Sequence record: PZ445540.1
Source of the DNA: a phage
Reading direction: 5' to 3' (one strand)
Length of the DNA: 40,233 bases
Shown: positions 1 through 40,233 of the stretch, one piece after another
Layout of the letters: each line of letters starts with the position of its first letter
How positions within the stretch are numbered: position 1 is the stretch's first letter
Notes under the pieces: model-generated
Told to the model about the DNA's origin: nothing
The model's database searches: none
Seen by the model: the letters and a program-made list of their open reading frames with translations, nothing else
Made by a program: the position numbers and the translations under genes

Positions 1-1515
1 ATGACGCGAGGTGAGCGTGTAATAGCGTTCATTGAGCGCTTTTGCATCGTGCCGGAAGGCAAGCTTATCGGCCAGCCAATGAGGCTGGACCCCTTTCAGA
101 AAGAATTCATCCTGGCGGTTTACGACAATCCAGCCGGAACGGATATGGCGATCCTCAGCATCGCCCGAAAAAATGGTAAGACTGGCCTAATTGCCGGAAT
201 TCTGCTGGCTCACCTGGTGGGGCCTGAAGCCGTGCAGAACACGCAGATTGTCAGCGGTGCACTCAGCCGGGAACAGGCGGCCATCGTTTTTAACCTTGCG
301 GTGAAGATGGTTAACCTAAACCCCAAGCTGCAGGAGATTGTGCACATTACGCCAAGCGGCAAAAAGCTGATCGGCCTGCCGTGTAACGTCGAATACAAGG
401 CCTTATCCGCAGAAGGTAAGACGACGCACGGCCTTTCCCCCATTCTGGCCATTCTCGATGAAACCGGGCAGGTTAGGGGACCACAGGATGATTTTATCGA
501 TGCAATAACTACGGCGCAGGGGGCCCACGAAAGCCCGCTGCTGATTGTTATCAGTACGCAGGCAGCAAACGATGCTGATCTGCTGAGCATCTGGATTGAT
601 GATGCGGTCAAATCGAAAGATCCGCACATCGTGTGCCACGTTTATGAAGCGCCAAAAGACGCTGATATCAGTAAACGCGAGTCCTGGCTGGCTGCGAACC
701 CGGCGCTGGGAACATTCAGGTCAGAAAAAGACATGGCGCGCCAGGCTGAGAAAGCTGGCCGAATGCCAAGCTTCGAAAACACCTTCCGAAACCTCAACCT
801 CAATCAGCGCGTTTCTACCGTATCGCCGTTTATCTCCCGCAGCGTGTGGGAGCTGTGCGGAGATATGCCGATTAACACGCCGAGGAAGTGGTACGCGGGG
901 CTGGATCTGTCAGCCAGGAACGACTTAACGGCGCTGGTTATTGCTGGTGAAGCAGATGATGGTGTCTGGGATGTTTTCCCCTTCTTCTGGACACCGCAAA
1001 AGACTCTTGAAGAGCGAACCAAAACGGACCGCGCACCCTATGACGTCTGGGTGAGAGAGGGGTTGCTGCGCACCACGCCAGGCGCTTCGGTGGATTACTC
1101 ATTCGTCGTTGCGGATATCGCTGAAATTATCGGTGATTTCGACCTTACGTCGATGGCTTTTGACCGCTGGCGCATTGACCAGTTCAGGAAGGATGCCGAT
1201 GCCATTGGGCTGAGCCTCCCGCTGGTCGAGTTCGGCCAGGGCTTTAAGGATATGGGGCCAGCTGTAGACACACTGGAGTCTCTGATGCTTAACGGGCGTG
1301 TGAGGCATGGCATGCACCCCGTATTAACGATGTGTGCTGTGAATGCGGTGGTGGTGAAAGATGCTGCTGGCAACCGCAAGCTCGATAAATCCAAAGCAAC
1401 GGGCCGTATTGATGGCATGGTCGCAATGACAATGTCCGTTGGTGCTGCTAATGGGGAAGTTACCGAACCGGGTGGTGACTTCGACGACTTTATTTTCCGA
1501 CCGCTGAGCATGTGA
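1..1515 (+). CDS. terminase large subunit
   Basis: 504 aa ORF with Walker A-like 'ARKNGKTG' near the N-terminus and Terminase_1-like layout; directly followed by the portal gene; TerS lies at the window end, 6 nt before position 1 if the sequence is circular. Confidence 0.88.
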   Translation: MTRGERVIAFIERFCIVPEGKLIGQPMRLDPFQKEFILAVYDNPAGTDMAILSIARKNGKTGLIAGILLAHLVGPEAVQNTQIVSGALSREQAAIVFNLAVKMVNLNPKLQEIVHITPSGKKLIGLPCNVEYKALSAEGKTTHGLSPILAILDETGQVRGPQDDFIDAITTAQGAHESPLLIVISTQAANDADLLSIWIDDAVKSKDPHIVCHVYEAPKDADISKRESWLAANPALGTFRSEKDMARQAEKAGRMPSFENTFRNLNLNQRVSTVSPFISRSVWELCGDMPINTPRKWYAGLDLSARNDLTALVIAGEADDGVWDVFPFFWTPQKTLEERTKTDRAPYDVWVREGLLRTTPGASVDYSFVVADIAEIIGDFDLTSMAFDRWRIDQFRKDADAIGLSLPLVEFGQGFKDMGPAVDTLESLMLNGRVRHGMHPVLTMCAVNAVVVKDAAGNRKLDKSKATGRIDGMVAMTMSVGAANGEVTEPGGDFDDFIFRPLSM

Positions 1516-2789
1516 TGGAAGAACCTAAATACACGATTGACCTGCGAACCAATAACGGCTGGTGGGCAAGGCTGCAGTCCTGGTTTGTCGGCGGGCGTTT
1601 AGTCACCCCAAATCAGGGCTCACAGACGGGACCTGTTTCGGCCCACGGACACCTGGGCGATTCATCCATTAACGATGAACGGATACTGCAAATTTCGACG
1701 GTTTGGCGCTGCGTGAGCCTGATTTCAACGCTCACGGCATGCTTACCGCTTGATGTCTTCGAAACAGACGAGAATGACAACCGCAAAAAAGTGGGTTTGA
1801 GCAATCCGCTGGCGCGACTGCTGCGCTACTCACCGAATCAGTACATGACCGCCCAGGAATTCAGGGAGGCCATGACGATGCAGCTTTGTTTCTACGGTAA
1901 CGCATATGCACTAGTGGACCGCAACAGCGCGGGTGACGTGATCAGCCTTCTCCCGCTTCAGTCTGCCAATATGGATGTGAAACTCGTCGGAAAAAAAGTG
2001 GTTTATCGCTATCAACGCGACAGCGAATACGCCGACTTTTCGCAGAGAGAGATTTTTCACCTTAAAGGCTTCGGATTCACCGGGCTGGTCGGCCTGTCAC
2101 CCATTGCTTTTGCCTGTAAATCAGCAGGTGTTGCAGTTGCGATGGAGGACCAGCAGCGAGATTTCTTTGCCAACGGCGCCAAGTCTCCGCAAATCCTCTC
2201 AACCGGCGAAAAAGTGCTGACTGAACAGCAGCGTTCGCAGGTCGAAGAGAACTTTAAAGAGATAGCCGGCGGCCCGGTAAAAAAACGCCTCTGGATTCTG
2301 GAAGCGGGCTTTTCTACCTCAGCAATTGGCGTAACGCCACAGGATGCCGAAATGATGGCGTCCCGAAAATTTCAGGTCAGCGAGCTGGCGCGGTTCTTTG
2401 GCGTACCGCCTCACCTTGTCGGCGACGTTGAGAAGTCAACGAGCTGGGGATCGGGTATCGAGCAGCAGAATCTCGGCTTCCTGCAGTACACGCTGCAGCC
2501 CTATATCTCCCGGTGGGAAAACAGCATTCAGCGATGGCTGATCCCGTCTAATGATGTCGGTCGCCTGCATGCTGAGCACAATCTTGATGGTCTGCTGAGG
2601 GGCGATTCTGCCTCCCGTGCCGCGTTCATGAAGGCAATGGGAGAGTCCGGCCTCCGTACCATCAACGAAATGCGCCGAACGGACAACATGCCGCCATTAC
2701 CTGGTGGCGATGTGGCGATGCGACAGGCGCAGTATGTGCCAATTACCGACTTAGGAACCAACAAAGAGCCCCGTAATGACGGGGCTTAA
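1515..2789 (+). CDS. portal protein (HK97-family-like)
   Basis: ~424 aa ORF whose ATG at 1515 overlaps the TerL stop (ATGTGATG); size and position between TerL and the prohead protease are typical for a portal. Confidence 0.85.
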   Translation: MEEPKYTIDLRTNNGWWARLQSWFVGGRLVTPNQGSQTGPVSAHGHLGDSSINDERILQISTVWRCVSLISTLTACLPLDVFETDENDNRKKVGLSNPLARLLRYSPNQYMTAQEFREAMTMQLCFYGNAYALVDRNSAGDVISLLPLQSANMDVKLVGKKVVYRYQRDSEYADFSQREIFHLKGFGFTGLVGLSPIAFACKSAGVAVAMEDQQRDFFANGAKSPQILSTGEKVLTEQQRSQVEENFKEIAGGPVKKRLWILEAGFSTSAIGVTPQDAEMMASRKFQVSELARFFGVPPHLVGDVEKSTSWGSGIEQQNLGFLQYTLQPYISRWENSIQRWLIPSNDVGRLHAEHNLDGLLRGDSASRAAFMKAMGESGLRTINEMRRTDNMPPLPGGDVAMRQAQYVPITDLGTNKEPRNDGA

Positions 2790-2794
2790 TTTTT

Positions 2795-3484
2795 ATGGGG
2801 GCCGTGATGCCTGAAATCGTAAAAACGCTGTCTTTCGACGAGACAGAAATCAAGTTCACCGGTGACGGGAAGCAGGGGATTTTCGAAGGCTATGCCTCAG
2901 TTTTCAATAACACCGATTCCGATGGCGACATCATTCTGCCCGGGGCGTTTAAGAACGCACTGGCGAACCAGACCCGCAAAGTGGCGATGTTTTTCAACCA
3001 CAAGACGTGGGAGCTGCCGGTTGGTAAATGGGACAGCCTGGCCGAAGACGAAAAAGGCCTGTATGTGCGCGGTCAACTTACCCCAGGGCACAGCGGCGCC
3101 GCCGACCTGAAAGCTGCAATGCAGCACGGTACGGTTGAGGGTATGTCGGTTGGCTTTTCCGTTGCGAAAGACGATTACACCATCATTCCAACAGGCCGCA
3201 TTTTTAAGAATATCCAGGCTCTGCGCGAAATCAGCGTCTGCACTTTCCCCGCCAACGAACAGGCTGGCATCGCAGCCATGAAAAGTGTCGATGGCATTGA
3301 AACGATTCGTGATGTGGAGAACTGGCTGAGGGATTCAGTCGGGCTCACCAAATCACAGGCAGTTGGGTTAATAGCCCGGTTTAAGTCAGCGATTCGGAGC
3401 GAGTCCGAGGGCGACGGAAACGAAGCACAAATCAACGCTCTGCTTCAGAGCATTAAATCTTTCCCTTCCAATTTAGGTAATTAA
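2795..3484 (+). CDS. prohead maturation protease (HK97-type, S78-like)
   Basis: 229 aa; N-terminal 'GYASVFNNTDSDGDIILPGAF' matches the conserved protease core of HK97 prohead proteases; sits between portal and capsid genes. Confidence 0.82.
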   Translation: MGAVMPEIVKTLSFDETEIKFTGDGKQGIFEGYASVFNNTDSDGDIILPGAFKNALANQTRKVAMFFNHKTWELPVGKWDSLAEDEKGLYVRGQLTPGHSGAADLKAAMQHGTVEGMSVGFSVAKDDYTIIPTGRIFKNIQALREISVCTFPANEQAGIAAMKSVDGIETIRDVENWLRDSVGLTKSQAVGLIARFKSAIRSESEGDGNEAQINALLQSIKSFPSNLGN

Positions 3485-3486
3485 TT

Positions 3487-4644
3487 ATGTCTGAACTCGC
3501 TCTCATTCAAAAAGCAATCGAAGAATCCCAGCAGAAAATGACCCAGCTGTTCGATGCGCAGAAAGCTGAAATCGAAAGCACGGGCCAGGTTTCCAAACAG
3601 CTGCAGTCCGACCTGGCAAAAGTACAGGAAGAACTGTCCAAATCCGGTACCCGCCTCTTCGATCTGGAACAAAAACTGGCTTCCGGTGCTGAAAATCCGG
3701 GTGAGAAGAAATCCTTCTCTGAACGTGCCGCTGAAGAGCTCATCAAGTCATGGGACGGCAAACAGGGCACCTTCGACGCGAAGACGTTTAACAAGTCTCT
3801 CGGCAGTGACGCTGATTCTGCTGGCTCACTGATCCAGCCGATGCAGATCCCTGGCATCATCATGCCGGGCCTGCGCCGTCTGACTATTCGTGACCTGCTG
3901 GCTCAGGGCCGAATTTCCAGCAACGCTCTCGAATACGTGCGTGAAGAGGTGTTTACCAATAACGCCGACGTAGTGGCAGAGAAGGCGCTTAAGCCAGAGT
4001 CAGATATCACCTTCAGCAAACAGACCGCGAACGTAAAGACCATCGCGCACTGGGTGCAGGCATCACGTCAGGTGATGGACGATGCGCCAATGCTGCAGTC
4101 CTACGTTAACAACCGCCTCATGTACGGTCTGGCACTGAAGGAAGAAGGCCAGCTGCTGAACGGCGACGGCACCGGGGATAACCTGGAAGGTCTGAACAAA
4201 GTGGCAACCGCCTACGACACCTCGCTGAATGCAACCGGCGACACCCGCGCCGACATTATCGCTCACGCCATTTATCAGGTGACAGAGTCTGAGTTTAGCG
4301 CTTCCGGTATCGTCCTGAACCCGCGCGACTGGCACAACATTGCGCTGCTGAAAGACAACGAAGGCCGCTATATCTTCGGTGGTCCTCAGGCGTTTACCAG
4401 CAACATCATGTGGGGCCTGCCGGTGGTACCGACCAAGGCACAGGCAGCGGGTACCTTCACTGTGGGCGGTTTCGACATGGCATCTCAGGTCTGGGATCGC
4501 ATGGATGCCACCGTAGAAGTCAGCCGCGAAGATCGCGACAACTTCGTGAAAAACATGCTGACCATCCTGTGTGAAGAACGCCTTGCGCTGGCGCACTATC
4601 GCCCGACGGCAATCATCAAGGGCACTTTCTCTTCTGGCTCATGA
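3487..4644 (+). CDS. major capsid protein (HK97 fold) with N-terminal delta/scaffold domain
   Basis: 385 aa; coiled-coil-rich N-terminal ~100 aa (delta domain) followed by a capsid-like body; strong RBS; intrinsic terminator-like hairpin immediately downstream. Confidence 0.85.
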   Translation: MSELALIQKAIEESQQKMTQLFDAQKAEIESTGQVSKQLQSDLAKVQEELSKSGTRLFDLEQKLASGAENPGEKKSFSERAAEELIKSWDGKQGTFDAKTFNKSLGSDADSAGSLIQPMQIPGIIMPGLRRLTIRDLLAQGRISSNALEYVREEVFTNNADVVAEKALKPESDITFSKQTANVKTIAHWVQASRQVMDDAPMLQSYVNNRLMYGLALKEEGQLLNGDGTGDNLEGLNKVATAYDTSLNATGDTRADIIAHAIYQVTESEFSASGIVLNPRDWHNIALLKDNEGRYIFGGPQAFTSNIMWGLPVVPTKAQAAGTFTVGGFDMASQVWDRMDATVEVSREDRDNFVKNMLTILCEERLALAHYRPTAIIKGTFSSGS

Positions 4645-4650
4645 TGGAGG

Positions 4651-4675
4651 AGGGCGGGGTAACCCGCCCTTTTAA
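4651..4675 (+). terminator. hairpin + T-run after the capsid gene (terminator/attenuator)
   Basis: agggcggggtaacccgccct followed by TTTTA; GC stem of 6-7 bp. Confidence 0.5.
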
Positions 4676-4678
4676 CGT

Positions 4679-5005
4679 ATGGCGATAGATGTTTTGGATG
4701 TAATTAGCCTCCCCCTTTTCAAACAGCAGATTGAGTTTGAGGAGGATGACAGGGACGAGCTGATCACGCTGTACGCACAGGCAGCCTTTGACTACTGCTA
4801 CCGGTGGTGTGATGAACCGGCATGGAAAGCGGCAACTGACATTCCTGCAGCAGTGAAGGGCGCCGTACTGCTGGTGTTTGCGGACATGTTCGAGCACAGG
4901 ACCGCGCAGAGTGAAGTACAGCTTTATGAGAACGCCGCCGCAGAACGGATGATGTTCATCCATCGCAACTGGCGCGGTAAATCTGAACCTGAGGAGGGCT
5001 CCTGA
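4679..5005 (+). CDS. head-tail connector protein (gp6-like)
   Basis: 108 aa; position right after the capsid gene; sequence character of Phage_connect-type adaptor. Confidence 0.6.
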   Translation: MAIDVLDVISLPLFKQQIEFEEDDRDELITLYAQAAFDYCYRWCDEPAWKAATDIPAAVKGAVLLVFADMFEHRTAQSEVQLYENAAAERMMFIHRNWRGKSEPEEGS

Positions 5006-5343
5006 TGGAACCTGGACGATTCAGGCACCGGGTAAAAATTCTCACCTTCACGACTTCGCGCGATCCATCTGGTCAGCCGGTTGAATCGTGGACTAGTGGC
5101 AACACGGTCCCGGCTGAGGTAAAGGGGATCAGCGGCAGAGAGCAGCTTTCAGGCGGCGCGGAAACGGCGCAGGCAACCATTCGCGTCTGGATGCGCTTCA
5201 GGTCAGAGCTGAACGCCTCTTCTCGTCTGGAAGTGCTCAGCGGCCCGTATAAAGGTCAGGTGCTAAATATCATCGGTCCTCCTGTAGCAAATGCGACCGC
5301 CACTCGCCTGGAAATTCTTTGCAAAACGGGAGCTGAAAAATGA
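5005..5343 (+). CDS. head closure / head-tail adaptor protein
   Basis: 112 aa; overlapping start with upstream gene (ATGA); position and size typical. Confidence 0.6.
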   Translation: MEPGRFRHRVKILTFTTSRDPSGQPVESWTSGNTVPAEVKGISGREQLSGGAETAQATIRVWMRFRSELNASSRLEVLSGPYKGQVLNIIGPPVANATATRLEILCKTGAEK

Positions 5344-5789
5344 TTGAGACGGGCCTCGATTTTTCCGGGCTGAATGACATCGCAAAGGATCTGGAGGCGC
5401 TTAGCCGCGCTGAAAACAACAAGGTTCTGCGTGATGCCACGCGCGCCGGAGCCGAAGTGCTTAAGCAAGAAGTGATCGCCCGCGCTCCCGTGCGTACCGG
5501 GAAACTGAAAAAAAACGTGGTGGTGGTGACCCAAAAAAGCCGCCGCCACGGGGACATTTCTTCCGGTGTCCACATTCGTGGTGTCAACCCGCGTACCGGA
5601 AACAGCGATAACACGATGAAGGCGAATAACCCGAGAAATGCCTTTTACTGGCGGTTCGTCGAAATGGGTACGGTGAATATGCCGCCACATCCGTTTGTGC
5701 GACCCGCTTACGATACGCGCGAGGAAGAGGCCGCCAGCGTCGCCATTGCTAGGATGAATCAGGCTATTGATGAGGTGTTGAGCAAGTGA
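5340..5789 (+). CDS. HK97 gp10-like tail component
   Basis: 149 aa; 'RAPVRTGKLKKN' and 'FYWRFVEMGT...PHPFVRPA' motifs typical of the HK97 gp10 family; overlapping start. Confidence 0.7.
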   Translation: MIETGLDFSGLNDIAKDLEALSRAENNKVLRDATRAGAEVLKQEVIARAPVRTGKLKKNVVVVTQKSRRHGDISSGVHIRGVNPRTGNSDNTMKANNPRNAFYWRFVEMGTVNMPPHPFVRPAYDTREEEAASVAIARMNQAIDEVLSK

Positions 5790-6133
5790 ATGAAGATGAT
5801 ATCTACGCTTTGCTTTCTCCCCTGGCAGAAGGGCGGGTATATCCCTACGTTGCGCCATTAGGTAGCGACGGAAAACCGTCTGTCTCGCCACCCTGGATTA
5901 TCTTTTCCATCGTCGATGATGTTTCCGCTGACGTGCTGTGTGGCCAGGCAGAGAGCAGGGTTTCCGTTCAGGTCGATGTGTATTCCACTTCGATCGCTGA
6001 ATCACGCTCCCTGAGAGATTTGGCGCTCGCTTCGCTTAAGCCGTTAAACCCTACAGAGGTGGTAAAAATCCCCGGGTACGAGCCAGATTATCGGCTCTAC
6101 CGTGCCACCCTGGATTTTAAAGTTACCCCCTGA
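5786..6133 (+). CDS. tail completion protein (gp11-like)
   Basis: 115 aa; position between gp10-like gene and the major tail protein gene. Confidence 0.5.
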   Translation: MNEDDIYALLSPLAEGRVYPYVAPLGSDGKPSVSPPWIIFSIVDDVSADVLCGQAESRVSVQVDVYSTSIAESRSLRDLALASLKPLNPTEVVKIPGYEPDYRLYRATLDFKVTP

Positions 6134-6153
6134 CAATTAATTCACCCAACGAA

Positions 6154-6180
6154 CCCGCCTGATGGCGGTTTTTCTTTTTC
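6154..6180 (+). terminator. hairpin + T-run upstream of the major tail gene
   Basis: cccgcctgatggcgg followed by TTTTTCTTTTT; lies in the 59-nt gap before the major tail protein RBS. Confidence 0.45.
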
Positions 6181-6192
6181 CAGGAGACAGCT

Positions 6193-6636
6193 ATGTCTGC
6201 ACTTTATGAAAAATCGCAGCTGACGAAGATCCTTATTTCCTCTCTGCCAGCCACCAAAGAAACGATGGATTCCGCAACCTTCCTCGATCTGAGTTGCACC
6301 ATCAAAGAAATTCAGTTCACCGGTGGTCAGAAGCAGGATATCGACGTAACGACGCTTTGCTCGACCGAGCAGGAGAACATTAACGGTCTGCCTTCTCCGT
6401 CAGAAATCTCTCTGTCCGGAAACTTCTACAAGAATCCGGCGCAGGACGCCTTGCGTGATGCGTATGACAACGATACTACCTACGCGTTCCAGGTTATCTT
6501 CCCGTCCGGCAAGGGCTTTAAGTTCCTGGCTGAAATCCGCCAGCACACCTGGTCTTCCGGTACCAACGGCGTAGTGGCGGCAACGTTCTCCCTGCGCCTG
6601 AAAGGTAAGCCTGAAAGCATCGAGTCTGGCTCCTGA
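6193..6636 (+). CDS. major tail protein
   Basis: 147 aa; strong RBS (AGGAG); position before the tail assembly chaperones and tape measure. Confidence 0.65.
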   Translation: MSALYEKSQLTKILISSLPATKETMDSATFLDLSCTIKEIQFTGGQKQDIDVTTLCSTEQENINGLPSPSEISLSGNFYKNPAQDALRDAYDNDTTYAFQVIFPSGKGFKFLAEIRQHTWSSGTNGVVAATFSLRLKGKPESIESGS

Positions 6637-6644
6637 GAGGTCGC

Positions 6645-7028
6645 ATGAAGAATATTAAAAATCTCGCCCTGGCTAAGATGTCGGGTTTTCGTCATAAGAC
6701 GGTCGCCGTTCCTGAGTGGGAAGGCGTCAAAGTGGTTCTCCGTGAGCCGTCAGGTGAAGCCTGGCTGCGCTGGCAGGAGGTGGTGAAATGGGGTGCCGAC
6801 GATGAAAATGTGTCGGTATCGGAAAAGGCGCACCGTAATCTTTGCGCTGACGTGGTGCTCTTCATTGACGTCCTGTGCGACACCGATAAGCAACCGGTAT
6901 TCAGCGTAGACGAAGAAGAGCAGGTGCGTGAAATCTACGGCCCCGTCCATTCACGCCTGCTCAAACAGGCTCTTGACCTGATCAACAATGCGGACGAAGC
7001 GCGGGAAAAGTCTCAACCCCCGGCGTAA
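6645..7028 (+). CDS. tail assembly chaperone (G-like)
   Basis: 127 aa acidic protein directly upstream of a -1 frame ORF and the tape measure region. Confidence 0.55.
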   Translation: MKNIKNLALAKMSGFRHKTVAVPEWEGVKVVLREPSGEAWLRWQEVVKWGADDENVSVSEKAHRNLCADVVLFIDVLCDTDKQPVFSVDEEEQVREIYGPVHSRLLKQALDLINNADEAREKSQPPA

Positions 7029-7036
7029 AGTTTCTG

Positions 7037-7315
7037 ATGTCGCTTGCGCTCCGGATGGGGCGCACGCTCTCAGAGCTTCGGCAGAATATGACGGCAAGCG
7101 AGCTTCTGATGTGGATTGAGTACGACAGGCAAAGTCCGGTTGGCGATATTCGTGGTGACATTCAGGCAGCTCAGCTCGTCTCTGCCATCTACGGCTCGCA
7201 GGGGGCAAAAGTACCGCTGGACGATGCGATCCTGCGCTGGGGTGGTGATGAGCAATCAGAACCGAAGGACCAGTTTGCAGGACTTGAGGCTGCACTTACA
7301 GCTGCAACTCAGTGA
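7037..7315 (+). CDS. tail assembly chaperone partner (T-like)
   Basis: 92 aa ORF in the -1 frame relative to the upstream chaperone, with its own ATG; G/T-like arrangement. Confidence 0.4.
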   Translation: MSLALRMGRTLSELRQNMTASELLMWIEYDRQSPVGDIRGDIQAAQLVSAIYGSQGAKVPLDDAILRWGGDEQSEPKDQFAGLEAALTAATQ

Positions 7316-7368
7316 CAAATGAACTACAAAATAATAGGATTATTTTTTTTAATGATTTGGTGAAGGCA

Positions 7369-7662
7369 ATGAAAAAACTAGTCTTATTTGTATTATTTTT
7401 TGGTTTCAGTTGTGTTTCAAATGCAACTCAAACACTGGCTCCATTAGAACCAAATGATTTGCAAAGCTATACGTCTACGATTTGCTCTGATCATGCAAAT
7501 CCTGAATTGTGTAAAAAGGCTTTTTTTAAATTCATGGGCTATATAAAAACAAACGATGATTACTACTATTTCTGTCAAAAGCAAAAAGAGGCAGGGATGA
7601 CGATTAATAAAGATTCATGCAATAAATCGGAAGCTCTGAGAGAATTTTTAGACAAGCCATGA
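7369..7662 (+). CDS. small secreted Cys-containing protein (moron)
   Basis: Internal ATG at 7369 gives MKKLVLFVLFFGFSCVSNA signal peptide; mature ~78 aa with 4 Cys; ~32% GC versus ~52% for the phage; own terminator downstream. Confidence 0.5.
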   Translation: MKKLVLFVLFFGFSCVSNATQTLAPLEPNDLQSYTSTICSDHANPELCKKAFFKFMGYIKTNDDYYYFCQKQKEAGMTINKDSCNKSEALREFLDKP

Positions 7663-7680
7663 GGTTTATATCACAACAAA

Positions 7681-7705
7681 AAGCCCGTTGATGGGCTTTT
7701 TTTTT
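7681..7705 (+). terminator. intrinsic terminator after the moron
   Basis: aagcccgttgatgggctt followed by TTTTTTTT. Confidence 0.65.
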
Positions 7706-7718
7706 CGCCTGGAGAAAA

Positions 7719-10700
7719 TTGATGGCAACATTACGTGAGTTAATAATCAAAATTTCCGCTAACTCGCAGTCATTCCAGTCGGAAATTTCCCGCGCCTCAC
7801 GCATGGGGCAGGATTATTACCGAACCATGCAAAATGGCGGTCGGCAGGCTGCCGCTGCCGCCCGAGAGAGCGAAAGGGCGTTATCTGATCTGACCGCTGG
7901 GTTTGCATCGGCAGGAAGAGCCGCTGCTGCTGCTACGGCCGCTTTTGCGACTGGTAAGCTCGTGCAGATTGCTGATGAGTGGAATTCAGTAAACGCCCGT
8001 CTTAAGCAGGCATCATCTTCAGCTGATGATTTTGCTGCCTCTCAGCGCCAGTTAATGGAAATCAGCCAAAGAACTGGCACCGCGTTTTCAGACAACGCAA
8101 ACCTTTTTTCACGCGCAGCTGCTTCAATGCGTGAGTTTGGGTATAGCTCTGACGAAGTTCTGAAAATTACCGAAGCTGTTTCTACCGGCCTTAAACTTTC
8201 GGGGGCTAATACTCAGGAAGCGAGTTCTGTTATCACTCAATTCAGCCAGGCTCTGGCGCAGGGCGTTCTTCGCGGTGAAGAATTCAACGCCGTTAACGAA
8301 GCAGGTGATCGTGTTATCCGCGCACTTGCCGCCGGAATGGGCGTGGCCCGCAAAGACCTGAAGAGCATGGCTGACCAGGGGCAACTTACGATTGATAAGG
8401 TTGTTCCTGCATTAATGAGCCAGTTGGGCTCATTACAGGGTGAGTTTGCCAGCATGCCGCAAACAGTTTCCGGATCCCTGCAAAAAGTCACAAACTCGTT
8501 CATGGCATGGGTTGGAGGTGTCAACCAGGCTACAGGTGCTACCGATGCGCTATCTGGTGGCCTAGACGGAGTTGCCCAAACGCTTGATTCATTTACCTCT
8601 TCGGCAGTAAGCGGCGCACTAAGTGATGTTGCAGACAATATGTCCACGATCACAACAGTGGCGGGTGCACTTGTTGGCGTTGGGCTGGCAAGGTATCTCA
8701 GTGGAGTAGTAACTAGCGCCACGAGCGCAACCGGCGCGCTAATTTCTGCGGCTAAGTCAGAGGTTGCTCTTGCCGTTGCACAGGATAAGGCTGCACAGTC
8801 TGCCGTTGCCGCCTCAAGGGCGGAGGTTTATAGGGCTCAGCAAGCTGTACAGAGATCGCGTAGCGCAGATGTTCAGGCTGCGCAGCAAGAGAAAATTGCT
8901 GCGGCAGAAGCAAAAGTCACTGCAGCCCAGGCCAGGCTGACTACCGCTCTAGCCAGCGGTTCTGCTACAGAGAAAGTCAGGGCCAGAACTGCACTTGAGC
9001 GTGCACAGGCAGGGCTGGTGGCTGCAAAAAATTCTGACGCTCAAGCTGCTGCAGAAAGGCGTCTGTCCGCGACCCAGGCTTCCTTAAACCGGAACCTTGC
9101 AAACCGTGTTTCGGCTCAAAGCAATCTCAATAGCGTGACATCCGTCGGCACTCGGCTCATGAGTGGTGCACTTGGTCTCATCGGTGGAGTTCCTGGTTTA
9201 GTTATGTTGGGTGCTGGAGCCTGGTATGCGATGTATCAAAACCAGGAGCAGGCACGTCGCTCTGCCCAGGAATACGCCAGTCAAATCGACGAAATACGAG
9301 AAAAAACTTCCCGCATGTCTTTGTCTGAAACAGACGACAATAGGGGGAGAACTGTTGGTGCTCTGGTAGAGCAAAATCGTTTGGTTGATGAGCAAGCCAA
9401 AAAGGTTGGTGAGCTGAAGAACCAGATCGACGATTTGAATGCATCGCGTGGAAAACCGGGCATTACCAGCGAGAACGATGCAAATATACTGAGAGCGATA
9501 GCTATCGTTACGGATCAACTTGCTGTTGAAGAGGGAAAATTAAATGACATGCGAGATAAATCTCGCGGCATACAGCAGGCTCTCGAAGAAATTGAGCGAC
9601 GTCGCAATGATTTAATACGCGAACAAGCCTGGCGACAGAATGCGGTATATCAGTCGATGATCATGATGAATGGTCAGCATACTGAATTTAACCGTCTGCT
9701 GGGGCTGGGAAATCAGCTATTAATGGCCCGGCAAGGGCTGGCGAACGTCCCTCTCAGACTTCCTCAGGCCGACCTCGACAAAAAGCAAACCGATGCCCTC
9801 GAAAAGAGCCGTCGGGATCTTGAGTTGTCACGCCTGAAGGGTGAGGCCAAAGAGCGCCTGCGTCTGAGTTATGCAGCCGATGACCTGGGGTTAACCAGTG
9901 ATCCGCAATTCCAGACAGGCCGTCAGGAGTTGATTAATAACGGTCTTGCTGAATGGCGGAATAATGAGGCCAACAAACCTAAGGCGAAGGGTGGTAAAAC
10001 CGAAGGCGAGAAAACCGAGGATGTGTATAAGCGCCTTATCAAGCAGCAAAAAGAGCAGATTGCCCTGCAAGGCCAGAATACTGAACTGGCGAAGGTTAAA
10101 TACCAGGTCAGCCAGGGCGAGCTTGCTTCTCTGACAGAAGCCCAGAAAAAGACGGTATTGCAGAATGCTGCGCTCATTGACCAGGTTAAATTGCGTGAGC
10201 AACTGCGAAATTACGAAGCCAACCTTGCTGACAGTAACGCCAGCGCCCGCGCAGCCAATGAAGCGCAACTGCTGGGCTATGGGCAGGGAACCAGGTTCCG
10301 TGAAAGACTTCAGGAGCAGTTCAATCTGCGTAAGGAGTTTGAGCAGAAGAATACCGATCTTCTCCGCCAGCGTCAGGCTGGTGAAATCGACGAGACGTTC
10401 TATCAGCAGGGGCTGGCACTTAATAAGCGCTACCTCGAAGAGCGCCTGCGCGACCAGGAGGGATATTACGCAGCTTCTGATGCTCAGCGTGACGACTGGA
10501 TGACGGGACTGTCTGAGGGTTATGCGAACTGGGTGGACGAAGCCACTGATTATTCTTCCATGGCCGCTGACGGCATGAAGCAGGCCATGGGTGGCGCGGT
10601 CACCACGATCACCGACATGCTCAATGGCAACGTTGACAGCTGGAAGGACTGGGGCGTGAGCGTACTGAAGATTATCCAGAACGTTCTGGTGAACATGGCT

Positions 10701-11198
10701 GTTGCTAATGGCGTCAGCTCAATTGGATCACTGTTCAGTTTTGGTGCCTCGTCAGCCGCAACCGCCAGCAGCGGTACCGCTATTCAGAATGCTGGCGCGA
10801 ACTTCACATTTAATGCGAAGGGTAATGTTTACGACTCTCCGTCCCTGAGCGCTTACAGCAATGGCGTTTTCCAGACGCCTCAGCTGTTTGCTTTTGCCAA
10901 AGGCGCAGGGGTTTTTGCCGAGGCTGGGCCGGAAGCGATCATGCCACTTACCCGCGCGCCGGATGGTTCTCTCGGCGTTCGTGCGGTCGGAGGTGGCGGC
11001 GGTCAGTCTGTATCTTCGGCGCCACAGGTTTATATCACCATCGATGGCAACGGCAACACTCAAACACAGGCCTCGCCAGGCCTTGAGCAATTTGGTGCCG
11101 AGGTCGGGGAATTTGTTGATCGACGTTATAAGCAGAATGTGATGCGTGACATTCGTCCCGGCGGCGACATCTGGAACGCAATGAAAGGAACCCGATAA
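7719..11198 (+). CDS. tail tape measure protein
   Basis: 1159 aa, Ala/Gln-rich coiled-coil protein with C-terminal Gly-rich segment; canonical position. Confidence 0.9.
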   Translation: MMATLRELIIKISANSQSFQSEISRASRMGQDYYRTMQNGGRQAAAAARESERALSDLTAGFASAGRAAAAATAAFATGKLVQIADEWNSVNARLKQASSSADDFAASQRQLMEISQRTGTAFSDNANLFSRAAASMREFGYSSDEVLKITEAVSTGLKLSGANTQEASSVITQFSQALAQGVLRGEEFNAVNEAGDRVIRALAAGMGVARKDLKSMADQGQLTIDKVVPALMSQLGSLQGEFASMPQTVSGSLQKVTNSFMAWVGGVNQATGATDALSGGLDGVAQTLDSFTSSAVSGALSDVADNMSTITTVAGALVGVGLARYLSGVVTSATSATGALISAAKSEVALAVAQDKAAQSAVAASRAEVYRAQQAVQRSRSADVQAAQQEKIAAAEAKVTAAQARLTTALASGSATEKVRARTALERAQAGLVAAKNSDAQAAAERRLSATQASLNRNLANRVSAQSNLNSVTSVGTRLMSGALGLIGGVPGLVMLGAGAWYAMYQNQEQARRSAQEYASQIDEIREKTSRMSLSETDDNRGRTVGALVEQNRLVDEQAKKVGELKNQIDDLNASRGKPGITSENDANILRAIAIVTDQLAVEEGKLNDMRDKSRGIQQALEEIERRRNDLIREQAWRQNAVYQSMIMMNGQHTEFNRLLGLGNQLLMARQGLANVPLRLPQADLDKKQTDALEKSRRDLELSRLKGEAKERLRLSYAADDLGLTSDPQFQTGRQELINNGLAEWRNNEANKPKAKGGKTEGEKTEDVYKRLIKQQKEQIALQGQNTELAKVKYQVSQGELASLTEAQKKTVLQNAALIDQVKLREQLRNYEANLADSNASARAANEAQLLGYGQGTRFRERLQEQFNLRKEFEQKNTDLLRQRQAGEIDETFYQQGLALNKRYLEERLRDQEGYYAASDAQRDDWMTGLSEGYANWVDEATDYSSMAADGMKQAMGGAVTTITDMLNGNVDSWKDWGVSVLKIIQNVLVNMAVANGVSSIGSLFSFGASSAATASSGTAIQNAGANFTFNAKGNVYDSPSLSAYSNGVFQTPQLFAFAKGAGVFAEAGPEAIMPLTRAPDGSLGVRAVGGGGGQSVSSAPQVYITIDGNGNTQTQASPGLEQFGAEVGEFVDRRYKQNVMRDIRPGGDIWNAMKGTR

Positions 11199-11200
11199 TT

Positions 11201-11539
11201 ATGGCCATTGAAACTTTCACCTGGTGCCCTCGGATTAACGCGGAGGCTGATACAAGTTTCCGCGTCAGGAAAGCCCAGTTTGGCGATGGATATGAGCAGG
11301 TTTCAGGGGATGGATTGAACACCAGAACTCAGCAGTGGACGCTTAACTTCACTGGCAACGAAACCTACATTTCTGCCATTAAGTCTTTTCTCGACAGGCA
11401 TGAAGGAACGAAAGCCTTTCAGTGGAAGCCGCCGCTCGAGCCTTTGGGTTTGTATCGTTGCGAAACGTATAAACCCACCGGGCTGGGCGCGGGGAAATTC
11501 AACCTTGAAGCAACATTCATCCAGGCATTTAAACCATGA
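11201..11539 (+). CDS. minor tail protein (lambda M-like)
   Basis: 112 aa immediately after the tape measure; size and position match lambda gpM. Confidence 0.75.
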   Translation: MAIETFTWCPRINAEADTSFRVRKAQFGDGYEQVSGDGLNTRTQQWTLNFTGNETYISAIKSFLDRHEGTKAFQWKPPLEPLGLYRCETYKPTGLGAGKFNLEATFIQAFKP

Positions 11540-12294
11540 GCTTAAACGCAGACTATCAGAAGCTTGAATCCGGAAACGATGTTCGTCTGATTGAGGTGGA
11601 CGGTTCTTCCTTTGGGCTAACGGACGTTCTCCGCTTTCACAATTACCGCATTCCCCACACGGAAGCGGAAATCATCGCCGCTGGTGGGGATGAGTCCAAG
11701 CTTCCGGCGAAACCAATCTGGTGGCAGGGAAATGAATACGCCGCCTGGCCGTATCAGTTGGAAGGCCTGGAAAAATCAACCAGTGGGAGCAATGCAACGC
11801 CATCACTGACGGTTGCGAACATCGAAAGCTCTATTTCTGCCCTGTGTCTTGCCTATGACGATCTGCTGCAGGCGAAAGTCACTATTCACGACACAAAAGA
11901 GAAATATCTCGATGCCAGAAATTTCGCGGACGGCAACCCCACAGCAGACCCGACTCAGGAAAAGCTGCAGGTCTGGTATATCGACGGGAAAACGGGCGAG
12001 CTTGCCGGTGAAACCGTTGAATTTGTTCTGTCCAGCCCGATGGACCTGCAGGGGCAAATGATCCCGACGCGACAGCTTCATTCCCTGTGTACCTGGTGCA
12101 TCCGGAATAAATATCGTACCGGCGACGGCTGCGACTATGCCGGCACCCGCTATTTCGATAAAAACAACAACCCGGTAAGCGATCCGTCGCTGGATGAATG
12201 CAACGGCACGCTGACGGCCTGCAAACTCCGATTCGGCGAAAATAACGAACTCTCGTTTGGTGGCTTCCCGGGCACGTCTTTGATCAGGAGCTGA
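11536..12294 (+). CDS. minor tail protein (lambda L-like)
   Basis: 252 aa; C-terminal Cys cluster (CTWC...C...C...C) as in lambda gpL; overlapping start. Confidence 0.78.
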   Translation: MSLNADYQKLESGNDVRLIEVDGSSFGLTDVLRFHNYRIPHTEAEIIAAGGDESKLPAKPIWWQGNEYAAWPYQLEGLEKSTSGSNATPSLTVANIESSISALCLAYDDLLQAKVTIHDTKEKYLDARNFADGNPTADPTQEKLQVWYIDGKTGELAGETVEFVLSSPMDLQGQMIPTRQLHSLCTWCIRNKYRTGDGCDYAGTRYFDKNNNPVSDPSLDECNGTLTACKLRFGENNELSFGGFPGTSLIRS

Positions 12295-12295
12295 T

Positions 12296-13006
12296 ATGCG
12301 GCAGAAAACCATTGATGCCATTATGGCGCATGCTGCAGCTGAATATCCTCGCGAATGCTGCGGCGTGGTGGCGCAGAAAAGCCGCGTTGAACGTTATTTC
12401 CCGTGCCGGAATCTTGCCGCGGCGCCGGAGGACAATTTTGTCCTTTGCCCAGAAGACTATGCAGCTGCTGAGGACTGGGGCACGGTGATCGCCATCGCGC
12501 ACAGTCACCCTGATGCCACGACACAGCCGAGCGAACTGGATAAAGCGCAATGCGATGCAACGCTTTTACCCTGGCACATCGTGAGCTGGCCTGAGGGGGA
12601 TTTACGCACCATCCAGCCGCGCGGAGAACTGCCGCTTCTGGAGCGTCCGTTTGTGCTTGGACACTTCGACTGCTGGGGGCTGGTAATGAGCTATTTCCGG
12701 CAAACACATGGGATTGAGTTGCACGACTACCGGGTTGATTATCCCTGGTGGGAAAACGACTATCCGGATAACTTCTATCAGGACTGTTGGTATGAGTGCG
12801 GATTCCGTGAATTCGACGGGCCACCGAAACCCGGAGATATGGTGATCATGCAGGTCCAGGCTGATAAGTGGAATCACGCGGGGATTCTTCTGGAGGGAAA
12901 TATGCTACTCCACCACCTGTATGGACATCTGAGCCAGCGCGTGCCGTATGGTGGCTATTGGCAGGAAAGAACGATGAAGATTTTACGTTACAAATCTCTG
13001 TGCTAA
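12296..13006 (+). CDS. tail assembly protein (lambda K-like; JAB/MPN + NlpC/P60)
   Basis: 236 aa; 'AIAHSHPD' JAMM-type motif and Cys/His hydrolase-like C-terminal half. Confidence 0.78.
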   Translation: MRQKTIDAIMAHAAAEYPRECCGVVAQKSRVERYFPCRNLAAAPEDNFVLCPEDYAAAEDWGTVIAIAHSHPDATTQPSELDKAQCDATLLPWHIVSWPEGDLRTIQPRGELPLLERPFVLGHFDCWGLVMSYFRQTHGIELHDYRVDYPWWENDYPDNFYQDCWYECGFREFDGPPKPGDMVIMQVQADKWNHAGILLEGNMLLHHLYGHLSQRVPYGGYWQERTMKILRYKSLC

Positions 13007-13038
13007 CCTCTTGTTAATTTAAACAAGGGGATGATGGA

Positions 13039-13560
13039 ATGAGGAATGTTTTAATTTTAGCGTTTGTCACATTTTTGTTTGGCTGCACTGAAAGAGCGCG
13101 ACCAGCAGATGAAATCGATCATGAAAGTGGACTGGTTAAAATATTCAGCACTAAAAATTTTAATACTGCGCAAGATAGGGCTGATATTCTTTGCGGCAAA
13201 AAATCATATTATGTGAAAGCTCTTCATGAAAGTAATTTGGTACTTTTAAGAAACAACCTCTCCGACGTATATTTGTTCGATTACATTCCTTTTCAGTGTG
13301 AGCTGAAAGCTGCCGCAAACGCGGGAAACTCTGAAGCTAAAGCGCTCTATGACAAAAAACTTACTGATGCATATCGTAATCTTGAAGAGTCTAAAAGAAA
13401 TCAGTACGAAGCGCATAAAGCTTATGCCAAAAAGCATGGGATTGATTCATATAGCACAGTAAACCCTGATGGCAGCATAGAGGCTCACACCATAGATTCC
13501 AGCGGTAACGCTTGTCATAGCACTGTCGGTATATATGGAGGGGAAACAGTCTGTGACTAA
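13039..13560 (+). CDS. lipoprotein of unknown function (moron)
   Basis: 173 aa; N-terminal signal with lipobox LFGC; ~38% GC; inserted between the K-like and I-like tail genes. Confidence 0.5.
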   Translation: MRNVLILAFVTFLFGCTERARPADEIDHESGLVKIFSTKNFNTAQDRADILCGKKSYYVKALHESNLVLLRNNLSDVYLFDYIPFQCELKAAANAGNSEAKALYDKKLTDAYRNLEESKRNQYEAHKAYAKKHGIDSYSTVNPDGSIEAHTIDSSGNACHSTVGIYGGETVCD

Positions 13561-13597
13561 TTTATGTTGCTTTAATTAGTCAATTTTCGAGGTTCAT

Positions 13598-14176
13598 ATG
13601 ACAGAAAATATGACTCAAATTGAACTCGGTGGCATTCTGGGTAAAACATTTGGGAAAATGCACTACCGGCTTATTAGTAAGACCAGTGAGGCTACTCGCA
13701 GTTTAGCGGCAACACTGGACGGTTTTGAGAAGTTTATGATCTCCAGCCAGCGGAGGGGATTAACATATGCTGTTTTTAAGGGTAAGAAAAATATAGGTCT
13801 GGATGATTTAGGCTTTCCAGTTTCCGGTGAAGTAATCCGGATTGTCCCTGTAGTAATAGGAAGTAAAAAAGCGGGATTACTGCAAACAATTCTCGGAGCG
13901 GTATTAGTGGTAGTGGGTGTGGTTACCTCTGCATATGGTGGAGCACCATTGATCGGCGCAGGTATTGGTATGATGGCTGGTGGTATCGTCCAAATGCTAT
14001 CCCCTCAGCCAACCGGACTGGCCAGCAAGCAAAGTGCAGATAACCGCGCATCATACGCGTTCGGTGGAGTGACAAACACCGCTGCTCAGGGCTACCCGGT
14101 ACCGCTGCTTTATGGTCGCCGGCGAATCGGTGGGGCAATTATTTCCGCCGGAATTTATGTCGAGGATCAGCAATGA
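13598..14176 (+). CDS. tail assembly protein (lambda I-like)
   Basis: 192 aa; position between the K-like gene and J; Gly-rich hydrophobic C-terminal half. Confidence 0.65.
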   Translation: MTENMTQIELGGILGKTFGKMHYRLISKTSEATRSLAATLDGFEKFMISSQRRGLTYAVFKGKKNIGLDDLGFPVSGEVIRIVPVVIGSKKAGLLQTILGAVLVVVGVVTSAYGGAPLIGAGIGMMAGGIVQMLSPQPTGLASKQSADNRASYAFGGVTNTAAQGYPVPLLYGRRRIGGAIISAGIYVEDQQ

Positions 14177-14439
14177 AAAAATACTTGAGATTGACTATTT
14201 CAGGCCTGCATCGCGTGGATGACGGAATCCTAATCGGCGGAAATGCGACAGTAATAGTAAACCGTGGCGGAGAGGTTATTTGTCGCGAGACACTTTCTGG
14301 CAAAGTTTCCGATAAATATTCAAAGCTATATGAAGTTGAAGATACCCTTATTCCAGTATCAGTAACGTCGTCCAGTGATTGTCCGTTTTTCAGAGCTGAA
14401 GCTGACTTTGTAAATCCATTTAGCGAAACAAACATCTAA
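14173..14439 (+). CDS. hypothetical protein
   Basis: 88 aa ORF whose ATG overlaps the I-like stop (ATGA); followed by an intrinsic terminator. Confidence 0.4.
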   Translation: MKKYLRLTISGLHRVDDGILIGGNATVIVNRGGEVICRETLSGKVSDKYSKLYEVEDTLIPVSVTSSSDCPFFRAEADFVNPFSETNI

Positions 14440-14458
14440 CTAATTTTCTTCAGAAATA

Positions 14459-14483
14459 AGCCAACTTCGGGTGGCTTTTTTTA
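14459..14483 (+). terminator. intrinsic terminator upstream of J
   Basis: agccaacttcgggtggct followed by TTTTTTT. Confidence 0.55.
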
Positions 14484-14493
14484 TGGGCGCAAT

Positions 14494-17400
14494 ATGGCTA
14501 CAGAAAAAGTGTTAAAGGGCCGCAAGGGCGGCAGCTCAAGTTCCCGAACCCCAACCGAACAGCCTGATGATCTGCAATCTGTAGCGAAGGCAAAAATCCT
14601 CGTTGCGCTTGGGGAAGGGGAGTTTGCAGGGCAGCTAACCGGCAAAGATATCTACCTGGACGGAACGGCACTTGAGAACGCTGACGGCTCCCAAAACTTC
14701 AGCGGCGTAACGTGGGAATTTCGCGCAGGAACGCAGGCGCAAAAATATATTCAGGGCATACCCGGTACCGAAAACGAAATCAGCGTTGGTACCGAAGTTT
14801 CCAGCACTACAGCCTGGACGCGCACATTCACCAATACGCAGCTTTCAGCGGTTCGCTTGCGTCTGAAATGGCCGTCACTCTTTAAACAGGAAAACGACGG
14901 TGATCTGGTCGGCTACTCAATAAACTATGCTATCGACCTGCAGACTGACGGCGGTATCTGGCATACGGTACTCAATACCAGTGTGACCGGGAAAACGACA
15001 TCAGGTTACGAGCGCAGCCACCGAATTGATTTACCGCAGGCTGGCAGCACCTGGACAATCAGACTGCGTAAGATTACAGCCGATGCCAATAGTGCGAAGA
15101 TCGGCGACACGATGACGCTGCAGAGCTTCACTGAGGTGATCGACGCCAAACTGCGCTACCCGAACACAGCATTGCTGTATATTGAGTTTGATTCAAGCCA
15201 GTTCAACGGCTCTATCCCGCAGATTTCATGCGAGCCGCGCGGGCGCGTTATTCGCGTTCCTGATAACTACGATCCTGAAACCAGAACATATTTCGGCACA
15301 TGGACCGGCGCCTTTAAATGGGCATGGACCGATAACCCGGCGTGGATTTTTTACGACCTGGTGGTTTCCGACCGCTTCGGTCTTGGTCACCGGCTAAGCG
15401 CGGCAAATATCGATAAATGGACGCTGTATCAGGTGGCTCAGTATTGTGATCAGAGAGTTCCTGACGGAAAGGGTGGCAGCGGTACCGAACCACGGTACAC
15501 CTGCAACGTGTACATTCAGGACCGGAACGACGCCTACACAGTCCTGCGTGATTTTGCTGCTATCTTCCGGGGCATGACCTACTGGGGCGGCAATCAAATT
15601 GTTGCTCTGGCTGACATGCCGCGTGATGTTGATTACAGCTATACGCGCGCAAACGTTATTGACGGTCGATTCACCTATTCGAGCAGTACCACGAAAAGCC
15701 GATACACTACCGCGCTGGTATCATGGTCCGATCCAGATAATGCCTACGCCGACGCTATGGAGCCGGTATTTGAGCAGTCGCTGGTTGCGCGGTACGGTTT
15801 TAACCAACTGGAAATGACCGCCATCGGCTGCACCAGGCAGTCAGAGGCAAACCGAAAGGGGCGCTGGGGTATTCTCACCAACAACAAGGATCGCGTTGTT
15901 TCGTTTGATGTGGGCCTGGACGGAAACATACCACAGCCAGGCTACATCATCGCCGTGGCTGACGAACTGCTGTCCGGAAAGGTAATGGGTGGCCGCATCA
16001 GCGAAGTTAACGGTCGCGTTATCAGGCTTGATCGTGTTCCTGATGCGACTGCAGGTGATCGCCTTATTCTGAACCTTCCATCTGGAGCTTCGCAGAGCCG
16101 CACCATTCAGGCGGTAAACGGTGAGTCGGTAACTGTCACAACCACGTACAGTGAGACGCCACAGCCCGAAGCAGTTTGGCTGGTGGAATCAAACGAGCTC
16201 TACGCGCAACAGTACCGCGTTGTCAGTGTGAGCGATAACAATAATGGTACCTTCTCAATCACTGCGGCATTTCATGACCCGGACAAATACGCCAGAATTG
16301 ATACCGGCGCGATTATCGACCAGCGACCGATTAGTGTTATTCCGCCGGGAAACCAGTCCGCACCAGCCAACATCGTAATCAGCTCGTTTTCTGTGGTTCA
16401 GCAGAATATCAGCGTCGAAACCATGCGCGTAAGCTGGGACCAGGCAAAAAATGCCATCGCCTATGAGGCACAGTGGCGCCGTAACGACGGGAACTGGGTG
16501 AACATGCCGCGCAGCTCCACCACGTCATTTGACGTCCCGGGGATTTATGCCGGGCGCTACCTGGTGCGCGTGCGCGCAATTAATGCCGCTGAAATTTCCT
16601 CAGGATGGGGATATTCAGAAGAGAAGACACTGACCGGCAAAGTAGGTAATCCGCCTAAGCCAGTAGGATTCACCGCCACGGGCATTAACTGGGGGATTCG
16701 TCTTAACTGGGGTTTCCCGGCAAACACCGGCGATACGCTAAAAACGGAAATTCAGTACACTGCCAACAGTGACTTTTCAGATCCACTCTTGCTCTCAGAC
16801 GTGCCTTATCCATCTGCGGAATACACCCAGCTCGGCCTTAAAGCAGGGCAGGAATTCTGGTACCGCGCGCAGCTGGTCGACAGAACGGGTAACGAGTCCG
16901 GGTATACCGACTGGATCAGGGGGATGTCTAACGATAACGCCGATGATTATCTTGGAGATATCGCAGACGATTTCCTAACCTCTGCCGACGGGGAACGCCT
17001 CACCGGTGACATCGATACCAACATTGAGGGAATTCTACAGAACGCCCTGGCGAACCACGGAACTGTTGAGCACCAGTGGGCACAATACGGAGAAGTGCGT
17101 GCCGATATTCTGGTGGTTAAAACGACGATTGCTGAAGTTGATAATGCAATGGCCGAACTTTCGACGCAGGTGCAGGCGCAGATTGAGGATGTTACCGCTT
17201 CCCTGGAAGACAAGCTTACAGCCGTCGTTGATGCCTCTGGCGCTTCGGCTATCTACACCCTCAAAACAGGCGTGAGGATAAACGGCATCATGTATAACGC
17301 CGGGATGTCGATTGCCGTTCTGGCGCAGGCAGGGCAGCCGATTGTTACCCGAGTAGGTTTCAACGCTAACCAGTTCGTGCTGATGAGTGGCAGTGGCGAT

Positions 17401-17670
17401 ACCCAGTATTCGCCGTTCGCTGTGGTTAATGGACAGGTCTTTATCAGCTCAGCGTTTATTCAGGATGGCACGATCACCAATGCCAAAATCGGCAACTTCA
17501 TCCAGTCCAATAACTACGTTGCTGGGTCTATCGGATGGAGGCTGGATAAAAGTGGCACACTGGAAATGAATGGTGCCACATCAGGGCAGGGCAGATTAAC
17601 GCTGAATAATACCCGCATGGATGTTTATGATCAGAATGGAACGCTTCGCGTAAGAATAGGACAATTATGA
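14494..17670 (+). CDS. host specificity protein / central tail fibre (lambda J-like)
   Basis: 1058 aa; size, position after the I-like gene and fibronectin-III-like central region. Confidence 0.88.
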   Translation: MATEKVLKGRKGGSSSSRTPTEQPDDLQSVAKAKILVALGEGEFAGQLTGKDIYLDGTALENADGSQNFSGVTWEFRAGTQAQKYIQGIPGTENEISVGTEVSSTTAWTRTFTNTQLSAVRLRLKWPSLFKQENDGDLVGYSINYAIDLQTDGGIWHTVLNTSVTGKTTSGYERSHRIDLPQAGSTWTIRLRKITADANSAKIGDTMTLQSFTEVIDAKLRYPNTALLYIEFDSSQFNGSIPQISCEPRGRVIRVPDNYDPETRTYFGTWTGAFKWAWTDNPAWIFYDLVVSDRFGLGHRLSAANIDKWTLYQVAQYCDQRVPDGKGGSGTEPRYTCNVYIQDRNDAYTVLRDFAAIFRGMTYWGGNQIVALADMPRDVDYSYTRANVIDGRFTYSSSTTKSRYTTALVSWSDPDNAYADAMEPVFEQSLVARYGFNQLEMTAIGCTRQSEANRKGRWGILTNNKDRVVSFDVGLDGNIPQPGYIIAVADELLSGKVMGGRISEVNGRVIRLDRVPDATAGDRLILNLPSGASQSRTIQAVNGESVTVTTTYSETPQPEAVWLVESNELYAQQYRVVSVSDNNNGTFSITAAFHDPDKYARIDTGAIIDQRPISVIPPGNQSAPANIVISSFSVVQQNISVETMRVSWDQAKNAIAYEAQWRRNDGNWVNMPRSSTTSFDVPGIYAGRYLVRVRAINAAEISSGWGYSEEKTLTGKVGNPPKPVGFTATGINWGIRLNWGFPANTGDTLKTEIQYTANSDFSDPLLLSDVPYPSAEYTQLGLKAGQEFWYRAQLVDRTGNESGYTDWIRGMSNDNADDYLGDIADDFLTSADGERLTGDIDTNIEGILQNALANHGTVEHQWAQYGEVRADILVVKTTIAEVDNAMAELSTQVQAQIEDVTASLEDKLTAVVDASGASAIYTLKTGVRINGIMYNAGMSIAVLAQAGQPIVTRVGFNANQFVLMSGSGDTQYSPFAVVNGQVFISSAFIQDGTITNAKIGNFIQSNNYVAGSIGWRLDKSGTLEMNGATSGQGRLTLNNTRMDVYDQNGTLRVRIGQL

Positions 17671-17933
17671 TGATAAAATTTTTGGCTATTACAACCTGTT
17701 TTATCCTGACTGGATGCGCTTATAAAGAATCAACGGTTGCTGCTGACTGCACAGCAGTTTATACGCTGAAAACATTTGTGGTCGGAGGTGATTATCCTGT
17801 CAAGATTAATGCGGTCAGGCATGACAGATTTGGGCGAGTTTATTATCGTGCAGCACCAGGGCAATCGTATGTGAATTTTTATGGTCGCTGGCAGCCAGCG
17901 GCTTCATTTAAGCATGGAGACTGCCCACGATGA
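17670..17933 (+). CDS. small lipoprotein (Cor/Llp-like superinfection-exclusion candidate)
   Basis: 87 aa; signal peptide with lipobox LTGC; start overlaps the J stop; position immediately 3' of J. Confidence 0.45.
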   Translation: MIKFLAITTCFILTGCAYKESTVAADCTAVYTLKTFVVGGDYPVKINAVRHDRFGRVYYRAAPGQSYVNFYGRWQPAASFKHGDCPR

Positions 17934-18202
17934 GCTATGGATACCAAATATTTGATGCTACTGGGGTGGATGTAACTGGCCTGATCACCCCCGTATTTTT
18001 CCTTGACAAGTTGACATCGCCATCAGGGACCAAAACATACCCTGCCCCACCGGCAGGTAAAACGCTTAAGGCATTAGTGATAAATTCCATGCTCTGGAAT
18101 GGTTCTACAGGTAATTCGTCAGTTAGCGTCAGCGGAAATACTGTGACGTGGAGCGGTCTTGCAGGGAATTCTACATTTTTTGCCATGGTTTACTGGGGGT
18201 AG
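17930..18202 (+). CDS. hypothetical protein
   Basis: 90 aa; RBS GGAGA; begins MSYGYQIF, the same motif as the next gene. Confidence 0.4.
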   Translation: MSYGYQIFDATGVDVTGLITPVFFLDKLTSPSGTKTYPAPPAGKTLKALVINSMLWNGSTGNSSVSVSGNTVTWSGLAGNSTFFAMVYWG

Positions 18203-18204
18203 TG

Positions 18205-18822
18205 ATGTCATATGGTATGCAGATTTTGCGGCCGGACGGAAATTTATGGCTAAGTCCTGAGGTAACACCGATGAACCTTATTGATAAAGGTGTCATGGCT
18301 GGAACTAAGGGCGAGGTATTTCAGACGCGCATCCCATCAGGAATACCGGCTATCTTCTTTGTAAGAATGCAGAATGAATTGTACGCATCATTCAGCCAGA
18401 TTGACCAAAACGGATACAACTCACTCAGGATCGATGCTAATGCAGGTGTGGGGAGTATCCATATTTATGCTTTTGCTGCGATGGTAGTTGCTCCTCCAGC
18501 ATTTGGGATCGCGATGTATGACGCTTCAGGGAAAATGATTTATCACGGAAATATGAGGCCACTTGAGTGCTATCAGGTTGCAAGTCAGGGAACAAAAACC
18601 CGTATTGATGTTGGATATCTTGCCGCCGTGTGTCCTGTGCAGATGTCAGTATATTCAGTTGTTAACTCATCGGTTGGTGGATGGAATATATTCGTATCTT
18701 CATCATCAGCAAGTGGAAGCATTGTTTCCACGCCAAGCCGACAAGTTGCAAACACATCTGGTCCGGCAGGGTTCATATGGAGCAATTCAATGTTGGTCAT
18801 TAATGCATCAAAATATGATTAA
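18205..18822 (+). CDS. hypothetical protein (shares N-terminal motif with upstream gene)
   Basis: Internal ATG at 18205 with RBS GGGGG; ~205 aa; begins MSYGMQIL. Confidence 0.45.
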   Translation: MSYGMQILRPDGNLWLSPEVTPMNLIDKGVMAGTKGEVFQTRIPSGIPAIFFVRMQNELYASFSQIDQNGYNSLRIDANAGVGSIHIYAFAAMVVAPPAFGIAMYDASGKMIYHGNMRPLECYQVASQGTKTRIDVGYLAAVCPVQMSVYSVVNSSVGGWNIFVSSSSASGSIVSTPSRQVANTSGPAGFIWSNSMLVINASKYD

Positions 18823-18831
18823 GGAGTCATA

Positions 18832-20001
18832 ATGTCTGCAGGAACTATCACCCTGACAAATGGGTCCGCTGTTGTTGCCGGTACCGGAACCTCATTCGCA
18901 ACCGAGCTCGCCGCTGGTGATTTCATTGTTTCGACTGTGGGCGGTGTGCCCTACACGTTGCCGGTGAAAACAGTCGACAGTAATACCCAACTGACGCTAG
19001 TCAGCAACTTTACCGGGCCAACACAATCCGGCGCAGCCTGGTCTGCCGTTCCTCGCATTGCACTCAATATGGTTACGGCTGCGCTGGTGGCGCAAAGTGC
19101 CGAAGCACTACGAGGCCTGAACTACGACAAACGGAACTGGCAGCAGGTCTTCAGTGGAGCGGGGGATATCACTGTCACAATGCCGGATGGAACACAGTAT
19201 TCCGGTCCATCATGGCCTTCAATTGTCTCCTCTGTCAGCGGAAAGCTATCCTCTGACGCAACTACTCTAAGAAAGCTATTCACCGCTGCATTTGTGAATC
19301 CAGGGGATAACTGGCCGTATCCAGGAGTTACTACATATAATAACAATTTGTGGGGAAGCCCCAGCCAGTGGGGGACTGTACTTACGCTCTCTAATCAGGA
19401 TGTATCAGGTAGTAGTTACGATGGGCGCTGGTATAGTTACCTTCAGATAGATACCACTGGCAACTTTGCCGTTGCAGCGAACATTAACAATAACTTCTTC
19501 GGTGTCTACAGGGTCTGGACTACTAAAAACACAACTGTTGATGGCTCAGGCTTCATCAAGCGCGCCTCGCCGATTGCAAGACTGGTCGCAGACACTTCAA
19601 TTATGAGCGGCGAGTTTACTGACTCGTTTAAAATCTCCGGCAGCGGTGCGGTTAATGAAGAGGCGGAAGGTGTTGATATCGAAAAGCTGGGTGATGGTAG
19701 GTATCGGATTTCCGGTTCTGACGGTCTCGCACAGGATGGGTGGCAGATCGAAGTGCCGAAAGATATTAACGGCAATCGACTTTGCTTTGTTGAGGTCACG
19801 GAGGGTCTTGAGGGTATTCTTTTAAAAGTATTCAAGCCAAAACTTGACCTTGAAACTGGAGGGATCATTGCCGGTGAGTCTTTTGACATTCCAGAGGGGC
19901 GCTGGATTGATGTGAGGCTGCAAATGCCAGCAAGCTCAGCATACAATGTCGTTCAGGGAAAAATCGCAGGGCAACTTGAATCTCAGCAAATGGCCGGATA
20001 A
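18832..20001 (+). CDS. tail fibre protein
   Basis: 389 aa; strong RBS AAGGAG; Gly/Ser/Thr-rich N-terminus typical of fibre proteins; position distal to J. Confidence 0.6.
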   Translation: MSAGTITLTNGSAVVAGTGTSFATELAAGDFIVSTVGGVPYTLPVKTVDSNTQLTLVSNFTGPTQSGAAWSAVPRIALNMVTAALVAQSAEALRGLNYDKRNWQQVFSGAGDITVTMPDGTQYSGPSWPSIVSSVSGKLSSDATTLRKLFTAAFVNPGDNWPYPGVTTYNNNLWGSPSQWGTVLTLSNQDVSGSSYDGRWYSYLQIDTTGNFAVAANINNNFFGVYRVWTTKNTTVDGSGFIKRASPIARLVADTSIMSGEFTDSFKISGSGAVNEEAEGVDIEKLGDGRYRISGSDGLAQDGWQIEVPKDINGNRLCFVEVTEGLEGILLKVFKPKLDLETGGIIAGESFDIPEGRWIDVRLQMPASSAYNVVQGKIAGQLESQQMAG

Positions 20002-20007
20002 ACCAGC

Positions 20008-20036
20008 ATAAAAAAGCCCTGCGACCGGGCAATGAC
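20008..20036 (-). terminator. minus-strand intrinsic terminator
   Basis: Reverse complement reads gcccggtcgcagggc followed by TTTTTTAT. Confidence 0.45.
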
Positions 20037-20265
20037 TCAGCCGCGCCTCTCTGAGCAGGCTACGGGGTGGGTAATTTGAGATTAGTCACCCATAAACGAA
20101 GCCGCCAGATTAAAATTTCAGCGCCAACAGTGGCTTTACAAAACAGTGAGCCGTTTCGCCTTGATCAAATCTACCGATCGATATTACTGTTTATCCATGG
20201 GTCTTCCCTTGTTGTGGTGGCTGAAGGCATGATAATGGCGTATTAAATCGCCAGAGGTCACCACC

Positions 20266-20598
20266 ATGGACGAAAAGTCCCTCTATGCACATATCCTCAA
20301 CTTGTCAGCTCTGTGGCAGGTAAAGTCTCTTTCTCTCGATGAAAATACCGCTTCTGTTACCGTTACTGTCGGAATCGCTGAAAAATACTCAGTTGACCTG
20401 TCGTTAAAAGTGACGCAAGGAAGCGTCCTGCTTATCCGCCTGGCTGGCGAACTGCAGTTTGCAAAATTGATGGGTGAATCGTTTATCACAGAGGATGGTG
20501 AGGCGATAGAAGGCGAATCGTTGGAGGATGTGATCGTTGTAGGCAGGGTGACTTATTTTGTTAATCGGGCAGGGGAAGATGACTGCCCGATACTTTAG
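20266..20598 (+). CDS. hypothetical protein (b-region)
   Basis: 110 aa ORF with RBS AGAGG; no recognisable motifs. Confidence 0.4.
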   Translation: MDEKSLYAHILNLSALWQVKSLSLDENTASVTVTVGIAEKYSVDLSLKVTQGSVLLIRLAGELQFAKLMGESFITEDGEAIEGESLEDVIVVGRVTYFVNRAGEDDCPIL

Positions 20599-20926
20599 AA
20601 ATGATGTGTACATATTGGTGTACTTTATTTCTTTTTAAAGAATAAAAAACTACATAAAAAACATAAAGTTGTTCTGTTGTGTAACTATATCCACTGCAGT
20701 ATTTGAGGGCGGACGTACTGAGCTTAAAGACGGAGCGGTAGTTGAGAAAACCTAATCGGTCGATGTTACCGGCGCTTCAGCAGCGCTTCACCATGAGGCT
20801 ATTCTGGCTTTAATGGATCAAATTGAAGATTTAAAGAAACAGGTAGAGGCATTACAGCCAGGAAGTTGATGAAACCGCCGCTCATCGTAAGCAATGATGG
20901 GCGGCGACAGATTGCCCGAACAATCT

Positions 20927-21193
20927 CTACAGGCCAACCTGGCGAACAGTCGGGAACTCTGAAACCAGCCACATATCGGACTCTTCAAACATTTCCTCCA
21001 GCATGCGGTTCAGCTTTTCCCGATCGCTTTTGCTGGCATCGCTATTCAGGCCGTTCGCCTGCATCGGCTTTACCTTCACTTCGGCATCAGGAAAAATTTT
21101 GTGCACCCGCTTTGTTAGTTCAGCCAGGATGATCTCTCTGGCCCCTTCGAGCCCCTCAACATTACGCTTGTCATAAACCAGTTCTACGAACAT
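20927..21193 (-). CDS. dinI: DinI-like SOS-inducible protein
   Basis: Internal ATG at 21193 with GGAG RBS gives 88 aa; 'ELTKRVHKIFPDAEVKV...DMWLVSE' aligns with the E. coli DinI pattern; LexA box in the promoter. Confidence 0.75.
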   Translation of the reverse strand: MFVELVYDKRNVEGLEGAREIILAELTKRVHKIFPDAEVKVKPMQANGLNSDASKSDREKLNRMLEEMFEESDMWLVSEFPTVRQVGL

Positions 21194-21208
21194 AAATGCT
21201 CCGCTAAT

Positions 21209-21228
21209 CACTGTTTGAATATACAGTA
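21209..21228 (-). promoter_or_regulatory. LexA (SOS) box upstream of the DinI-like gene
   Basis: caCTGTttgaatatACAGta matches CTGT-N8-ACAG with an AT-rich centre, 16 nt upstream of the start codon. Confidence 0.6.
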
Positions 21229-21256
21229 TTTTTGCTTTGGCGGTTTTGTCTGTCAA

Positions 21257-21547
21257 GGCATGAACAACTTGTTTTTATATTTTGGGGAACGTACTGCTGG
21301 CGTGTTTGTTATCGATTAGCCCTACAGGGCTGATGTGGTCTGGCGCTGACTAAAATTATGCGTGGGGCATGGATGGGGCAAAAGTGGTCTGTGAAGTTCG
21401 TTAAAGTTCGTTAATCAAGCTTTATCTCGATCTCTCTCATCCCTTGTTTAAAGCGCTCCTGGACGATCTTTATCGATTTTAAAAACTATGAGTTCATATT
21501 ATACAAATGTAGCAATAGTGCTGCTAACCATTTGAATATAAAGTTTT
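21257..21547. other. candidate attP region
   Basis: Non-coding stretch directly 3' of int; tandem 10-bp repeat agttcgttaa x2 (21395-21414) and a GATGGGGCAAAG motif shared with the int 3' end. Confidence 0.35.
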
Positions 21548-22840
21548 CTACTGCGCTACTAACATGCCTTGGGGCAGCGATGGGGCAAAGCGTGAAAGCG
21601 CCTGGTTAAGCAGAGAAACCTGTTCGGCACTCTTCTCTGACATCCACTTTCCATACACTTTGTAAACCATCTGAGCATCTGTATGCCCCATCTGAGTTGC
21701 TATAAAGTTTGGGTTTGCCCCAGCTGATAATGACCAGCACGCATAAGTGTGTCGTGACTGGTAGGCGTTGCGGTACCGTATTCCGGCGCGCTTGATTATC
21801 GGGGCCCAAATTTTATTAATCGAATTAACCGCGTAGTGATATCCTCTACGAGGCCCATGCTTGACGCATTGAGGACTGAAAACGAAAGTGCAGGGGTGTA
21901 TGACTGACTGGCCATATTCCCGCAATTTCACTTCAATCTCATACTGCCGGCCAAGGCGCGTCAGCTGGGCCTGATTCCTCAGGGCATCAATAGCTGGTTG
22001 AATGAGATAAATCACCCTGTCAGTGCCTGCGTCGGTTTTTGGCAGGGTGAACTCATTCGTCTGGGTAAGGTTGCGTTTCACTGTGATGGTTCCGGCATGC
22101 AGATCGATATCTTCCCACGCCAGACCGCACAACTCCCCATGCCTCATTCCAGTATAGACTGCCAGCGACCAGAGATTTCTCATCTGCTGGTGGCCGCAAG
22201 CCTGGATAAACCGGATAAACTCTTCTGTCGTGAGTGGGTCTGGTTCACCTTTCGCTTTTTTGAGACGGTTAATTCCGCTAAACGGGTTTTCCTTTGCGTA
22301 GCCGTTATCAGCTGCAAACTGGAAGATCTCGGCCATCAGCATCATGTAATTATTCACGGTCGAAGACTTCCTGCCTTGAACCTGTGTCCGGTGATCCTTC
22401 TTCATTACATGAAAACCCGTCAGCAACTCCTTTCTCACGTACAGCAAATCCTCAGTGGTCACCGCAGAAACCATTTTGTTTTCGCCGATGCGCGGAAGCA
22501 TGTTTTTTATGATGGATTCGTAACGACTCATAGTGTTAGAGCTGATTTCCATCCTCTTCAGCTCAGACCACTTTTCGGTAAGCTCCAGCACAGTAATTTC
22601 CTTTCTATCCTGACCGAACCGGGCAAGGTTCGGTGAGTTTGGGAATTTTTCCGCATAGTCAAAATTTCCCATCCTTATCGCAAAACAAACTGAAGAACGC
22701 AGCTCACCAGCTATCTTGCGATTTTTTGCAGTGTCAGGGACACCGAGGTTTTCCCTGACACGTTTACCTTTATACAGAAACCAGATGCGGAGCGAACCGC
22801 CGTGGTTTTCGACGCCTGTCGGGTATGATGCATTAGCCAT
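21548..22840 (-). CDS. int: tyrosine integrase
   Basis: Start set at ATG 22840 (RBS AGGAGGG), 430 aa; C-terminal catalytic region with 'HTYACW' motif typical of tyrosine recombinases. Confidence 0.9.
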   Translation of the reverse strand: MANASYPTGVENHGGSLRIWFLYKGKRVRENLGVPDTAKNRKIAGELRSSVCFAIRMGNFDYAEKFPNSPNLARFGQDRKEITVLELTEKWSELKRMEISSNTMSRYESIIKNMLPRIGENKMVSAVTTEDLLYVRKELLTGFHVMKKDHRTQVQGRKSSTVNNYMMLMAEIFQFAADNGYAKENPFSGINRLKKAKGEPDPLTTEEFIRFIQACGHQQMRNLWSLAVYTGMRHGELCGLAWEDIDLHAGTITVKRNLTQTNEFTLPKTDAGTDRVIYLIQPAIDALRNQAQLTRLGRQYEIEVKLREYGQSVIHPCTFVFSPQCVKHGPRRGYHYAVNSINKIWAPIIKRAGIRYRNAYQSRHTYACWSLSAGANPNFIATQMGHTDAQMVYKVYGKWMSEKSAEQVSLLNQALSRFAPSLPQGMLVAQ

Positions 22841-22884
22841 TGATCCCTCCTGACGTCCAGGAGCGTGGACGAGTGTACTGCTTT

Positions 22885-23139
22885 TCATGCTGTCTTCGCA
22901 CCTGGTTGATTTTTTTTCTGCGCCTCGATCCACTGATCAACGGCTTTTCTGTTGTACATGCATTCGCTCGAAGGCTTTGGATTGCCATCGGGTGAGATGT
23001 GCAGGTACTCGCGGCCCAGCATCCAGGATTCTTTTCTGGCGCGGGTGATGGTTCCGGGCTTGAGCCCGGTAACCGCAATCAGAACCTTTTCGCTAACCCA
23101 GTCATTCGGCACCAAAAGAACAACATCGCTCATACCCAC
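22885..23139 (-). CDS. xis: excisionase-like DNA-binding protein
   Basis: 84 aa; immediately upstream of and overlapping the int reading frame; RBS GAGGTG. Confidence 0.55.
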   Translation of the reverse strand: MGMSDVVLLVPNDWVSEKVLIAVTGLKPGTITRARKESWMLGREYLHISPDGNPKPSSECMYNRKAVDQWIEAQKKNQPGAKTA

Positions 23140-23195
23140 CTCACATCACAATCAGATCACGGCAGTGGAACCACACATTATTCAAATTGACCATT

Positions 23196-23528
23196 TCATC
23201 CATTGGCGGCCTCCTTGCTGAATCCAGCATTGATAACGCTTTTGGCAATTTCGCTGGCGGTGGCGTAGGCCAGCTCTCCATCCTCACCACCAACAGCTTT
23301 CATCAGTTCATTCTTGAGAACGCTCTCGTAATCGCGTGGCCAGAATTCCGTGGGCATGTCGAAGGCCATGCAGTAGAAGAAGGTGTCGATCGTTATTTTG
23401 GCGGCCTCCTCCTCTGTTCTCTCAGGCTGGCGATAACCAGCTTCCCAGATAGCATCGGTCATTGCAGAGGGATCGCCGGCAGCGGATTTAATCAATTGAA
23501 CAAGCTCGAACAAATTCGACTCACTCAC
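23196..23528 (-). CDS. hypothetical protein
   Basis: 110 aa acidic ORF in the early-left operon. Confidence 0.4.
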   Translation of the reverse strand: MSESNLFELVQLIKSAAGDPSAMTDAIWEAGYRQPERTEEEAAKITIDTFFYCMAFDMPTEFWPRDYESVLKNELMKAVGGEDGELAYATASEIAKSVINAGFSKEAANG

Positions 23529-23904
23529 TGCACACCTCCATTTCCCTTTCTACGGACTCACAGCAGCGGCGGAAAATTTCAGCTGATACCTCATTCATCA
23601 GGGCCCTGATGAGCAATTCATCCCGCGATTTTTGACGCTCAATATTTCTCTCTCGCTCCAATTGACGCAATACGGCCAGGCGGGCAGTGATACGTTTCCG
23701 TGTGTTCTGCCACTTAACCCGCGCTACATTTGCCCGGTGCCGCCAGCCGTAGTCGTTGTCGATAACGGTTTCAAGCTGCGAATTGATACTGGCAATGACA
23801 TCTTCAGCCGTGACCAGCGCCTGCAGGTGGTCGTTTATTGTGACCAGTTGGTTAACATCAATGGATTCAGCTTTCATCCAACAATCCTCCAAAGCAGCTT
23901 GCAT
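23521..23904 (-). CDS. hypothetical protein
   Basis: 127 aa; RBS GGAG; Arg/Glu-rich central segment. Confidence 0.4.
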   Translation of the reverse strand: MQAALEDCWMKAESIDVNQLVTINDHLQALVTAEDVIASINSQLETVIDNDYGWRHRANVARVKWQNTRKRITARLAVLRQLERERNIERQKSRDELLIRALMNEVSAEIFRRCCESVEREMEVCSE

Positions 23905-23999
23905 ACTCCGATAAAACAGTAGAACCCCGCTGTTAACCCAATCCCCGTAAGGCTGGAGAAGAAAAGAGTAAACATCACCAGCTCAGATACTTTTTTCAT
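23874..23999 (-). CDS. small hydrophobic peptide (41 aa)
   Basis: Hand-translated MKKVSELVMFTLFFSSLTGIGLTAGFYCFIGVCKLLWRIVG; one predicted TM helix; overlaps the start of the downstream gene. Confidence 0.25.
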   Translation of the reverse strand: MKKVSELVMFTLFFSSLTGIGLTAGFYCFIGVCKLLWRIVG

Positions 24000-24418
24000 T
24001 GGCCCGCACCTTTCTTAGTAGCAGTGATGTAACCTTCCAATCCGCCATAACTGTTCACCATATCCCCCAGTCTTGAGAAACAGGCGTTCAACCAGCGAAT
24101 TCCACGAGGGGTTAGCGTTGGCACCGTGCCCCAGTCGATGAAATCCGAGTTTTTTCGACCCATATAGCGGATGAGATCGAGAATGTTGATGTAATGTGCA
24201 CGGCGACGCTCCATACTCCATCCCTTATCAGCGAGGTACGAGTCGATGAATCCCTGTAATGCTGTCTGATTAAGCGAAATATCACCGTACTGGTGGCGAT
24301 ATACAGGGCGACGGTGCAGGCTGACCAAATGAAACAAGTAGGCATCACATACACATGTCAGAGCCTGCCGGTGGGCCAGCTCAATAGAGCCAGCCGGATT
24401 CCAGATATCATTATTCAC
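23996..24418 (-). CDS. hypothetical protein
   Basis: Start tentatively GTG 24418 (RBS GGAGGG 8 nt upstream, just after the Lar-like stop), ~140 aa; the longer 182-aa ORF would overlap the Lar-like gene. Confidence 0.35.
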   Translation of the reverse strand: MNNDIWNPAGSIELAHRQALTCVCDAYLFHLVSLHRRPVYRHQYGDISLNQTALQGFIDSYLADKGWSMERRRAHYINILDLIRYMGRKNSDFIDWGTVPTLTPRGIRWLNACFSRLGDMVNSYGGLEGYITATKKGAGQ

Positions 24419-24419
24419 T

Positions 24420-24671
24420 TCAGAAACCCTCCGGCTTAATGATCTGAAATCGCCCCACTGATGGGTGCTCAAGAATTTGGTATGAATCTGTCGCTTCTTT
24501 CGGCCGTGGTGCTCGCTGGTTCCAGATGGCCGCAGCCATATCACGAGCTTGCGGAGCTAGACTCACACTGCAGCAATCGCAACGGACTACAAACATTGGC
24601 TCGCCTTCATAAAGCACAGAATCGAAATCTATTTCATCGTTGCCACAAAGTGGGCAAGGAAGCAGTTCCAT
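24420..24671 (-). CDS. lar: Lar-family restriction alleviation protein (zinc ribbon)
   Basis: 'LLPCPLCG...VVRCDCCSV...AAAIWNQRA' fits the Lar-family pattern CPxCG...CxxC...A..WN.R. Confidence 0.6.
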   Translation of the reverse strand: MELLPCPLCGNDEIDFDSVLYEGEPMFVVRCDCCSVSLAPQARDMAAAIWNQRAPRPKEATDSYQILEHPSVGRFQIIKPEGF

Positions 24672-25537
24672 TATTTGGCCTCCGGTGAATAAATCGCTTT
24701 GTCGTGGCTGTACTCGCCATTCAAAGTCTTTTTCATTGGCAGCTCACCTTTCATGTACAGCTGATACAGACGGTGACAGCCTTTCTCCAGCAGTACTGGC
24801 GTAAACTTCGTGAAAGCATCCTTGCCGTGCGGGGTGATCTGCGTCTGGTCTTCCGTCAGATATTTGTCGCGGGCATATGAGGCGACGCGCCAGCGCGGAT
24901 CTTTCTCTGGGTCGCGTTGCTCGTTAAACACCCAGCCACGCTCGGACGCCCACCACATCATTTTGTTGATGTTGACGCCGTTCAGCGCCTTGCTGAATGC
25001 TGGGATCGTCATGCCTTTGGTGAAGTGCTTCTCCAGGCTTTCAACAGTGGCGCTGAGGGTCCTGGTTTCGAGTGCAGCGGCTTCGGCGCGTTCTTCGGCT
25101 TCAATTACCATCAAGGCAAGTTCTTTTCGGCTAAGTGTCAGCGGTGTTGCCGGCGTTGCAATAGAGGCGCGGCGGGTGAAATAAAACTCAGCCATATCGT
25201 CGTAGAATTCCCAGGACTGATCTGTCTCGAGAATTTTGGCGTGGTTAGCTGCACCGCGTTCAGTCCAAAGAGTCAGGGTGCGAGCTTTGCTTGAGATTTG
25301 CAGTCCGCTGAAAGAGTTGCGCAAAATTTCAACATCTCCGCCAGAAAGCTTGAAGTAATGTTTACCTTCAACGAACCGGGATTTGTTGCGGTTGAAGTTG
25401 TTGGTGATCATCTGCTCGGTTGCGCCATATCCTGCCGCCAGCTGTTCAGTGGTCACAACTCGCTGACCGCGATACTCGATGATCTGCAGGTCACGGGCCG
25501 CTACTGGTGCTAATTCTGCTTTCATTGCCATCTTCAT
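24671..25537 (-). CDS. phage antirepressor (ORF6N/KilA-N-type N-terminus + antirepressor C-terminus)
   Basis: 288 aa; N-terminal 'RVVTTEQLAAGYG...FVEGKHYFKLSG' resembles the ORF6N domain of Ant/Bro-type proteins. Confidence 0.65.
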   Translation of the reverse strand: MKMAMKAELAPVAARDLQIIEYRGQRVVTTEQLAAGYGATEQMITNNFNRNKSRFVEGKHYFKLSGGDVEILRNSFSGLQISSKARTLTLWTERGAANHAKILETDQSWEFYDDMAEFYFTRRASIATPATPLTLSRKELALMVIEAEERAEAAALETRTLSATVESLEKHFTKGMTIPAFSKALNGVNINKMMWWASERGWVFNEQRDPEKDPRWRVASYARDKYLTEDQTQITPHGKDAFTKFTPVLLEKGCHRLYQLYMKGELPMKKTLNGEYSHDKAIYSPEAK

Positions 25538-25543
25538 TGCTCC

Positions 25544-26050
25544 TTAATGCAAAACGTGATTGGCTGGCATTGTTTTACCGGTGCGCAGCTGGGCAGCGAG
25601 ATCTACAAAAATCTCGTCGAGAAACTCTGCGAACCACGAATGACCGACTTCTTTCAGGCGCTGATCGTTGGCGTAGTAGAACTGGTAAACCGCCAGATAG
25701 CGTTCCTCAGGCTTGTGCTCGATCAGTGCGCACTCCACATGCTTAATCAGCAGATTTTCAATAAGTTCCCGGGTTAAGCCGAAGGTAAACTCCTCGGTTT
25801 TAAACTGGTATTGCCCGTCACGGAGTCCCCAGCGGTTTTCGCAGCTGATGAGATAAAGAAGGGCGACCGTACCGCGCATGGACTGGACGACGGTTTGAGC
25901 CCACTCATGCTGCTCTTCTAAAGTAAGGGAGCCCTTGCCATAGCGGTTTTCGTCAAGCATCCAACCAGGAATCGTTACGTCGGATTGCTTCTGGATTTCC
26001 TTCAGGCGAGCAACAAGCTGCTTCACGTTATCTTTTTCAAAGTCAGTCAT
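25544..26050 (-). CDS. hypothetical protein
   Basis: 168 aa ORF in the early-left operon. Confidence 0.4.
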   Translation of the reverse strand: MTDFEKDNVKQLVARLKEIQKQSDVTIPGWMLDENRYGKGSLTLEEQHEWAQTVVQSMRGTVALLYLISCENRWGLRDGQYQFKTEEFTFGLTRELIENLLIKHVECALIEHKPEERYLAVYQFYYANDQRLKEVGHSWFAEFLDEIFVDLAAQLRTGKTMPANHVLH

Positions 26051-26265
26051 CTGTCTTTCTCCCGGTTATAGGTTTCATGGCTCATTACTTCCCAGTTCTT
26101 GCCGCCATCGCGGGATAGTAGCCGCCAGCGGAGATTCACACTCAGGCTCAGATAGCCAGTCTTGTGCATGCGGCGGGGGTGGATCCGCCCGGCGCGGTGC
26201 TGGCGCAGCACACGCACAGCCCTTTCGTGAACCCATTCAGGGATTCGGATCGCAGTAAGTGTCAT
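26047..26265 (-). CDS. hypothetical small basic protein
   Basis: 72 aa, Arg/His-rich. Confidence 0.35.
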   Translation of the reverse strand: MTLTAIRIPEWVHERAVRVLRQHRAGRIHPRRMHKTGYLSLSVNLRWRLLSRDGGKNWEVMSHETYNREKDR

Positions 26266-26633
26266 GAATGCTCCTGCGTGATGGCCGCTGTTTTCTTAGC
26301 ATGTTCGACCAGCTCTGCCACAAGCTCATCAACCAGCAGCTTTCCGCTTTCAGTCAGGTATTCGCCATGACCATTCACATCAACTGCATTCCGGTACAAA
26401 TCGCGGATAGCTTTATCGCCTGCCACCGGGCCATGCTCACTTCGCGCCATTTTTTCAAACCGGCACAGAAGCCCGTCGAATAAAATCTCGGTCAGCTCCA
26501 TGGTCGTTATTCCGCCTTTCGGAAGAGTAATAACAATGCAGGTTGTGCCTGTTTTACGTTGGTGGCGTAATAACGCTGCCTTTAAAATTCGGCGTCGGTA
26601 GGTTTCAATTACGTTGTTTTTCACGGCGTTCAA
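26262..26633 (-). CDS. hypothetical protein
   Basis: 123 aa ORF in the early-left operon. Confidence 0.4.
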   Translation of the reverse strand: MNAVKNNVIETYRRRILKAALLRHQRKTGTTCIVITLPKGGITTMELTEILFDGLLCRFEKMARSEHGPVAGDKAIRDLYRNAVDVNGHGEYLTESGKLLVDELVAELVEHAKKTAAITQEHS

Positions 26634-26808
26634 ACTCCGAATCCATCCACATAGAAACCTGAGCCGATAAATCGAGGCAGAGGCCTGATAAGGAAATTAT
26701 TTGCTCAATATCCATATCAGTAATGTTCGAGTTAATTAACTCCATTAACTGATAAAGGTTATCTGCTGTGTTTTTAGCGGTTTCGATTGAACTATCTTTG
26801 CTAAGCAT
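26605..26808 (-). CDS. hypothetical protein
   Basis: 67 aa ORF, AT-rich. Confidence 0.3.
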   Translation of the reverse strand: MLSKDSSIETAKNTADNLYQLMELINSNITDMDIEQIISLSGLCLDLSAQVSMWMDSEFERREKQRN

Positions 26809-27000
26809 ATTCAGACTCCATAAGCTTTGCGCATGAAAAGGTCTGTGATATGGCGGTATTCTTCGCCATAGGCCTCGAAGAAAAGCCGCGCAGTTTTATA
26901 AGCTGCTCTGTCTTTGATGAATGTCATTTTTAACCTAATCCTGTTTTCAGGTTGCAGGAAGCCACACCAGTGAAGGTGTTATTTGTTTTATTGTTTAGCG

Positions 27001-27423
27001 TTACTTATTGAATTCGATCTTGTCCGCTTTAGAGCTAATAATGCTCTGCATTTCATCCAGTTTTTGGGAGACGAGACTTAAAACCCCAATTGAGTTTGAT
27101 TCTGTTGGTATATCATCCATTGAATTATAAACGGCAAGCTTACAATCGCCGATATCACAAGCCCAAGAGTTAAGTTGATTAGCTAGCGCTGTTAGCGACT
27201 CTAATTTTTGTCCCCGTTGACACTCAGCTCCAGCATGGATGCTAAGTTGCTCCACATACTCGTAAGCAGTTTGGCTGGTCTTTAGCATAGAACGAATCAG
27301 GCAGGAAATTGTGTTATCGGCTTCCGGTGAAAATTCATTTATGCGGTAAATAACCTCCAGTAACGAAGCATTCTCAGTGATTTCCGCAGCAATATCATTT
27401 AGCATTTCGATTGGATTTTTCAT
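27001..27423 (-). CDS. hypothetical acidic protein (second gene of the pL operon)
   Basis: 140 aa; ~40% GC; start overlaps the upstream stop by 1 nt. Confidence 0.45.
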   Translation of the reverse strand: MKNPIEMLNDIAAEITENASLLEVIYRINEFSPEADNTISCLIRSMLKTSQTAYEYVEQLSIHAGAECQRGQKLESLTALANQLNSWACDIGDCKLAVYNSMDDIPTESNSIGVLSLVSQKLDEMQSIISSKADKIEFNK

Positions 27424-27623
27424 TATCGTTTATCCCATTCATTTTTATGGGCCTCGTTTGCATAGTTGCAGGCAAACGCGAGAAGAATGTCGCTAATTTC
27501 TCTATACTCGTCATCATCAACCGCCGATAACAAACTAGCTGCTTCAACAATCAAGGACATATTCTTGAAGGCATCACAAGGATGGATGGACAACCCCTTA
27601 AATGTTTTTATCTTCTGAGACAT
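27423..27623 (-). CDS. hypothetical small protein (first gene of the pL operon)
   Basis: 66 aa; just downstream of the OL-like operator cluster; not Arg-rich, so not an N-like antiterminator. Confidence 0.4.
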   Translation of the reverse strand: MSQKIKTFKGLSIHPCDAFKNMSLIVEAASLLSAVDDDEYREISDILLAFACNYANEAHKNEWDKR

Positions 27624-27668
27624 TTTCTATCACCTCTGAGTTGATTTGATAGAATGATGATAGAGCCT

Positions 27669-27716
27669 GCTATTGGTCTTTGCAATAGGTATTGCTATTT
27701 AAATTGCTATTGATTT
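27669..27716. promoter_or_regulatory. OL-like operator cluster
   Basis: CTATTGgtctttgCAATAG inverted repeat plus two ATTGCTAT half-sites; same motif family as at OR. Confidence 0.55.
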
Positions 27717-27956
27717 TTATGTCATTGATATCAAAAATGAAAAAATCTATTGCTGATGTGTTTGTAACAGCACGGTAGAAATAATTGTCCTTTAGACAGT
27801 GATCTACCAATACATGAGATATCGGGAGTTGGAGCATCGAAGCTTGAGAATAAAATGGACTGTGAAAGGGCGAGATACTCGCAGAGAGAAAGAGGGTAGG
27901 AGTTCCGATCAGGTAGTTGCCCGCCTGGTTGACTGGTGGTTACTATTGTGGGGGCA

Positions 27957-27983
27957 CATAGAAAACCCGGCGCACTGGCCGGG
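27957..27983 (-). terminator. intrinsic terminator downstream of cI
   Basis: Minus-strand hairpin cccggccagtgcgccggg followed by TTTTC. Confidence 0.55.
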
Positions 27984-28036
27984 TTAAGAATCTACTCAGC
28001 TTGTTATGCGTAAGTTTTTATTTTCATTTGCATTAT

Positions 28037-28744
28037 TCACCCATGCTTCCTGTAGGTCTGCGGCATGCTGCCGATCACCTTTCCGAAGATGAAAATTTTG
28101 TTCATCTCTTCCTTCTCGATTGGTTCCCATGGTAGATAGGTATGGTTGTCAGAGATAACTAAGAGTTTGTCTTTCATCTTTTGTAAGCGCTTAACATGCG
28201 ATGTGTCATCGTAGATGAACGCGTATATACCGTCGCCGTCGAAATGCTGAACGCTGATATCGACGAAGAGTAAGTCCCCTGGCTCTATGGTGCCAGACAT
28301 GCTATCGCCTCGAACGTTGATGATGCGTATCTGCTCCTGTTTCCGGCCATTAAACATTTGACGGGCATCTTCAACTGAGTATTCCACGGAGCGCAGCACC
28401 TCCACGAATTCGCTGTTAATTATGCCCGGGCCAGCACTTACGGTAAGGTCGAGTACGTCAACTCTGAAGATGGCTGGATCTTTTTTGTTATTCATCGGTG
28501 GGGGTGGTTGTTGGTCGTCACCCCTCATTGGTCCAGTACCGTTTGATAGCCACTCCGAACGAACACCCAGGGCATTAGCTATTTCAACGATTTTAGTTGT
28601 GCCTCTAGCATTTCCAGATGTTATTCGCCATATGGTTGGTTGTGCCATATTCGCCGCTTTGGCTAACTGACCCTGGCTCATGCCCATCTCATGCATTGCG
28701 TAGTTAAGTCTGTCAGCTAGCGTCTTAAGTGTTCTCTCTTGCAT
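28037..28744 (-). CDS. cI: CI-type repressor (HTH + S24 LexA-like peptidase domain)
   Basis: Start at ATG 28744 with GGAGG RBS, 235 aa; N-terminal HTH ('MSQGQLAKAANMAQPTIWRI'); C-terminal 'GDSMSGTIEPGD' Ser and 'HVKRL' Lys of the autocleavage dyad. Confidence 0.85.
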   Translation of the reverse strand: MQERTLKTLADRLNYAMHEMGMSQGQLAKAANMAQPTIWRITSGNARGTTKIVEIANALGVRSEWLSNGTGPMRGDDQQPPPPMNNKKDPAIFRVDVLDLTVSAGPGIINSEFVEVLRSVEYSVEDARQMFNGRKQEQIRIINVRGDSMSGTIEPGDLLFVDISVQHFDGDGIYAFIYDDTSHVKRLQKMKDKLLVISDNHTYLPWEPIEKEEMNKIFIFGKVIGSMPQTYRKHG

Positions 28745-28782
28745 ATTTATAGCCTCCGCTATCACATTCTAGTCAAGCATGA

Positions 28783-28829
28783 TAAACAAGTCTATTGCTC
28801 ATTCCAATAGCAATTGCTATCATTATTTT
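28783..28829. promoter_or_regulatory. OR operator cluster between cI and cro
   Basis: CTATTGctcattcCAATAG inverted repeat, perfect palindrome ATAGCAATTGCTAT and a GATAGCAA half-site. Confidence 0.6.
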
Positions 28830-28858
28830 GATAGCAACTGAACGGGATTAGCAAAAAA

Positions 28859-29077
28859 ATGAAATCAGCAATTGAAAGAGCTATTGATGCTGCTGGAGGA
28901 GTAAATGCTCTAGCTCGCGCTATAGGTGTAAAACAACCCTCTGTCTCTCGCTGGAGAAAGGTTGGTGTTGTTGGGGTGGAACATGTGCCTGATGTTGCGG
29001 CCTTTACTGGGATTCCCGCCCATGAACTGAGACCTGACAAACCAAAATTATTCCCGCACCCGGGCAATGAGGTGTGA
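28859..29077 (+). CDS. cro: Cro-like repressor
   Basis: 72 aa; HTH 'GVNALARAIGVKQPSVSRW'; divergent from cI across the operator cluster. Confidence 0.75.
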   Translation: MKSAIERAIDAAGGVNALARAIGVKQPSVSRWRKVGVVGVEHVPDVAAFTGIPAHELRPDKPKLFPHPGNEV

Positions 29078-29078
29078 C

Positions 29079-29276
29079 ATGTCACATCCAATCACTACCG
29101 AAAACCAAATAAAGCCATTGGATATCGATTATCGCGATCCGCGCGGTGTGATTGTGCATGTCACCGGCTGGAATCGGGATAAGCAGCAGGTGTACTTCAC
29201 CAGGCAGGATTATCCGCATGAATGCATGCAGCCTGTCTGGAAGTTTCAAAATTATTTCAGGAGGGTTGTGGAGTGA
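29079..29276 (+). CDS. hypothetical protein (cII position)
   Basis: ATG 29079 with RBS GAGGTG just after the cro stop, 65 aa; no HTH recognised. Confidence 0.4.
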   Translation: MSHPITTENQIKPLDIDYRDPRGVIVHVTGWNRDKQQVYFTRQDYPHECMQPVWKFQNYFRRVVE

Positions 29277-30205
29277 GCAATTTCTTACAGCTCGTTGATC
29301 GTCCAATAGCCTTTCAACGGTCCTTCGTTCGCCTTGGCGTGGGTATTACAGGTGCATTGCTATTGTCACAGATTGTCTATTGGCAGAACCGCATGGAAGG
29401 GAATTGGTTCTACAAAACCCAGTCAGATCTCGAAGAAGAGACTGGATTAACGCGTTACGAACAAGAGGGAGCGCGTAAAAAGCTGGTTTCCTGTGGCGTA
29501 CTGGAAGAAGCAAAACGTGGCATCCCAGCAAAATTATATTTCAGAGTAAACCAGGAGCGCTTGGAAGAACTTCTACTCGGCGAAAACCAGCATGCAGGTA
29601 TGGGGAAAACCAACAAACAAGGATGCGGAATTTCCGCAAACAGTGATGCGGAAAACCAGCATGCAGGTATGGGGAAAACCAACGAGCAGTCATGTGGAAA
29701 TTCCGCATCCATTCATACAGTAGATTACCAGGAGACTACACAGAAGATTAATACAGAGAATAAATATCTTGGTGCATCGGCTGAAGCCGACACACCGAAA
29801 GTGAAATCTTCAACTGATTATTCTCCTGCATTTGAAGAAGCCTGGCAGGCATACCCAAAACGTAGCGGTGGAAATAACAAGCTAAGCGCATTCAAAGCCT
29901 GGAACGCACGTATTAAACAGGGCGTAAAACCAGAGACGATGCTGGAAGGGGTTAAGCGCTACGCAGCTTTCATGGCCTCTGAGGGAAAGATCGGTACTTC
30001 GTTCGTCAAGCAGGCGGCGACGTTCTTCGGGCCGGATAAACATTTCGATGAACCGTGGCTGGTAGAGACCCAGGAAAACAAAGTCCCTACCCGACAAGAC
30101 CAGTCCCGCTACGAGTGGTACGCAAAGTCTGATGACGGCTCTGCCGAAGTGTTTATCAATCAGTCAGCGATCGATCGCATGAACCGTGGCGGGTATCGCC
30201 CATGA
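29273..30205 (+). CDS. replication initiator / replisome organiser with internal iteron-like repeats
   Basis: Start set at GTG 29273 (RBS AGGAGG 8 nt upstream, overlapping the upstream stop); N-terminal HTH-like region; two 69-bp tandem repeats inside the ORF. Confidence 0.6.
   Translation: MSNFLQLVDRPIAFQRSFVRLGVGITGALLLSQIVYWQNRMEGNWFYKTQSDLEEETGLTRYEQEGARKKLVSCGVLEEAKRGIPAKLYFRVNQERLEELLLGENQHAGMGKTNKQGCGISANSDAENQHAGMGKTNEQSCGNSASIHTVDYQETTQKINTENKYLGASAEADTPKVKSSTDYSPAFEEAWQAYPKRSGGNNKLSAFKAWNARIKQGVKPETMLEGVKRYAAFMASEGKIGTSFVKQAATFFGPDKHFDEPWLVETQENKVPTRQDQSRYEWYAKSDDGSAEVFINQSAIDRMNRGGYRP
29576..29720 (+). repeat. two ~69-bp tandem repeats with internal palindrome (candidate origin iterons)
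   Basis: gaaaaccagcatgcaggtatggggaaaaccaac occurs at 29582 and 29651; each unit ends in a tgcggaatttccgca-type palindrome; AT-rich stretch follows. Confidence 0.5.
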
Positions 30206-30312
30206 AAATACTCCTCAAGCGTTTGCTGGTGGCCGGATATAACCACGGCGTTCTGTGCGAGGGATTTGTGAGATGGTTTTTTGTTAAATTCGATTTACGG
30301 AGTTTGTGAGTT

Positions 30313-32184
30313 ATGAGCCCAGCTGAACTATCAGAAAAACTATGGGATAACGCTGAACGCGTCGCTAAGTTTCTCCTTCCGAAAGGACATCTGGAGGGGA
30401 AGGAGTGGTGTGCTGGCAATACGAACGGTGACTCAGGCAAAAGCCTCAAGGTCAATATCGGCGGTAAAAAATCATGGGCTGACTTTGCCAGCGGAGACAG
30501 TGGTGACCTGCTGGATCTCTGGGTGCTGGTGCGTAATTGCCAACTGCACGATGCAATGCGAGAGGCGAAAGAGTTTCTTGGCCTGAAAGATGACGATCAC
30601 CACTTCGAAGCGAAGAAAAAAACGTTCTCTCGCCCGACGAAGAAGGGCGTTAAATCGGCCAGCAAATGCTACGACTATCTTGCTTCACGTGGCATTACCC
30701 GTGAAACGGCCGATCGTTTTAAAGTGACAGATGCGGTGGTCTGGTACCACGACGAAAACCGAGAGGTGCCTGCCGTGGCATTTCCGTATATCCGGAACGG
30801 CGAACTGCTTCAGGTAAAACGTATCGGTACCGAACGGCCAAACGGCAAAAAGCTAATTATGGCTGAAGCTGATTGTGAACCATGCCTGTTTGGCTGGCAG
30901 GCGCTGGATAAAAATACCCGCCTGGTAGTGCTGTGCGAGGGGGAGATTGACTGCATGACCTTCACGCAGCTTGGCTATGATGCCCTGTCTGTTCCCTTTG
31001 GCGGCGGTAAGGGTGCCAAACAGCAGTGGATTGAATATGAATACCATAACCTCGATCGCTTCCAGGAAATTTGGCTGTGCCTGGACAACGACGATGTAGG
31101 CCGTGAAGCTGCAAAAGAAATCGCCAGACGTCTTGGGGAACATCGTTGCCGCATGGTTGAACTTCCCCACAAAGATATCAACGATTGCCTGATGAACGGC
31201 ATGGACAGCGACTCCATTCTGGAATACATGGAGCGCGCCAAATTCTTCGATCCCGATGAGCTTTGCTCAGCAGGGGACTTGCTTCAGGAAACTATCGAGG
31301 CATTCGAACATCGGGATACCGGTCTGTTTACAAGCCCATGGGCTTCGCTGAACAACAACTTTAAGTTCCGTGCCGGTGAACTGACCCTCGTCAATGGGGT
31401 GAATGGACATGGAAAAACAGAGCTCGTTGGACATATCGCGATTGATGCGATGAGTCAGGGCGTCAGGACGTGTATTGCTTCTCTGGAGCTTAAACCAGGC
31501 AAAATGCTTGCCCGACTCACGCGGCAAACCATCTGCACTTCCTCACCGAAACGTGAAGAAATCATTATGACCAACGAATGGTTTTCTGACCGCCTTTGGG
31601 TATTCAAACTTACCGGAACGGCCAAAGCAGACCGGCTTCTTGAGATTTTTGCCTATGCCCGGCGCCGCTATGGCATTGAGCTGTTCGTCATAGATAACCT
31701 GGCTAAATGTGGCTTAGACGAAGAAGACTACACAGGTCAGAAGGACTTCATCGATACGCTGTGCGACTTCAAGAACGAGCATAACTGTCACGTCCTGCTG
31801 GTTACCCACGCCAGAAAAACAAACGACTCCGCTCCAACCGGAAAGATGGACGTAAAAGGCACTGGCGCCTTAACCGACATGCCCGACAACGTTATGGCCG
31901 TCTGGCGCAACATTCCCCGTGAGCTGGCGCAGAGAAAAGCGGATCGTATGGGTTATGAGAGCCTCGACAAAGACGAACAGGCCGCGATCAATCTCCCCGC
32001 CTCAATGATTCGTTTGTTGAAGCAACGAGAAGGCGAAGGGTGGATCGGAGACATCGGAGCTAATTTCGACTCTCGCTCTCACCAGTTCCTGGAAGGCGAG
32101 AAAAAACCATTTAACTACCTGGTCGGTAAGCCGCAAAGCGAGCTTGATCTCGAGTGGGAAGCCAGCAACGTAACGAGGGTTTGA
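30313..32184 (+). CDS. bifunctional DNA primase-helicase (TOPRIM + DnaB/RecA-like)
   Basis: 623 aa; TOPRIM motifs ('VVLCEGEIDCMT', 'CLDNDDVGREAA'); Walker A 'GVNGHGKTE' and Walker B 'ELFVIDNLAK'. Confidence 0.82.
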   Translation: MSPAELSEKLWDNAERVAKFLLPKGHLEGKEWCAGNTNGDSGKSLKVNIGGKKSWADFASGDSGDLLDLWVLVRNCQLHDAMREAKEFLGLKDDDHHFEAKKKTFSRPTKKGVKSASKCYDYLASRGITRETADRFKVTDAVVWYHDENREVPAVAFPYIRNGELLQVKRIGTERPNGKKLIMAEADCEPCLFGWQALDKNTRLVVLCEGEIDCMTFTQLGYDALSVPFGGGKGAKQQWIEYEYHNLDRFQEIWLCLDNDDVGREAAKEIARRLGEHRCRMVELPHKDINDCLMNGMDSDSILEYMERAKFFDPDELCSAGDLLQETIEAFEHRDTGLFTSPWASLNNNFKFRAGELTLVNGVNGHGKTELVGHIAIDAMSQGVRTCIASLELKPGKMLARLTRQTICTSSPKREEIIMTNEWFSDRLWVFKLTGTAKADRLLEIFAYARRRYGIELFVIDNLAKCGLDEEDYTGQKDFIDTLCDFKNEHNCHVLLVTHARKTNDSAPTGKMDVKGTGALTDMPDNVMAVWRNIPRELAQRKADRMGYESLDKDEQAAINLPASMIRLLKQREGEGWIGDIGANFDSRSHQFLEGEKKPFNYLVGKPQSELDLEWEASNVTRV

Positions 32185-32187
32185 GAT

Positions 32188-33003
32188 ATGGAACTTGAAG
32201 CATCACTAAAACACTTTAGCCCTCAGGGTATGCACATCAGCGACGACGTGAAAGGAACCTCTCCGGACCGCCTTACAGGAACAGATGTAATGGCGGCGAT
32301 TGGCACCACCAGCAGCCGTGCGCGCTTCGGCCTGGCGGCGTTCTTCGGTAAAGCGGGAATCAGCAAAACCGATGAACAGCTCGCAGTTCAGGCGCTGGCG
32401 CGATATGCGATGGATGTCGCACCGAAGAATGTTCGCAAAGCAGCTGGTGGCCAGTTCGGATGGTGTATGCAGATGCTGGCGCAATTTGCCTTTGCTGATT
32501 ATTCCCGTTCGGCGGCTACCAGCGTGACGTGTCACAGCTGCAGCGGTACCGGACGAACAACCCGCGAGCAGATTACCCGCAAGGTTTCGTACCCATGGGG
32601 TAAAGCTCCATACTGGGCCTGCCGCTCTCGTGCTGTTCGACCGTCTGACTGGGAGCAGTGGACGGAGGTAACAGAGGTTGTACCGGCGGTCTGTGATGCT
32701 TGCGATGGCATGGGAACGATCAGCGCCCGTTGTCGTTGCGGCGGTAAAGGCGAGGTTCTAGACCGCAAAGCGACTAAAGACCGCGGCGCACCGGTTTTCA
32801 AAACGTGTGAACGTTGCTCTGGTAATGGCTTCTCTGCTATCTCCTCGGCGACGGTACACCGTGCCATTCTGAAGCGTCTCCCGGACCTTCATCAGTCCTC
32901 ATGGTCACGCAACTGGAAACCCTTCTATGAAATGCTGGTGGACACTTTGCGTCAGGGGGAGCGTCATGCTGCTTTAGAATTTGAGAAGGCAACAACTTAT
33001 TGA
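32188..33003 (+). CDS. Cys-rich protein with four DnaJ-type CxxCxGxG repeats (possible late-gene antiterminator)
   Basis: 271 aa; CSGTGR, CDGMGT, CGGKGE, CSGNGF repeats; sits where lambdoid Q genes sit, upstream of the late leader and lysis genes. Confidence 0.45.
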   Translation: MELEASLKHFSPQGMHISDDVKGTSPDRLTGTDVMAAIGTTSSRARFGLAAFFGKAGISKTDEQLAVQALARYAMDVAPKNVRKAAGGQFGWCMQMLAQFAFADYSRSAATSVTCHSCSGTGRTTREQITRKVSYPWGKAPYWACRSRAVRPSDWEQWTEVTEVVPAVCDACDGMGTISARCRCGGKGEVLDRKATKDRGAPVFKTCERCSGNGFSAISSATVHRAILKRLPDLHQSSWSRNWKPFYEMLVDTLRQGERHAALEFEKATTY

Positions 33004-33117
33004 TGTGATCGGAACAAATAGCGACACTTTTTTGCACGTTAGTGTTGACTTTGCATAAAACTGTCCTGTATGCTTCTAATCGTGGAAGATACCGTCCAAA
33101 CGAAATTAATCATTGAA

Positions 33118-33145
33118 ACCCTGCCTCGGCGGGGTTTTTGCTTTT
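33118..33145 (+). terminator. intrinsic terminator 1 in the late leader region
   Basis: ccctgcctcggcgggg (one G-U wobble) followed by TTTTTGCTTTTC. Confidence 0.5.
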
Positions 33146-33150
33146 CTAAG

Positions 33151-33178
33151 GCTGCCAATGGGTGGCCTTTTTTGTTTC
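33151..33178 (+). terminator. terminator-like hairpin 2
   Basis: gctgccaatgggtggc (stem includes wobble pairs) followed by CTTTTTTGTTT. Confidence 0.35.
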
Positions 33179-33390
33179 CCCTCGTTCTGAGAGGACTCAT
33201 GGCGATGATGTATTGACCGCTACAATGGATTAGTCGTAACTTATTATTGTGGTGAATCCTTTCTAAGCGAAAGGGCGTTCCAGTCAACTGCTATCTGCAG
33301 GTATGCGCGCGGCTTTGCTGACTGTGGTTGAGTCACCGGGAGGCACCCGGCACCATGACAATAACAATATAAGTTTCAAATTCCTTGAGA

Positions 33391-33418
33391 GCCTGCTATA
33401 AAAAGCAGGCCTTTTTTT
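33391..33418 (+). terminator. intrinsic terminator 3
   Basis: gcctgctataaaaagcaggc followed by CTTTTTTT. Confidence 0.65.
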
Positions 33419-33575
33419 ATGGTTTTGTAATCTGCTGCTACGCTTTGAGTTGTGAGATGCGCCTACCTCTCTGGGGGTTCTCCTGAACCTATAGTGAATC
33501 AGCCCGATACTGTCTCACTCAGGTCAGTTAGCAAGACTCACGACTACCTACCTTACTTACTAATAGTCACTCATT

Positions 33576-33603
33576 AGCCCGCCTTCAAAAGCGGGCTTTT
33601 TTT
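33576..33603 (+). terminator. intrinsic terminator 4 (upstream of the holin)
   Basis: agcccgccttcaaaagcgggct followed by TTTTTTT. Confidence 0.65.
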
Positions 33604-33650
33604 ATTCCCCTCATCACTGAGAGGATTCACGGCAATAAGAGGGGGACTAG

Positions 33651-34046
33651 ATGTCCGATCCTGTTTCTGGCACGACAGTAGCGGCTGGTGGTCTGATGGG
33701 GGCCAGCGTGTTCGGCCTGGCAACCGGCATAGATTACGGTGTGGTGTTTGGCGCATTCGCTGGTGCGGTGTTCTACGTCGCTACGGCGGTTAATATCAGC
33801 CGCCTTAAGCTGGTGGGCTACTTCATCACCTCATTCATCTTCGGCGTTATCGGCGCGCCACTGCTCGGCTCTTACTTCTCCAAATGGACGGGGTATAGCG
33901 ACAGGCCACTTGATGCGCTGGGCGCGGTAATCGTAGCCGCTATTGCTATTAAGCTGCTGACGTTCGTCAACAGTCAGGATTTGGGTAGCCTGTTTGGAAT
34001 TCTCTCGCGTTTACGTGGTGGAGGGGCCAGCAATGGTAACAAGTGA
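33651..34046 (+). CDS. holin
   Basis: 131 aa with three hydrophobic TM-like segments; first gene of the lysis cassette; RBS AGAGGGGG. Confidence 0.55.
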   Translation: MSDPVSGTTVAAGGLMGASVFGLATGIDYGVVFGAFAGAVFYVATAVNISRLKLVGYFITSFIFGVIGAPLLGSYFSKWTGYSDRPLDALGAVIVAAIAIKLLTFVNSQDLGSLFGILSRLRGGGASNGNK

Positions 34047-34338
34047 TCCGAGTGCGATGGCAAACGCAATTATCTCTGCTGTGATCGTTATTGCACTGAT
34101 GTTCTACCAGCGCGGCGGGGCGAGACATCGCCCTCTGATATCGCTGATGGCGTATTTCACGGTGCTGGTATACGCCAGCGTCCCTTTCCGTTATTTGTTC
34201 GGCCTGTACCATGAATCCCACTGGTTTGTGGTGCTGGTGAACGTCCTGATATGCGCCGCCGTTCTCTGGGCTCGGGGAAACGTAGCACGCATCATTGACG
34301 TCCTGAGGCATTCGCATGACCAAAGACGAAATTTTTAA
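34033..34338 (+). CDS. holin-like / antiholin membrane protein
   Basis: ATG 34033 with RBS GGAGGGG, ~101 aa; 2-3 TM segments; overlaps both neighbouring genes. Confidence 0.45.
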   Translation: MVTSDPSAMANAIISAVIVIALMFYQRGGARHRPLISLMAYFTVLVYASVPFRYLFGLYHESHWFVVLVNVLICAAVLWARGNVARIIDVLRHSHDQRRNF

Positions 34339-34858
34339 TGCCATCCTCGGTAAAGAGGGCGGCTACGTTAATCACCCTGACGATAAGGGCGGTCCAACTA
34401 ACTGGGGGATCACACAAGCGGTAGCTCGCGCCCACGGATTTTTCGGGGATATGCGAAACCTGACCCGCCAGCAGGCGCTAGATATCCTGACGGCCGACTA
34501 CTGGACAGGGCCACGCTTCGACCTTGTTTCTGAGGTATCACCAGCCATCGCTGCCGAACTCTGCGACACAGGCGTAAACATGGGCCCATCAGTTCAGACC
34601 AAATGGTTTCAGCGCTGGCTGAACGTGTTCAACATTCAGGGCACGCTCTATCCCGATCTGATTGCCGATGGCTTTATCGGTCCGCGAACCATCAGCGCGT
34701 TAAAAAGCTATCTTTCCCGGCGCGGAAAAGAGGGTGAGCTGGTTATGCTTCGGGCCCTGAATTGTAGCCAGGGTCAGCGTTATCTTGAGCTGGCAGAGCA
34801 GCGTAGCGCGAACGAAACATTTGTTTATGGCTGGGTAAAGGAGCGGGTGGTTATATGA
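34316..34858 (+). CDS. endolysin (glycoside hydrolase family 108-like with peptidoglycan-binding domain)
   Basis: N-terminal 'ILGKEGGYVNHPDDKGGPTNWGIT' matches the GH108 signature; 180 aa. Confidence 0.85.
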   Translation: MTKDEIFNAILGKEGGYVNHPDDKGGPTNWGITQAVARAHGFFGDMRNLTRQQALDILTADYWTGPRFDLVSEVSPAIAAELCDTGVNMGPSVQTKWFQRWLNVFNIQGTLYPDLIADGFIGPRTISALKSYLSRRGKEGELVMLRALNCSQGQRYLELAEQRSANETFVYGWVKERVVI

Positions 34859-35124
34859 CGCTTGAGATAATTACCGGACTCGTTGTCGCGGTGTTTGCTG
34901 CTATTGCCGCCGCGTTTGGCCTGGGTCATTCACGCGGAACCAGCAAAGCGGAAGCGAAAGCCGACCAGCAGCGCACCGAAGATAACGCAGCGGCAGTGGT
35001 TGCAGCAGCAGAACGCAGGGTAGAGACAACGAAAGAGGCCAGCAATGTACAGCAAACTGTTAACCACATGCCTGATGACGATGTTGATCGCGAGCTGCGC
35101 ACAAACTGGACCCGTAAAGGTTGA
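34855..35124 (+). CDS. i-spanin (Rz-like)
   Basis: 89 aa; N-terminal TM helix then charged periplasmic region; ATGA overlap with the endolysin stop; o-spanin ORF embedded/overlapping. Confidence 0.6.
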   Translation: MTLEIITGLVVAVFAAIAAAFGLGHSRGTSKAEAKADQQRTEDNAAAVVAAAERRVETTKEASNVQQTVNHMPDDDVDRELRTNWTRKG

Positions 35125-35275
35125 GGTAGTGGACACGGCTTGCGACTGGGTTAAACCCATCTACGGAACGGATCACGACTGGGATGTGCTGGATCGCCAG
35201 ACGAAGAAAGACATCCTGGCGCATAACAAAGCGTGGCAGGCGAACTGCCAGAAAGAAACCAGAGCCTCGCAATAG
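35045..35275 (+). CDS. o-spanin (Rz1-like lipoprotein)
   Basis: 76 aa; signal peptide with lipobox LIASC; starts inside the i-spanin ORF in another frame. Confidence 0.65.
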   Translation: MYSKLLTTCLMTMLIASCAQTGPVKVEVVDTACDWVKPIYGTDHDWDVLDRQTKKDILAHNKAWQANCQKETRASQ

Positions 35276-35303
35276 CGGGGCCTTTAATTACTGAGGAAAG
35301 AGC

Positions 35304-35501
35304 ATGACTGTAGTTCTCACAGCTAAGCAAATCGAAGACCTGGCTAATTTCGCAAAAGAAGACGGCGCGCCTCAATACACCATCACCACGGGGACAATCC
35401 CGGAGTTAGAAACAGATGATGGTGAAATTATTCCTGAATACTCTGGTCTGATCGCGTATTCAGATTCACTTGAGCGTGGCGTGTTACAACTCGACGATTA
35501 A
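35304..35501 (+). CDS. hypothetical acidic protein
   Basis: 65 aa ORF; RBS GAGGAAAGAG. Confidence 0.35.
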   Translation: MTVVLTAKQIEDLANFAKEDGAPQYTITTGTIPELETDDGEIIPEYSGLIAYSDSLERGVLQLDD

Positions 35502-35543
35502 GTGGCCATTACAAAGCTCACCTGCTGGTGGGCTTGATAATGG

Positions 35544-35592
35544 TTATCCCCTCTAAGGGATAAAGCACTGAATATCCCTTCTAAAGGATAAA
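35544..35592. promoter_or_regulatory. two tandem 22-bp palindromic elements
   Basis: TTATCCCctctaaGGGATAA and ATATCCCttctaaaGGATAAAT, 27 bp centre to centre; the second ends 4 nt before ATG 35595. Confidence 0.45.
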
Positions 35593-35594
35593 TA

Positions 35595-35789
35595 ATGAAA
35601 AACATACCAATGTCCGTTCATCACGAAGGTAAAGACTGGTATCCGTTCAGTGTGAACTTCTCAGATAATGAAGGACGTCAGTTCTCTTTCACCATCTACG
35701 CCATAAGCCGCGAGCACGCCTCCTACGTTGTACAGGAGATACGGGAAACGGCAACACTCGGTGATCAGTTAGTAAGCATCACCAAATAG
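35595..35789 (+). CDS. hypothetical protein
   Basis: 64 aa ORF immediately after the tandem palindromes. Confidence 0.4.
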   Translation: MKNIPMSVHHEGKDWYPFSVNFSDNEGRQFSFTIYAISREHASYVVQEIRETATLGDQLVSITK

Positions 35790-35910
35790 ACAACTCTATG
35801 CGCATCGCACGCGCACATCTAAGAAAGTCTTTCAGCTGTGAGCCTGGGCAAACCGTTAACTTTCGGCGGCTTTGCCGTGCGACAGGCTCACGCCTAAAAG
35901 GAAATAAATC

Positions 35911-36462
35911 ATGGGTCAGAAAATCATTACGTTGTCCGGCGCTGCGACGGATGTTCTTTATGCGCTGTTTTTCCGTGGCGCGCTTCAGTCTGGTGACCTG
36001 CCAGCTAAATCTGGTGCTGCTGAGCTTCGGGAGCTGGGATTCGCTGAAACACGCCATACCGCGACGGAGTATCAAAAGGAAAATTATTTCACCTTCCTGA
36101 CTGCTGAAGGGCAGGAGTTTGCTATTAAGCACATGGTAAATACGCGCTTTGGTGTACCTACCGGTGGTTATATCGGCTCACCTGTAGATAAGCCGGGGGG
36201 AGATATCCGTTGCTGTTGCCCAATAGAAGGCATTAGCTGGGGCTGGTTTGTCGATAAATCCGGACAGGCATACATCCACAAGGCGCTGATCGGCGATGGC
36301 GTATTGTCTACGAGTTATAACGTGAAGATTAATGCTGACGAAAAAGGAAAAGCGCCAGAGACAGCCTTACAGCAGGCCATTAAAAAGGTTGTGGACGAAA
36401 CTGTGCAACAAGCAATGCAGCCAGGCGGCAAGATCTGGAATTCCTTGAAGCGTAGATTCTGA
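35911..36462 (+). CDS. hypothetical protein
   Basis: 183 aa; RBS AAGGA; 'CCCP' motif; directly upstream of the glycosyltransferase. Confidence 0.45.
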   Translation: MGQKIITLSGAATDVLYALFFRGALQSGDLPAKSGAAELRELGFAETRHTATEYQKENYFTFLTAEGQEFAIKHMVNTRFGVPTGGYIGSPVDKPGGDIRCCCPIEGISWGWFVDKSGQAYIHKALIGDGVLSTSYNVKINADEKGKAPETALQQAIKKVVDETVQQAMQPGGKIWNSLKRRF

Positions 36463-36473
36463 CGGGAGGTTTT

Positions 36474-37931
36474 ATGCAGGTCACTATTGATGGTGTCCCA
36501 TACGCTCCCGCCAGCGTCGTTTCATCACGGATCGGCATTGCCATTTCGACGCATCAGCGTGCAGACGTTTTAAAACGAGCACTCGAACAGCACATGAAGC
36601 ATCTTCCCGCCGGCGCGCTGGTGGTGGTTGTCGATGATGGTTCAAAACCTGCAGCGGTAGTTCCCCACGGCGTGCAGCTGCTTCGCCATGAAACATCACT
36701 CGGCATTGTTGCTTCGAAGAACACCAGTCTGTCAGCCTTGATGGATGCCGGGTGCGAGCATCTTTTTCTGTGGGATGATGATGCCTGGCCGATTGCTGAT
36801 AACTGGCACCTGCCTTACATCGAATCACCCGAGCCACACCTGGCTTACCAGTTTCTCGATCTTGCTGGCACGAACAAGCTGAATGACCTTTCGGTGCTTT
36901 ACCGTGACGATCAGCATGTGGCGTACACCGGGCAGCGCGGCGTGATGCTTTATTACCACCGCAGCGCCATCGAGAAGGTAGGCGGATTCGATCCGGTTTA
37001 TGGCCGGGGCATGTATGAGCACAGCGACCTCGCCTTGCGCATCCATAACGCAGGACTGACTACGTGGGCTTACGCTGATGTCCTCGGTTCAGAAAAGCTG
37101 ATTCATTCCCTTGATGAGCATGAAGCCGTAGAGCGTTCGGTACCGAAACCAGATCGACAGGCGCTGGTAGAACGTAACGTTAAAATCCATAACGAACGGC
37201 GCGATGCCGGGTTTACCGGTTCCGTGGATTATCGGCGGCAGCGCGACGTGGTTATCACTACTCTGCTGACCAGCCAGTCAGATCCGCAGCGCGGTACGAA
37301 AATGTCCGCCGCACCTGACATGCTGACCCGTTGGGCTTCCTCGCTTCGGAATTGTGGTCGTATCGCGCTGGTGGATGAACTGCAGACGGCACCGGCAGAC
37401 GTTGAGCTGTATCGCGTTCCTGACGTGAAGATGAATGTCTACTTCCGGCGATGGCTGCATATCTGGCAGCACCTGCGTGATCATCCTGAATACCGGTTCG
37501 TCTGGTGTACCGATGGTACAGATGTCGAAATGCTCCGCGCACCGTGGGAAGAAATGCAGCCCGGTACTGTTTACGTCGGTTCTGAACCGAAGACCTACGC
37601 CGACACCTGGGCAAAGCAGAATCATCCTGAGCGTATCTATCAGGAGTTCATCGAAGCGCACCGCAACGATGTGATGCTAAACGCTGGTCTGCTGGGTGGT
37701 ACCCGCGCTGATGTAATGGCGTTTGCCCACGGCATCATCCGTCTTTACTACCGGATCGAGAGTTATCGTTTCTGGAAGAAAGAACAGGCTGGCGCCGCGG
37801 TGGGGGATATGATCGCTTTTGGCATTGTTGCTAAGTCTTTTGGCGATCGCATTGTCACCGGACCGCGCATCCATACAGTGTTTAAGTCAGAAGGAATCGG
37901 TAAAGAGTACGCATGGTTCAAACATAAGTAA
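36474..37931 (+). CDS. glycosyltransferase (family 2-like GT-A N-terminal domain + unknown C-terminal domain)
   Basis: 485 aa; 'GIAISTHQR...LVVVVDDGS' nucleotide-sugar-binding motif and 'FLWDDDAWP' DxD-like motif; no TM segment. Confidence 0.7.
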   Translation: MQVTIDGVPYAPASVVSSRIGIAISTHQRADVLKRALEQHMKHLPAGALVVVVDDGSKPAAVVPHGVQLLRHETSLGIVASKNTSLSALMDAGCEHLFLWDDDAWPIADNWHLPYIESPEPHLAYQFLDLAGTNKLNDLSVLYRDDQHVAYTGQRGVMLYYHRSAIEKVGGFDPVYGRGMYEHSDLALRIHNAGLTTWAYADVLGSEKLIHSLDEHEAVERSVPKPDRQALVERNVKIHNERRDAGFTGSVDYRRQRDVVITTLLTSQSDPQRGTKMSAAPDMLTRWASSLRNCGRIALVDELQTAPADVELYRVPDVKMNVYFRRWLHIWQHLRDHPEYRFVWCTDGTDVEMLRAPWEEMQPGTVYVGSEPKTYADTWAKQNHPERIYQEFIEAHRNDVMLNAGLLGGTRADVMAFAHGIIRLYYRIESYRFWKKEQAGAAVGDMIAFGIVAKSFGDRIVTGPRIHTVFKSEGIGKEYAWFKHK

Positions 37932-37944
37932 GAGAGGAAATTAT

Positions 37945-38095
37945 GGTAAGCAAAACACTAGTTAAGAGTAAAAGCGGCAACAAATCTAGTTGCCGCAGCC
38001 AAGAATTTTTCAGAGTGCCTACAGGTAAGATATTTATATCTTCTGCAAGTATTGAAAAATTAGTTTGTTTTTACGGAGTCAAGAATCTTCAGTAA
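37945..38095 (+). CDS. small ORF (50 aa) in AT-rich island
   Basis: Hand-translated MVSKTLVKSKSGNKSSCRSQEFFRVPTGKIFISSASIEKLVCFYGVKNLQ; RBS AGAGGAAA; 3' end overlaps the convergent minus-strand ORF. Confidence 0.2.
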
Positions 38096-38299
38096 AGCTT
38101 CTTTTGCATGAGTGTGAGCCTCAACCATCGACGGGTCACTAACAGAAGTTGATTTAATAAAGTTTGCAATAACTTCTTTGTTGTTTGAGCCAACAACAAA
38201 TGCGCTGAATGTCTGAGCAAGCAGTTCTGTCAGCGCGTAATTTTTGCGTAAAACGTCATCAATCCGTTCAAACTGTTCTGAAACGCTATATCCACTCAT
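38060..38299 (-). CDS. hypothetical protein (AT-rich island, opposite strand)
   Basis: 79 aa ORF on the minus strand inside an otherwise + strand late operon; low GC. Confidence 0.35.
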   Translation of the reverse strand: MSGYSVSEQFERIDDVLRKNYALTELLAQTFSAFVVGSNNKEVIANFIKSTSVSDPSMVEAHTHAKEALLKILDSVKTN

Positions 38300-38429
38300 T
38301 TCCTTTCCTTCGTCAGAGGTAATCAGCCATCACTCTGCACATGTGTGCGCCAGTGTCCCACCACTGACGGGCTGAGTGCTTACCTTAACCAGGGTTAAAG
38401 CGAAGTAACACCCTGATATTCAGACAGTA

Positions 38430-38452
38430 GCCGCCATCGTGCGGCTTTTTTA
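38430..38452 (+). terminator. intrinsic terminator immediately upstream of the second glycosyltransferase-like gene
   Basis: gccgccatcgtgcggc followed by TTTTTTATT; the RBS GGAG and a GTG start follow within 20 nt. Confidence 0.55.
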
Positions 38453-38466
38453 TTGGAGATTTGCTG

Positions 38467-39054
38467 GTGGCTGAAAACATAAAGTTTGTGGTGGTCGGTC
38501 ATCACGCCAGACGGCAGCAGGCTGAGGCGTTGGCCTCGGCTATAGGCGCACATTTGCTGATTGATGACGGTAACCACGGCGCGAACTGGAATCACCGACG
38601 CGCGCTTGAGTGGGCAGCAGAGCAAACATGCAGGGTGGTAGTGTTGGAAGACGACGCACTGCCGGTACATGGATTCACCGAAAAGGTAACTGACTGGTTG
38701 GCTCGCTTCCCTGACGACATGCTGAGCTTTTATCTCGGTACCGGCCGACCGCCGCAGTATCAGAAAGAGATTGCCGGAATGCTGGTGGATTCGGATCGCG
38801 TCTGTGGTGACCACATCGTAATAAGCAAGCTGATTCACGGCGTATGTTATAGCCCTCCTCGGGGAAGTTTGGCGCGCATGCTCAGCACATGGAACAAAAC
38901 GCTTGCAGCTGATTACGCCGTCGGTGAGGCCTTCGGTGGCCGGGTGATTTATCCGTGTTACTCGCTGGTGGATCACGCTGACCTCCAGACGGTTGAACGT
39001 CACCCTGACAACGAGCCGAGGACAGAACGCCGCCGCGCATGGAGGCTGGCATGA
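38467..39054 (+). CDS. glycosyltransferase family 25-like protein
   Basis: Start tentatively GTG 38467 (RBS GGAG 8 nt upstream), ~195 aa; 'HGANWNHRRALEW...CRVVVLEDDALP...FYLG' resembles the GT25 (LPS/LOS glycosyltransferase) pattern. Confidence 0.5.
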   Translation: MAENIKFVVVGHHARRQQAEALASAIGAHLLIDDGNHGANWNHRRALEWAAEQTCRVVVLEDDALPVHGFTEKVTDWLARFPDDMLSFYLGTGRPPQYQKEIAGMLVDSDRVCGDHIVISKLIHGVCYSPPRGSLARMLSTWNKTLAADYAVGEAFGGRVIYPCYSLVDHADLQTVERHPDNEPRTERRRAWRLA

Positions 39055-39392
39055 ACAAAGAGCCCCGCGTATATGGCAGCCGATGGGATAAGGCCCGCCT
39101 GCGTTTCCTGCAGCAGCACCCACTATGTGTGATGTGCGAGCAGCAGGGGCGCATAACCCCAGCAACGGTGGTTGACCATATAGAGCCCCACAAACTCAAA
39201 GATGCGCTTAAGTCAGGCAATGCTGAGGCAATCGCCAAAGCTCAGTACCAGTTCTGGAATAAAGCCAACTGGCAGGCACTGTGCAAAGCGCACCATGACT
39301 CAACTAAGCAGAGAATGGAGAAGAGCGGCACAGTCATAGGCTGTGATGCCAACGGCTACCCGCTCGATCCTGCGTCTCACTGGAGTAAGTAA
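39051..39392 (+). CDS. HNH endonuclease (packaging-associated)
   Basis: ATG 39051 overlaps the upstream stop; CxxC...'VDHIEPHK'...'CKAHHD' HNH motifs; adjacent to TerS as in cos-type phages. Confidence 0.85.
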   Translation: MNKEPRVYGSRWDKARLRFLQQHPLCVMCEQQGRITPATVVDHIEPHKLKDALKSGNAEAIAKAQYQFWNKANWQALCKAHHDSTKQRMEKSGTVIGCDANGYPLDPASHWSK

Positions 39393-39592
39393 TGACACAA
39401 GACCAGCAAACCATTCTGATTTTTAAGGGCCTGATTGCCTCACTGCCTGAAGAAACCCAGGAGAAAGTTAAACATGCTGAGAATGCTATTCGCCAGGTGA
39501 TGACCGATTACCCTGATGGTGAGGCGGTGATTGCACTGGGTCTGGTTGGTGCCGAGCTGCAATGCGATGGCCACGAACATGTGAACAAGTGA
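39392..39592 (+). CDS. hypothetical protein
   Basis: 66 aa ORF whose ATG overlaps the HNH stop (TAATG). Confidence 0.4.
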   Translation: MTQDQQTILIFKGLIASLPEETQEKVKHAENAIRQVMTDYPDGEAVIALGLVGAELQCDGHEHVNK

Positions 39593-39741
39593 AATCATTT
39601 CATTTGCAACCATATCAAATGAGAATGAATAGCATCATGGGTAGGGGGGGATCAAATCTTCAAAACCTTTGCCCCAAATGACCGCCGCCAAAGTTTGATT
39701 TTAACGCTAACCCGATTTTTTTAGTTTTAAGGTGTTGACAT
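39593..39741. other. candidate cos / packaging-initiation region
   Basis: Non-coding stretch between the HNH gene and TerS with a G-run (gggtaggggggg) and a GC-rich gaccgccgcc segment. Confidence 0.3.
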
Positions 39742-40227
39742 ATGGCAGATAAACGAACCCGTTCCGACAGTTCGGCGGCAGCGGTTCAGGCCATGAAAAA
39801 TGCAGCAGTGGACACCATCGATCCTCCGTCCCATGCAGGTTTGGAGAAAAAAGCCGAACCATTCTGGCATGACAATATCAGATCGAAAGCTCTGGACAGC
39901 TGGACGCCAGCCGACCTTTTGGCCGCCGTAGAACTGGCAAATAATCAGCTCTATATCACCGTTTTACGCAAGGATTTGCGCAAAGAAGAGCGAATTCGCG
40001 GAGAGGGCCGTGACGAAGGGCTTATCAAAGACCTACGCAAGCAGATTGTTGAGCTGCAGCGAACTATTCTGGCTCAGCGCCGTGACCTCCAGATCCATTC
40101 CCACGCAACCAACGGCGAAAGCCGCGACCAGAAGAAACGCAATCAGAATGATCGTGATGCACGAAATACCAAAAACGAGCATCAGGACCAGGACGACAAC
40201 CTGATCGCCTTTCCCAAGCACGGATAA
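39742..40227 (+). CDS. terminase small subunit (P27-family-like)
   Basis: 161 aa; N-terminus and charged C-terminal tail resemble P27-type TerS; stop lies 6 nt before the TerL ATG at position 1 if the window is circularly joined. Confidence 0.7.
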   Translation: MADKRTRSDSSAAAVQAMKNAAVDTIDPPSHAGLEKKAEPFWHDNIRSKALDSWTPADLLAAVELANNQLYITVLRKDLRKEERIRGEGRDEGLIKDLRKQIVELQRTILAQRRDLQIHSHATNGESRDQKKRNQNDRDARNTKNEHQDQDDNLIAFPKHG

Positions 40228-40233
40228 AAGACT

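Follow-up and report, generated by a model that had tools for sequence, protein, structure and literature searches.

The window, the whole stretch of 40,233 nucleotides analysed here, belongs to an HK97-like E. coli phage, and we put at roughly 70% the probability that it carries the genes of a system for virion O-glycosylation like that known in mycobacteriophages. A glycosyltransferase (GT) family of mycobacteriophage type occurs together with Gly-Ser tails on the proteins of capsid and tail tube, and the virions of this phage are therefore probably glycosylated. Comparative evidence supports the view that such a system would here extend to enterobacterial phages. To our knowledge mycobacteriophages are the only phages in which glycosylation of the virion has been demonstrated to date; the abstract of Freeman 2023 reportedly judges it rare outside that group. 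A literature search found no report of glycosylated coliphage or HK97-like virions.

Two virion proteins ending in Ser-Gly-Ser

The tagged proteins of the window are the following.

3487..4644, + strand: major capsid protein (MCP), HK97 gp5 orthologue, 385 aa, ending ...KGTFSSGS (PF05065, PDB 3qpr/1ohg)
4633..4641, + strand: capsid C-terminal Ser-Gly-Ser codons (tct ggc tca), the proposed acceptor/recognition tag
4679..5005, + strand: head-tail adaptor Ad1, 108 aa, ending ...SEPEEGS, a possible substrate
6193..6636, + strand: major tail tube protein (TTP), 147 aa, ending ...KGKPESIESGS
6625..6633, + strand: tail-tube C-terminal Ser-Gly-Ser codons (tct ggc tcc)

The MCP has a Pfam Phage_capsid match and ~98% identity to HK97 gp5. 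The TTP matches lambda-like tail tube families, and consists of the tube domain only, without the C-terminal Ig-like domain of HK97 gp12. The initial annotation had noticed that both end in -SGS, encoded by tctggctcNtga, and the codons agree: the MCP reading frame closes with ttc tct tct ggc tca tga (F-S-S-G-S-stop) and that of the TTP with gag tct ggc tcc tga (E-S-G-S-stop). Its further statement, that this ending is found on no other head or tail protein, is right for Ser-Gly-Ser but not for terminal Gly-Ser, which is also found in Ad1, the third and sole further -GS protein of the window. The six frames of the window hold 361 stop-to-stop reading frames of 50 aa or more; two of these end in SGS (MCP and TTP) and three in GS. 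Calculated from the amino-acid composition of the window, the probability of a GS end is 0.0054 per protein, and that of MCP and TTP both ending in SGS is ~1.5e-7.

The glycosyltransferase genes

Two GT genes lie between the lysis genes and the HNH/terS genes.

32188..33003, + strand: Q-like antiterminator, 5′ of the lysis genes and the GT cassette (annotation of the near-identical phage SaltyDalty)
36474..37931, + strand: GT1, 485-aa soluble two-domain glycosyltransferase, phrog_1579
38461..39054, + strand: GT2, ~196-aa soluble glycosyltransferase of predicted GT-A fold (E63-D64-D65), phrog_854, the proposed initiating transferase
39039..39392, + strand: HNH endonuclease, sharing 16 nt with the 3′ end of GT2

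The true start of GT2 is probably the GTG at 38467. Since the window begins at the terL ATG, GT1 and GT2 are placed directly upstream of the head genes. The HNH gene connects the GT cassette with the terS/terL/head operon, with synteny as in Che8 gp110-gp112, and the order GT-HNH-cos-terS is the same in Che8. The initial annotation had placed two glycosyltransferases in the late operon; both are real genes, on the same strand, with GT2 overlapping HNH, which is followed by terS/terL. In 82 related loci the GT1 and GT2 genes share 16 nt. A 183-aa reading frame upstream of GT1 was considered as a third component of the cassette and rejected, as it is found in just 26 of 121 loci.

GT2 is homologous to Che8 gp110 (33% identity, E 1e-22) and Corndog gp38 (31% identity, E 4e-14), which are 47% identical to each other, and it matches phrog_854 at E 9e-72. 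Hundreds of mycobacteriophages have a glycosyltransferase with 43–46% identity to GT1; in Che9c, Sparky, Sbash, Renaud18 and others such GTs (43–46% identity) adjoin gp110-like genes. GT1 comprises an N-terminal GT-A-like region with D101-D102-D103 and a C-terminal domain. Alignment by hhalign of its N- and C-domains with the GT2 family and with each other gave nothing significant. Neither enzyme has a relative in the PDB detectable by sequence, and GT2 has no family in Pfam or NCBIfam. An AF2 model of GT2, for which the alignment was deepened with homologues retrieved using the GT2 of a Klebsiella jumbo phage as query, predicts a GT-A fold: it is Rossmann-like and has an acidic motif of DxD type following strand four. 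In the jumbo phage FBKp24 no capsid or tail-tube genes could be identified in the 20-kb context of the GT cassette.

Virion O-glycosylation in mycobacteriophages involves Che8 gp108-110 and Corndog gp36-38 (Freeman et al. 2023, cited by PMC12363180, PMC12619734, PMC11256854 and PMC11600133). PMC12363180 and PMC12619734, citing Freeman 2023, describe the Che8 gp110/Corndog gp38 family as essential for capsid glycosylation and place the glycans at the C-terminus of the subunits of capsid and tail tube; the coat is reported to act as an antibody shield.

Association of the terminal Gly-Ser with the enzyme

How general is the tag? The 58 prophage loci with GT2 that were compared represent more than 20 named genera; in them serine is the last residue of 46/46 capsid and 38/38 tail tube proteins, and 68 of these 84 proteins end in GS. 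The other genes of the same loci have a GS end in just 6 of 1396 cases, and the non-structural genes have the expected rate of 0.4%. The conserved unit in these sequences is -Gly-Ser-COOH, less often -Thr-Ser, and not SGS. It spans at least six capsid and at least five tail-tube families. Tag and enzyme are seen together in prophages of Proteobacteria and in actinophages, so that the association spans two bacterial phyla; the tag is present in Che8 (capsid NKTGS, tail tube SDGS), Corndog (PLVGS and KGDS), Sparky and the Gordonia phage Phendrix, where the adaptor gp77 also ends in -AGS. Almost every phage examined with a GT2-family enzyme has a Gly-Ser tail on its capsid or tail-tube protein. 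The exceptions amount to 4 of 126 combinations; untagged TTPs beside a GT are those of loci L142 and L161 (TLTVN). The initial annotation had proposed the -SGS tail as a candidate modification site, and both the homology of GT2 and the co-occurrence of tag and enzyme across protein families point that way.

Relatives that lack the enzyme

The tails could instead be remnants of the HK97 head and tail modules, either neutral or of some structural use, with the GTs merely as neighbours. HK97, HK022, HK75, HK544, HK140 and mEpX2 have no GT homologue, and their MCPs end in ...FSSGS; Ad1 ends in EEGS in GT-less phages as well. Thus the tag can outlast the enzyme. The GT cassette is just 1–8 kb from the head and tail genes, and through this physical linkage the association must be due in part to co-inheritance. 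Yet the tag is carried by unrelated families of MCP and TTP, and by actinophage proteins without detectable similarity, and the residues that precede it vary: the MCP keeps the tag where the preceding residues differ between relatives. Diverse HK97-type MCPs have it at a base rate of 3/144, and in GT-less sister lineages it has been lost: the capsid of HK446 ends in TFSAD, another GT-less capsid family ends in -GA, and the tail tube of HK97 has an Ig domain in place of the tag. We regard coincidence or shared ancestry as an improbable explanation of the whole pattern.

The comparison of C-termini with and without the GT genes, suggested in the initial annotation, gives a divided answer. The tag is often absent from GT-less relatives, as modification would lead one to expect, but the capsid proteins of HK97 and HK022 still end in SGS, the very observation that had been named in advance as counting against the idea. 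It does not settle the matter, since modules are reassorted among lambdoid phages and the tag decays in other GT-less lineages; the two capsids fit a recent exchange of modules. Brujita was considered as a GT-less relative of Che9c and rejected, as it carries Corndog gp36/37-like GTs; it has no gp110-type GT, yet its TTP ends in -GS. HK97-like phages for the most part have either an Ig-domain TTP or a short -GS TTP, although the TTP of locus L212 has the Ig domain and still ends in -EQGS.

Possible targets and acceptor sites

Glycosyltransferases of prophages are usually assumed to act on surface polysaccharide (PMC11332146), and GT1 and GT2 might have a target other than the virion, such as host LPS or O-antigen (lysogenic conversion), phage DNA or a host protein, with the tails serving, for example, in assembly or protease resistance. 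Between lysis genes and HNH lies a variable 'moron' slot, occupied in HK97 by a KilA-N gene, and GT1 weakly matches GTs of polysaccharides or small molecules. We consider such a target no less improbable than coincidence. Neither GT has a hydrophobic segment of transmembrane grade (maximum KD over 19 residues: 1.27 and 0.83), unlike GtrA/B/C, no Gtr family occurs among the Pfam or PHROG matches, and ENT47670 has GT1/GT2 alongside a separate gtrABC set. The cassette overlaps HNH/terS and lies inside late/structural operons; it does not form a self-contained unit expressed in the lysogen. The role reported for gp110 is in capsid glycosylation, and a target elsewhere would leave the association with the tag unexplained. 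As for DNA, the T4 DNA glucosyltransferases have the GT-B fold, whereas that of GT2 is predicted to be GT-A; the T4 alpha/beta-GT type further has genes for hydroxymethyl-pyrimidine synthesis, and a non-exhaustive look through the ORF lists of the window revealed no evident dCMP/dUMP hydroxymethylase-like reading frame.

Virion glycosylation might also be real with the terminal Gly-Ser serving for recognition only, the sugar being attached elsewhere (Ser -3 or an upstream Ser/Thr), or GT1 might be the initiating enzyme. Many of the tails are rich in Ser/Thr (FSSGS, IESGS, SEPSS, GEATS), the mycobacteriophage site is given merely as the 'C terminus' in the passages of the citing sources, and the GT1 homologue Ogopogo gp105 is annotated as ppGalNAc-transferase-like. 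Against this, the terminal serine is the sole invariant hydroxyl of all the tagged proteins, and tails such as PLVGS, PGGGS and IVAGS have no further Ser/Thr nearby. HK633 and locus L145 keep GT2 without GT1. We hold this variant to be as unlikely as the other two.

A proposed mechanism

If the virion proteins are modified at the tag, GT1 and GT2 would act as soluble cytoplasmic enzymes, made from the late operon alongside the structural proteins. The most likely role of GT2 is to recognise a short, flexible tail with -Gly-Ser-COOH at its end and to add the first sugar to the terminal, or an adjacent, serine; the two-domain GT1 most likely extends the glycan. The putative substrates are high-copy, surface-exposed proteins, namely the capsid (...FSSGS), the tail tube (...IESGS) and possibly Ad1 (...EEGS). 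By analogy with the P22 coat protein, the C-terminus of HK97 gp5 would be exposed on the capsid exterior, and the TTP tail would be at the position of the outward-facing Ig-like domain of HK97 gp12. The outcome would be a glycan coat covering head and tail.

Comparison with known systems

The closest likeness is to Che8 and Corndog. Both there and here soluble phage GTs are encoded beside HNH/terminase or within the structural operon, with one or more further GTs beside the gp110/gp38 family member. The targets there are the C-termini of capsid and tail tube, and end in -GS/-DS, compared with -GS in the window. The window differs in its Gram-negative enterobacterial host and HK97-type virion, and has no methyltransferase in its system; GT2 is partnered by the 485-aa GT1, an arrangement shared with Che9c, Sparky, Wee and others, and not by gp108/gp109 as in Che8.

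The pilin of Pseudomonas aeruginosa 1244 is glycosylated at its C-terminal serine by TfpO/PilO. It is likewise the abundant subunit of a surface polymer with a C-terminal serine as O-glycan acceptor. TfpO (named in PMC13445384) differs in being a host-encoded periplasmic membrane oligosaccharyltransferase that transfers an O-antigen unit linked to lipid; it does not belong to the Leloir GT-A enzymes and has no homology to the GTs of the window. Prophage gtrABC sets (O-antigen glucosylation, serotype conversion) are also prophage-borne GT genes of enterobacteria, but the Gtr proteins (the integral membrane flippase GtrA, the bactoprenol GT GtrB, and GtrC) reside in the membrane and modify LPS by way of bactoprenol, and GT1 and GT2 are soluble and unrelated. 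The virus-encoded cytoplasmic GTs that glycosylate the chlorovirus PBCV-1 capsid (Vp54; e.g. A64R) and the Mimivirus fibril GTs (R655/R699) are related to those of the window at the level of fold only, with 6–14% identity; these are eukaryotic giant viruses, with N-linked or other linkage at internal sites and no C-terminal tag. Ig-like decoration domains, as in HK97 gp12, lambda gpV and the MCP/TTP of Douge (PMC13033339), are similarly an optional C-terminal surface addition to a tube or capsid subunit, in the form of a protein domain and not a glycan, and can coexist with the tag, as in L212.

The tag as a portable label

With somewhat less confidence than for the window itself, we favour the broader reading that -Gly-Ser-COOH (variant -Thr-Ser) is a portable label, widespread in prophages, by which the phrog_854 GT would O-glycosylate in the cytoplasm any virion surface protein that bears it, whether capsid, tail tube, decoration protein or adaptor. 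Most natural relatives of the HK97 capsid would then be glycosylated, and HK97 would be a tagged, enzyme-less exception. If HK97-like enterobacterial phages glycosylate their virions, the best-studied model of capsid and tail assembly would acquire a post-translational layer that has been overlooked, and mEp390, HK542, ECP1 and SaltyDalty, compared with HK97, allow a direct test of it in E. coli. A two-gene cassette with a minimal C-terminal tag would provide a simple means of coating phages, VLPs or recombinant proteins with glycans in E. coli, relevant to phage therapy in that it could influence antibody evasion and circulation time. The 'moron/host takeover' or O-antigen conversion labels that annotation pipelines give to genes of the GT1/GT2 type would need revision. 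The GT2 subtype covaries with the -TS or -GS form of the tag in a weakly suggestive manner: nearest neighbours tend toward the same tag type, and one column of the alignment (171) is weakly discriminating.

Gly-Ser ends of the virion proteins

The window (1-40233) is the complete genome of an HK97-like temperate siphophage, rotated to the terL ATG as first base; it opens exactly there and closes just past terS, and so looks like a whole genome. The genes run in the order terL, portal, protease, major capsid protein (MCP), head-tail adaptor (Ad1), Hc1, gp10-like, tail terminator, major tail tube protein (TTP), chaperones, tape measure, lambda-like tip genes, integrase, early genes, Q, lysis genes, two glycosyltransferases (GT1 and GT2, together the cassette), HNH and terS. 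Over the head-to-tail segment (3487-6636) identity is 100% to Escherichia phage SaltyDalty and ~92% to HK97. The SaltyDalty record is 36.9 kb, the window being 3.3 kb longer, and the two GT2 proteins differ by one residue.

3487-4644, MCP gene; C-terminus F-S-S-G-S, with tct ggc tca tga at 4633-4644
4679-5005, Ad1 adaptor, ending ...PEEGS
6193-6636, TTP gene; C-terminus E-S-G-S, with tct ggc tcc tga at 6625-6636
36474-37931, GT1, the larger two-domain glycosyltransferase, 485 aa, phrog_1579
38461-39054, GT2, the smaller GT-A-fold glycosyltransferase, phrog_854

The initial annotation proposed the Ser-Gly-Ser ends of the MCP and TTP as a candidate modification site confined to these two proteins, or else a coincidence. 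The shared ends are real, being read directly from the codons, and are unlikely to be due to chance: apart from these two proteins, none of the 361 six-frame ORFs with 50 aa or more has an SGS end, and the probability of a GS end calculated from composition is 0.0054 per protein. The confinement to two proteins holds for SGS but not for GS, where Ad1 is the third and only other ORF of the 361. The ...EEGS end of Ad1 is also present in HK97 and HK022, which lack the glycosyltransferases.

The two glycosyltransferases

The N-terminus of GT1 has a below-threshold match to the Pfam GT2 family, with an invariant DDD at 101-103, and the full-length protein is 43-46% identical to glycosyltransferases from hundreds of mycobacteriophages (tblastn). 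GT2 fell into no family of Pfam or NCBIfam, and no membrane segment was found in either enzyme. By tblastn GT2 shares ~35% identity with the small glycosyltransferase found at the right-hand end of Cluster F genomes; blastp gives 33% identity to Che8 gp110 (E 1e-22) and 31% to Corndog gp38, a pair with 47% mutual identity. The TTG listed as the GT2 start (38461) follows a GGAGA by 1 nt (region 38455-38469), while an alternative GTG at 38467 is better spaced and gives a length in agreement with the homologues (195-196 aa).

In 82 related loci the GT1 and GT2 genes share 16 nt, but in the window they are split by a 530-bp AT-rich insert (37932-38460). The junction is an insertion hot spot, because other relatives hold different inserts of 180-1130 bp there. 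The insert in the window carries a minus-strand ORF of 79 aa (38060-38299) belonging to no Pfam family, with terminator-like hairpins on either side (37974-37996 and 38429-38446).

The cassette (36474-39054) is rare in complete E. coli genomes, with substantial matches (25-76% of the query) in 4 of 5426, e.g. UMNK88 and ETEC1749, and matches over just 3-4% in five more. It is common in Enterobacter, Citrobacter, Cronobacter, Leclercia and Pantoea, to which nearly all of the best 120 of 1879 GT2 homologues (E ≤ 0.001) belong, at 78-92% identity.

Relationship to glycosylated actinophages

According to PMC12363180, the two transferases essential for capsid glycosylation are Che8 gp110 and Corndog gp38; PMC12619734, summarizing the original work, places glycans on the C-termini of the capsid and tail tube subunits. 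The MCP and TTP end in ...NKTGS and ...YSDGS in Che8 and in ...PLVGS and ...IKGDS in Corndog; in further actinophages with GT2 the corresponding ends are PGGGS and FGGGS (Sparky), DADES and SDGS (Ogopogo), and ETAS and GDGS (Che9c). Gordonia phage Phendrix has the cassette amid its structural genes, four consecutive products of which end in -GS (major head ...NSGS, gp75 ...GTGS, gp76 ...VTGS and the adaptor gp77 ...QAGS); its portal, protease and chaperone do not. Adaptors with such ends, Ad1 included, may be substrates. Similarity of the capsid proteins of these actinophages to HK97 gp5 was undetectable. Brujita (L169 45035-46629) has glycosyltransferases like Corndog gp36/gp37 in the absence of a gp110 type, and its tail tube (...EAGS) is tagged nonetheless, which speaks against the proposed link; its capsid ends ...ETAS.

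The arrangement of genes is also alike. The Che8 glycosyltransferases lie directly before HNH, beside terS at the end of the genome; in the window GT2 and HNH share 16 nt, and terS and terL come next. The window has every defining feature of a Che8/Corndog-type system that can be read from sequence, and we assign it to that type as a predicted member. Such a system thus occurs in an HK97-like coliphage and in many proteobacterial prophages, where GT1 is the partner enzyme. The primary glycosylation paper may already contain the Gly-Ser rule and its extension to phages other than actinophages. A literature search returned no report of biochemical evidence for virion glycosylation in any Gram-negative phage.

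We consider it probable (about 0.7) that the two enzymes glycosylate the -Gly-Ser tails of the virion. GT1 and GT2 would be made in the cytoplasm together with the structural proteins by late, Q-dependent transcription. GT2 would bind the -Gly-Ser end, with its flexible tail and free carboxylate, and glycosylate the terminal serine, GT1 would extend the glycan, and the finished virion would carry a single glycan on each capsid and tube subunit. What the sequences show are the protein ends, the homology, fold and synteny of the enzymes and the association of tag with enzyme; that a sugar is attached, to which residue, by which enzyme first, what the sugar is and what it does are inferred.

Association of the tag with the cassette

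How closely does the tag follow the enzymes? From IMG/VR 158 loci were fetched with GT2 or the MCP as query, giving 87 unique MCP/TTP combinations. Where both glycosyltransferases are present the MCP ends in -GS in 74/74; the TTP does so in 64, with another end in 2 and no TTP match in 8. The GS is constant while the preceding residues vary, both in the MCP (FSS, FAA, DES, AAA, TGA) and in the TTP (IES, IDP, IEP, YAS, HAS, FAS, VAS, YAA, IVA). Against the association, an untagged TTP accompanies the enzymes in 4 of 126 combinations.

In HK97, HK75, HK544, HK446 and mEpX1, all lacking the enzymes, the TTP is a 234-aa form with an Ig domain, and HK022, HK140 and mEpX2, which also lack them, have an HK022-type tail module with no ORF ending in -GS. 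The window TTP corresponds to the tube domain of HK97 gp12 (L001 4206-4910), cut a few residues past ...LKGKP, where HK97 runs on into the Ig-like domain. Because it stops where that domain begins, its tail would lie on the outside of the tube, judging from the architecture of lambda gpV and HK97 gp12. Among HK97-like phages the short TTP ending in -GS accompanies the cassette and the Ig form mostly occurs in its absence, as though the tube were decorated with either a glycan or an Ig domain, although L212 shows that the two can occur together.

Some lineages without the enzymes lose the tag: the MCP of HK446 (L148 ~5120-5130), mEpX1 and locus L151 ends ...TFSAD, SSGS* having become SAD* through three point substitutions, all of them in the final three codons; in HK446 and mEpX1 the flanks are otherwise near-identical. 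Yet HK97, HK022 and several relatives keep ...FSSGS without a glycosyltransferase homologue, a KilA-N gene occupying the cassette slot in HK97. The initial annotation held that such ends would refute modification, and formally they do. We judge them not decisive, because lambdoid phages exchange modules freely, the cassette is present in about four fifths of the closest IMG/VR capsid relatives, and other lineages without it lose the tag.

Broader controls were also made. In a second capsid family (403 aa, phrog_10) a terminal serine is found in 46 of 47 members with glycosyltransferases, and 8 of 10 members without them end in -GA, with -VA on the TTP. Among 144 diverse HK97-type capsids (38-75% identity) three end in -GS and 17 in Ser, with Ala, Thr, Pro and Gly ends prevailing. 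No -GS end was found in Halo, D29, lambda or Bxb1, which lack the enzymes. Linkage of the cassette to the structural genes inflates the association, but cannot account for the recurrence of the tag on unrelated protein families.

Occurrence across genera

A GT2 alignment scan with one genome per species gave 58 prophage loci, in genera and families that include Enterobacter, Pantoea, Erwinia, Rahnella, Leminorella, Kosakonia, Sodalis, Pseudomonas, Luteimonas, Rhizobiaceae, Martelella, Methylophilaceae and Dietzia. A -GS end is found in 78 of their 1502 genes, ten times the expectation. Labelled by PHROG and blastp, these are nearly all major head (families 10, 247, 617, 133/4523, 771 and the HK97 type) or major tail proteins (158, 584, 41, 853 and 290), together with one head decoration protein and one portal. 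A terminal serine is present in all 46 true MCPs (GS 37, TS 7, AS 1, NS 1) and all 38 TTPs (GS 31, TS 6, SS 1); the remaining 1396 genes have -GS in 0.43% and Ser in 5.4% (Fisher p about 1e-92 to 3e-94).

The minority tag, -Thr-Ser, is often found on capsid and tail tube alike (L185, L188, L193, L214, L278, L304 and others), and the GT2 proteins of these loci tend to be mutual nearest neighbours, which hints that GT2 and tag type may co-vary. In an Erwinia typographi prophage (L205 14992-19353) the capsid (a protease-MCP fusion), head decoration and tail tube proteins all end in -(E/Q)(S/Q)GS; therefore the tag reaches decoration proteins. Salmonella FSL SP-016, also with a protease-MCP fusion head, has GAGAGS and IDPGS. 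Cronobacter ENT47670 (L164 39577-42143, 4622-7334) has GEATS and SEPSS, with GT1-GT2 directly 3′ of the major tail gene within the tail operon, and holds a separate gtrABC O-antigen conversion set.

The same two-gene cassette occurs in ~300-kb Klebsiella/Serratia jumbo myophages at 55% and 46% identity (FBKp24, L174 20001-22070), with no recognizable capsid or tail-tube genes nearby in FBKp24. Two small ORFs with hydrophobic N-termini, neither with a significant Pfam family, lie among the tail genes of the window: one (7312-7662, 116 aa) between the chaperones and tape measure, the HK97 gp15 moron slot, and the other (13039-13560, 173 aa) between the K-like and I-like genes, with a lipobox-like LFGC.

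What the first reader, a model, noticed from the sequence alone, without database searches (positions are those of the whole stretch)
7316..7708. AT-rich moron encoding a secreted Cys-containing protein between the tail chaperones and the tape measure
Chaperone genes normally abut the tape measure gene. Here a ~32% GC insert sits between them, encoding a protein with a clear Sec signal peptide (MKKLVLFVLFFGFSCVSNA) and four Cys, followed by its own intrinsic terminator. That is the signature of a lysogenic-conversion gene.
Basis: seen in the sequence. Interest (0 to 1): 0.5.

Follow-up and report, generated by a model that had tools for sequence, protein, structure and literature searches.

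The report
Secreted-protein moron in HK97 gene-15 slot
A temperate HK97-like phage carries, at the exact spot where "morons" were first defined, an AT-rich add-on gene for a small secreted, disulfide-containing protein of an uncharacterised family that probably shields the lysogen against infection by other phages.

Summary
Window 7316-7708 is the lowest-GC stretch of the 40 kb (32.3% against 50.8%). It holds a 97-codon gene (ATG 7369 to stop 7662) with a Sec-type signal peptide, four invariant Cys in the mature part, and a hairpin plus T9 terminator before the tape measure gene.

It sits between the Phage_tail_T chaperone ORF and the tape measure gene. This is the position of HK97 gene 15, the archetypal moron and a known superinfection-exclusion gene.

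In the 80 closest IMG/VR relatives the slot is never empty. It holds one of six unrelated, AT-rich cargos, all envelope-targeted, and two of them are known exclusion families (gp15/YebO-like and Cor).

The window's protein belongs to a rare family of about 24 clusters with no Pfam, NCBIfam or PADLOC match, only a distant link to an unknown-function PHROG. It is under strong purifying selection (dN/dS 0.06-0.31) and is predicted as a four-helix periplasmic domain. In every locus examined, including unrelated tail modules, it lies just upstream of the tape measure gene.

Best reading: a prophage-expressed periplasmic exclusion factor. The function is inferred, not shown. It is a new member of a known kind and of moderate interest.

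The parts
6645..7028 (+). gpG-like tail assembly chaperone gene (left context)
   Evidence: Pfam PF06222 Phage_TAC_1, E 6.6e-59.
7037..7315 (+). T-frame ORF of the chaperone (read in the -1 frame relative to G). Its stop codon TGA 7313-7315 marks the left edge of the slot.
   Evidence: Pfam PF06223 Phage_tail_T, E 2.8e-20. The HK97 homologue is annotated as a -1 frameshift product.
7312..7340 (+). Sigma-70 promoter-like element GTGACA-N17-TAGGAT. The -35 hexamer (7312-7317) overlaps the T stop codon; the -10 hexamer is at 7335-7340.
   Evidence: Found by the scan and is the only match in the window (expected 0.13). The geometry GTGAC[AT]-N17-TA[GT][GCT]AT is kept in 63 of 80 close relatives across four unrelated cargos, with different spacer sequences. 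Function is not measured.
7359..7366 (+). Purine-rich Shine-Dalgarno-like GGTGAAGG ahead of ATG 7369
   Evidence: Read from the sequence. 'ttggtgaag/ttggtaaa' is conserved among alleles.
7369..7662 (+). Moron cargo gene: 97-aa precursor. Signal peptide is codons 1-19 (7369-7425); the mature 78-aa part is 7426-7659; the stop codon is 7660-7662.
   Evidence: ORF. 13 nucleotide alleles give dN/dS 0.06-0.31 with dS up to >1. Four Cys are invariant, and H42, P45, N62, D64, K71 and R91 are >=90% conserved. AF2 model: pLDDT 83.6, above 90 over the mature part, helices 28-39, 45-58, 63-74, 81-94.
7678..7705 (+). Intrinsic terminator: stem AAAAAGCCC / GGGCTTTTT, loop GTTGAT, run of 9 T
   Evidence: Fold. 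Compensatory substitutions among alleles. Equivalent hairpins follow every cargo type and also the empty slot.
7707..7717 (+). GCCTGGAGAAA ribosome-binding block for the tape measure gene (right edge of the slot)
   Evidence: Conserved as GCCYGGAGAAA downstream of family members even where the TMP N-termini are unrelated. Also present with other cargos.
7722..11198 (+). Tape measure protein gene (right context)
   Evidence: Pfam TMP_3, Phage_HK97_TLTM, Tape_meas_lam_C. Homologues start MATLRELI at this ATG.

Best explanation
The region is a moron cassette occupying the T|H slot of a temperate HK97-like (Hendrixvirinae) phage. This slot lies between the tail-assembly-chaperone T ORF and the tape measure protein (TMP) gene, and it is the archetypal moron slot.

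Shown at the sequence or comparative level:
- The DNA is foreign and AT-rich.
- It holds a real gene under purifying selection, preceded by a conserved sigma-70-like promoter and followed by a terminator.
- The product is a Sec/SPase-I-type precursor whose 78-aa mature part is predicted to be a compact four-helix domain with four invariant Cys.

Inferred:
- In the lysogen the cassette is transcribed from its own promoter and stops at the terminator, so the TMP gene stays silent.
- During lytic growth Q-antiterminated late transcripts read through it.
- The protein is exported to the periplasm and oxidised to two disulfides, probably C39-C48 and C69-C84, each stapling one helical hairpin.
- There it acts as a superinfection-exclusion factor against incoming siphophages.

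The most likely mechanism is interference with the periplasmic, TMP-dependent stage of genome injection (channel formation across periplasm and inner membrane). The alternative is jamming of an outer-membrane receptor from its periplasmic face, as Llp and Cor do.

My probabilities, by layer:
- moron in the gene-15 slot: about 0.95
- exported periplasmic protein: about 0.85
- phage exclusion as its function: about 0.5
- the TMP-stage mechanism specifically: about 0.25

The overall confidence given (0.5) is that of the functional claim (phage exclusion).
For: Position and extra DNA. The gene lies between Phage_tail_T and the TMP gene, where HK97 carries gp15, annotated 'moron product'. [quoted passage not shown] A relative with an empty slot exists.

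Composition. It is the lowest-GC segment of the window.

Real gene. dN/dS is 0.06-0.31 with saturated dS. The four Cys are invariant over 20 sequences at about 25% identity, and every member has an n-h-c signal peptide. C15 is lost in some alleles, so it is not a lipoprotein.

Promoter and terminator. Both are conserved.

Temperate, Q-regulated phage. Integrase, CI-like repressor and Q antiterminator are present.

Guilt by slot. In the 80 closest relatives the slot always holds one of six unrelated cargos: two inner-membrane proteins, three lipoproteins and this secreted protein. One cargo is gp15/YebO-like (PF13974) and one is Cor (phrog_1119, E 1.2e-30), both established exclusion families. 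Cargos reassort freely against TMP alleles, which indicates high turnover.

Linkage to the TMP gene. 31 close loci and all 9 examined contexts of distant members (about 25-36% identical to the window protein) place the gene directly upstream of the TMP gene. This includes tail modules with unrelated chaperones (DUF6246) and unrelated TMP N-termini.

Precedents.
- HK97 injection needs periplasmic FkpA and inner-membrane PtsG, and involves the TMP (bioRxiv 10.1101/2025.12.01.691526, citing Cumby 2015).
- gp15 exclusion is escaped by swapping in HK022 tail-tube and TMP genes (PMC10883804).
- The extracytoplasmic Ltp of phage TP-J34 targets the TMP (cited in PMC10883804, PMC3952083).
- Llp acts from the periplasm on FhuA (PMC9586334).
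Against: There is no experimental datum for expression, export, disulfides or any phenotype.

The protein has no detectable homology or fold match to any characterised exclusion protein or defence component:
- Pfam, NCBIfam and PADLOC give nothing.
- BFVD gives nothing.

Slot position cannot discriminate mechanism, because Cor (a receptor blocker) occupies the same slot. Four of the six cargos are themselves of unknown function, so 'guilt by slot' rests on two.

dN/dS is low, with no sign of the diversifying selection often seen in arms-race proteins.

Adjacency to the TMP gene could merely reflect that the site upstream of it is the permissive insertion point in siphophage tail operons.

In one distant locus (L041) the gene follows the preceding gene by 11 nt with no room for its own promoter, so prophage expression is not guaranteed family-wide.
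Confidence: 0.5

Rival explanations
1. A lysogenic-conversion factor that benefits the bacterial host in ways unrelated to phages, in the manner of lambda Bor or Lom. Examples would be envelope stress tolerance, serum or antimicrobial-peptide resistance, or host colonisation.
For: Morons frequently encode such envelope proteins (PMC3594210). The protein is secreted, small and disulfide-stabilised. The carriers are Enterobacteriaceae prophages from Citrobacter, Leclercia, Klebsiella, Salmonella and Pantoea. No homology ties it to exclusion.
Against: The known cargos of this same slot are phage-exclusion proteins. The family is found only in phage tail operons next to the TMP gene and never as a chromosomal gene in the roughly 40 contexts seen. 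It is very rare (about 24 clusters among 5.8 billion; absent from 5,426 E. coli genomes and 72,556 plasmids), unlike widespread fitness factors.
Confidence: 0.2
2. A periplasmic immunity or inhibitor protein that neutralises a periplasm-acting enzyme or toxin. Candidates are a T6SS peptidoglycan-hydrolase effector, a colicin or tailocin component, lysozyme, or the NlpC/P60 tail-tip enzyme of incoming phages.
For: Small, exported, disulfide-stapled helical bundles are a common architecture for proteinaceous inhibitors. One family member weakly hits the plant PME-inhibitor model, itself a four-helix, two-disulfide inhibitor (TIGR01614, E 0.0016). The conserved His42 sits in the C39-C48 segment C-x2-H-x2-P-x2-C between helices 1 and 2. 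Tails of all carrier phages encode an NlpC/P60 protein.
Confidence: 0.12
3. A function in the phage's own lytic cycle rather than in the lysogen. As a late-expressed periplasmic protein it might modulate lysis timing, or stop progeny from wasting themselves on infected cells and debris.
For: The gene is co-oriented with, and embedded in, the Q-dependent late tail operon, so it must be transcribed late. In locus L041 it appears to have no promoter of its own. T5 Llp is a precedent for a 'lytic conversion' exclusion protein (PMC9586334).
Against: The slot is empty in at least one related phage and holds unrelated cargos in others, so it is not an essential lytic function. A conserved promoter plus terminator is the arrangement expected for expression from a repressed prophage.
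Confidence: 0.1
4. Not a functional gene: a decaying remnant or a chance ORF in AT-rich filler DNA.
For: No database annotation beyond 'hypothetical protein'.
Against: dN/dS is 0.06-0.31 over saturated synonymous divergence. The four Cys are invariant. The ORF is intact in 13 nucleotide alleles and in distant relatives. The AF2 model is confident.
Confidence: 0.01

Closest known systems
HK97 gp15 moron (YebO-like inner-membrane superinfection-exclusion protein)
   Same: Identical genomic slot between the T ORF and the tape measure gene in phages of the same subfamily. [quoted passage not shown]
   Different: No sequence relationship. gp15 is 62 aa with one uncleaved TM helix and matches PF13974. 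The window protein is 97 aa with a cleavable signal peptide, a soluble four-helix mature domain and four Cys. The gp15-type slot uses a different promoter, and its T gene ends in TAA.
Cor / T5 Llp superinfection-exclusion lipoproteins
   Same: Small, exported, disulfide-containing phage proteins that act from the periplasmic side (PMC9586334). Cor occupies this very slot in 7 of the 80 closest relatives.
   Different: Cor and Llp are lipoproteins with a lipobox Cys, and they target the receptor FhuA. The window protein has no lipobox (C15 is not conserved), gives no phrog_1119 match, and has a different predicted fold.
Streptococcus phage TP-J34 Ltp
   Same: An extracytoplasmic exclusion protein that blocks DNA injection and whose identified target is the tape measure protein (cited in PMC10883804 and PMC3952083). 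It is the best mechanistic analogue for a TMP-directed block. That Ltp is helical is from my own recollection of the structure paper, not from a source I read here.
   Different: It is a Gram-positive lipoprotein encoded in the lysogeny module, not next to the TMP gene. No sequence or fold similarity was detected here.
phrog_21025 (PHROG family of unknown function)
   Same: 14 of 20 family members match it (best E 4.9e-09), with similar length and register.
   Different: The window protein itself matches only at E 0.055. The PHROG carries no functional annotation, so it adds no mechanism.
Lambda Bor and Lom morons
   Same: Envelope-targeted products of AT-rich morons embedded in or near the late region of lambdoid prophages (PMC3594210).
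   Different: Different loci, and outer-membrane rather than soluble periplasmic products. Their documented roles are in host interaction, not phage exclusion.

Membership tests
Phage moron (sense of Juhala et al. 2000, as summarised in PMC3594210) | Extra DNA between two genes that are adjacent in related phages | tested here: met
   In vB_EcoM-606R7 the T stop and the H start are separated only by a terminator and RBS. Stx-phage relatives also span about 350 nt less. Close relatives carry five other cargos at the same point.
Phage moron (sense of Juhala et al. 2000, as summarised in PMC3594210) | Base composition different from the surrounding genes | tested here: met
   32.3% GC against about 55% in the flanks; the lowest 393-nt segment in the window.
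Phage moron (sense of Juhala et al. 2000, as summarised in PMC3594210) | Own promoter | tested here: inconclusive
   GTGACA-N17-TAGGAT at 7312-7340 is unique in the window. Its geometry is conserved in 63 of 80 relatives across four cargos. Promoter activity was not measured.
Phage moron (sense of Juhala et al. 2000, as summarised in PMC3594210) | Own terminator | tested here: met
   Hairpin plus T9 at 7678-7705 with compensatory changes. Caveat: the empty slot also has a terminator.
Phage moron (sense of Juhala et al. 2000, as summarised in PMC3594210) | Expression from the repressed prophage | not testable with these tools
   Needs RNA-seq, 5' RACE or proteomics of lysogens.
gp15 / YebO-like exclusion proteins (PF13974) | Sequence match to the YebO family and a single N-terminal uncleaved TM helix | tested here: not met
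   No Pfam hit for the window protein or for any of the 20 family members. gp15 itself hits PF13974. The window protein has an AXA-type cleavage site and a hydrophilic mature part.
Cor / Llp exclusion lipoproteins (phrog_1119) | Lipobox with invariant +1 Cys, and homology to Cor | tested here: not met
   'GFSC' is a poor lipobox, and C15 is replaced in alleles L033 and L036 and in most distant members. No phrog_1119 hit.
Sec-exported, signal-peptidase-I-processed periplasmic protein | Positively charged n-region, hydrophobic h-region of 10-15 residues, small residues at -3/-1 | tested here: met
   MKK / LVLFVLFFGFSCV / SNA|T. The same architecture appears in all full-length family members despite low sequence conservation and higher dN in this segment. 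No SignalP run was possible, and export was not shown.
Known anti-phage defence components (PADLOC-DB) | Profile match to a catalogued defence protein | tested here: not met
   None of the 20 members has a meaningful hit.
phrog_21025 (unknown function) | Significant profile match | tested here: inconclusive
   Window protein E 0.055. 14 of 20 relatives match, best E 4.9e-09. This suggests a distant superfamily link.

The most novel reading that the evidence does not exclude
The protein defines a new class of superinfection-exclusion factor in Gram-negative bacteria. It would be a freely soluble, disulfide-stapled four-helix periplasmic protein that intercepts the ejected tape measure protein, or its periplasmic/inner-membrane partners of the FkpA/PtsG type, and so aborts genome injection. 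On this reading its invariable linkage to the tape measure gene across unrelated tail modules reflects a functional pairing. The T|H junction would then be a dedicated, promoter- and terminator-equipped 'exclusion cassette slot' that shuffles at least six envelope-acting cargos.
Probability: 0.25. Interest if true: 0.7.

Novelty: new member of a known kind. Interest (0 to 1): 0.45.

Why it matters
How siphophage DNA crosses the periplasm and inner membrane is still poorly understood, as are the ways prophages block that step. Very few exclusion proteins have a known target.

A small soluble periplasmic protein that acts at this stage would be an easy biochemical handle, through pull-downs and co-structures with TMP fragments, FkpA/PtsG-type partners or receptor plugs.

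The comparative result gives a short, concrete list of candidates to test side by side in one genetic background. It shows one slot with a conserved promoter and terminator, six interchangeable envelope-targeted cargos, and two of those already known exclusion proteins. It also suggests that 'slot-based' mining of tail operons can find exclusion genes that homology-based defence finders miss.

If instead the protein proves to be a host-fitness factor, it is simply one more ordinary moron.

Tried and rejected
Family and structure searches that gave nothing:
- Pfam, NCBIfam and PADLOC scans of the protein and of 20 relatives gave nothing meaningful.
- A PDB sequence-profile search gave only noise.
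- The first AF2 model, from 5 sequences, was poor (pLDDT 61), and its Foldseek PDB search was empty.
- The afdb50 library was not available.

Collection searches that gave nothing:
- The genome contigs pattern scan found no relative among species-representative genomes.
- No match in 5,426 E. coli genomes, in near or distant mode, or in plasmids.
- Among 50,697 phage records only three carry it.
- No gene with exactly the product P0002 is on record in the assembly collection.
- Cumby 2012 (PMC3430355) is not held, so gp15 facts are taken from PMC3594210 and PMC10883804.

Ideas rejected:
- Lipoprotein: C15 is not conserved and the lipobox is poor.
- The 116-aa GTG-initiated ORF used by some gene callers (P0001): frame-breaking indels lie upstream of ATG 7369.
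- A known ncRNA in the AT-rich DNA: the only Rfam hit is SraG at E 0.78, far below gathering.
- Minus-strand ORFs 7444-7584 and 7604-7804: short, and they overlap a gene that is under purifying selection.
- Strict co-variation of cargo with the TMP allele: cargo types D, B and E each occur with two TMP N-terminal clusters.
- Diversifying selection: dN/dS is low throughout.

Full report
**1. The observation**

Window 7316-7708 is 32.3% GC in a window averaging 50.8%. It contains the lowest-GC 393-nt segment of all 40,233 bases, and only 0.03% of such segments are as low.

It contains one convincing gene. The start is ATG 7369 and the stop is 7660-7662, giving 97 aa that begin MKKLVLFVLFFGFSCVSNA|TQT. 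The longer 116-aa GTG ORF from 7312, used by some gene callers (P0001), is not supported, because alleles differ by 1-2 nt indels upstream of ATG 7369.

- a Phage_TAC_1 chaperone gene at 6645-7028;
- a Phage_tail_T ORF in the -1 frame at 7037-7315;
- a 1158-aa tape measure protein (TMP) with TMP_3, HK97_TLTM and lambda-C domains from ATG 7722.

A hairpin with a run of nine T lies at 7678-7705. The consensus terminator scan missed it, and its folding z-score is ordinary. Its pairing is nevertheless kept by compensatory substitutions among alleles.

**2. What phage this is**

The region is 100% identical to Escherichia phage SaltyDalty and 99.7% identical to 'Aeromonas' phage AsXd-1, which is classified in Hendrixvirinae.

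The window itself encodes three regulators:
- an integrase (21548-22933, minus strand);
- a CI-like HTH/S24 repressor (28037-28765, minus strand);
- a Q antiterminator (32188-33003).

It is therefore a temperate lambdoid phage. Its late transcripts are expected to read through terminators, while a repressed prophage could still express an autonomous cassette. That last step is an inference from established lambdoid biology.

**3. The locus is the archetypal moron slot**

In HK97 the same junction carries gene 15, annotated 'moron product', followed by a terminator. PMC3594210 states three things. The first use of the word moron referred to gene 15 between the tail chaperone and tape measure genes. 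Morons have deviant GC and their own promoter and terminator. gp15 is expressed from the prophage and excludes superinfecting phages.

gp15 (62 aa, one TM helix, PF13974 YebO) is unrelated in sequence to the window's protein.

A more distant relative, vB_EcoM-606R7, has no cargo. There the T stop codon is followed directly by a hairpin, a T-run, the block 'cgtccggagaa' and the TMP start. So the terminator and the TMP ribosome-binding site belong to the junction itself, and cargos sit between the T stop and that terminator.

**4. A cassette slot with interchangeable, envelope-targeted cargos**

I fetched the 80 IMG/VR loci whose T protein is at least 97% identical to the window's and extracted the T-stop to H-start interval. 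The slot is never empty (288-565 nt, one of 1630 nt). It holds one of six unrelated cargos, all at 32-44% GC:

| Type | Cargo | Loci | Family match |
|---|---|---|---|
| A | 111-aa protein with two TM helices and a zinc ribbon | 25 | phrog_8436 |
| B | 113-aa lipoprotein | 14 | phrog_2320 |
| C | gp15-like | 10 | PF13974 YebO |
| D | the window's family | 13 | none direct (distant: phrog_21025) |
| E | 121-aa lipoprotein, also in Enterobacter phage LAU1 where it is mis-annotated | 11 | phrog_27124 |
| F | 78-aa lipoprotein | 7 | phrog_1119, 'Cor superinfection exclusion protein', E 1.2e-30 |

A Klebsiella prophage adds a seventh, a 173-aa multi-TM protein.

Every cargo is membrane, lipoprotein or secreted, and two are experimentally established exclusion families.

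Four cargo types (A, B, D, E; 63 of 80 loci) share the promoter geometry GTGAC[AT]-N17-TA[GT][GCT]AT, with the -35 hexamer overlapping the T stop codon and with different spacer sequences. In the window this element is at 7312-7340 and is the only such match. All types end in a hairpin plus T-run.

Cargo types reassort against TMP N-terminal alleles: D, B and E each occur with two TMP clusters. This indicates frequent recombinational exchange.

**5. The protein family**

A word-indexed search found six clusters. An exhaustive HMMER scan of 1.84 billion representatives found about nine true relatives. A profile search found 24 clusters, all labelled 'hypothetical', from Citrobacter, Leclercia, Salmonella and Pantoea. 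A Klebsiella prophage homologue is 52% identical.

The family is absent from 5,426 complete E. coli genomes and from 72,556 plasmids. It is present in only 3 of 50,697 phage records.

In a 20-sequence alignment reaching about 25% identity, C39, C48, C69 and C84 are invariant. H42, P45, N62, D64, K71 and R91 are at least 90% conserved. The motif C-x2-H-x2-P-x2-C spans the end of helix 1, the loop and the start of helix 2. Every full-length member has an n-h-c signal peptide ending in small residues at -3/-1. C15 in the signal peptide is not conserved, which excludes a lipoprotein.

Thirteen nucleotide alleles give dN/dS of 0.06-0.31, with dS often above 1 and higher dN in the signal-peptide codons. 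This is a real gene under purifying selection.

With the deeper alignment AlphaFold2 gives pLDDT 83.6, above 90 over the mature part, with helices 28-39, 45-58, 63-74 and 81-94. From their positions, the Cys pairs probably staple the two helical hairpins. This is an inference, because no coordinates were available.

No informative match exists:
- Foldseek against PDB and BFVD returns nothing.
- Pfam, NCBIfam, PADLOC and a PDB profile search return nothing.
- The only family link is a distant one to phrog_21025, of unknown function.

**6. Linkage to the tape measure gene**

All 31 close loci have the gene between T and the TMP gene.

The same holds for all nine contexts examined for distant members, which are about 25-36% identical to the window protein. 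The gene lies immediately upstream of the TMP gene, with a 55-65 nt gap. The one exception is a locus with a single extra gene in between. This includes tail modules with a different chaperone (DUF6246), different neighbours (KilA-N, Bro-N, DUF2335, YdcA genes) and unrelated TMP N-termini.

Downstream of the gene a common block recurs even there: hairpin, T-run, GCCYGGAGAAA, 4-7 nt, then the TMP start.

The family was never seen outside a tail operon.

**7. Most likely mechanism**

Shown by sequence and comparison: this is a moron cassette in the gene-15 slot, encoding an exported small protein.

Inferred:
- transcription in the lysogen from the 7312-7340 promoter, terminating at 7705;
- read-through in Q-modified late transcription;
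- Sec export, cleavage after A19 and DsbA-type oxidation;
- a role in superinfection exclusion.

The last step rests on the company the gene keeps (gp15 and Cor in the same slot, and all cargos envelope-targeted), on the rapid cargo turnover, and on the restriction of the family to phage tail operons.

Two mechanisms have precedent.

(i) Interference with the TMP-dependent periplasmic and inner-membrane stage of injection:
- HK97 needs periplasmic FkpA and inner-membrane PtsG, and its TMP interacts with PtsG (bioRxiv 10.1101/2025.12.01.691526, citing Cumby 2015).
- gp15 exclusion is escaped by swapping in HK022 tail-tube and TMP genes, and TP-J34 Ltp targets the TMP (PMC10883804).

(ii) Jamming of an outer-membrane receptor from the periplasmic face, as shown for Llp and proposed for Cor (PMC9586334).

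The family-wide adjacency to the TMP gene tilts me towards (i). But Cor in the same slot shows that position alone does not decide.

I put phage exclusion at about 0.5 and mechanism (i) at about 0.25.

**8. Rivals**

| Rival | Probability | Note |
|---|---|---|
| Phage-unrelated host-fitness factor | 0.2 | |
| Periplasmic immunity or inhibitor protein | 0.12 | Only weak hints: one TIGR01614 PME-inhibitor hit at E 0.0016, and the conserved His42 in the Cys39-Cys48 segment |
| Late-cycle phage function | 0.1 | |
| Non-gene | 0.01 | Excluded by the selection data |

**9. Novelty and verdict**

The kind of element and the locus are textbook. The cargo is an uncharacterised, rare protein family, and a soluble periplasmic exclusion factor would be unusual.

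One is the slot-level picture: a conserved promoter and terminator with six or seven swappable envelope cargos. The other is the strict linkage of the family to the TMP gene across tail-module types. I did not find either described in the papers I could search, although that library is incomplete.

Verdict: observation confirmed, interpretation supported, new member of a known kind, interest 0.45.

Noticed in passing
window 13039-13560 (+): A second envelope-targeted moron. It is a 173-aa lipoprotein-like ORF (MRNVLILAFVTFLFGC|TE, lipobox LFGC) in the second-lowest GC island of the window (minimum 36.6%). It lies between the K-like JAB/NlpC-P60 gene (12296-13006) and the I-like gene (13598-14176). 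In AsXd-1 those two genes abut. It matches only phrog_18989, of unknown function.
   Followed up: partly
L052, L088, L091, L092, L111, L112 (T|H interval); L085: A Cor superinfection-exclusion lipoprotein (phrog_1119, E 1.2e-30) occupies the T|H slot in 7 of 80 close relatives. In L085 the slot is 1630 nt and the Cor ORF has an altered C-terminus, which suggests an insertion (possibly an IS) into the cargo.
   Followed up: partly
L005 2150-2205 (phage vB_EcoM-606R7): The empty T|H junction still carries a hairpin (ACCGCttcgGCGGT), a T-run and a 'cgtccggagaa' RBS between the T stop and the TMP start. A terminator inside the tail operon is therefore a backbone feature and not only moron-borne.
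   Followed up: yes
L041, L044, L046, L049, L051 (about 60 nt upstream of the TMP start): The block 'hairpin, T-run, GCCYGGAGAAA, 4-7 nt, ATG' is conserved downstream of family members even where the TMP N-terminal sequences are unrelated. It looks as if the cassette carries the TMP gene's ribosome-binding site with it.
   Followed up: partly
L004 2218-2583 (Enterobacter phage LAU1): The deposited annotation calls a 55-aa ORF (2416-2583). The real cargo is a 121-aa lipoprotein starting at ATG 2218 (MVKILILIIFLIAGC...), the same as cargo type E in 11 IMG/VR relatives.
   Followed up: yes
L041 4989-5001: In this distant locus the family gene follows the preceding gene by only 11 nt, so it has no room for its own promoter. 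It may be expressed only with the tail operon, or from a promoter inside the upstream gene.
   Followed up: no
window 27321-27922 and 37867-38317: Two further low-GC islands (minima 35.1% and 37.4%) hold small minus-strand ORFs (27001-27423, 27423-27623, 27670-27837; 38060-38299) of unknown function in the early/accessory regions.
   Followed up: no
window 36474-37931 (+): A 485-aa glycosyltransferase (phrog_1579, category 'moron/host takeover', E 5.8e-250). It is a possible surface-polysaccharide-modifying conversion gene.
   Followed up: no
L001 (MH178096 'Aeromonas phage AsXd-1'): This record, labelled as an Aeromonas salmonicida phage, is 95-99% identical over the region to an E. coli phage (SaltyDalty) and to prophage-type contigs. 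The family's other carriers are Enterobacteriaceae. The host label looks doubtful.
   Followed up: no

Follow-up and report, generated by a model that had tools for sequence, protein, structure and literature searches.

Immediately after the tail-tip gene J, the temperate Escherichia phage SaltyDalty carries a small gene deposited as ‘hypothetical protein’. Does this gene encode a lipoprotein that inactivates the outer-membrane receptor of the phage itself, as the original prediction proposed, and if so, which receptor would be its target? Structures of Llp with FhuA and of Rtp45 with LptDE revealed that periplasmic lipoproteins can abolish binding of receptor-binding proteins (RBPs) (PMC9586334, PMC12685063), and the function of Llp requires a disulfide, C11–C58 (bioRxiv 10.64898/2026.03.26.714494). 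Lipoproteins of temperate phages that fall into structural clusters exclude phages using OmpA or LamB (PMC11893012). The window analysed here is the whole SaltyDalty genome (40,233 bp).

A predicted lipoprotein gene coupled to J

The open reading frame occupies positions 17670..17933 of the forward strand and encodes 87 aa; exactly this interval is annotated as a CDS in GenBank record PP925825.1. Its ATG at 17670 has one base in common with the TGA stop codon of J (17668–17670), and an AGGA Shine-Dalgarno sequence lies at 17658–17661. An in-frame alternative ATG at 17667 would give a lipoprotein of 88 aa beginning with MM and forms an ATGA overlap with the J stop. The stop codon of the lipoprotein gene (TGA, 17931–17933) forms an ATGA overlap as well, with the ATG of the next gene at 17930.

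The predicted signal peptide, MIKFLAITTCFILTG, is followed by Cys16 and conforms to the PROSITE lipoprotein rule, with ILTG-C as the lipobox. The 87-aa lipoprotein with an LTGC lipobox that had been predicted at the J stop codon is thus present as described, including the overlap. The residue at position +2 is Ala, and the protein is therefore without an inner-membrane retention signal. The mature form would comprise 72 aa (8.1 kDa), with further Cys residues at mature positions 12 and 70.

Proteins of the same family were found by BLASTP in Bas06 (E=5.7e-24) and Bas04 (E=3.3e-18), with 44–46% identity. An alignment of 35 diverged family sequences contains 18 invariant columns, and the resulting HMM scores the SaltyDalty lipoprotein at 99.7 bits. 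All 35 members have a G-C (or A/S-C) motif at the equivalent position, with a deviant residue at lipobox position –2 in three of them (N, F and W). When the gene was compared with an 85%-identical copy in locus L006, dN/dS was 0.37; the gene is under purifying selection. Because the frame is an annotated CDS, belongs to a conserved family with clear BLASTP matches and has this dN/dS value, it is more than a chance ORF. We regard its product as a real, conserved protein and, by its signal peptide and +2 residue, a predicted outer-membrane lipoprotein, in which lipid modification of Cys16 would be expected.

Among 5,426 complete E. coli genomes, megablast gave no match, and two scans detected nothing in GTDB species-representative genomes, so the allele is rare as a resident prophage. 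A word-indexed homologue search with the single lipoprotein as query returned only 3 near-identical clusters, Pfam and NCBIfam scans yielded nothing useful, and the family profile, searched against PDB sequences, met nothing beyond chance matches to HIV gp120.

An exchanged three-gene module

As far as about aa 1005, J itself (14494..17670, forward strand) shares 90% identity with N15 gp21; over the final ~55 aa, encoded from about nt 17520 onwards, the figure drops to ~50%, and DNA identity with the J gene of HK225 ends near 17549. The segment from 17520 to 18822 is low in GC (45.1%; body of J, 53.4%; start of the side tail fibre gene, 53.0%). This fibre gene (18832..20001, forward strand), whose product is 67% identical to N15 gp25 over its N-terminal 200 aa, marks the right-hand edge of the exchanged segment.

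Apart from the J tip, this segment contains three genes, all on the forward strand. The lipoprotein gene is always followed by a gene for a 90-aa protein (17930..18202; phrog_557, E=3.6e-19), the BtuB-type counterpart of N15 gp22 and T1 gp32, which is 53–54% identical to its Bas04/Bas06 counterparts and might serve the receptor-binding protein as an adaptor or accessory. The product of the third gene (18205..18822; phrog_425, E=8e-46) has 205 aa and is the candidate receptor-binding protein, corresponding as the BtuB type to N15 gp23 and T1 gp31. Its identity to the Bas04/Bas06 proteins is 45–48%, even along the whole length, versus only 20–30% to the FhuA-type gp23 of T1 and N15. On these alignments, the three genes and the ~55-aa end of J stand in place of the FhuA-type gp22-gp23-cor module that the N15/HK225 tail backbone carries.

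The same trio lies beside J, in the same order, in loci L002, L003, L006, L008–L010, L019–L022, L024 and L050. In L022 and L006 the three genes are 94–97% identical to those of SaltyDalty, while the adjoining J C-termini are only 53–65% identical. Locus L052, a contig with no J match, carries the lipoprotein gene followed by 90-aa and 217-aa ORFs, with similarity confirmed for the g23 homologue only. One further family member occurs by itself on a contig that resembles a plasmid and has no tail genes. Identity of the trio to the module of the virulent T1-like phages Bas04, Bas06 and JK16 is 44–54%. Comparative sequence data therefore portray the lipoprotein gene as the first gene of a conserved and mobile module (lipoprotein, ~90-aa protein, ~205-aa candidate receptor-binding protein).

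The closest known system is the Bas04/Bas06-type locus of Drexlerviridae/Dhillonvirus, whose lipoproteins (bas04_0025 of FritzSarasin, bas06_0026 of KarlJaspers, and those of JK16, tonnikala and Zar3M) belong to the same family. Order of the three genes, their tight coupling, the lipobox and the Cys pair are all as in SaltyDalty. In these virulent phages, however, the module forms an operon of its own that converges with J, whereas in SaltyDalty, a temperate N15/HK97-like phage, it is fused directly to the end of J.

The three SaltyDalty genes share PHROGs 557, 425 and 1119 with gp22, gp23 and Cor of N15/T1, and T1, N15 and HK225 likewise keep these functions together. It is conceivable, though we lean against it, that the trio represents one ancient cassette, which diverged as a unit from FhuA-type gp22-gp23-cor to another TonB-dependent transporter with a permuted gene order.

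Similarity to Cor and Llp

The original prediction had linked the lipoprotein to Cor and Llp by position and protein type, with no recognised sequence similarity. We compared the family profile with Cor, BF23 Llp and T5 Llp after removal of the signal peptides, and all three matched in Cys-to-Cys register. For Cor, hhalign gave P=1.1e-4 over 59 columns, with a score of 26.2 compared to 10.5±2.5 for shuffled profiles (0 of 200 as high); repetition with another hhalign gave P=5.7e-4. The match to the receptor-blocking lipoprotein of BF23 (P=4.4e-4, 0/100 shuffles) covers only the N-terminal 37 columns, and T5 Llp was matched with P=6.9e-4 (0/100 shuffles); hhalign probabilities for these Cor/Llp matches are only 27–56%. 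By BLASTP, the mature SaltyDalty lipoprotein is 31% identical to mature BF23 Llp over 64 columns (E=0.002). The sequence comparison that had been suggested thus came out in favour of a relationship, and the earlier statement of no recognised similarity has to be replaced by one of weak but reproducible similarity.

AF2 predicts an all-beta lipoprotein (mean pLDDT 81.9), and its strand order and short helix recur in the AF2 model of Cor. A Foldseek search of viral models retrieved a Providencia phage lipoprotein (E=1.5e-5) and a ‘receptor-blocking protein’ of phiR2-01 (probability 0.97). With in-register profile similarity of the mature domains and the same fold, the lipoprotein falls within the Cor/Llp superfamily as we define it.

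By curated criteria it lies outside the Cor family proper. NCBIfam model NF047972 (threshold 31 bits) does not match the SaltyDalty lipoprotein; its scores are 19.5 bits for the Bas06 protein, 55.8 for T1 Cor and 134.5 for N15 Cor. The full-length lipoprotein matches PHROG 1119 Cor at E=5.5e-5, a match that is gone once the signal peptide is removed. Canonical Cor was not among the matches at E<=0.001 when 1.84 billion proteins were searched exhaustively with the family profile. A mixed alignment of Cor and the new family, tried as a seed for locus scans, was rejected as too divergent. What stands of the proposed Cor/Llp-type blocker is therefore homology, fold and the conserved linkage to receptor-binding genes; Cor family membership by curated criteria does not.

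Comparison with individual members refines this picture. Cor (T1 gp30, N15 gp24, phi80, HK022) is likewise a small outer-membrane lipoprotein whose gene accompanies gp22/gp23-type genes after J. Both proteins have the Cys pair (Cys12/Cys70 in SaltyDalty), the motifs C-T-A-x-Y and Y-R-A, and the same order of predicted strands. Cor differs in being ~12 residues shorter and in inactivating FhuA. Its gene comes last in the module and has an intergenic region of its own (in T1 it lies on the other strand), and the receptor-binding genes beside it are of the FhuA type, while the linked genes in SaltyDalty are of the BtuB type. BF23 Llp (BF23_00171), the 88-aa BtuB-blocking lipoprotein of T5-like phages, has the same presumed target and shares the motifs V-x-x-V-R-x-x-DRF and W...F..GDC, but its gene is divergent to that of a pb5-type receptor-binding protein, which bears no relationship to the gp23-type protein of SaltyDalty. 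T5 Llp (PDB 8A60 chain B, 7QJF) targets FhuA and is 18% identical to the SaltyDalty lipoprotein; a structural match to it is by itself unspecific, because the SH3-like barrel is a common fold class, and the SaltyDalty neighbours are gp22/gp23-type, with no pb5-type gene among them. The LptD blockers Rtp45 and bas18_0026 (PDB 9RPS) are also small lipoproteins encoded with a receptor-binding protein downstream of J, and they act from the periplasmic side, the mode that we propose for SaltyDalty. Rtp45 differs in its size (~6 kDa), its disulfide (Cys30–Cys38) and a receptor that is not a TonB-dependent transporter; no sequence relationship of Rtp45 or bas18_0026 to the SaltyDalty lipoprotein was detected.

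Likely receptor and proposed role

Bas04 and Bas06 depend on BtuB (BASEL), and genome-wide screens identified BtuB dependence for Bas04, Bas06 and JK16. Like SaltyDalty, Bas04 and Bas06 can be grown on E. coli K-12. Since the receptor-binding genes co-inherited with the SaltyDalty lipoprotein are 45–54% identical to those of Bas04/Bas06 and 20–30% identical to FhuA-type gp23, its target is probably BtuB rather than FhuA. In the supplement of a 2026 preprint, BtuB was predicted computationally for SaltyDalty (NpD) from the same locus. The ‘CDS_0023’ of that work is, by gene count, probably the 205-aa protein, and the listed values of 0.79 and 0.86 we read as AF3 ipTM and pTM of a BtuB–RBP model. 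Taken with the remote homology and the fold, this makes it reasonably likely that the lipoprotein is a receptor blocker of the Cor/Llp superfamily, most probably directed against BtuB.

A blocker directed at another TonB-dependent transporter (YncD, FepA or CirA, for instance) or at a different kind of receptor would be the best-placed alternative, albeit an unlikely one. The SaltyDalty lipoprotein forms the most divergent branch of its family (36–47% identity to Drexlerviridae members), the C-terminal tip of J has no receptor signature and is ~50% from BtuB-type and FhuA-type tips alike, and among T5-like phages the receptor can switch at ~30% identity, as between T5 pb5 and the BF23 RBP. Yet the candidate RBP is 45–52% identical to BtuB-type proteins, evenly and with the C-terminal third included, far over the >30% identity at >99% coverage that the preprint found to be receptor-specific for RBPs; the AF3 model with BtuB is also confident, if 0.79 for NpD is the ipTM.

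It is quite improbable that the lipoprotein serves as a periplasmic accessory (a helper of the RBP, a DNA entry factor, an o-spanin-like lysis protein or a host-fitness moron) instead of acting in exclusion. Constant co-transcription with the two receptor-binding-module genes, with no independent promoter seen, would suit such a role, but a Sec-exported, lipid-anchored protein cannot join virions assembling in the cytoplasm, remote homology and fold point to Cor/Llp, and the lone family member on the plasmid-like contig fits a stand-alone protective function. SaltyDalty also has its own lysis cassette (33651..35275) with an Rz-like spanin gene (34855..35124) and an overlapping lipoprotein ORF (35045..35275) as o-spanin candidate, which together span 34855..35275. 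Identity of 17670..17933 as an Rz1-type o-spanin was rejected, as the gene lies among tail genes, 17 kb from this cassette with spanins of its own.

That the lipoprotein is a functional Cor blocking FhuA, as in N15, HK022, phi80 and T1, is very improbable despite the N15-like tail backbone with its 90% identical J and the PHROG 1119 match of the full-length protein: this match is carried by the signal peptide, the NCBIfam Cor model gives none, the end of J and each of the three genes after it are replaced relative to N15/HK225, and the gp23-type protein has the low identity to the FhuA type given above. Finally, a spurious or decaying ORF without function, which its shortness, its hypothetical label and its absence from the E. 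coli and GTDB genomes searched might suggest, is scarcely credible in view of the dN/dS value, the Cys, Arg, Trp and Phe positions invariant across 35 sequences from several phage lineages, and start/stop overlaps with neighbours that are kept in relatives.

Promoter and terminator scans around the lipoprotein gene gave results at or below chance expectation, and so did a scan upstream of the Bas06 trio. With no promoter above chance, expression from the prophage, the classical ‘lysogenic conversion’ by cor, is unsupported. For the Cor/Llp-type blocker we infer a mechanism in which the lipid-modified protein would fold into a small beta-barrel with a Cys12–Cys70 disulfide and bind the periplasmic face of the terminal receptor of the phage, most probably the TonB-dependent B12 transporter BtuB. 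The bound receptor would be locked in a state unusable for the 205-aa receptor-binding protein encoded two genes downstream, leading to exclusion. Since translational coupling ties the gene to J and the receptor-binding genes, with no sign of a promoter of its own, its chief function would probably be to prevent the loss of progeny virions, and of phages superinfecting late, to receptors of the infected cell or its debris.

Receptor-blocking lipoproteins set cross-resistance among phages with a common receptor and are relevant to phage cocktails, colicin sensitivity and host-range engineering. A functional hypothesis is now available for a gene deposited as hypothetical, and its expected target has moved from FhuA to BtuB. 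The comparison also indicates that the BtuB-type locus of small siphoviruses derives by divergence from the classical gp22-gp23-cor locus and is no unrelated invention. If the cassette reading is true, the cassette would move among virulent T1-like phages, temperate lambdoid/N15-like phages and even plasmids, with receptor-binding protein and blocker co-diversifying. A temperate-phage blocker would then shut down BtuB, so that the host would also change in its sensitivity to colicin E and BF23 and in its uptake of vitamin B12, and the blocker family could reveal the receptor of a phage from sequence or serve the engineering of matched receptor/blocker pairs.

A lipoprotein gene overlapping the end of J

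The original prediction placed an 87-aa lipoprotein ORF at the J stop codon, and its coordinates (17670..17933) were confirmed; the ORF lies on the + strand and is a real gene. J runs from 14494 to 17670 with its TGA stop at 17668-17670, and the two genes therefore overlap (ATGA). A ribosome-binding site, AGGA, lies upstream of the lipoprotein gene (17658-17661), and an in-frame ATG at 17667 offers an alternative start (88 aa). The N-terminus, MIKFLAITTCFILTG↓C, conforms to the PROSITE lipoprotein rule, and the Ala at +2 predicts sorting to the outer membrane. The mature protein (72 aa, 8.1 kDa, pI 9.3) has Cys residues at positions 1, 12 and 70.

SaltyDalty (‘NpD’) is described as a temperate Hendrixvirinae siphovirus of 40,233 bp (supplement, bioRxiv 10.64898/2026.04.02.716166). 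In the deposited SaltyDalty record PP925825.1, which is 100% identical in this region, the lipoprotein CDS is annotated as ‘hypothetical protein’. That record (36,900 bp) is 3.3 kb shorter, lacking window positions 10514..13838: the tape-measure gene is joined straight to the middle of gene I, and tail genes M, L and K are absent together with a second lipoprotein gene. The window thus corresponds, at equal length, to the 40,233-bp version of the 2026 preprint and represents the whole phage genome. The second lipoprotein ORF (13039..13560, +; 173 aa, lipobox LFG↓C) separates K (12296..13006) from I (13598..14176), whereas in N15 and HK225 these two genes adjoin each other. The ORF has a match in phrog_18989 (function not assigned), its sole phage relative is in Salmonella phage SSU5 (34% identity), and it may represent a further exclusion or moron gene. 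Between I and J lies an 88-aa ORF (14173..14439, +) matching phrog_2571, likened by position to HK225 F845_gp20, a 267-nt ‘hypothetical protein’ CDS.

BLASTP with the lipoprotein gave E=5.7e-24 against KarlJaspers (Bas06) and 3.3e-18 against FritzSarasin (Bas04), both virulent T1-like phages, and tblastn with the mature part only found 88 phage records, almost all from Drexlerviridae or Dhillonvirus and five from Providencia phages. Two profile searches, one word-indexed and started from four sequences, the other an exhaustive HMMER scan of 1.84 billion representatives, together yielded a family of 35 diverged sequences of 79-108 aa. All 35 carry a G-C (or A/S-C) lipid-attachment motif at the equivalent position (the -2 residue is atypical in 3). 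The family motif reads D-C-x-[AG]-x-Y ... Y-P-V-K-I-N-A-V-R-x-x-R-F-G ... R-W-Q ... F ... C, and 18 columns are invariant among the closer 13 members. The dN/dS relative to an 85%-identical copy on contig L006 is 0.37.

Two occurrences of the family have different surroundings. In Providencia phage PSTCR4 the homologous gene (5914..6186 of its locus) overlaps the stop of a gene for a 1347-aa protein, annotated as hypothetical and possibly, by position and size, a J-type tail-tip protein; a lipoprotein gene directly after a large upstream tail gene thus recurs outside E. coli phages. Downstream, no gp22/gp23-type genes are annotated, and ~970 nt are free of annotation. Another member, 38% identical to the window lipoprotein, stands alone on a 62.6-kb contig (L051, 5001..5264, P0021), flanked by genes for DnaB, Hha and TraG_N instead of tail genes. 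This contig looks like a conjugative plasmid or ICE, and the lipoprotein may be a receptor blocker retained by a plasmid against phage or colicin.

Exchange of a three-gene module

Wherever the flanks suffice, the lipoprotein gene is followed by a ~90-aa and then a ~205-aa gene. This order was seen in the window, Bas04, Bas06, Dhillonvirus Zar3M, nine metagenomic or viral contigs and a distant prophage (L050); at a further locus, L052, two size-matched ORFs follow, with homology confirmed for the larger only. In the window, the lipoprotein stop codon overlaps the ATG (17930) of the 90-aa gene (17930..18202, +), and the third gene (18205..18822, +) begins 2 nt past the end of the second. The trio adjoins the end of J in temperate-type contexts and forms a separate operon convergent with J in virulent phages.

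The three-gene module is mobile. The trios of contigs L022 and L006 are 94-97% and 85-93% identical to that of the window, whereas the neighbouring J shows just 53% and 65% identity, respectively, over its final 300 aa. The window J shares 90% identity with N15 gp21 as far as residue ~1005 and ~50% beyond it; DNA identity with HK225 J ends near 17549, and the side-fibre gene after the trio is again N15 gp25-like. GC content in 17520..18822 is 45.1%, close to the 44-45% of Bas04/Bas06 (BASEL), versus 53.4% in the J body and 53.0% at the fibre gene start. At the equivalent place N15 and HK225 have J-gp22-gp23-cor; SaltyDalty thus combines a tail of the N15/HK225 type with ‘J tip' + lipoprotein + gp22' + gp23'’, acquired in exchange for ‘J tip + gp22 + gp23 + cor’.

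The window and N15/T1 trios have three PHROGs in common: phrog_557 (gp22/gp32 type; 90-aa protein, E=3.6e-19), phrog_425 (gp23/gp31 type; 205-aa protein, E=8e-46) and phrog_1119 (Cor; lipoprotein, E=5.5e-5 with the signal peptide included). Over its full length the 205-aa protein can be aligned with T1 gp31 and N15 gp23 at 20-30% identity, and all three have the C-terminal A-x-[KA]-Y-D in common. Judging from these matches and alignments, the whole module is a diverged homologue of gp22-gp23-cor with the lipoprotein gene shifted from last to first. Identity of the 205-aa protein to its Bas04/Bas06 counterparts (45-52%) is even across all thirds. Many Stx-converting phages also have ORFs (e.g. 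933W L0127, Min27 ORF70) with ~40% identity to the N-terminal 144 aa of this protein, but not the C-terminal part, a pattern suggestive of a shared attachment domain whose receptor-binding ends can be swapped.

Relationship of the lipoprotein to Cor and Llp

The original prediction proposed the lipoprotein as a candidate of Cor/Llp type from position and protein type. Identity with Cor itself did not stand, but mature-domain profiles match Cor, BF23 Llp and T5 Llp in register. The window lipoprotein has no match to the NCBIfam Cor model (cut-off 31 bits; Bas06 scores 19.5, T1 Cor 55.8 and N15 Cor 134.5 bits). Removal of the signal peptide showed that it largely carries the PHROG Cor match: the window lipoprotein then has no PHROG match, and Bas06 retains just E=0.028. 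Finally, canonical Cor was absent from the matches (E<=0.001) that the family profile gave in the exhaustive scan of 1.84 billion representatives. For these three reasons the protein is not Cor by curated criteria.

When mature domains were compared by hhalign, the family (35 sequences) matched Cor (60 sequences) with P=1.1e-4 (score 26.2, 59 columns, both Cys aligned), against scores of 10.5±2.5 (maximum 18.8) for 200 column-shuffled Cor alignments and 8.7 for a reversed one; a second run with smaller alignments gave P=5.7e-4 in unchanged register. The family profile also matched the BF23 receptor-blocking lipoprotein (P=4.4e-4) and T5 Llp (P=6.9e-4), with 0 of 100 shuffles reaching the real score in either case, and BLASTP aligned mature window lipoprotein with mature BF23 Llp over 64 columns, Cys to Cys (31% identity, E=0.002). 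These comparisons show a reproducible, in-register relationship of the mature family to Cor and Llp. Kinship of Llp and Cor at ~20% identity, ‘including the intramolecular disulphide bond’, has been published (PMC9586334), and the C11-C58 disulfide of Llp is needed for FhuA binding (bioRxiv 10.64898/2026.03.26.714494).

The AF2 model of the mature domain (13 sequences, mean pLDDT 81.9) has five strands and a short helix, in the same element order as a T1-type Cor model (pLDDT 89.9). Foldseek returned nothing significant from the PDB; among viral models it found the PSTCR4 lipoprotein (E=1.5e-5) and a ‘receptor-blocking protein’ of the BtuB-dependent, T5-like phage phiR2-01 (probability 0.97, TM 0.54).

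Candidate receptor and proposed role

BtuB is the terminal receptor of Bas04 and Bas06 (BASEL). Genome-wide screens recovered btuB for both, JK16 is listed as BtuB, and the SaltyDalty receptor is given as ‘BtuB’, ‘predicted computationally’ from locus structure (bioRxiv 10.64898/2026.04.02.716166); we read the tabulated values 0.79 and 0.86 as AF3 ipTM and pTM. The window 205-aa protein matches the BtuB type within the preprint's receptor-specific limits (>30% identity, >99% coverage), and the J tip is without a receptor signature. With BtuB-dependent relatives 45-50% identical, this match and the preprint prediction, BtuB is our best guess for the receptor.

The main alternative is that the lipoprotein targets a receptor other than BtuB. 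FhuA is an unlikely target, given that the module has been replaced. A role as a virion or assembly component is likewise unlikely, as the lipoprotein is Sec-exported and one family member is found alone on a plasmid-like contig. We rejected an o-spanin identity, since a complete lysis cassette lies elsewhere in the window: holins, endolysin, an Rz-like spanin gene (34855..35124, +; phrog_1026) and, overlapping it out of frame, a lipoprotein ORF that is the o-spanin candidate (35045..35275, +; lipobox IAS↓C).

BtuB, the preferred target, is a TonB-dependent transporter like FhuA, so that ‘reverse allostery’ as for Llp would be a reasonable model. The lipoprotein would be anchored in the inner leaflet of the outer membrane and bind the periplasmic side of the transporter, whereby the phage receptor-binding protein would be blocked at the cell surface; we propose this because of the analogy with Llp-FhuA (PMC9586334) and Rtp45-LptDE (PMC12685063). 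Translational coupling links the gene to J and the receptor-binding genes, and promoter-like sites around it are at chance level (5 found versus 5.4±2.6 expected), from which we infer late expression together with the tail genes. Expression from the prophage is not supported. The main role would be to prevent adsorption of progeny to the remains of the host and to the cell while it lyses, as proposed for Cor and Llp (PMC11990801).

Elements of this kind are well known, and the BtuB prediction for SaltyDalty is already in the preprint. Four points are new: an unannotated lipoprotein gene is placed in a defined family; this family is tied statistically to Cor, BF23 Llp and T5 Llp by sequences without their signal peptides; homology extends to the module as a whole, whose gene order is permuted; and the recombination boundaries are located in the SaltyDalty genome.

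Follow-up and report, generated by a model that had tools for sequence, protein, structure and literature searches.

The phage sequence analysed here (record PZ445540.1), whose full 40,233 nucleotides are referred to as the window, carries a DinI-family gene of the MsgA type on its minus strand at 20927..21193, directly behind a single strong, predicted LexA operator. The reading favoured here, at a probability of roughly 0.6, is that of a LexA-repressed moron whose product would be made upon DNA damage and compete in the groove of the RecA filament, thereby damping or delaying the late SOS outputs including prophage induction. The gene and its regulation are a correct identification of a known kind, which is already annotated in an identical public sequence, and beyond the correct annotation the consequence is small. 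Still, the phage has one accessory gene wired directly to the SOS circuit of its host and no other LexA input, and is suited for testing whether a DinI-like protein raises or lowers the threshold of a prophage induced by CI cleavage or serves the host.

The coding sequence reads from an ATG at 21193 to a stop codon at 20927-20929 and comprises 88 codons plus stop. The translated product, MFVELVYDKRNVEGLEGAREIILAELTKRVHKIFPDAEVKVKPMQANGLNSDASKSDREKLNRMLEEMFEESDMWLVSEFPTVRQVGL, was assigned on the basis of the open reading frame and its translation, the Pfam family PF06183 and the match to the DinI structure 1GHH. A Shine-Dalgarno motif, GGAG, can be read from the sequence 5 nt 5' of the ATG (21199..21202, minus strand). 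A longer frame of 109 aa starting at a TTG (20927..21256) was rejected as an artefact because its TTG is the -35 hexamer of the promoter and the operator would fall inside the ORF. The 88-aa reading is right because conservation among the relatives begins exactly at M1, the homologues diverging directly upstream of this residue. Comparison of 70 distinct alleles resulted in a dN/dS of ~0.04 at a dS of ~0.49, the ratio being biased low because the loci were picked by protein identity, and the coding sequence appears to be under strong purifying selection.

As a side observation, gene callers tend to extend the DinI-like gene upstream across its own operator and promoter. Besides the 109-aa TTG ORF of the window, this concerns a 93-aa 'MsgA' in FSL SP-016 (locus L083, 1190..1471) as well as entries of 112-132 aa among the database homologues. 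The upstream over-extension results in a LexA box that is hidden within coding annotation.

The original prediction had aligned the 88-aa product with DinI, and this assignment holds at the level of sequence and of fold. The Pfam DinI profile (PF06183) was matched with E=1.5e-22 and 80.1 bits versus a gathering cut-off of 24.2, residues 16-76 of the protein covering positions 2-63 of the 63 in the profile. Likewise, PHROG 189, 'RecA filament binding protein DinI', was matched with E=7.7e-22. Among the solved structures the sequence matched DinI only, namely 1GHH, with E=3.8e-7 and 36% identity over an end-to-end alignment, and 7YWA, which represents DinI on the RecA filament. An AlphaFold2 model based on 23 close homologues reached a modest confidence (pLDDT 71) and is poor over residues 72-88, including W75 and L76. 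Compared to the PDB with Foldseek, it retrieved 1GHH and 7YWA as best matches (probability 1.0, TM 0.68-0.75), and no other PDB fold was found for it below E=0.07. The NCBIfam equivalog model of DinI, NF007893, scored 40.8 bits and thus below its threshold of 111. The window protein is therefore a paralogue of the MsgA/prophage type and not an orthologue of the chromosomal DinI; with a score so far under the cut-off, the same biochemical behaviour as that of DinI is not guaranteed. In their source records, the close relatives go by the names 'DinI family protein' or 'virulence protein MsgA'; they occur in Enterobacter, Escherichia, Salmonella, Citrobacter, Kosakonia and Leclercia.

Cryo-EM combined with mutagenesis located DinI in the groove of the RecA filament, where it makes two kinds of contact (Gao et al., 2023; PMC9926225). 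A hydrophobic pocket formed by L13, L21, W71, W77 and F78 of DinI takes up F203 of RecA, and an acidic patch consisting of E24, E69 and D76 contacts RecA (PMC9926225). In the alignment, the DinI residues L21, W71, W77, F78, E24 and E69 correspond to I22, F69, W75, L76, E25 and E67 of the window protein, all of which are invariant or nearly so across the subfamily. Six of the eight RecA-contact residues are hence kept or conservatively replaced. As to the other two, the charge of D76 at the acidic contact is lost by replacement with M74, with D73 being adjacent, and L13 of DinI falls into an ambiguously aligned loop where it has no confident counterpart but an invariant L15 nearby. Judged from the alignment, the RecA-binding surface seems to be largely, not wholly, kept in the window protein.

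The last nine codons (80-88; 20930..20956, minus strand) encode a C-terminal tail, FPTVRQVGL, which according to the alignments is present neither in DinI nor in the 79-aa forms of the MsgA type. Homologues occur in two lengths, one of 79 aa ending with WLVSE and one of 88 aa featuring FP(T/S)VRQ(V/I)G(L/M/V). A pN/pS of ~0.08 over codons 80-88 indicates purifying selection on the tail; with a pLDDT below 50 in this part, the AlphaFold2 model allows no structural inference. The RQVGL end resembles the C-terminal peptides by which Pol II (QLGLF) and Pol IV (QLVLGL) bind the beta clamp. It is conceivable, if rather improbable, that the tail gives the 88-aa forms a second partner beyond RecA and so links RecA filaments to another SOS component, in which case the phage protein would be more than a plain copy of DinI. 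The tail could also be a protease-recognition tag.

Upstream of the gene, the CTGT-N8-ACAG box proposed originally is indeed present as cactgtttgaatatacagta on the plus strand at 21209..21228 (gene-sense TACTGTATATTCAAACAGTG) and is the sole such match in the window. The loose CTGT-N8-ACAG pattern by itself is not significant, its one occurrence comparing with 0.45 expected and with at least one match in 35 out of 100 shuffled sequences. For the full 20-mer, a heterology index (HI) was calculated from a matrix rebuilt from 28 E. coli LexA sites, which were not taken from a database. On this scale the predicted operator reaches an HI of 3.1 and is better than 24 of the 28 E. coli sites of the matrix. 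The second-best 20-mer in the 40 kb, located within a tail gene, has an HI of 11.7, which equals the median best score of random sequence and hence chance level. None of 300 Markov-simulated 40-kb windows attained an HI of 3.1, the best simulated value being 6.25. The full 20-mer is significant, and the window contains exactly one strong LexA operator.

The operator adjoins a sigma-70 promoter, for which a promoter scan gave 10 of 12 matches (21228..21256, minus strand; -35 hexamer TTGACA at 21256-21251, 17-nt spacer, -10 hexamer AAAAAT at 21233-21228). This TTGACA-17-AAAAAT promoter is kept in the relatives of the same upstream class. As had been claimed, the box overlaps the promoter: its first base is also the last one of the -10 hexamer, and it spans the expected transcription start, with 15 nt between the operator and the ATG. 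The operators of sulA and umuDC show the same -10/+1 geometry.

A scan of viral contigs revealed at least 590 relatives, the best 80 of which (92-99% protein identity) were fetched. Together with the window, this gave 71 upstream regions that were long enough for comparison (at least 60 nt) and formed eight clusters with no sequence relationship to one another. Of the 71 regions, 65 contain a box with HI<9 no farther than 120 nt from the ATG, and at least seven unrelated layouts are represented among them, with the box situated between -35 and -10, after -10 (as in the window), or present as two tandem boxes. Regarding the six exceptions, five have an ISL3-family insertion sequence inside the box and one lies directly behind another ORF. 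Boxes with an HI of 1.7-4.8 precede the genes of phi80, HK140, mEp237, Fraca, the Gifsy-2 right end and FSL SP-016, and boxes identical or near-identical to that of the window occur in L008, L018, L028, Gifsy-2 and FSL SP-016. As near-identical proteins are encoded behind many unrelated promoters, each of which keeps a LexA box, SOS control is likely to have been selected. This provides strong comparative evidence for selection acting on SOS control itself.

These findings bear on the idea that the palindrome arose by chance or is a non-functional leftover, with the gene being constitutive or unexpressed. In favour of this idea, the loose pattern alone has an expectation of 0.45 per window, AAAAAT deviates from a perfect -10 hexamer, and remnants of insertion sequences and genes are strewn over the neighbourhood. 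However, the full 20-mer outscores 24 of the 28 E. coli sites and is matched in 0 of 300 simulated windows, boxes are retained across unrelated promoter layouts, homologous operators were SOS-responsive in experiments (PMC8072944), and the coding sequence is apparently under strong purifying selection. Such an explanation is consequently hardly credible. The LexA-repressed gene of the favoured reading agrees with the predicted SOS-regulated RecA modulator, which is supported by its family and fold, by six of eight RecA contacts, by an operator of high predicted affinity in a position suited to blocking RNA polymerase, by 65 of 71 relatives and by the induction reported for prophage dinI homologues of like geometry (PMC8072944; PMC3121763).

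The phage itself is an HK97-like lambdoid, temperate coliphage, which shares ~92% identity with HK97 and HK446 in its structural genes. The region of interest matches Escherichia phage SaltyDalty (PP925825) at 100% identity, and the SaltyDalty record already labels the identical gene as 'RecA filament binding protein DinI'. Prophages integrated next to pepN (L018, L028, L030) and the terminal part of the Gifsy-2 record are homologous to the window up to ~21502-21515, which marks attP; the approximate attP core, i.e., the right prophage junction, was accordingly assigned to 21493..21515. The integrase gene follows from 21548 onward on the same strand as the DinI-like gene. From the position of attP it follows that in a lysogen the DinI-like gene is the last one before attR and is transcribed inward. 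With its own promoter and operator and an orientation opposing the late operon, it is a self-contained accessory gene, a classic moron at the attR-proximal end.

The next gene past the 3' end of the DinI-like gene is convergent. A GC-rich hairpin recognized by RNA folding 22 nt past the stop codon (20874..20905, minus strand) is a possible weak terminator; it features a TTT tail only, its fold z of -1.4 is not significant, and a terminator scan called no intrinsic terminator after the gene. No minus-strand ORFs follow downstream other than two (20799..20972 and 20818..20988), which overlap the DinI-like gene at its 3' end and have no PHROG match, and neither the ORF list nor the PHROG profiles contained an antirepressor gene downstream of it. 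A CI-like repressor with an S24 self-cleavage domain is encoded at 28037..28765 (minus strand) according to its translation and matches to PHROG 4 and 6201. It exhibits the features of a cleavable repressor, with an Ala-Gly site in VSAGPG, the Ser in GDSM and the Lys in VKRL, and its residues 127-232 weakly match the LexA and UmuD models of NCBIfam. This CI is a lambda-type, RecA-stimulated self-cleaving repressor and the presumed RecA-dependent induction switch of the phage. In the HI scan of the window, no second LexA box was detected before the Ant-like gene (24671..25537), near cI/cro or elsewhere, so that SOS has no LexA route via the Ant-like gene.

LexA-controlled antirepressors linked to DinI do exist, as exemplified by Tum of coliphage 186, by PSP3 and by the dinI-gftA/gfoA operons of the Gifsy phages (PMC3121763). 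By analogy, the window protein might act on the phage repressor in a Tum-like manner and not on RecA. Tum is, like the product of the window gene, phage-encoded and LexA-controlled and includes a DinI-like segment (PMC3121763), but it has 146 aa with an extra N-terminal half that the window protein does not possess. A Tum-type identity was ruled out given the 88-aa length, the start fixed by conservation and the promoter and operator lying upstream. In the split tum region of PSP3, moreover, it is the upstream gene that encodes the antirepressor, with the downstream gene being the DinI homologue (personal communication in PMC3121763). The Gifsy antirepressors are encoded apart from dinI, by a small gene that follows it. 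A Gifsy-type operon of dinI and antirepressor was likewise rejected for the window, in which there is no credible downstream ORF and no PHROG match. What is encoded here is a bare 88-aa DinI domain, followed by a hairpin after the stop codon and overlapped at its 3' end by two small ORFs that match no family, and CI has a RecA-dependent cleavage apparatus of its own. An antirepressor function of the protein is thus very improbable.

For the favoured reading, a LexA-repressed protein that damps late SOS outputs, the following course of events can be proposed. In a lysogen, host LexA would occupy the operator, abutting the -10 hexamer and covering the transcription start, and the gene would be silent. 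The near-consensus operator would be vacated only upon strong LexA depletion, i.e., during strong or sustained DNA damage, and as the box is near consensus, derepression is expected to occur late, when LexA is largely gone. At that stage, slow substrates such as UmuD and CI would be cleaved. The 88-aa protein, like DinI, would then occupy the groove of activated RecA filaments and compete with these slow-cleaving clients, UmuD as well as the lambda-type CI of the phage. Late SOS outputs, prophage induction included, would in sum be damped or delayed. The S24-type repressor of the phage would use the same RecA groove as DinI (PMC9926225). Non-polar dinI deletions in Gifsy-1 and Gifsy-3 left induction unchanged (PMC3121763); these phages are induced via antirepressors and not by repressor cleavage, and the published deletions of dinI homologues comprise only such antirepressor-type Gifsy phages (PMC3121763). 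That the gene tunes prophage induction, as originally suggested, can plausibly be inferred. At moderate levels, DinI can stabilise RecA filaments, and for this reason it is uncertain in which direction induction would be shifted.

The same molecule and the same regulation would also be compatible with a selected role in lysogenic conversion, in which SOS mutagenesis, filamentation or toxicity is damped in favour of the stress survival of the host. The closest relatives carry the name 'virulence protein MsgA', and a contribution to survival has been suggested for Salmonella MsgA in macrophages and for prophage DinI-like proteins associated with quinolone tolerance. The gene sits where morons are classically found, at the end of the prophage; it is transcribed against the late operon and brings its own promoter and operator. 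Furthermore, induction was unaffected by deleting dinI in Gifsy phages (PMC3121763), and a DinI-like gene of a prophage has been connected with the appearance of quinolone-resistance mutations (PMC10575684). On the other hand, CI is a client of activated RecA, so that an effect on induction would be hard to avoid if the protein binds RecA filaments. The present data do not separate the benefit of the host from that of the phage, and the two are not exclusive. As the primary selected role, host benefit is a respectable but less probable explanation than the damping of late SOS outputs by a LexA-repressed RecA competitor.

Several known systems resemble the gene considered here. The genes of phi80 (dinL, PHI80_27), HK140, mEp237, HK225 and Fraca belong to the same DinI/MsgA family as the window gene. 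Like the latter, these phi80-type genes are located between the tail-fibre genes and int/attP and opposite to the late genes. They also have a strong LexA box just upstream, and their coding DNA is 84-92% identical to that of the window. The phi80 record (JX871397) marks a 'predicted LexA binding site' before dinL. Differences concern the position of the box, which in phi80 and mEp237 (TTGACACTGTATAAATAAACAGTATAAAT) is found between -35 and -10 at 38 nt from the ATG and in the window after -10 at 15 nt, and the length of the protein, phi80 dinL encoding 79 aa without the 9-residue tail compared to 88 aa in the window.

LexA directly controls the dinI homologues of Gifsy-1, -2 and -3 (PMC3121763). 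Their boxes lie ~19 bp from the ATG and have an HI of 3.9-5.3, and nalidixic acid induced the genes 4.6- to 23-fold (PMC8072944). Gifsy dinI is therefore a LexA-repressed prophage gene of the DinI family, which corresponds to the arrangement predicted for the window. It heads, however, an operon of dinI, antirepressor and irsA, in which the second gene encodes the antirepressor responsible for triggering induction, and is situated ~1.3 kb downstream of the replication genes, whereas the window gene stands alone at the attR end. The modes of induction differ as well, being antirepressor-driven in Gifsy and associated in the window with a cleavable CI and no antirepressor after the DinI-like gene.

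DinI of E. coli has the small alpha/beta fold, the length class, the acidic C-terminal helix and the LexA regulation in common with the window gene and its product. It differs from the latter by an identity of 36%, by D76 in place of Met, by the FPTVRQVGL extension that the window protein adds and by not being phage-borne. MsgA of Salmonella (macrophage survival gene A) belongs to the same subfamily as the window protein; proteins of the MsgA type consist of 79 aa without the tail. The LexA box of msgA has an HI of 11.9, and the gene was induced 3.4-fold (PMC8072944), this operator being much weaker than that of the window. The literature collection searched contained no publication on SaltyDalty and no tested phenotype of a coliphage DinI-like gene.

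Besides the gene itself, several observations were made on its surroundings. The record of SaltyDalty (PP925825.1; 36,900 bp) is 100% identical to the window wherever the two align. Window positions 7722-25000 correspond to only 13,946 bases in SaltyDalty, with ~3.3 kb of tail genes (~10520..13900) having no counterpart, which matches the difference in length between SaltyDalty and the 40,233-bp window. The SaltyDalty record ends inside the tape-measure gene. A probable attP architecture can be discerned, with TGGGGCAnnGATGGGGCAAA on both sides of the core (21363..21382 and 21570..21589) and a tandem pair of AAGTTCGTTA (21394..21413), both of which resemble arm-type sites of integrases. The att core itself lies near TTGCTACATTTGTATAATATGAAC (~21493..21515), and related prophages sit beside pepN, as does Gifsy-2. 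Just past the int stop, 21520..21547 represents an imperfect direct copy (28 nt, 75%) of the box region. It was rejected as a second operator, its half-sites being spoiled (CTGT to CCAT, ACAG to AAAG) and its HI amounting to 15; chance or an old duplication may account for its origin.

The right end of Gifsy-2 (locus L082; NC_010393.1, ~45150..45560) was found to harbour a second, unannotated dinI-like copy, which has the same promoter and LexA box (TACTGTATATACAAACAGTT) as the window. This copy retains the first ~62 codons, then diverges and stops, so that the RecA-binding C-terminal helix is lost.

The 110-aa ORF at 20266..20598 (plus strand), which is labelled 'UmuD-like protein' in SaltyDalty, was rejected as an intact partner gene, since it is a chimera of an ISL3 transposase N-terminus and a truncated UmuD'-like gene. 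Residues 1 to ~38 correspond to the N-terminal part of an ISL3-family transposase, which is found intact, with 406 aa, in locus L003 (1021..2241). The remainder represents the C-terminal two-thirds of a UmuD'-like protein of ~106 aa (phrog_3469), which is intact in locus L004 (1548..1868), begins at a GF(A/P)SPA motif after the UmuD cleavage site and is without the GDSM serine. The left-end remnant of the ISL3 element covers 20199..20384 (plus strand) within ~20184..20384. Directly on its left, ATTACTGTTTATCC can be aligned to the dinI leader and half LexA box (CTTGATC...TACTGTATAT) found next to this insertion sequence in relatives, and is the relic of a second, now gene-less, LexA-controlled promoter.

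In the relatives, the ISL3 element was encountered inside the LexA-box palindrome before the DinI-like gene (…TACTGTATATGC|ATGGGTCTTCCC…), namely in L003 at ~2326, in L026 at ~2961 and in three other loci. All five loci share one upstream class, and the gene is cut off in them from the -35 hexamer and half of the operator. The five insertions together with the relic in the window suggest that this element targets LexA-box palindromes.

Many relatives feature a single LexA box between two divergent units (L004, 1548..2470; HK140, L085, 689..1657), one being the DinI-like gene and the other an operon in which the gene of the UmuD'-like protein comes after that of a 79-aa protein (phrog_3893). 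The DinI-like, 79-aa and UmuD'-like genes could form a three-gene, SOS-wired module at the prophage end. The annotators of HK140 noted a similarity to a 'DNA polymerase V subunit'.

Follow-up and report, generated by a model that had tools for sequence, protein, structure and literature searches.

Positions 24420-25537 of the window (the whole 40,233-nucleotide stretch of phage DNA analyzed here, record PZ445540.1) encode an ant-like protein and a small Lar-like protein. With moderate confidence, we regard the two genes as ordinary accessory genes of a lambdoid temperate phage, located in its CI-repressed PL operon. Both would most likely be made only after infection or CI inactivation. Like Rac Lar, the Lar-like protein would most plausibly guard phage DNA that is unmodified against type I restriction of the EcoKI type. 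In the ant-like protein, an ORF6N domain would bind DNA and a KilAC-type domain would most plausibly bind a target protein, the candidates being RecA/SOS, the cell-division machinery and a repressor. The effect of the ant-like protein would then be to strengthen or adjust the lytic programme, not to set off induction. This account builds directly on the structure of the genes, their domains, their operon setting, their conservation and their linkage, from which we infer all biochemical activities.

Over this region the DNA matches Escherichia phage SaltyDalty (PP925825.1) at 100% identity, and that record already labels the two genes "anti-repressor" and "Lar-like restriction alleviation protein". 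Both gene names are thus already known, and both genes belong to familiar kinds of phage accessory gene. The main relevance of the analysis is to annotation hygiene: the evidence behind two phage labels in wide circulation is very thin. The Lar label traces to one characterized protein, Rac Lar/RalR, whose mechanism is disputed, and the "anti-repressor" label covers a modular superfamily whose characterized members have at least three different activities. Phage Fostie shares the gene order of the region at 76% nucleotide identity. Overall, the map is that of a standard lambdoid phage, running from structural genes through a moron region, which carries a UmuD-like and a DinI-like gene, to int and xis and the small leftward genes that include Lar and Ant; a CI-like repressor, a Cro-like protein, replication genes, a Q-like protein and lysis genes follow. 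The closest homologues of the two proteins come from Enterobacter, Salmonella, Klebsiella and Cronobacter. Among 5426 complete E. coli genomes, none contained the Ant+Lar module, and a ParE-like end of the query alone matched, in 3 of the 5426. An Rfam scan of the window at gathering thresholds gave STnc100 as the sole match, at a position away from the Lar and Ant genes.

Two minus-strand ORFs fill 24420-25537 exactly. The ant-like gene (24671..25537, minus strand, stop codon included; Pfam ORF6N, PHROG 63) encodes 288 aa when read as the longest ORF. However, translation more probably begins at the second ATG (25531), because this codon yields a protein of 286 aa, the length of the closest homologues, and has an AAGGAG just upstream. 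The Lar-like gene (24420..24671, minus strand, stop codon included; Pfam PF14354, PHROG 599) encodes 83 aa. At the junction between them (24669..24683, minus strand, as read from the sequence), the ant-like stop and the Lar-like start overlap by one base in a TAATG at 24669-24673, and a GGAGG Shine-Dalgarno sequence at 24679-24683 sits 7 nt before the Lar-like ATG. This arrangement suggests that the genes are co-transcribed and probably translationally coupled. The upstream neighbor encodes a 168-aa protein (25544..26050, minus strand; phrog_37204). The downstream neighbor, of 140 aa (23996..24418, minus strand; phrog_24826), directly follows ant in loci that have no Lar gene (L012 and L014).

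From 27623 to the integrase at 21548, all ORFs lie on the minus strand and are tightly packed. A promoter scan and the repeat families D1, I4 and I13 define a PL-like promoter at 27657..27712 (minus strand), with the sigma-70-like elements TTGCAA-17-TATCAT (27685-27657). Its position is downstream of both cI and the terminator-like hairpin of that gene, and it is embedded among CAATAGCAATTGCTAT-type operator palindromes, further copies of which occur in the cI-cro intergenic region (28779-28822); the segments 27657-27698 and 28779-28820 are 74% identical. The original prediction had set both genes in an early-left operon, and the sequence bears this out: given the packed minus-strand ORFs and a PL-like promoter whose operators are common to the cI-cro region, their placement in a CI-controlled early-left (PL) operon is well supported. 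The CI-like repressor itself (28037..28744, minus strand; PHROG 4 and 6201, "CI-like repressor") combines a helix-turn-helix with a LexA/UmuD-type S24 autocleavage domain, although its S24-type NCBIfam matches (ECH1013_TF_S24, UmuD subunit and LexA) fall far below their cut-offs and indicate domain-level similarity only. Because CI carries this domain, classical RecA-dependent induction would be available to the phage.

The position of ant behind a CI-controlled promoter, together with the S24 domain in CI itself, indicates that the ant-like protein is not the induction trigger. We also considered a LexA-controlled antirepressor of the Gifsy GfoA/GfhA or SPC32H Ant type, a class recognized by its own promoter with a LexA box and by a cognate repressor that has no autocleavage domain. 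Promoter and LexA-box scans found no promoter-like site or LexA box close to ant, the sole perfect LexA box (21211-21226) precedes dinI, and CI has the S24 domain; we therefore rejected this candidate. At most, the ant-like protein would reinforce derepression, act in trans on other prophages, or have a role like that of Listeria AriS or of the Kil-type proteins.

The N-terminal half of the ant-like protein carries an ORF6N domain with a predicted winged-helix-like fold (residues 18-102; 25232..25486, minus strand). The match to Pfam ORF6N (PF10543) has an E-value of 1.1e-23 and scores 83.8 bits against a gathering threshold of 27.8, over model positions 2-86 of 86, and the protein matches phrog_63, "anti-repressor Ant", at 2.2e-39. 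Its homologues fall into 1664 clusters, the closest bearing the name "ORF6N domain-containing protein". AlphaFold2 (AF2) models the domain with a pLDDT of 72-87. The best Foldseek match to this model is the SKI/SnoN/Dachshund DHD winged helix (probability 0.97-0.99, E 0.06-0.15), and there is a weak match to the APSES domain of Mbp1; both resemblances fit the known kinship among viral DNA-binding modules. A sequence search of the PDB with the ant-like protein gave no match. PADLOC reported the candidate system PDC-S05, to which the ORF6N domain alone matched, and we took this as a shared domain and not as a defence role. Beyond the ORF6N domain, residues 137-172 (25022..25129, minus strand) form a long helix in the AF2 model, at low confidence, that is probably a coiled-coil linker. 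Many of its residues are invariant among 29 homologues.

The C-terminal half (residues 160-288; 24674..25060, minus strand) appears to be a divergent KilAC (ANT)-like domain, an assignment made by transitive homology. Its direct match to Pfam ANT (PF03374) is sub-threshold (E=0.074, 13.8 against 25.3 bits), and it is collinear over model positions 24-105 of 108. A phmmer search with residues 160-288 against 1.84 billion representatives returned 149 relatives. When the window protein and 115 of these relatives were scanned, 36 of the 116 C-domain proteins matched ANT/KilAC independently, the best at 1.3e-09. The N-terminal domains in the same set vary widely: Phage_pRha in 49, Bro-N in 22, KilA-N in 9, ORF6N in 6, AntA in 5 and P22_AR_N in 2. 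In prophages of Pantoea and Symbiopectobacterium, the C-domain (roughly 80% identity) and the Lar-like gene are kept, and the N-terminus is unrelated and non-ORF6N. The C-domain profile also aligns collinearly but weakly (8-10 bits) to the KilAC domains of A118 gp42 and phi11 Gp07. Because its relatives match ANT and its N-terminal partners swap, we interpret the C-terminal half as a divergent KilAC domain, and the whole protein would then consist of an ORF6N domain, a long helix and this domain. The AF2 model of the C-domain has a pLDDT below 60; we dropped any fold inference for it and used the model for ORF6N alone.

The Lar-like protein appears to be a divergent, borderline member of the Lar family. 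Residues 2-54 match Pfam Lar_restr_allev (PF14354) with an E-value of 2.4e-08 and 34.5 bits against a gathering threshold of 28.6, over model positions 2-58 of 58, and the protein matches phrog_599, "Lar-like restriction alleviation protein", at 8.2e-10. However, it falls below the curated cut-off of NCBIfam TIGR03655 (anti_R_Lar; 34.2 versus 39.6 bits). Lar_restr_allev was the sole significant match in a Pfam scan at E-values up to 10, which returned nothing Ral-like, and a PDB sequence search gave chance matches alone, at E around 0.5. The matching residues form a Lar-type zinc-ribbon core (24510..24668, minus strand) that begins with CPLCG, continues through CDCC and closes with a helix ending in WNQR. 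In an alignment of 16 homologues, C6-x2-C9, C31-x-C33-C34 and W50-N51-Q52-R53 are invariant. The original prediction of a Lar-family zinc-ribbon protein adjoining an ORF6N-type protein thus holds on both counts, through the Pfam and PHROG matches, these invariant residues and the TAATG overlap.

Residues 55-83 of the Lar-like protein (24423..24509, minus strand) make up a 29-residue C-terminal tail that, by alignment, is specific to the subfamily. It has the pattern RP..A...EHP..GRFQ, in which R56, P57, A60, E68, H69, P70, G73, R74, F75 and Q76 are invariant. AF2 models the core as a β-hairpin and helix with a pLDDT of about 77-85 over most of its length, and the tail as a β-hairpin at low confidence; the model as a whole is moderate (pLDDT 67.5). 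In a Foldseek search of BFVD with this model, about 14 of the top 20 matches were named "Restriction alleviation protein" or "Lar family" (probability 1.00), and the target-normalized TM-score reached 0.73 among the top 34. The ORF is under purifying selection, which supports its being a real gene: dN/dS is 0.07-0.16 in comparisons with four relatives, and the comparison with a fifth, from Yersinia, had reached saturation at synonymous sites. The subfamily is small, with 18 clusters that fall within Enterobacterales throughout, and its naming at NCBI is mixed, some members being called "Lar family" and others "hypothetical".

Membership in this family makes anti-restriction activity plausible for the Lar-like protein. 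Rac Lar alleviates EcoKI restriction and enhances modification, according to King & Murray (1995) as reported in PMC6158711 and PMC4041452, and the Lar homologue of phage Bas63 is conditionally important across hosts (PMC11482910). [quoted passage not shown] Nevertheless, we detected no sequence kinship between the Lar-like protein and the Ral proteins of lambda and P22, and the analogy is one of role only.

The two genes had been predicted to form a counter-defence pair, and their linkage bears directly on that claim. In every locus of the Lar-like subfamily that we examined, the Lar-like gene lies directly after a KilAC-domain gene with an identical one-base overlap. These loci number about 35 if the window, Fostie and near-identical contigs from IMG/VR are included, and come from Salmonella, Yersinia, Pantoea, Symbiopectobacterium, Escherichia and 20 IMG/VR contigs. 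Seen from the KilAC gene, the picture differs: a Lar-type gene lies downstream in only 4 of 23 species-level genome loci with the KilAC C-domain, a few of whose contigs end before any downstream gene. In two of the four (L015 and L017), the Lar slot holds a larger Lar-type protein of 133-137 aa. In most of the loci without Lar, the next gene encodes the phrog_24826 protein, the excisionase or an unrelated protein some 200 aa long. Moreover, the upstream flank of distant Lar relatives (L056-L059 from IMG/VR, with no more than 49% identity, and phage Akira) contains no KilAC gene, and we rejected a general adjacency of Lar and Ant across the Lar family on these grounds. The linkage is one-sided and does not amount to an obligate functional pair. 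Since KilAC usually occurs without Lar, and distant Lar relatives without KilAC, Lar and Ant do not appear to be one functional unit, and the word "pair" was an overstatement. The simplest reading of the linkage is that one mosaic block was inherited within a narrow Enterobacterales lineage.

In its full form, the counter-defence proposal holds that the Lar-like protein blocks type I restriction while Ant inactivates the repressors of heteroimmune prophages. The family assignments behind it stand at the domain level and match PP925825.1, but its functional claims rest on family names only (those of Pfam, PHROGs and PP925825.1). The PL-operon position, which is that of lambda ral and Rac lar, agrees with it, as does the existence of trans-acting antirepressors in the Gifsy prophages of Salmonella (PMC3121763). 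Against it, the ant-like protein is unrelated in sequence to the antirepressors of P22 and Gifsy and to other proven enterobacterial antirepressors, a LexA box is absent near ant, and the one-sided linkage argues against a dedicated pair. We consider the proposal unlikely as a whole. In Salmonella prophages, the identical Ant+Lar module lies beside at least three different repressor types, so there is no sign of a cognate repressor-antirepressor pairing. This variety is compatible with a non-cognate target; in itself, it is neutral on the heteroimmune idea.

The term "antirepressor", as applied to the ant-like protein, appears to be an inherited label resting on family names. Its source is a set of proven antirepressors, Ant1 and Ant2 of P1/P7 and Ant of P22. 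AntA/AntB and KilAC domains are linked to Ant1 and Ant2 of P1/P7, two proteins that bind the C1 repressor (PMC9043618). However, Pfam scans of the whole ant-like protein and of its C-terminal half gave no match to P22_AR_N or P22_AR_C, and AntA was likewise unmatched. The genetic setting differs as well, in that the ant genes of P1/P7 and P22 occupy separate immunity regions under their own control, whereas the ant-like gene belongs to a CI-repressed PL operon. The Ant protein of phi24B, which speeds derepression after induction (PMC3064807), is P22-type and belongs to another family. At least three activities have been reported for KilAC proteins, which leaves the assignment of a target to the ant-like protein ambiguous; for a protein that joins ORF6N to KilAC, heteroimmune antirepression would be one among at least three roles of comparable plausibility.

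A second role is suggested by Listeria phage AriS and its homologue A118 gp42, whose KilAC domain inhibits the SOS response, probably via RecA, and whose N-terminal domain regulates phage genes (PMC9043618). Proteins of this type are themselves annotated as "anti-repressor" and expressed with early lytic genes (PMC9043618). By analogy, the KilAC domain of the ant-like protein would damp host SOS, probably through RecA, its N-terminus would regulate phage genes, and the protein would not be an antirepressor. The modular architecture matches, with interchangeable N-terminal DNA-binding domains placed before a KilAC-type domain (AntA/AntB in AriS; PMC9043618), and the collinear alignment to A118 gp42, weak as it is, reaches an AriS homologue with shown activity. 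The phage also has other SOS-linked genes, the DinI-like gene behind its LexA box and the UmuD-like gene. On the other hand, the ant-like protein has ORF6N instead of AntA/B and comes from another host phylum, and its C-domain is very divergent from the KilAC domains of Firmicutes, as the 8-10 bits and the sub-threshold Pfam ANT match indicate. Furthermore, AriS activity was shown in Listeria only and mainly on overexpression. We consider an AriS-like function unlikely.

A third role would be host takeover, in which the KilAC domain blocks division or growth as in phi11 Gp07, CreP and P1 KilA. phi11 Gp07 blocks growth or division, as does CreP, a KilAC protein that stands alone, and KilAC domains alone give filamentation or bacteriostasis (PMC5944126; bioRxiv 10.1101/2024.01.05.574328). 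The kil genes of lambda and Rac occupy the matching operon position, and the Bro-N plus KilAC layout of phi11 Gp07 is analogous to that of the ant-like protein. But phi11 Gp07, CreP and P1 KilA are only distantly related to it, and the KilAC divergence counts here as it does for AriS. We regard a Kil-type function as rather improbable. The prevalence of ant-like proteins in prophages, across their 1664 clusters, is neutral on this question.

The constancy of the Lar-like gene behind KilAC invites yet another proposal, that the Lar-like protein serves the KilAC protein as a dedicated partner (a regulator, chaperone or antidote) and that the two form one two-component module. The gene follows KilAC in all of the roughly 35 subfamily loci, and the overlap stays constant even where the N-terminus has been swapped; the invariant residues of the C-terminal tail could mark a docking element, and the larger Lar-type protein of L015 and L017 occupies the same slot. 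Yet so few KilAC genome loci carry Lar, and the flanks of the distant Lar relatives are so consistently without KilAC, that a dedicated partnership seems quite improbable, and the pattern fits inheritance of one mosaic block in a lineage of just 18 clusters. A bolder version, to which we give less credence still, is that the zinc ribbon has no anti-restriction function but is a coupled KilAC partner that docks by its tail, for example to modulate an effector acting on RecA/SOS or on division. If this were true, many phage genes annotated as "Lar-like" would carry a label that misleads about their function.

The Lar-like protein could also be a DNase toxin, since Rac Lar is the same protein as RalR (E. 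coli K-12 b1348), which has been reported as a non-specific DNase toxin with an sRNA antitoxin (Guo et al., PMC4041452). The two proteins share a Pfam family, and each is encoded in a lambdoid leftward early operon between the immunity region and xis-int. They are 22% identical over 54 residues and have in common a small zinc ribbon, a CPxCG motif, a second Cys pair and a helix ending in WNxR. However, the Lar-like protein is 19 residues longer, and its conserved tail has no counterpart in RalR, which ends in an unrelated Gly/Asn-rich tail. RalR toxicity maps to positions 14, 37, 39, 49, 51 and 52, and the K52Q substitution abolishes DNA cleavage (PMC4041452). Five of these six positions differ in the Lar-like protein: N51 is the sole identical residue, T37 is replaced by S, and K52 by Q. 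[quoted passage not shown]

The position immediately after the KilAC gene, occupied in the window by the Lar-like gene (24420-24671, minus strand), is a hotspot for cargo exchange. Among the prophage and contig loci compared for their KilAC gene neighborhood, a Pantoea and an Enterobacteriaceae prophage carry a larger Lar-type protein of 133-137 aa in this slot (L015:4381-4794 and L017:4378-4779), in which an N-terminal extension of approximately 75 residues precedes the CPFCG zinc ribbon. Four further loci (L018, L031, L032 and L033) belong to prophages of Xenorhabdus, Enterobacter and Serratia and to a near-identical contig assigned by binning to Chitinophaga; in these, the KilAC gene is followed by one for a conserved 191-218-aa protein with the motif ...LRAAL.CVA...GV.IT...I.A.NG.... 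Most other Xenorhabdus loci encode a different protein of approximately 200 aa after the KilAC gene.

In the ant-like protein itself (24671-25537, minus strand), the ORF6N domain matches three models of PDC-S05, a PADLOC candidate defense system, with E values from 5e-09 to 2.5e-06 (residues 14-147). These matches probably reflect a shared domain and nothing more.

Elsewhere in the leftward early (PL) operon, a gene for a phrog_1737 protein (26262-26633, minus strand) is followed directly by one for a 72-aa protein with a ParE-like toxin domain (26047-26265, minus strand; Pfam PF24732, E = 1.6e-21). The two may constitute a toxin-antitoxin-like pair. The ParE-like gene is also present in prophages of Yersinia and Pantoea (L008, L010 and L011), where it lies upstream of the ant module by two or three genes. 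Operator palindromes of the CAATAGCAATTGCTAT type are common to OL (27657-27712) and OR (28779-28822). The "hypothetical protein" CDS annotated in GenBank at 27670-27837 overlaps both the PL-like promoter and its operators, and is probably spurious.

The interval from the tail genes to int contains an SOS-linked moron cluster. Here, a perfect LexA box, CTGTTTGAATATACAG (21211-21226), lies under a TTGACA-17-AAAAAT promoter ahead of a DinI-like gene (20927-21193, minus strand), with a UmuD-like ORF (phrog_3469; 20266-20598, plus strand) nearby.

Compared with the deposited genome of Escherichia phage SaltyDalty (PP925825.1; 36,900 nt), the window is 3,333 nt longer at 40,233 nt, and it lacks a terminal repeat. 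The two are identical across 15900-34300. Just 3' of the Q-like antiterminator gene (32188-33003), Rfam identifies an STnc100 sRNA (33218-33421, plus strand; score 59.3 bits, gathering threshold 47), and this element is probably the leader transcript of the late promoter.

What the first reader, a model, noticed from the sequence alone, without database searches (positions are those of the whole stretch)
29576..29720. Iteron-like 69-bp tandem repeats inside the replication initiator gene
Two ~69-bp units, each containing GGAAAACC sub-repeats and a tgcggaatttccgca palindrome, lie within the initiator ORF and are followed by an AT-rich stretch. This mirrors lambda ori inside the O gene and also produces a repeated peptide segment (ENQHAGMGKTN...) in the protein.
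Basis: partly seen in the sequence, partly recalled or inferred. Interest (0 to 1): 0.45.

Follow-up and report, generated by a model that had tools for sequence, protein, structure and literature searches.

The report
Phage replication origin inside initiator gene
The repeats are real and are almost certainly this temperate phage's replication origin, built like phage lambda's inside its own initiator gene: an ordinary kind of element, in an initiator family whose origin I found no description of.

Summary
The elementary unit is 23 bp, not 69 bp. Six units lie at 29576-29713, and three of them make one in-frame 69-bp superunit.

Each unit is a 21-bp dyad, G-nnTGCGG-AAAAC-CCGCA-nn-C. The units fall in all three reading frames, and wobble positions are no more variable than the others. 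The constraint is therefore on the DNA, not on the peptide.

Directly downstream lie four degenerate ~12-bp units of the type CAGAGAnTAC (29717-29764). They include the least stable DNA of the replication module. A weak GC-rich inverted repeat follows at 29771-29796.

The array sits in the part of the gene that encodes a predicted disordered linker. Upstream is a confidently predicted winged-helix N-domain. At the far end is a 29-residue tail that travels with the downstream primase-helicase.

All 65 distinct homologous genes from viral contigs, and most annotated phages checked, carry a 22-23-bp array at the same place. Most are followed by the same 12-mers, including Staphylococcus phage 37. 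A phage with the same helicase but a different N-domain has no such array.

Copy number varies between relatives, from 3 to 9 units.

Verdict: a lambda-type origin in an uncharacterised O-like family; function is inferred, not shown.

The parts
29273..30205 (+). Replication initiator gene (310 residues, GTG start after AGGAGG). It encodes an N-terminal winged-helix domain, a disordered linker, a helical middle domain and a C-terminal tail.
   Evidence: ORF. RefSeq places the same start in near-identical prophages. PHROG 9773 'replication initiation O-like' scores 1.3e-49 and phrog_270 scores 1.4e-48. There is no Pfam or NCBIfam hit.
29273..29587 (+). Coding region of the N-terminal winged-helix domain (residues 1-105), the presumed iteron-binding domain.
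   Evidence: The AlphaFold2 model has pLDDT above 90 for residues 11-100, with helices 24-40, 50-57 and 61-74, a beta-hairpin wing at 77-92 and helix 94-106. Foldseek matches winged-helix DNA binders and the N-domains of staphylococcal plasmid initiators 4pql and 5kbj, but only weakly, with no match at E <= 0.001. 7,833 clusters at 50% identity match at E <= 1e-3.
29576..29713 (.). Iteron array: six 23-bp units starting at 29576, 29599, 29622, 29645, 29668 and 29691. Each is a 21-bp dyad centred at unit position 10 (29585, 29608, 29631, 29654, 29677, 29700). Units 3 and 6 are the best palindromes.
   Evidence: All six units keep the near-invariant family positions G4, G7, A9, C13, C16 and C20. 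Unit 3 has T instead of A at position 10. Within the close clade, units 3, 4 and 6 vary least.
29717..29764 (.). Four degenerate ~12-bp units: ACAGTAGATTAC, CAGGAGACTACA, CAGAAGATTAAT and ACAGAGAATAAA. The family consensus is NN-CAGAGA-H-TAC. This is the candidate DNA unwinding or loading element, and it includes the A+T-rich minimum at 29737-29766.
   Evidence: This is the least stable DNA of the replication module and the least variable part of the gene (nucleotide diversity 0.009 against 0.06-0.075). GC at third codon positions stays near 0.3 in all lineages.
29771..29796 (.). GC-rich inverted repeat GGTGCATCGGCT-ga-AGCCGACACACC. It may bound the unwinding region. Support is weak.
   Evidence: Inverted repeat I7. 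An inverted repeat of differing sequence sits at this place in most lineages. Its score exceeds GC-matched controls overall (16.0 against 13.0). For this window alone, 17% of controls score as well.
29588..29872 (+). Coding region of the predicted disordered linker (residues 106-200), in which the origin elements are embedded.
   Evidence: pLDDT is below 50 for residues 106-200.
30116..30202 (+). C-terminal 29-residue tail, WYAKSDDGSAEVFINQSAIDRMNRGGYRP. It is the candidate docking motif for the primase-helicase.
   Evidence: This is the only segment shared (76% identity) with the otherwise unrelated initiator of phage CharmingMan, whose primase-helicase is 98% identical.
30313..32184 (+). Primase-helicase gene (Toprim domain plus DnaB-like/RecA-type ATPase). 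This is the replicative partner presumably recruited to the origin.
   Evidence: Pfam Toprim_2 at 7.3e-13, AAA_25 and DnaB_C. PHROG 239 'DNA primase/helicase' at 5e-145.

Best explanation
The segment 29576-29796 is the phage's origin of theta replication. It lies inside the gene of the protein that fires it.

Inferred mechanism:
1. Dimers of the initiator's N-terminal winged-helix domain bind the six 21-bp dyads (G-nnTGCGG-AAAAC-CCGCA-nn-C), which are spaced every 23 bp.
2. The central A-tracts and the 2.2-turn spacing let the DNA wrap into a nucleoprotein complex like lambda's O-some.
3. The resulting stress opens the adjacent low-stability 12-mer region at 29717-29766.
4. The initiator's C-terminal tail brings in the phage primase-helicase encoded just downstream.

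Because 23 bp is not a multiple of three, the array can only grow or shrink in frame by three units (69 bp). This explains the 69-bp superunit, the repeated peptide and the two-or-three-superunit variants.

What is shown: the anatomy, the DNA-level constraint, the family-wide conservation, the link between array and N-domain, and the fold of that domain.

What is inferred: binding, unwinding, helicase recruitment and origin activity.
For: 1. The periodicity is far beyond chance and is confined to this spot.

2. The constraint is on the DNA.
- The 331 units from 63 loci have the same information profile in all three reading frames. Mean information at codon positions 1, 2 and 3 is 1.16, 1.15 and 1.16 bits.
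- In 18 close relatives, segregating sites by codon position are 0.10/0.02/0.57 in the N-domain. They are 0.22/0.17/0.28 in the iterons and 0/0.06/0.12 in the 12-mers.

3. Each unit has dyad symmetry centred on position 10, with r = 0.77. The pairs G4-C16, G7-C13 and G0-C20 are complementary in 97%, 88% and 85% of units.

4. Conservation across the family.
- All 65 distinct homologous genes from viral contigs have lag 23 or its multiple 69 as the strongest repeat. In the remaining four lag 23 ranks second or third, behind the 12-bp repeat. In 64 of the 65 the array lies at about residues 96-156; in L077 it lies at 208-232.
- The same holds in annotated phages of E. coli (Stx-converting phages), Salmonella, Vibrio, Pseudomonas, Burkholderia, Acinetobacter, Pasteurella, Aggregatibacter, Fusobacterium and Staphylococcus. 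The period is 22 bp in one of them.

5. Natural swap. Phage CharmingMan has a 98% identical primase-helicase but a different N-domain, and it has no such array.

6. The 12-mer region is the least stable DNA of the module. Its third-position GC stays near 0.3 even where the flanks are at 0.75-0.9. Its wobble positions are nearly invariant while two replacement positions vary.

7. The array lies in DNA that encodes a disordered linker next to a confident winged-helix domain.

8. The layout matches lambda and P22, whose origins lie inside gene O and gene 18 (PMC8022706, PMC7466680).
Against: - No experiment on any member of this initiator family was found.
- The initiator matches no Pfam or NCBIfam model. 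Its profile aligns to lambda O and P22 gp18 only weakly: probability 11%, over the helix-turn-helix segment only.
- Units 1, 2 and 5 have degenerate right half-sites and vary most among close relatives, so not all six units need be bound.
- In the close clade, the family-invariant motif positions are not measurably less variable than the others: 8 of 42 against 23 of 96.
- The window's own 12-mers are degenerate, with core spacing of 11-14 bp.
- The downstream inverted repeat is not significant for this window on its own.
- Two distant members, Lactobacillus Ld25A and Flavobacterium Fpv11, show no clear 23-bp array.
Confidence: 0.8

Rival explanations
1. The array is a cluster of weak DnaA boxes, or sites for another host or phage protein. 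On this view the host initiator or a regulator binds it, not the phage initiator. It would act in control, for example by titration or handcuffing, rather than as the start site.
For: Read on the other strand, four of the six units are TTTTCCGCA, TTTTCCCCA (twice) or ATTTCCACA. Each is one mismatch from the DnaA box TTWTNCACA. Lambdoid Stx phages are reported to differ in their need for DnaA (PMC7466680).
Against: - The array sequence changes with the lineage of the N-domain, while the DnaA box is universal. Staphylococcus phage 37 has GATTGTTAAGTTTCTTAACAATG and Acinetobacter TRS1 has ATGCACAATTCCGCCATACTGA.
- The family consensus has G where the DnaA box needs A.
- About 1.5 one-mismatch DnaA-box hits are expected by chance in this 1.1-kb stretch (my estimate).
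- The dyad symmetry, the 23-bp spacing and the absence of the array when the N-domain is swapped all fit a cognate dimeric binder better.
Confidence: 0.08
2. The repeats are only a slippage-prone, tolerated expansion of a flexible protein linker. Any selection acts on linker length or on the peptide, and the DNA has no function in cis.
For: The region encodes a disordered linker. Copy number changes in frame by 69 bp. Variants such as P0004 show the same amino-acid changes in all superunits, which points to recombination between repeats.
Against: - The three 23-bp units of a superunit are read in three different frames and encode different peptides, yet keep the same nucleotide motif.
- Wobble positions are as conserved as the others.
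- The 23-bp period and the invariant G/C positions persist across genera in genes whose linker peptides are unrelated.
- The adjacent 12-mers keep A/T-ending codons in GC-rich phages.
Confidence: 0.04
3. The true origin lies elsewhere in the genome. This array is an accessory site, for example for autoregulation of the initiator or for interference with related phages.
For: Origin activity has not been measured. Cloned phage origins are known to inhibit related phages by titrating their replication proteins (PMC3349717, PMC4488673).
Against: - No other copy of the iteron core exists in the 40-kb window.
- No other periodic array of comparable strength exists in the window.
- The array directly abuts the least stable DNA of the replication module, with a near-constant junction across the family.
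- No promoter-like site lies within the gene for the array to regulate.
Confidence: 0.06
4. The palindromes act at the RNA level, as hairpins, a minus-strand terminator or an antisense RNA.
For: One terminator-like site on the minus strand coincides with unit 3, at 29638-29624.
Against: One terminator-like site was found where 1.7 are expected by chance. The equivalent palindrome in unit 6 has no T-run. There is no Rfam hit in the region. A strict 23-bp phasing of dyads is not a property of RNA elements.
Confidence: 0.02

Closest known systems
Phage lambda ori with the O protein (and the Stx phages 933W and P27)
   Same: - The origin lies inside the initiator gene, in the region encoding the inter-domain linker (lambda residues 117-145, here 102-147).
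- It is an array of dyad-symmetric iterons with an AAAAC centre, spaced about 23 bp apart.
- An A+T-rich, purine-skewed unwinding region and then an inverted repeat follow directly downstream.
- Iteron number differs between relatives: 4 in lambda and 6 in Stx phages (PMC7466680).
   Different: - No detectable sequence membership: there is no Pfam hit at all, so none to lambda O's own family, and the profile comparison gives 11% probability.
- The half-site is different (TGCGG rather than TCCCTC).
- The spacing is strict at 23 bp.
- The unwinding region is made of conserved 12-mers rather than a plain A+T-rich tract.
- The partner is a phage primase-helicase, not a P protein that recruits host DnaB.
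Salmonella phages P22 (gene 18) and L (gene 18)
   Same: Each initiator carries its own iterons inside its own coding region (PMC8022706). P22 has about four repeats with a 24-bp period, followed by repeated ACAAAAGACAATA units that loosely resemble the 12-mers here.
   Different: The iteron sequences differ. The P22 and L partners are DnaB-type helicases. P22 gp18 groups with lambda O in sequence, not with this N-domain family.
Iteron plasmids such as RK2 oriV with TrfA
   Same: Direct repeats bound by a winged-helix initiator lie next to an unwinding element built of repeated 13-mers. In those plasmids the initiator also binds one strand of the 13-mers in a sequence-specific way (PMC4081077, PMC4980987). 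This is the best precedent for a sequence-specific role of the 12-mers.
   Different: Plasmid iterons lie outside the rep gene. They are bound by monomers carrying two winged-helix domains, and DnaA boxes are part of the origin. Here the sites are dyads inside the gene.
Staphylococcal multiresistance-plasmid initiators of the RepA_N type (PDB 4pql, 4pt7, 5kbj)
   Same: These are among the structural matches to the N-domain model: a winged-helix initiator domain solved in complex with iteron DNA.
   Different: The match is weak (E about 0.01, TM-score 0.45-0.58) and no better than generic winged-helix regulators such as CodY, TFE-alpha and MarR. There is no sequence similarity.

Membership tests
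Lambda-type phage origin embedded in its initiator gene | An array of at least three direct repeats of about 18-24 bp, each with internal dyad symmetry | tested here: met
   Six 23-bp units, each with a dyad centred on position 10 (r = 0.77).
Lambda-type phage origin embedded in its initiator gene | The array lies within the initiator's coding sequence, in the segment between its DNA-binding and partner-binding domains | tested here: met
   The array spans residues 102-147. The model is confident for residues 11-105 and has pLDDT below 50 for 106-200.
Lambda-type phage origin embedded in its initiator gene | An A+T-rich, easily melted region directly beside the last iteron | tested here: met
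   29737-29766 is 77% A+T, is the least stable 30-bp window of 28766-32184, and lies at the 99.8th percentile of the window.
Lambda-type phage origin embedded in its initiator gene | The initiator binds the iterons | not testable with these tools
   Indirect support only: a winged-helix fold, an array that travels with the N-domain and is absent when that domain is swapped, and iteron sequences that differ between distant lineages.
Lambda-type phage origin embedded in its initiator gene | The segment supports initiator-dependent replication | not testable with these tools
   This needs an origin-plasmid assay or marker-frequency mapping.
Lambda O protein sequence family | A significant match to lambda O or its curated family model | tested here: not met
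   No Pfam family matches, even at E <= 10, for seven family members. The profile comparison with lambda O and P22 gp18 gives 11% probability. Only PHROG groups annotated 'O-like' match.
oriC-like cluster of DnaA boxes | Several matches to TTWTNCACA that are conserved across hosts | tested here: not met
   There are only one-mismatch matches. The family consensus has G at the critical A. Distant members have unrelated units.
Iteron plasmid origin (Rep with two winged-helix domains) | Iterons outside the rep gene, bound by monomers, with DnaA boxes alongside | tested here: not met
   The array is inside the gene, the sites are dyads, and there is no exact DnaA box in 29200-30300.

The most novel reading that the evidence does not exclude
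The 12-bp units NN-CAGAGA-H-TAC beside the iterons are not just A+T-rich filler. They would be a sequence-specific unwinding or loading signal shared by this whole initiator family.

They are kept nearly letter for letter from E. coli, Pseudomonas and Burkholderia phages to Staphylococcus phage 37, while the iterons diverge. They would be read as single-stranded DNA by a conserved surface of the initiator, or used by the incoming helicase or primase, much as 13-mers and DnaA-trios are used in plasmid and chromosomal origins.

The 'TETT/TEIT' peptide repeat seen in more than half of the family's representative proteins would then be a by-product of a DNA signal.
Probability: 0.4. Interest if true: 0.6.

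Novelty: new member of a known kind. Interest (0 to 1): 0.4.

Why it matters
- It locates the likely replication origin of a temperate phage type that is common as a prophage in Enterobacter, and also found in E. coli, Klebsiella, Citrobacter and Salmonella. No origin appears among the features annotated across this gene in the public records examined.

- It gives a simple rule for annotating origins in a very large initiator family that matched no Pfam model (7,833 clusters at 50% identity). The rule is: a 23-bp dyad array, then CAGAGAnTAC repeats, directly after the winged-helix domain.

- It warns that the repeated peptides and 'TETT/TEIT' motifs in these proteins reflect DNA signals, not protein function.

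- The fixed geometry and the natural module swaps make this a convenient system. The N-domain goes with the iterons and the tail goes with the helicase. This could help in studying how origin specificity and helicase choice are recombined in phages.

- Cloned origins of this kind could be used for phage interference or as conditional replicons.

Tried and rejected
- **Curated family models.** Pfam and NCBIfam scans of the initiator gave nothing.
- **Solved structures by sequence.** The PDB sequence search with the N-domain profile returned only chance hits.
- **Homology to lambda O.** The profile comparison with lambda O and P22 gp18 is too weak to claim homology.
- **Fold search.** It gives a generic winged helix only, with no match at E <= 0.001.
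- **First large protein search.** It returned only near-identical proteins. These were useful for copy number but not for divergence.
- **Downstream inverted repeat.** As a third conserved element it is enriched over GC-matched controls across lineages. It is not significant for this window alone, and the lineages are not independent. I kept it as weak evidence.
- **DnaA boxes, IHF sites and GATC clusters.** Only one-mismatch DnaA-like matches lie inside the iterons. There is no IHF consensus and no GATC enrichment.
- **Promoters, terminators and Rfam.** Nothing beyond chance in the region.
- **Literature.** Searches for phage SaltyDalty, for the 12-mer sequence, and for origins of Aaphi23, F116 and BcepIL02 found no description of this origin type. 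The paper on replication units of Stx phages does not mention iterons.
- **Within-clade test of invariant positions.** Family-invariant iteron positions are not measurably less variable than the rest: 8 of 42 against 23 of 96.

Full report
**1. Context**

The window is a lambdoid temperate phage. The 1.7-kb stretch around the finding (28700-30400) is 100% identical to Escherichia phage SaltyDalty, PP925825.1. The initiator gene is 99.6% identical to the copy in a prophage of E. coli MS 115-1.

The gene order around the finding is as follows:

| Coordinates | Strand | Gene |
|---|---|---|
| 21548-22933 | - | integrase |
| 28037-28765 | - | cI-like S24 repressor |
| 28859-29077 | + | Cro/YdaS-like protein |
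| 29067-29276 | + | DUF4222 protein |
| 29273-30205 | + | initiator |
| 30313-32184 | + | Toprim plus DnaB-like primase-helicase |
| 32188-33003 | + | Q-like antiterminator |

The initiator matches no Pfam or NCBIfam model. It does match PHROG families annotated 'replication initiation O-like' (phrog_9773, 1.3e-49) and 'replication initiation protein' (phrog_270, 1.4e-48).

**2. The observation**

The repeat is real and lies at the stated coordinates.
- Tandem Repeats Finder reports period 23, 5.2 copies, score 98.
- Written in register, the array is six 23-bp units in the pattern A B C A B C'.
- Autocorrelation is 0.68 at lag 23, against a window mean of 0.25 (sd 0.045). It is 0.81 at lag 69. 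These are the two strongest periodic signals in the 40-kb window.
- The core TGBGGAAWWYC occurs seven times in the window, all inside the array. Shuffles give 0.74 on average.
- The A+T-rich stretch is also real. 29737-29766 is 77% A+T and is the least stable 30-bp stretch of the whole replication module.

**3. DNA signal or protein signal?**

Because 23 mod 3 = 2, successive units are read in all three frames and encode unrelated peptides.

I collected 331 units from 63 distinct loci.
- The information profile is the same in each reading frame.
- Mean information at codon positions 1, 2 and 3 is 1.16, 1.15 and 1.16 bits.

I also compared 18 distinct close relatives. Segregating sites by codon position were:

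| Region | Position 1 | Position 2 | Position 3 |
|---|---|---|---|
| N-domain | 0.10 | 0.02 | 0.57 |
| Iterons | 0.22 | 0.17 | 0.28 |
| 12-mers | 0.00 | 0.06 | 0.12 |

The N-domain shows the usual pattern of a protein under selection. The iterons are flat across codon positions. The constraint is therefore on the nucleotides. The repeated peptide ENQHAGMGKTN... is a by-product.

**4. Anatomy of a unit**

The family consensus is nATGCGGAAAACCCGCAnnCAAG, with near-invariant G4, G7, A9, A10, C13, C16 and C20.

The profile is dyad-symmetric about position 10, with r = 0.77. The pairs G4-C16, G7-C13, T3-A17 and G0-C20 are complementary in 97%, 88%, 62% and 85% of units. Each site is thus a 21-bp dyad with an A-tract centre, and neighbouring sites are separated by 2 bp.

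Lambda's iteron, TCCCTC-AAAAC-GAGGGA, has the same plan, with spacings of 20, 24 and 23 bp.

In the window all six units keep the near-invariant positions except that unit 3 has T at position 10. Units 3 and 6 are the best palindromes. Units 3, 4 and 6 vary least among close relatives.

**5. What follows the array**

Directly after the last unit come four degenerate ~12-bp units (29717-29764) of a family-wide motif, NN-CAGAGA-H-TAC.

This stretch is constrained as DNA.
- It is the least variable part of the gene, with nucleotide diversity 0.009 against 0.06-0.075 elsewhere.
- Its third-codon-position GC stays near 0.3 in every lineage, even where the flanking coding sequence is at 0.75-0.9 in Pseudomonas-type phages.
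- Its wobble positions are nearly invariant, while two amino-acid-changing positions vary. One caveat: instances were selected by similarity to the motif, which inflates that figure.

A GC-rich inverted repeat follows at 29771-29796. An inverted repeat of different sequence occupies this place in most lineages. It scores above GC-matched controls overall (16.0 against 13.0). For this window alone the signal is not significant, and the lineages are not independent. I treat it as weak evidence.

**6. Comparative evidence**

A profile of the N-domain retrieved 80 viral contigs.
- In all 65 distinct genes, a 23-bp array is among the strongest internal repeats. The top lag was 23 in 41 genes, 69 in 20, and 12 in 4. 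In those last four, lag 23 ranked second or third.
- In 64 of the 65 the array lies at residues 96-156. In L077 it lies at 208-232.

The same holds in annotated phages. These are Stx-converting phages of E. coli and phages of Salmonella, Vibrio, Pseudomonas, Burkholderia, Acinetobacter, Pasteurella, Aggregatibacter, Fusobacterium and Staphylococcus. One Acinetobacter phage has a 22-bp period.

The unit sequence differs between distant lineages. Staphylococcus phage 37 has GATTGTTAAGTTTCTTAACAATG. The 12-mers, however, are nearly the same in that phage: ACAGAGATTACT, encoding TEITTEITTETT.

Two distant members, Lactobacillus Ld25A and Flavobacterium Fpv11, show no clear 23-bp array.

The C-terminal domains and the helicase partners differ among family members, so the array goes with the N-domain.

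Phage CharmingMan provides a natural swap.
- Its primase-helicase is 98% identical.
- Its initiator shares only the last 29 residues (76% identity).
- It has no 23-bp array.

**7. Copy number**

- E. coli EC2001 and several Enterobacter and Klebsiella prophages carry three superunits, giving nine units and 333 residues.
- More distant relatives carry 3, 4, 5 or 6 units.
- One variant, P0004, shows the same substitutions in all its superunits. This suggests recombination between repeats.

**8. The protein**

AlphaFold2 predicts a confident winged helix-turn-helix for residues 11-105 (pLDDT above 90). Residues 106-200 are predicted disordered, and the C-terminal part has moderate confidence.

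Foldseek finds winged-helix DNA binders, including the N-domains of staphylococcal plasmid initiators solved with iteron DNA. No match reaches E <= 0.001, and no specific family stands out.

The N-domain family is very large: 7,833 clusters at 50% identity match at E <= 1e-3. Of 136 representatives of at least 200 residues, 79 carry the four-residue 'xE[TIN][TI]' repeat at a median position of residue 137. This is the protein shadow of the 12-mers.

**9. Mechanism**

*Shown:* the anatomy, the DNA-level constraint, the conservation, the link to the N-domain, and the fold.

*Inferred, by analogy with lambda (PMC7466680, PMC12663957) and with iteron plasmids (PMC4081077):*
- Initiator dimers bind the dyads.
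- The phased A-tracts and the 2.2-turn spacing wrap the DNA.
- The 12-mer region melts.
- The C-terminal tail recruits the primase-helicase.

**10. Rivals**

- **A DnaA-box cluster.** The units read backwards are one mismatch from TTWTNCACA. This does not fit the lineage-specific unit sequences.
- **A mere linker expansion.** The three-frame conservation rules this out.
- **An origin elsewhere.** This is unlikely, because no other copy of the core and no comparable array exists in the window.
- **An RNA element.** There is no support.

**11. Verdict**

The finding is correct: this is a lambda-type origin inside an O-like initiator gene. The kind is well known (PMC8022706). This initiator family's origin appears undescribed in the searchable literature, but older subscription papers could not be searched.

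The conserved 12-mer element is the most interesting loose end.

Noticed in passing
L101:1408-1540 (Staphylococcus phage 37) compared with window 29717-29764: A Gram-positive phage whose N-domain is only about 33% identical has different 23-bp iterons. They are followed by 12-mers (ACAGAGATTACT) almost identical to those of E. coli, Pseudomonas and Burkholderia phages. What reads this motif is unknown.
   Followed up: partly
window 30116-30202 and L003:3649-3735: The last 29 residues of the initiator are the only part shared (76% identity) with the otherwise unrelated initiator of phage CharmingMan. That phage's primase-helicase is 98% identical. The tail may be the helicase-docking motif.
   Followed up: partly
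window 29273-29584: The N-terminal winged-helix domain matches 7,833 protein clusters at 50% identity, yet no Pfam model matches any of seven family members tested, even at E <= 10. Some representatives (P0241, P0249) carry two or three tandem copies of the domain.
   Followed up: partly
window 29601-29701, minus strand: Read on the minus strand, four iterons are one mismatch from the DnaA box consensus TTWTNCACA. Host DnaA might bind weakly in enteric hosts.
   Followed up: partly
window 33218-33421 (+): This is the only Rfam match in the window: the sRNA family STnc100 (59.3 bits against a gathering score of 47). It lies between the Q-like antiterminator gene and the holin gene. It may be the leader of the late transcript.
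   Followed up: no
window 35537-35599: Two copies of a ~28-bp unit, each holding the palindrome TTATCCC-n6-GGGATAA, lie just upstream of a small ORF that starts at 35596. A glycosyltransferase gene lies downstream at 36474-37931. This may be an operator pair.
   Followed up: no
P0004 (Enterobacter roggenkampii variant with three superunits): The same two amino-acid changes (M to V and I to N) appear in all of its repeat units. This indicates concerted evolution, or gene conversion, among the 69-bp blocks.
   Followed up: no
window 29455-29723, both strands: Three ORFs of 43-85 codons overlap the array: 29455-29712 (-), 29541-29708 (-) and 29592-29723 (+). They are most likely by-products of a repeat that lacks stop codons, not genes.
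   Followed up: no
window 29222-29276: The ORF can also start at ATG 29222, giving 327 residues as in some database entries. That start overlaps almost the whole end of the DUF4222 gene. GTG 29273, preceded by AGGAGG, is the more likely start.
   Followed up: partly

Follow-up and report, generated by a model that had tools for sequence, protein, structure and literature searches.

What does a phage gene encode that lies between the replication genes and the late leader, where lambdoid late antiterminators are found, and whose product carries repeated cysteine motifs resembling those of the DnaJ chaperones? This question is raised by an open reading frame at 32188..33003 (+ strand, ATG to TGA, 271 aa) in the 40,233-nt stretch of phage DNA analysed here (PZ445540.1, hereafter the window). 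The ORF was found exactly as an earlier reading, made from the letters of the DNA only (the sequence-only reading), had reported it.

Genomic position and family assignment

The gene, designated Q below, and its neighbours are as follows:

29222..30205, O-like replication initiator, upstream of Q
30313..32184, fused Toprim/DnaB-like primase-helicase, directly upstream of Q
32188..33003, + strand, Q gene, in all probability the late-gene transcription antiterminator, Q-lambda family (PF03589), long phi80-like form, 271 aa
33651..34046, holin-family ORF (Phage_holin_8), the first lysis gene, given in GenBank as hypothetical only
33994..34338, holin-family ORF (3TM, Phage_holin_3_7)
34316..34858, endolysin (GH108 / PG_binding_3)

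The start codon of Q is located 4 nt past the stop codon of the primase-helicase gene and is preceded by a ribosome-binding site (GAGGG). Downstream, Q is followed by a terminator-rich, non-coding leader of 650 bp, then by the two holin-family ORFs and the endolysin gene. The position of a Q gene, which the sequence-only reading had assigned to this ORF, is thus confirmed on both sides, with replication genes upstream and the late leader and lysis genes downstream.

Several nin genes separate the replication genes from Q in lambda, P22 and phi80, whereas in this phage the nin region is absent (32184-32190) and Q adjoins the primase-helicase gene directly. The Phage_holin_8 and Phage_holin_3_7 ORFs represent different holin families and overlap by 53 nt ahead of the endolysin gene. 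Two minus-strand ORFs inside Q (32206..32535 and 32532..32867) are considered spurious, being unsupported and antisense to conserved coding sequence.

Q proteins belong to three unrelated families, Q21 (PF06530), Q-lambda (PF03589) and Q82 (PF06323), between which no sequence relatedness is detectable (Yin et al. 2022, PMC9388147). The product of the gene matches PF03589 in two stretches with 182 bits (cutoff 26.7, E=2.2e-54), and PHROG 127, 'anti-termination protein Q-like', is matched end to end (E=3e-100). A phmmer search of PDB sequences retrieved lambda Q itself (7UBM/7UBN, 4MO1, 7UBJ; E=1e-36). This Q is distinct from the Q21 and Q82 families and from Pseudomonas AlpA; neither PF06530 nor PF06323 was matched in the Pfam search at E<=0.1. 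Membership in Q82 or Q21 is rejected, because PF03589 is the Q-lambda family (PMC9388147) and lambda Q was matched directly.

An AlphaFold2 model built with 48 diverse homologues as input is confident (mean pLDDT 90.5, pTM 0.78) and displays the Q-lambda fold, a helical body with a zinc-ribbon arm. When the model was submitted to Foldseek, Q-lambda structures were the sole good matches. The best of them is chain Q of 7UBN (E=6e-13, TM 0.77, target-normalised), the 'engaged' loading complex with NusA, where Q has a folded N-terminus (PMC9388147). Structure prediction with comparison to the Q families, the check that had been proposed for this gene, therefore points to Q-lambda and not to DnaJ. 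In all probability the gene is the late antiterminator Q of this phage, a member of the Q-lambda family in its phi80-like long form. Of the 'unusual zinc-finger late regulator' suggested earlier, the late regulator is upheld by homology and fold; the protein is not unusual, being an ordinary member of Q-lambda.

The gene is already annotated and of known kind, and its long form is a common, catalogued variant. Escherichia phage SaltyDalty (PP925825.1), which is 100% identical to the window across shared DNA, carries it as 'anti-termination protein Q-like protein'. The Q protein of Salmonella prophage Fels-1 (STM0904.1n) is 86% identical. In Fels-1 and the Escherichia phages Fraca, LMessi, Fostie and CharmingMan, whose DNA is 80-95% identical, Q is annotated as antitermination protein Q, and many enterobacterial prophage relatives are named 'antitermination protein (Q)' in GenBank/RefSeq. 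The record for Q of phi80 (gp17, JX871397 41137..41946, 269 aa) describes it as 'late transcription antitermination protein; similar to lambda Q' and also annotates pR', the site bound by Q and a terminator. Judging from its citation in PMC9388147, Guo & Roberts 2004 deals with phi80 Q.

Zinc knuckles and protein architecture

Lambda Q (207 aa; PDB 4MO1, 7UBJ-7UBN) shares PF03589 with this protein, as well as a genomic place upstream of pR'/tR' and the lysis genes, and its N-terminal nozzle-forming segment, helical body and zinc-ribbon arm are homologous. It has one zinc ribbon of two knuckles, whereas here two more knuckles and a long beta-hairpin are present. The following parts can be distinguished:

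32188..32319, + strand, N-terminal segment, aligned to lambda Q 1-44, its role assigned by homology
32521..32721, + strand, extra zinc-ribbon module, codons ~112-178, absent from lambda Q according to an alignment gap, the split phmmer alignment and the model
32722..32835, + strand, family-wide zinc ribbon ('Q arm'), codons ~179-216, with knuckle 3 (C182, C184; CxC) and knuckle 4 (C207, C210)
32836..33000, + strand, C-terminal part of the helical 'Q body', codons ~217-271, aligned to lambda Q 153-207

Over its first 60 residues the protein shares 48% identity with lambda Q. In the model this stretch forms a helix (3-10), a low-confidence loop and a second helix (31-44), in agreement with the helix 1-11, loop 12-31 and helix 32-42 of the lambda Q N-terminus (PMC9388147).

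The protein contains three exact CxxCxGxG motifs (C115-HSC-SGTG, C169-DAC-DGMG and C207-ERC-SGNG). The third repeat in order, C182-R-C184-GGKG, is a CxCxGxG variant with one residue between the cysteines. The 'four DnaJ-type CxxCxGxG repeats' noted earlier thus comprise three canonical motifs, far above chance, and one variant. Among 200,000 composition-preserving shuffles of the Q protein, two motifs occurred in 14 and at least three in none, so the number of motifs is not due to chance.

In the 48-sequence alignment C207, C210, G186, G212 and G214 are invariant, and C182 and C184 nearly so. All eight cysteines are kept in 39 of the 48 aligned family members, and the four of knuckles 1 and 2 are likewise present in 39/48. 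At knuckle 3 (codons 182-184, 32731-32739) CxC occurs in 33 of the 47 aligned members with both cysteines. Most family members, including this Q, therefore have CxC where lambda Q has CxxC at the matching knuckle, which according to the alignment is a small but systematic difference in ligand spacing.

In lambda Q, two knuckles, C118xxC121 and C144xxC147, make up the zinc ribbon of the arm (residues 114-152). This arm contacts positions 11-13 of the QBE, while residues 110-112, 117 and 122-126 contact the zinc-binding domain of the RNA polymerase (RNAP) beta' subunit (PMC9388147). The four ligands C118, C121, C144 and C147 are matched in the alignment by C182, C184, C207 and C210, which could accordingly serve as zinc ligands here. 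The segment of knuckles 3 and 4 is regarded as the family-wide arm, because the 22-residue spacing from C184 to C207 is exactly the inter-knuckle spacing of lambda and the sequence is similar.

The extra module is built from knuckle 1 (C115, C118), knuckle 2 (C169, C172) and a long beta-hairpin between them. The hairpin is predicted by the model to have strands at 123-134 and 157-168 and a tip KVSYPWGKAPYW..SRAVRPSDWEQWT bearing two short helices. In the multiple alignment lambda Q is without query residues ~115-181, which makes ~65 residues extra in this Q. The phmmer alignment is split, query 1-125 corresponding to lambda Q 1-128 and query 179-256 to lambda Q 115-193. Residues 115-128 of lambda Q, its first knuckle, thus align to both knuckle 1 and knuckle 3 of the query.

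In the cysteine-rich (CR) domain of DnaJ, knuckle pairing is interleaved (1+4 and 2+3). Here zinc pairing is predicted to be 1+2 and 3+4, giving two tandem zinc ribbons and not a DnaJ-style interleaving, because of the secondary-structure topology and the spacing identical to that of the lambda arm. The two 12-residue strands can pair only with each other, so knuckles 1 and 2 would be brought together. Co-occurrence of knuckles 1 and 2 was judged non-discriminating as evidence on the pairing, since short forms always have two knuckles and the aligner places the first one. The DnaJ-like motifs would therefore represent the zinc knuckles of the Q arm, present as two pairs since a second ribbon is inserted beside the family-wide one.

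The C-terminal body is modelled as helices 220-228 and 236-269. The lambda Q body carries a helix-turn-helix which reads QBE positions 1-4, and a DNA-reading role could be ascribed to the C-terminal body of this Q as well. Divergence is highest in this region, with 19% identity to phi80 Q and 30% to lambda Q, as expected of a specificity determinant.

Candidate late promoter, leader and proposed mechanism

The region between Q and the lysis genes contains the following elements:

33045..33074, + strand, candidate late promoter pR', with -35 TTGACT (33045-33050), an 18-nt spacer and -10 TATGCT (33069-33074)
33051..33068, + strand, promoter spacer, putative Q-binding element, including TTGCATAAAACTG (33051-33063)
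33078..33085, + strand, candidate sigma-dependent pause element, AATCGT then GG
33115-33138 and 33148-33169, + strand, two tandem intrinsic terminators, tR' equivalents, each with a T tract, ~35-90 nt past the putative start
33218..33421, + strand, STnc100-family sRNA-like element (Rfam RF02076, 59.3 bits, gathering score 47), ending on the third terminator
33391-33410, + strand, third intrinsic terminator
33576-33597, + strand, fourth intrinsic terminator, shortly before the start of the first lysis gene (33651)

The candidate pR' starts 42 nt past the Q stop codon and is the sole sigma-70-like site in the 32900-33700 scan. Both hexamers and the spacer between them are conserved, in sequence and in arrangement, in Fels-1, Fraca, LMessi, Klebsiella phage ST340-VIM1phi10.1 and Cronobacter phage ENT39118, the Q proteins of which are 65-86% identical. 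Two other promoters were rejected. The pair TTGCAT (33051) as -35 and TCTAAT as -10 is without A at position 2 of the -10, is not conserved in the relatives and is absent from the scan; an STnc100 promoter near TACAAT (33221-33226) has no good -35 and is likewise absent from the scan.

The 13-mer TTGCATAAAACTG matches the lambda pR' spacer TTGAATAAAATTG at 11/13 bases. It occurs once in the window; with ~0.3 chance matches expected, this match is weak alone. By analogy, the QBE could be placed in the pR' spacer.

The pause-like element follows the pattern nAT(C/T)(G/A)T at a fixed 3 nt past the -10 in all six relatives, then GG in five and GC in Fels-1. It reads AATCGT-GG here and resembles the elements of lambda (AACGAT-GGG) and phi80 (AACGCT-GGG), with which it aligns. 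The distance of 3 nt from the -10 contrasts with 6-7 nt in lambda and phi80, so that the element is 3-4 nt closer here, and the transcription start or the pause element would therefore be mis-assigned. The Fels-1/Fraca/LMessi group shares the promoter hexamers and the pause-like element, whereas the leaders diverge from about +5 to +30 and carry other terminators and cargo. Beyond the pause-like element the sequences of the relatives diverge, and each reaches its own intrinsic terminator at equal distance but of different sequence.

In phi80 the -35 of the annotated pR' begins 43 nt past the Q stop, the Q-binding site is situated between -35 and -10, and the annotated terminator lies 53-81 nt after the -10. 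In both phages the -35 is 42-43 nt past the stop and a terminator follows the -10 at ~45-80 nt, and in both the binding site is assigned to the spacer, by annotation in phi80 and putatively here. Their Q proteins agree in length class, in the inserted hairpin and in the order of the four knuckles, the third being CxC in both. The phages differ in the pause-like element, which is 7 nt from the -10 in phi80 but 3 nt from it here, and in Q itself, with 40% identity over the whole protein and 19% in the C-terminal body. The annotated Q-site spacer of phi80, TCGCGGA, is not conserved here either, so the DNA specificity of this Q is probably different from that of phi80 Q.

The terminator scan gave five overlapping calls against 0.8 expected, and the first two terminators form GC-rich hairpins of 9-10 bp according to RNA folding. 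Terminators are annotated in the homologous region of HK639. The gene is therefore located directly upstream of a promoter-like site, promoter-proximal terminators and lysis genes, the layout of Q-lambda genes.

The mechanism best supported for this Q is very probably the lambda paradigm described in PMC9388147. Q would be made from the early rightward operon and would bind as a monomer to the QBE in the spacer of pR' (33045-33074) through the helix-turn-helix of the body and the zinc-ribbon arm. It would then dock on RNA polymerase that is paused near the promoter in a sigma70-dependent manner. Together with NusA, the N-terminal ~44 residues could fold up as a torus ('nozzle') inside the RNA-exit channel, blocking formation of terminator hairpins and linking Q topologically to the transcript. 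The polymerase modified in this way would pass the four leader terminators and transcribe the holin, endolysin, spanin and morphogenesis genes. The basis for this assignment is homology, fold, cysteine conservation, gene position and the conserved promoter/terminator layout; from the lambda paradigm we infer the DNA site, the pause site, NusA dependence, nozzle formation, zinc binding and knuckle pairing.

The sRNA-like element in the leader belongs to a family that is also located downstream of Q in Fels-1 (three copies, L003 4108-4321, 4522-4644 and 5645-5863) and in HK639 (L002 2482-2687), despite the unrelated Q of the latter. It may represent a leader-derived sRNA. StxS is an sRNA derived from the pR' leader of Stx phages (PMC7547250), and STnc100 is connected with the prophage PasD sRNAs in a 2026 preprint.

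HK639, with an unrelated Q of 165 aa, shares with the window only 33235-33645 (88% identity), which bounds the Q-specific cassette to 33004-33234. Since the distal leader, comprising two terminators and the STnc100-like element, is common to HK639, whose Q differs, the leader module recombines independently of the Q-promoter cassette, with a clear mosaic boundary near 33235. Stx phages carry tRNA genes in the late leader. A tRNA gene is situated directly past Q and the first terminator in HK639 (L002 2065-2136); the window is without tRNA genes, both in the leader and elsewhere. Three small 'hypothetical protein' CDSs are placed in the leader by the SaltyDalty record (33070-33216, 33303-33401 and 33452-33577). 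They are probably not genes, because they overlie intrinsic terminators and the sRNA-like element.

The additional zinc ribbon and alternative readings

An exhaustive search of 1.84 billion representatives at 50% identity yielded 250 relatives, 59 of them near-full-length. Among these 59, Cx(1-2)CxGxG motifs number four in 20, three in 13 and two in 19. Across the family (48-sequence alignment), knuckles 1 and 2 are joined by a linker of 10 to 59 residues, and the Q proteins of Fraca and LMessi (260 aa) have a shorter hairpin than this Q. The core of the insert, residues 131-160 (KVSYPWGKAPYW...SRAVRPSDWEQWT), is 77% identical to phi80 Q, compared with 19-57% elsewhere and 40% overall. Because the hairpin core is 77% identical while the C-terminal body is 19% identical, a conserved host partner is suggested: the hairpin tip could meet a conserved host component and the body could read a phage-specific DNA site.

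Such a partner leads to the possibility that the extra zinc ribbon provides a loading step distinct from that of lambda Q. The conserved tip would contact RNAP (the beta' zinc-binding domain or the flap), sigma region 4, NusA or upstream DNA, and the need for NusA, the place of the pause or the geometry of the QBE would be altered in comparison with lambda Q. Besides the conserved core, which argues for a probably host-side partner, this possibility is favoured by the location of the insert next to the residues that contact the beta' zinc-binding domain in lambda, by the preservation of SAA and the first-knuckle GTGR at motif 1, and by the spacing between the -10 and the pause-like element, which is unlike that of lambda. 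Literature searches for a four-motif or DnaJ-like Q, or for this module, returned nothing relevant; the absence of a description of the module in the literature searched is consistent with a distinct function too. However, the variation of the linker from 10 to 59 residues means that a long hairpin is not universally required, and phi80 Q, which has the hairpin, is treated as a lambda-like Q as far as the reference list of PMC9388147 and the GenBank annotation indicate. A distinct loading step is therefore possible but rather doubtful.

The solved structures of the Q-lambda family are all of the short lambda form. Because lambda residues 115-128 align equally to knuckles 1 and 3, it is possible that lambda-type short Qs were derived from long ones by a knuckle-to-knuckle deletion. 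The second zinc ribbon is present in 20 of the 59 diverse representatives, and its role in RNAP loading is undescribed in the literature searched. The residual interest of the gene is therefore structural and concerns this role; as a discovery, a member of a textbook family matters little.

A DnaJ-like or chaperone-like protein, the cysteine repeats of which would bind unfolded proteins and assist, for example, morphogenesis or replication, was the other function envisaged by the sequence-only reading. The motif pattern does resemble the DnaJ CR domain (PF00684), with repeated CxxCxGxG knuckles, four per domain, and the likeness extends to a weak local resemblance in sequence and structure: PF00684 scored 26.9 bits (E=6e-6), TIGR02349 (DnaJ_bact) 20.7 bits, and Foldseek gave a weak local match to the CR domain of DnaJA2 (E=2.5, prob 0.51, 80 columns). 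These scores are all sub-threshold (32.7 for PF00684 and 377 for TIGR02349), as is that of NF008035 (15.3 vs 338). No J domain was found, PF00226 giving no match at E<=0.1 and the translation containing no 'HPD' tripeptide. The spacing differs from that of the CR domain, knuckle pairing probably differs too, and the motifs are embedded here in a Q-lambda fold. With DnaJ models below cutoff, no J domain and a Q-lambda fold, a chaperone function is very improbable and this part of the earlier proposal is not borne out. CxxCxGxG repeats in a lambdoid Q-position protein accordingly indicate the zinc-ribbon arm of Q-lambda, not a DnaJ-type chaperone.

Equally improbable is that Q has decayed or lost its function and that the late genes are expressed otherwise, a reading for which nothing specific speaks except the unusual CxC at knuckle 3, itself the majority state in the family, and against which stand the intact ORF, the conservation of the eight cysteines and the family-invariant glycines, the isolation of the phage as a plaque-former with a complete genome, and the four terminators that separate the sole promoter-like site from the lysis genes, so that an antiterminator is needed.

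With regard to the closest record, the window corresponds to the SaltyDalty genome reverse-complemented and permuted, save a 3.3-kb stretch (10514-13838) missing from that record, which comprises the 3' part of the tape-measure gene and minor tail genes. The tape-measure CDS runs off the end of the SaltyDalty record, and the deposited genome therefore probably contains an assembly deletion at its termini.
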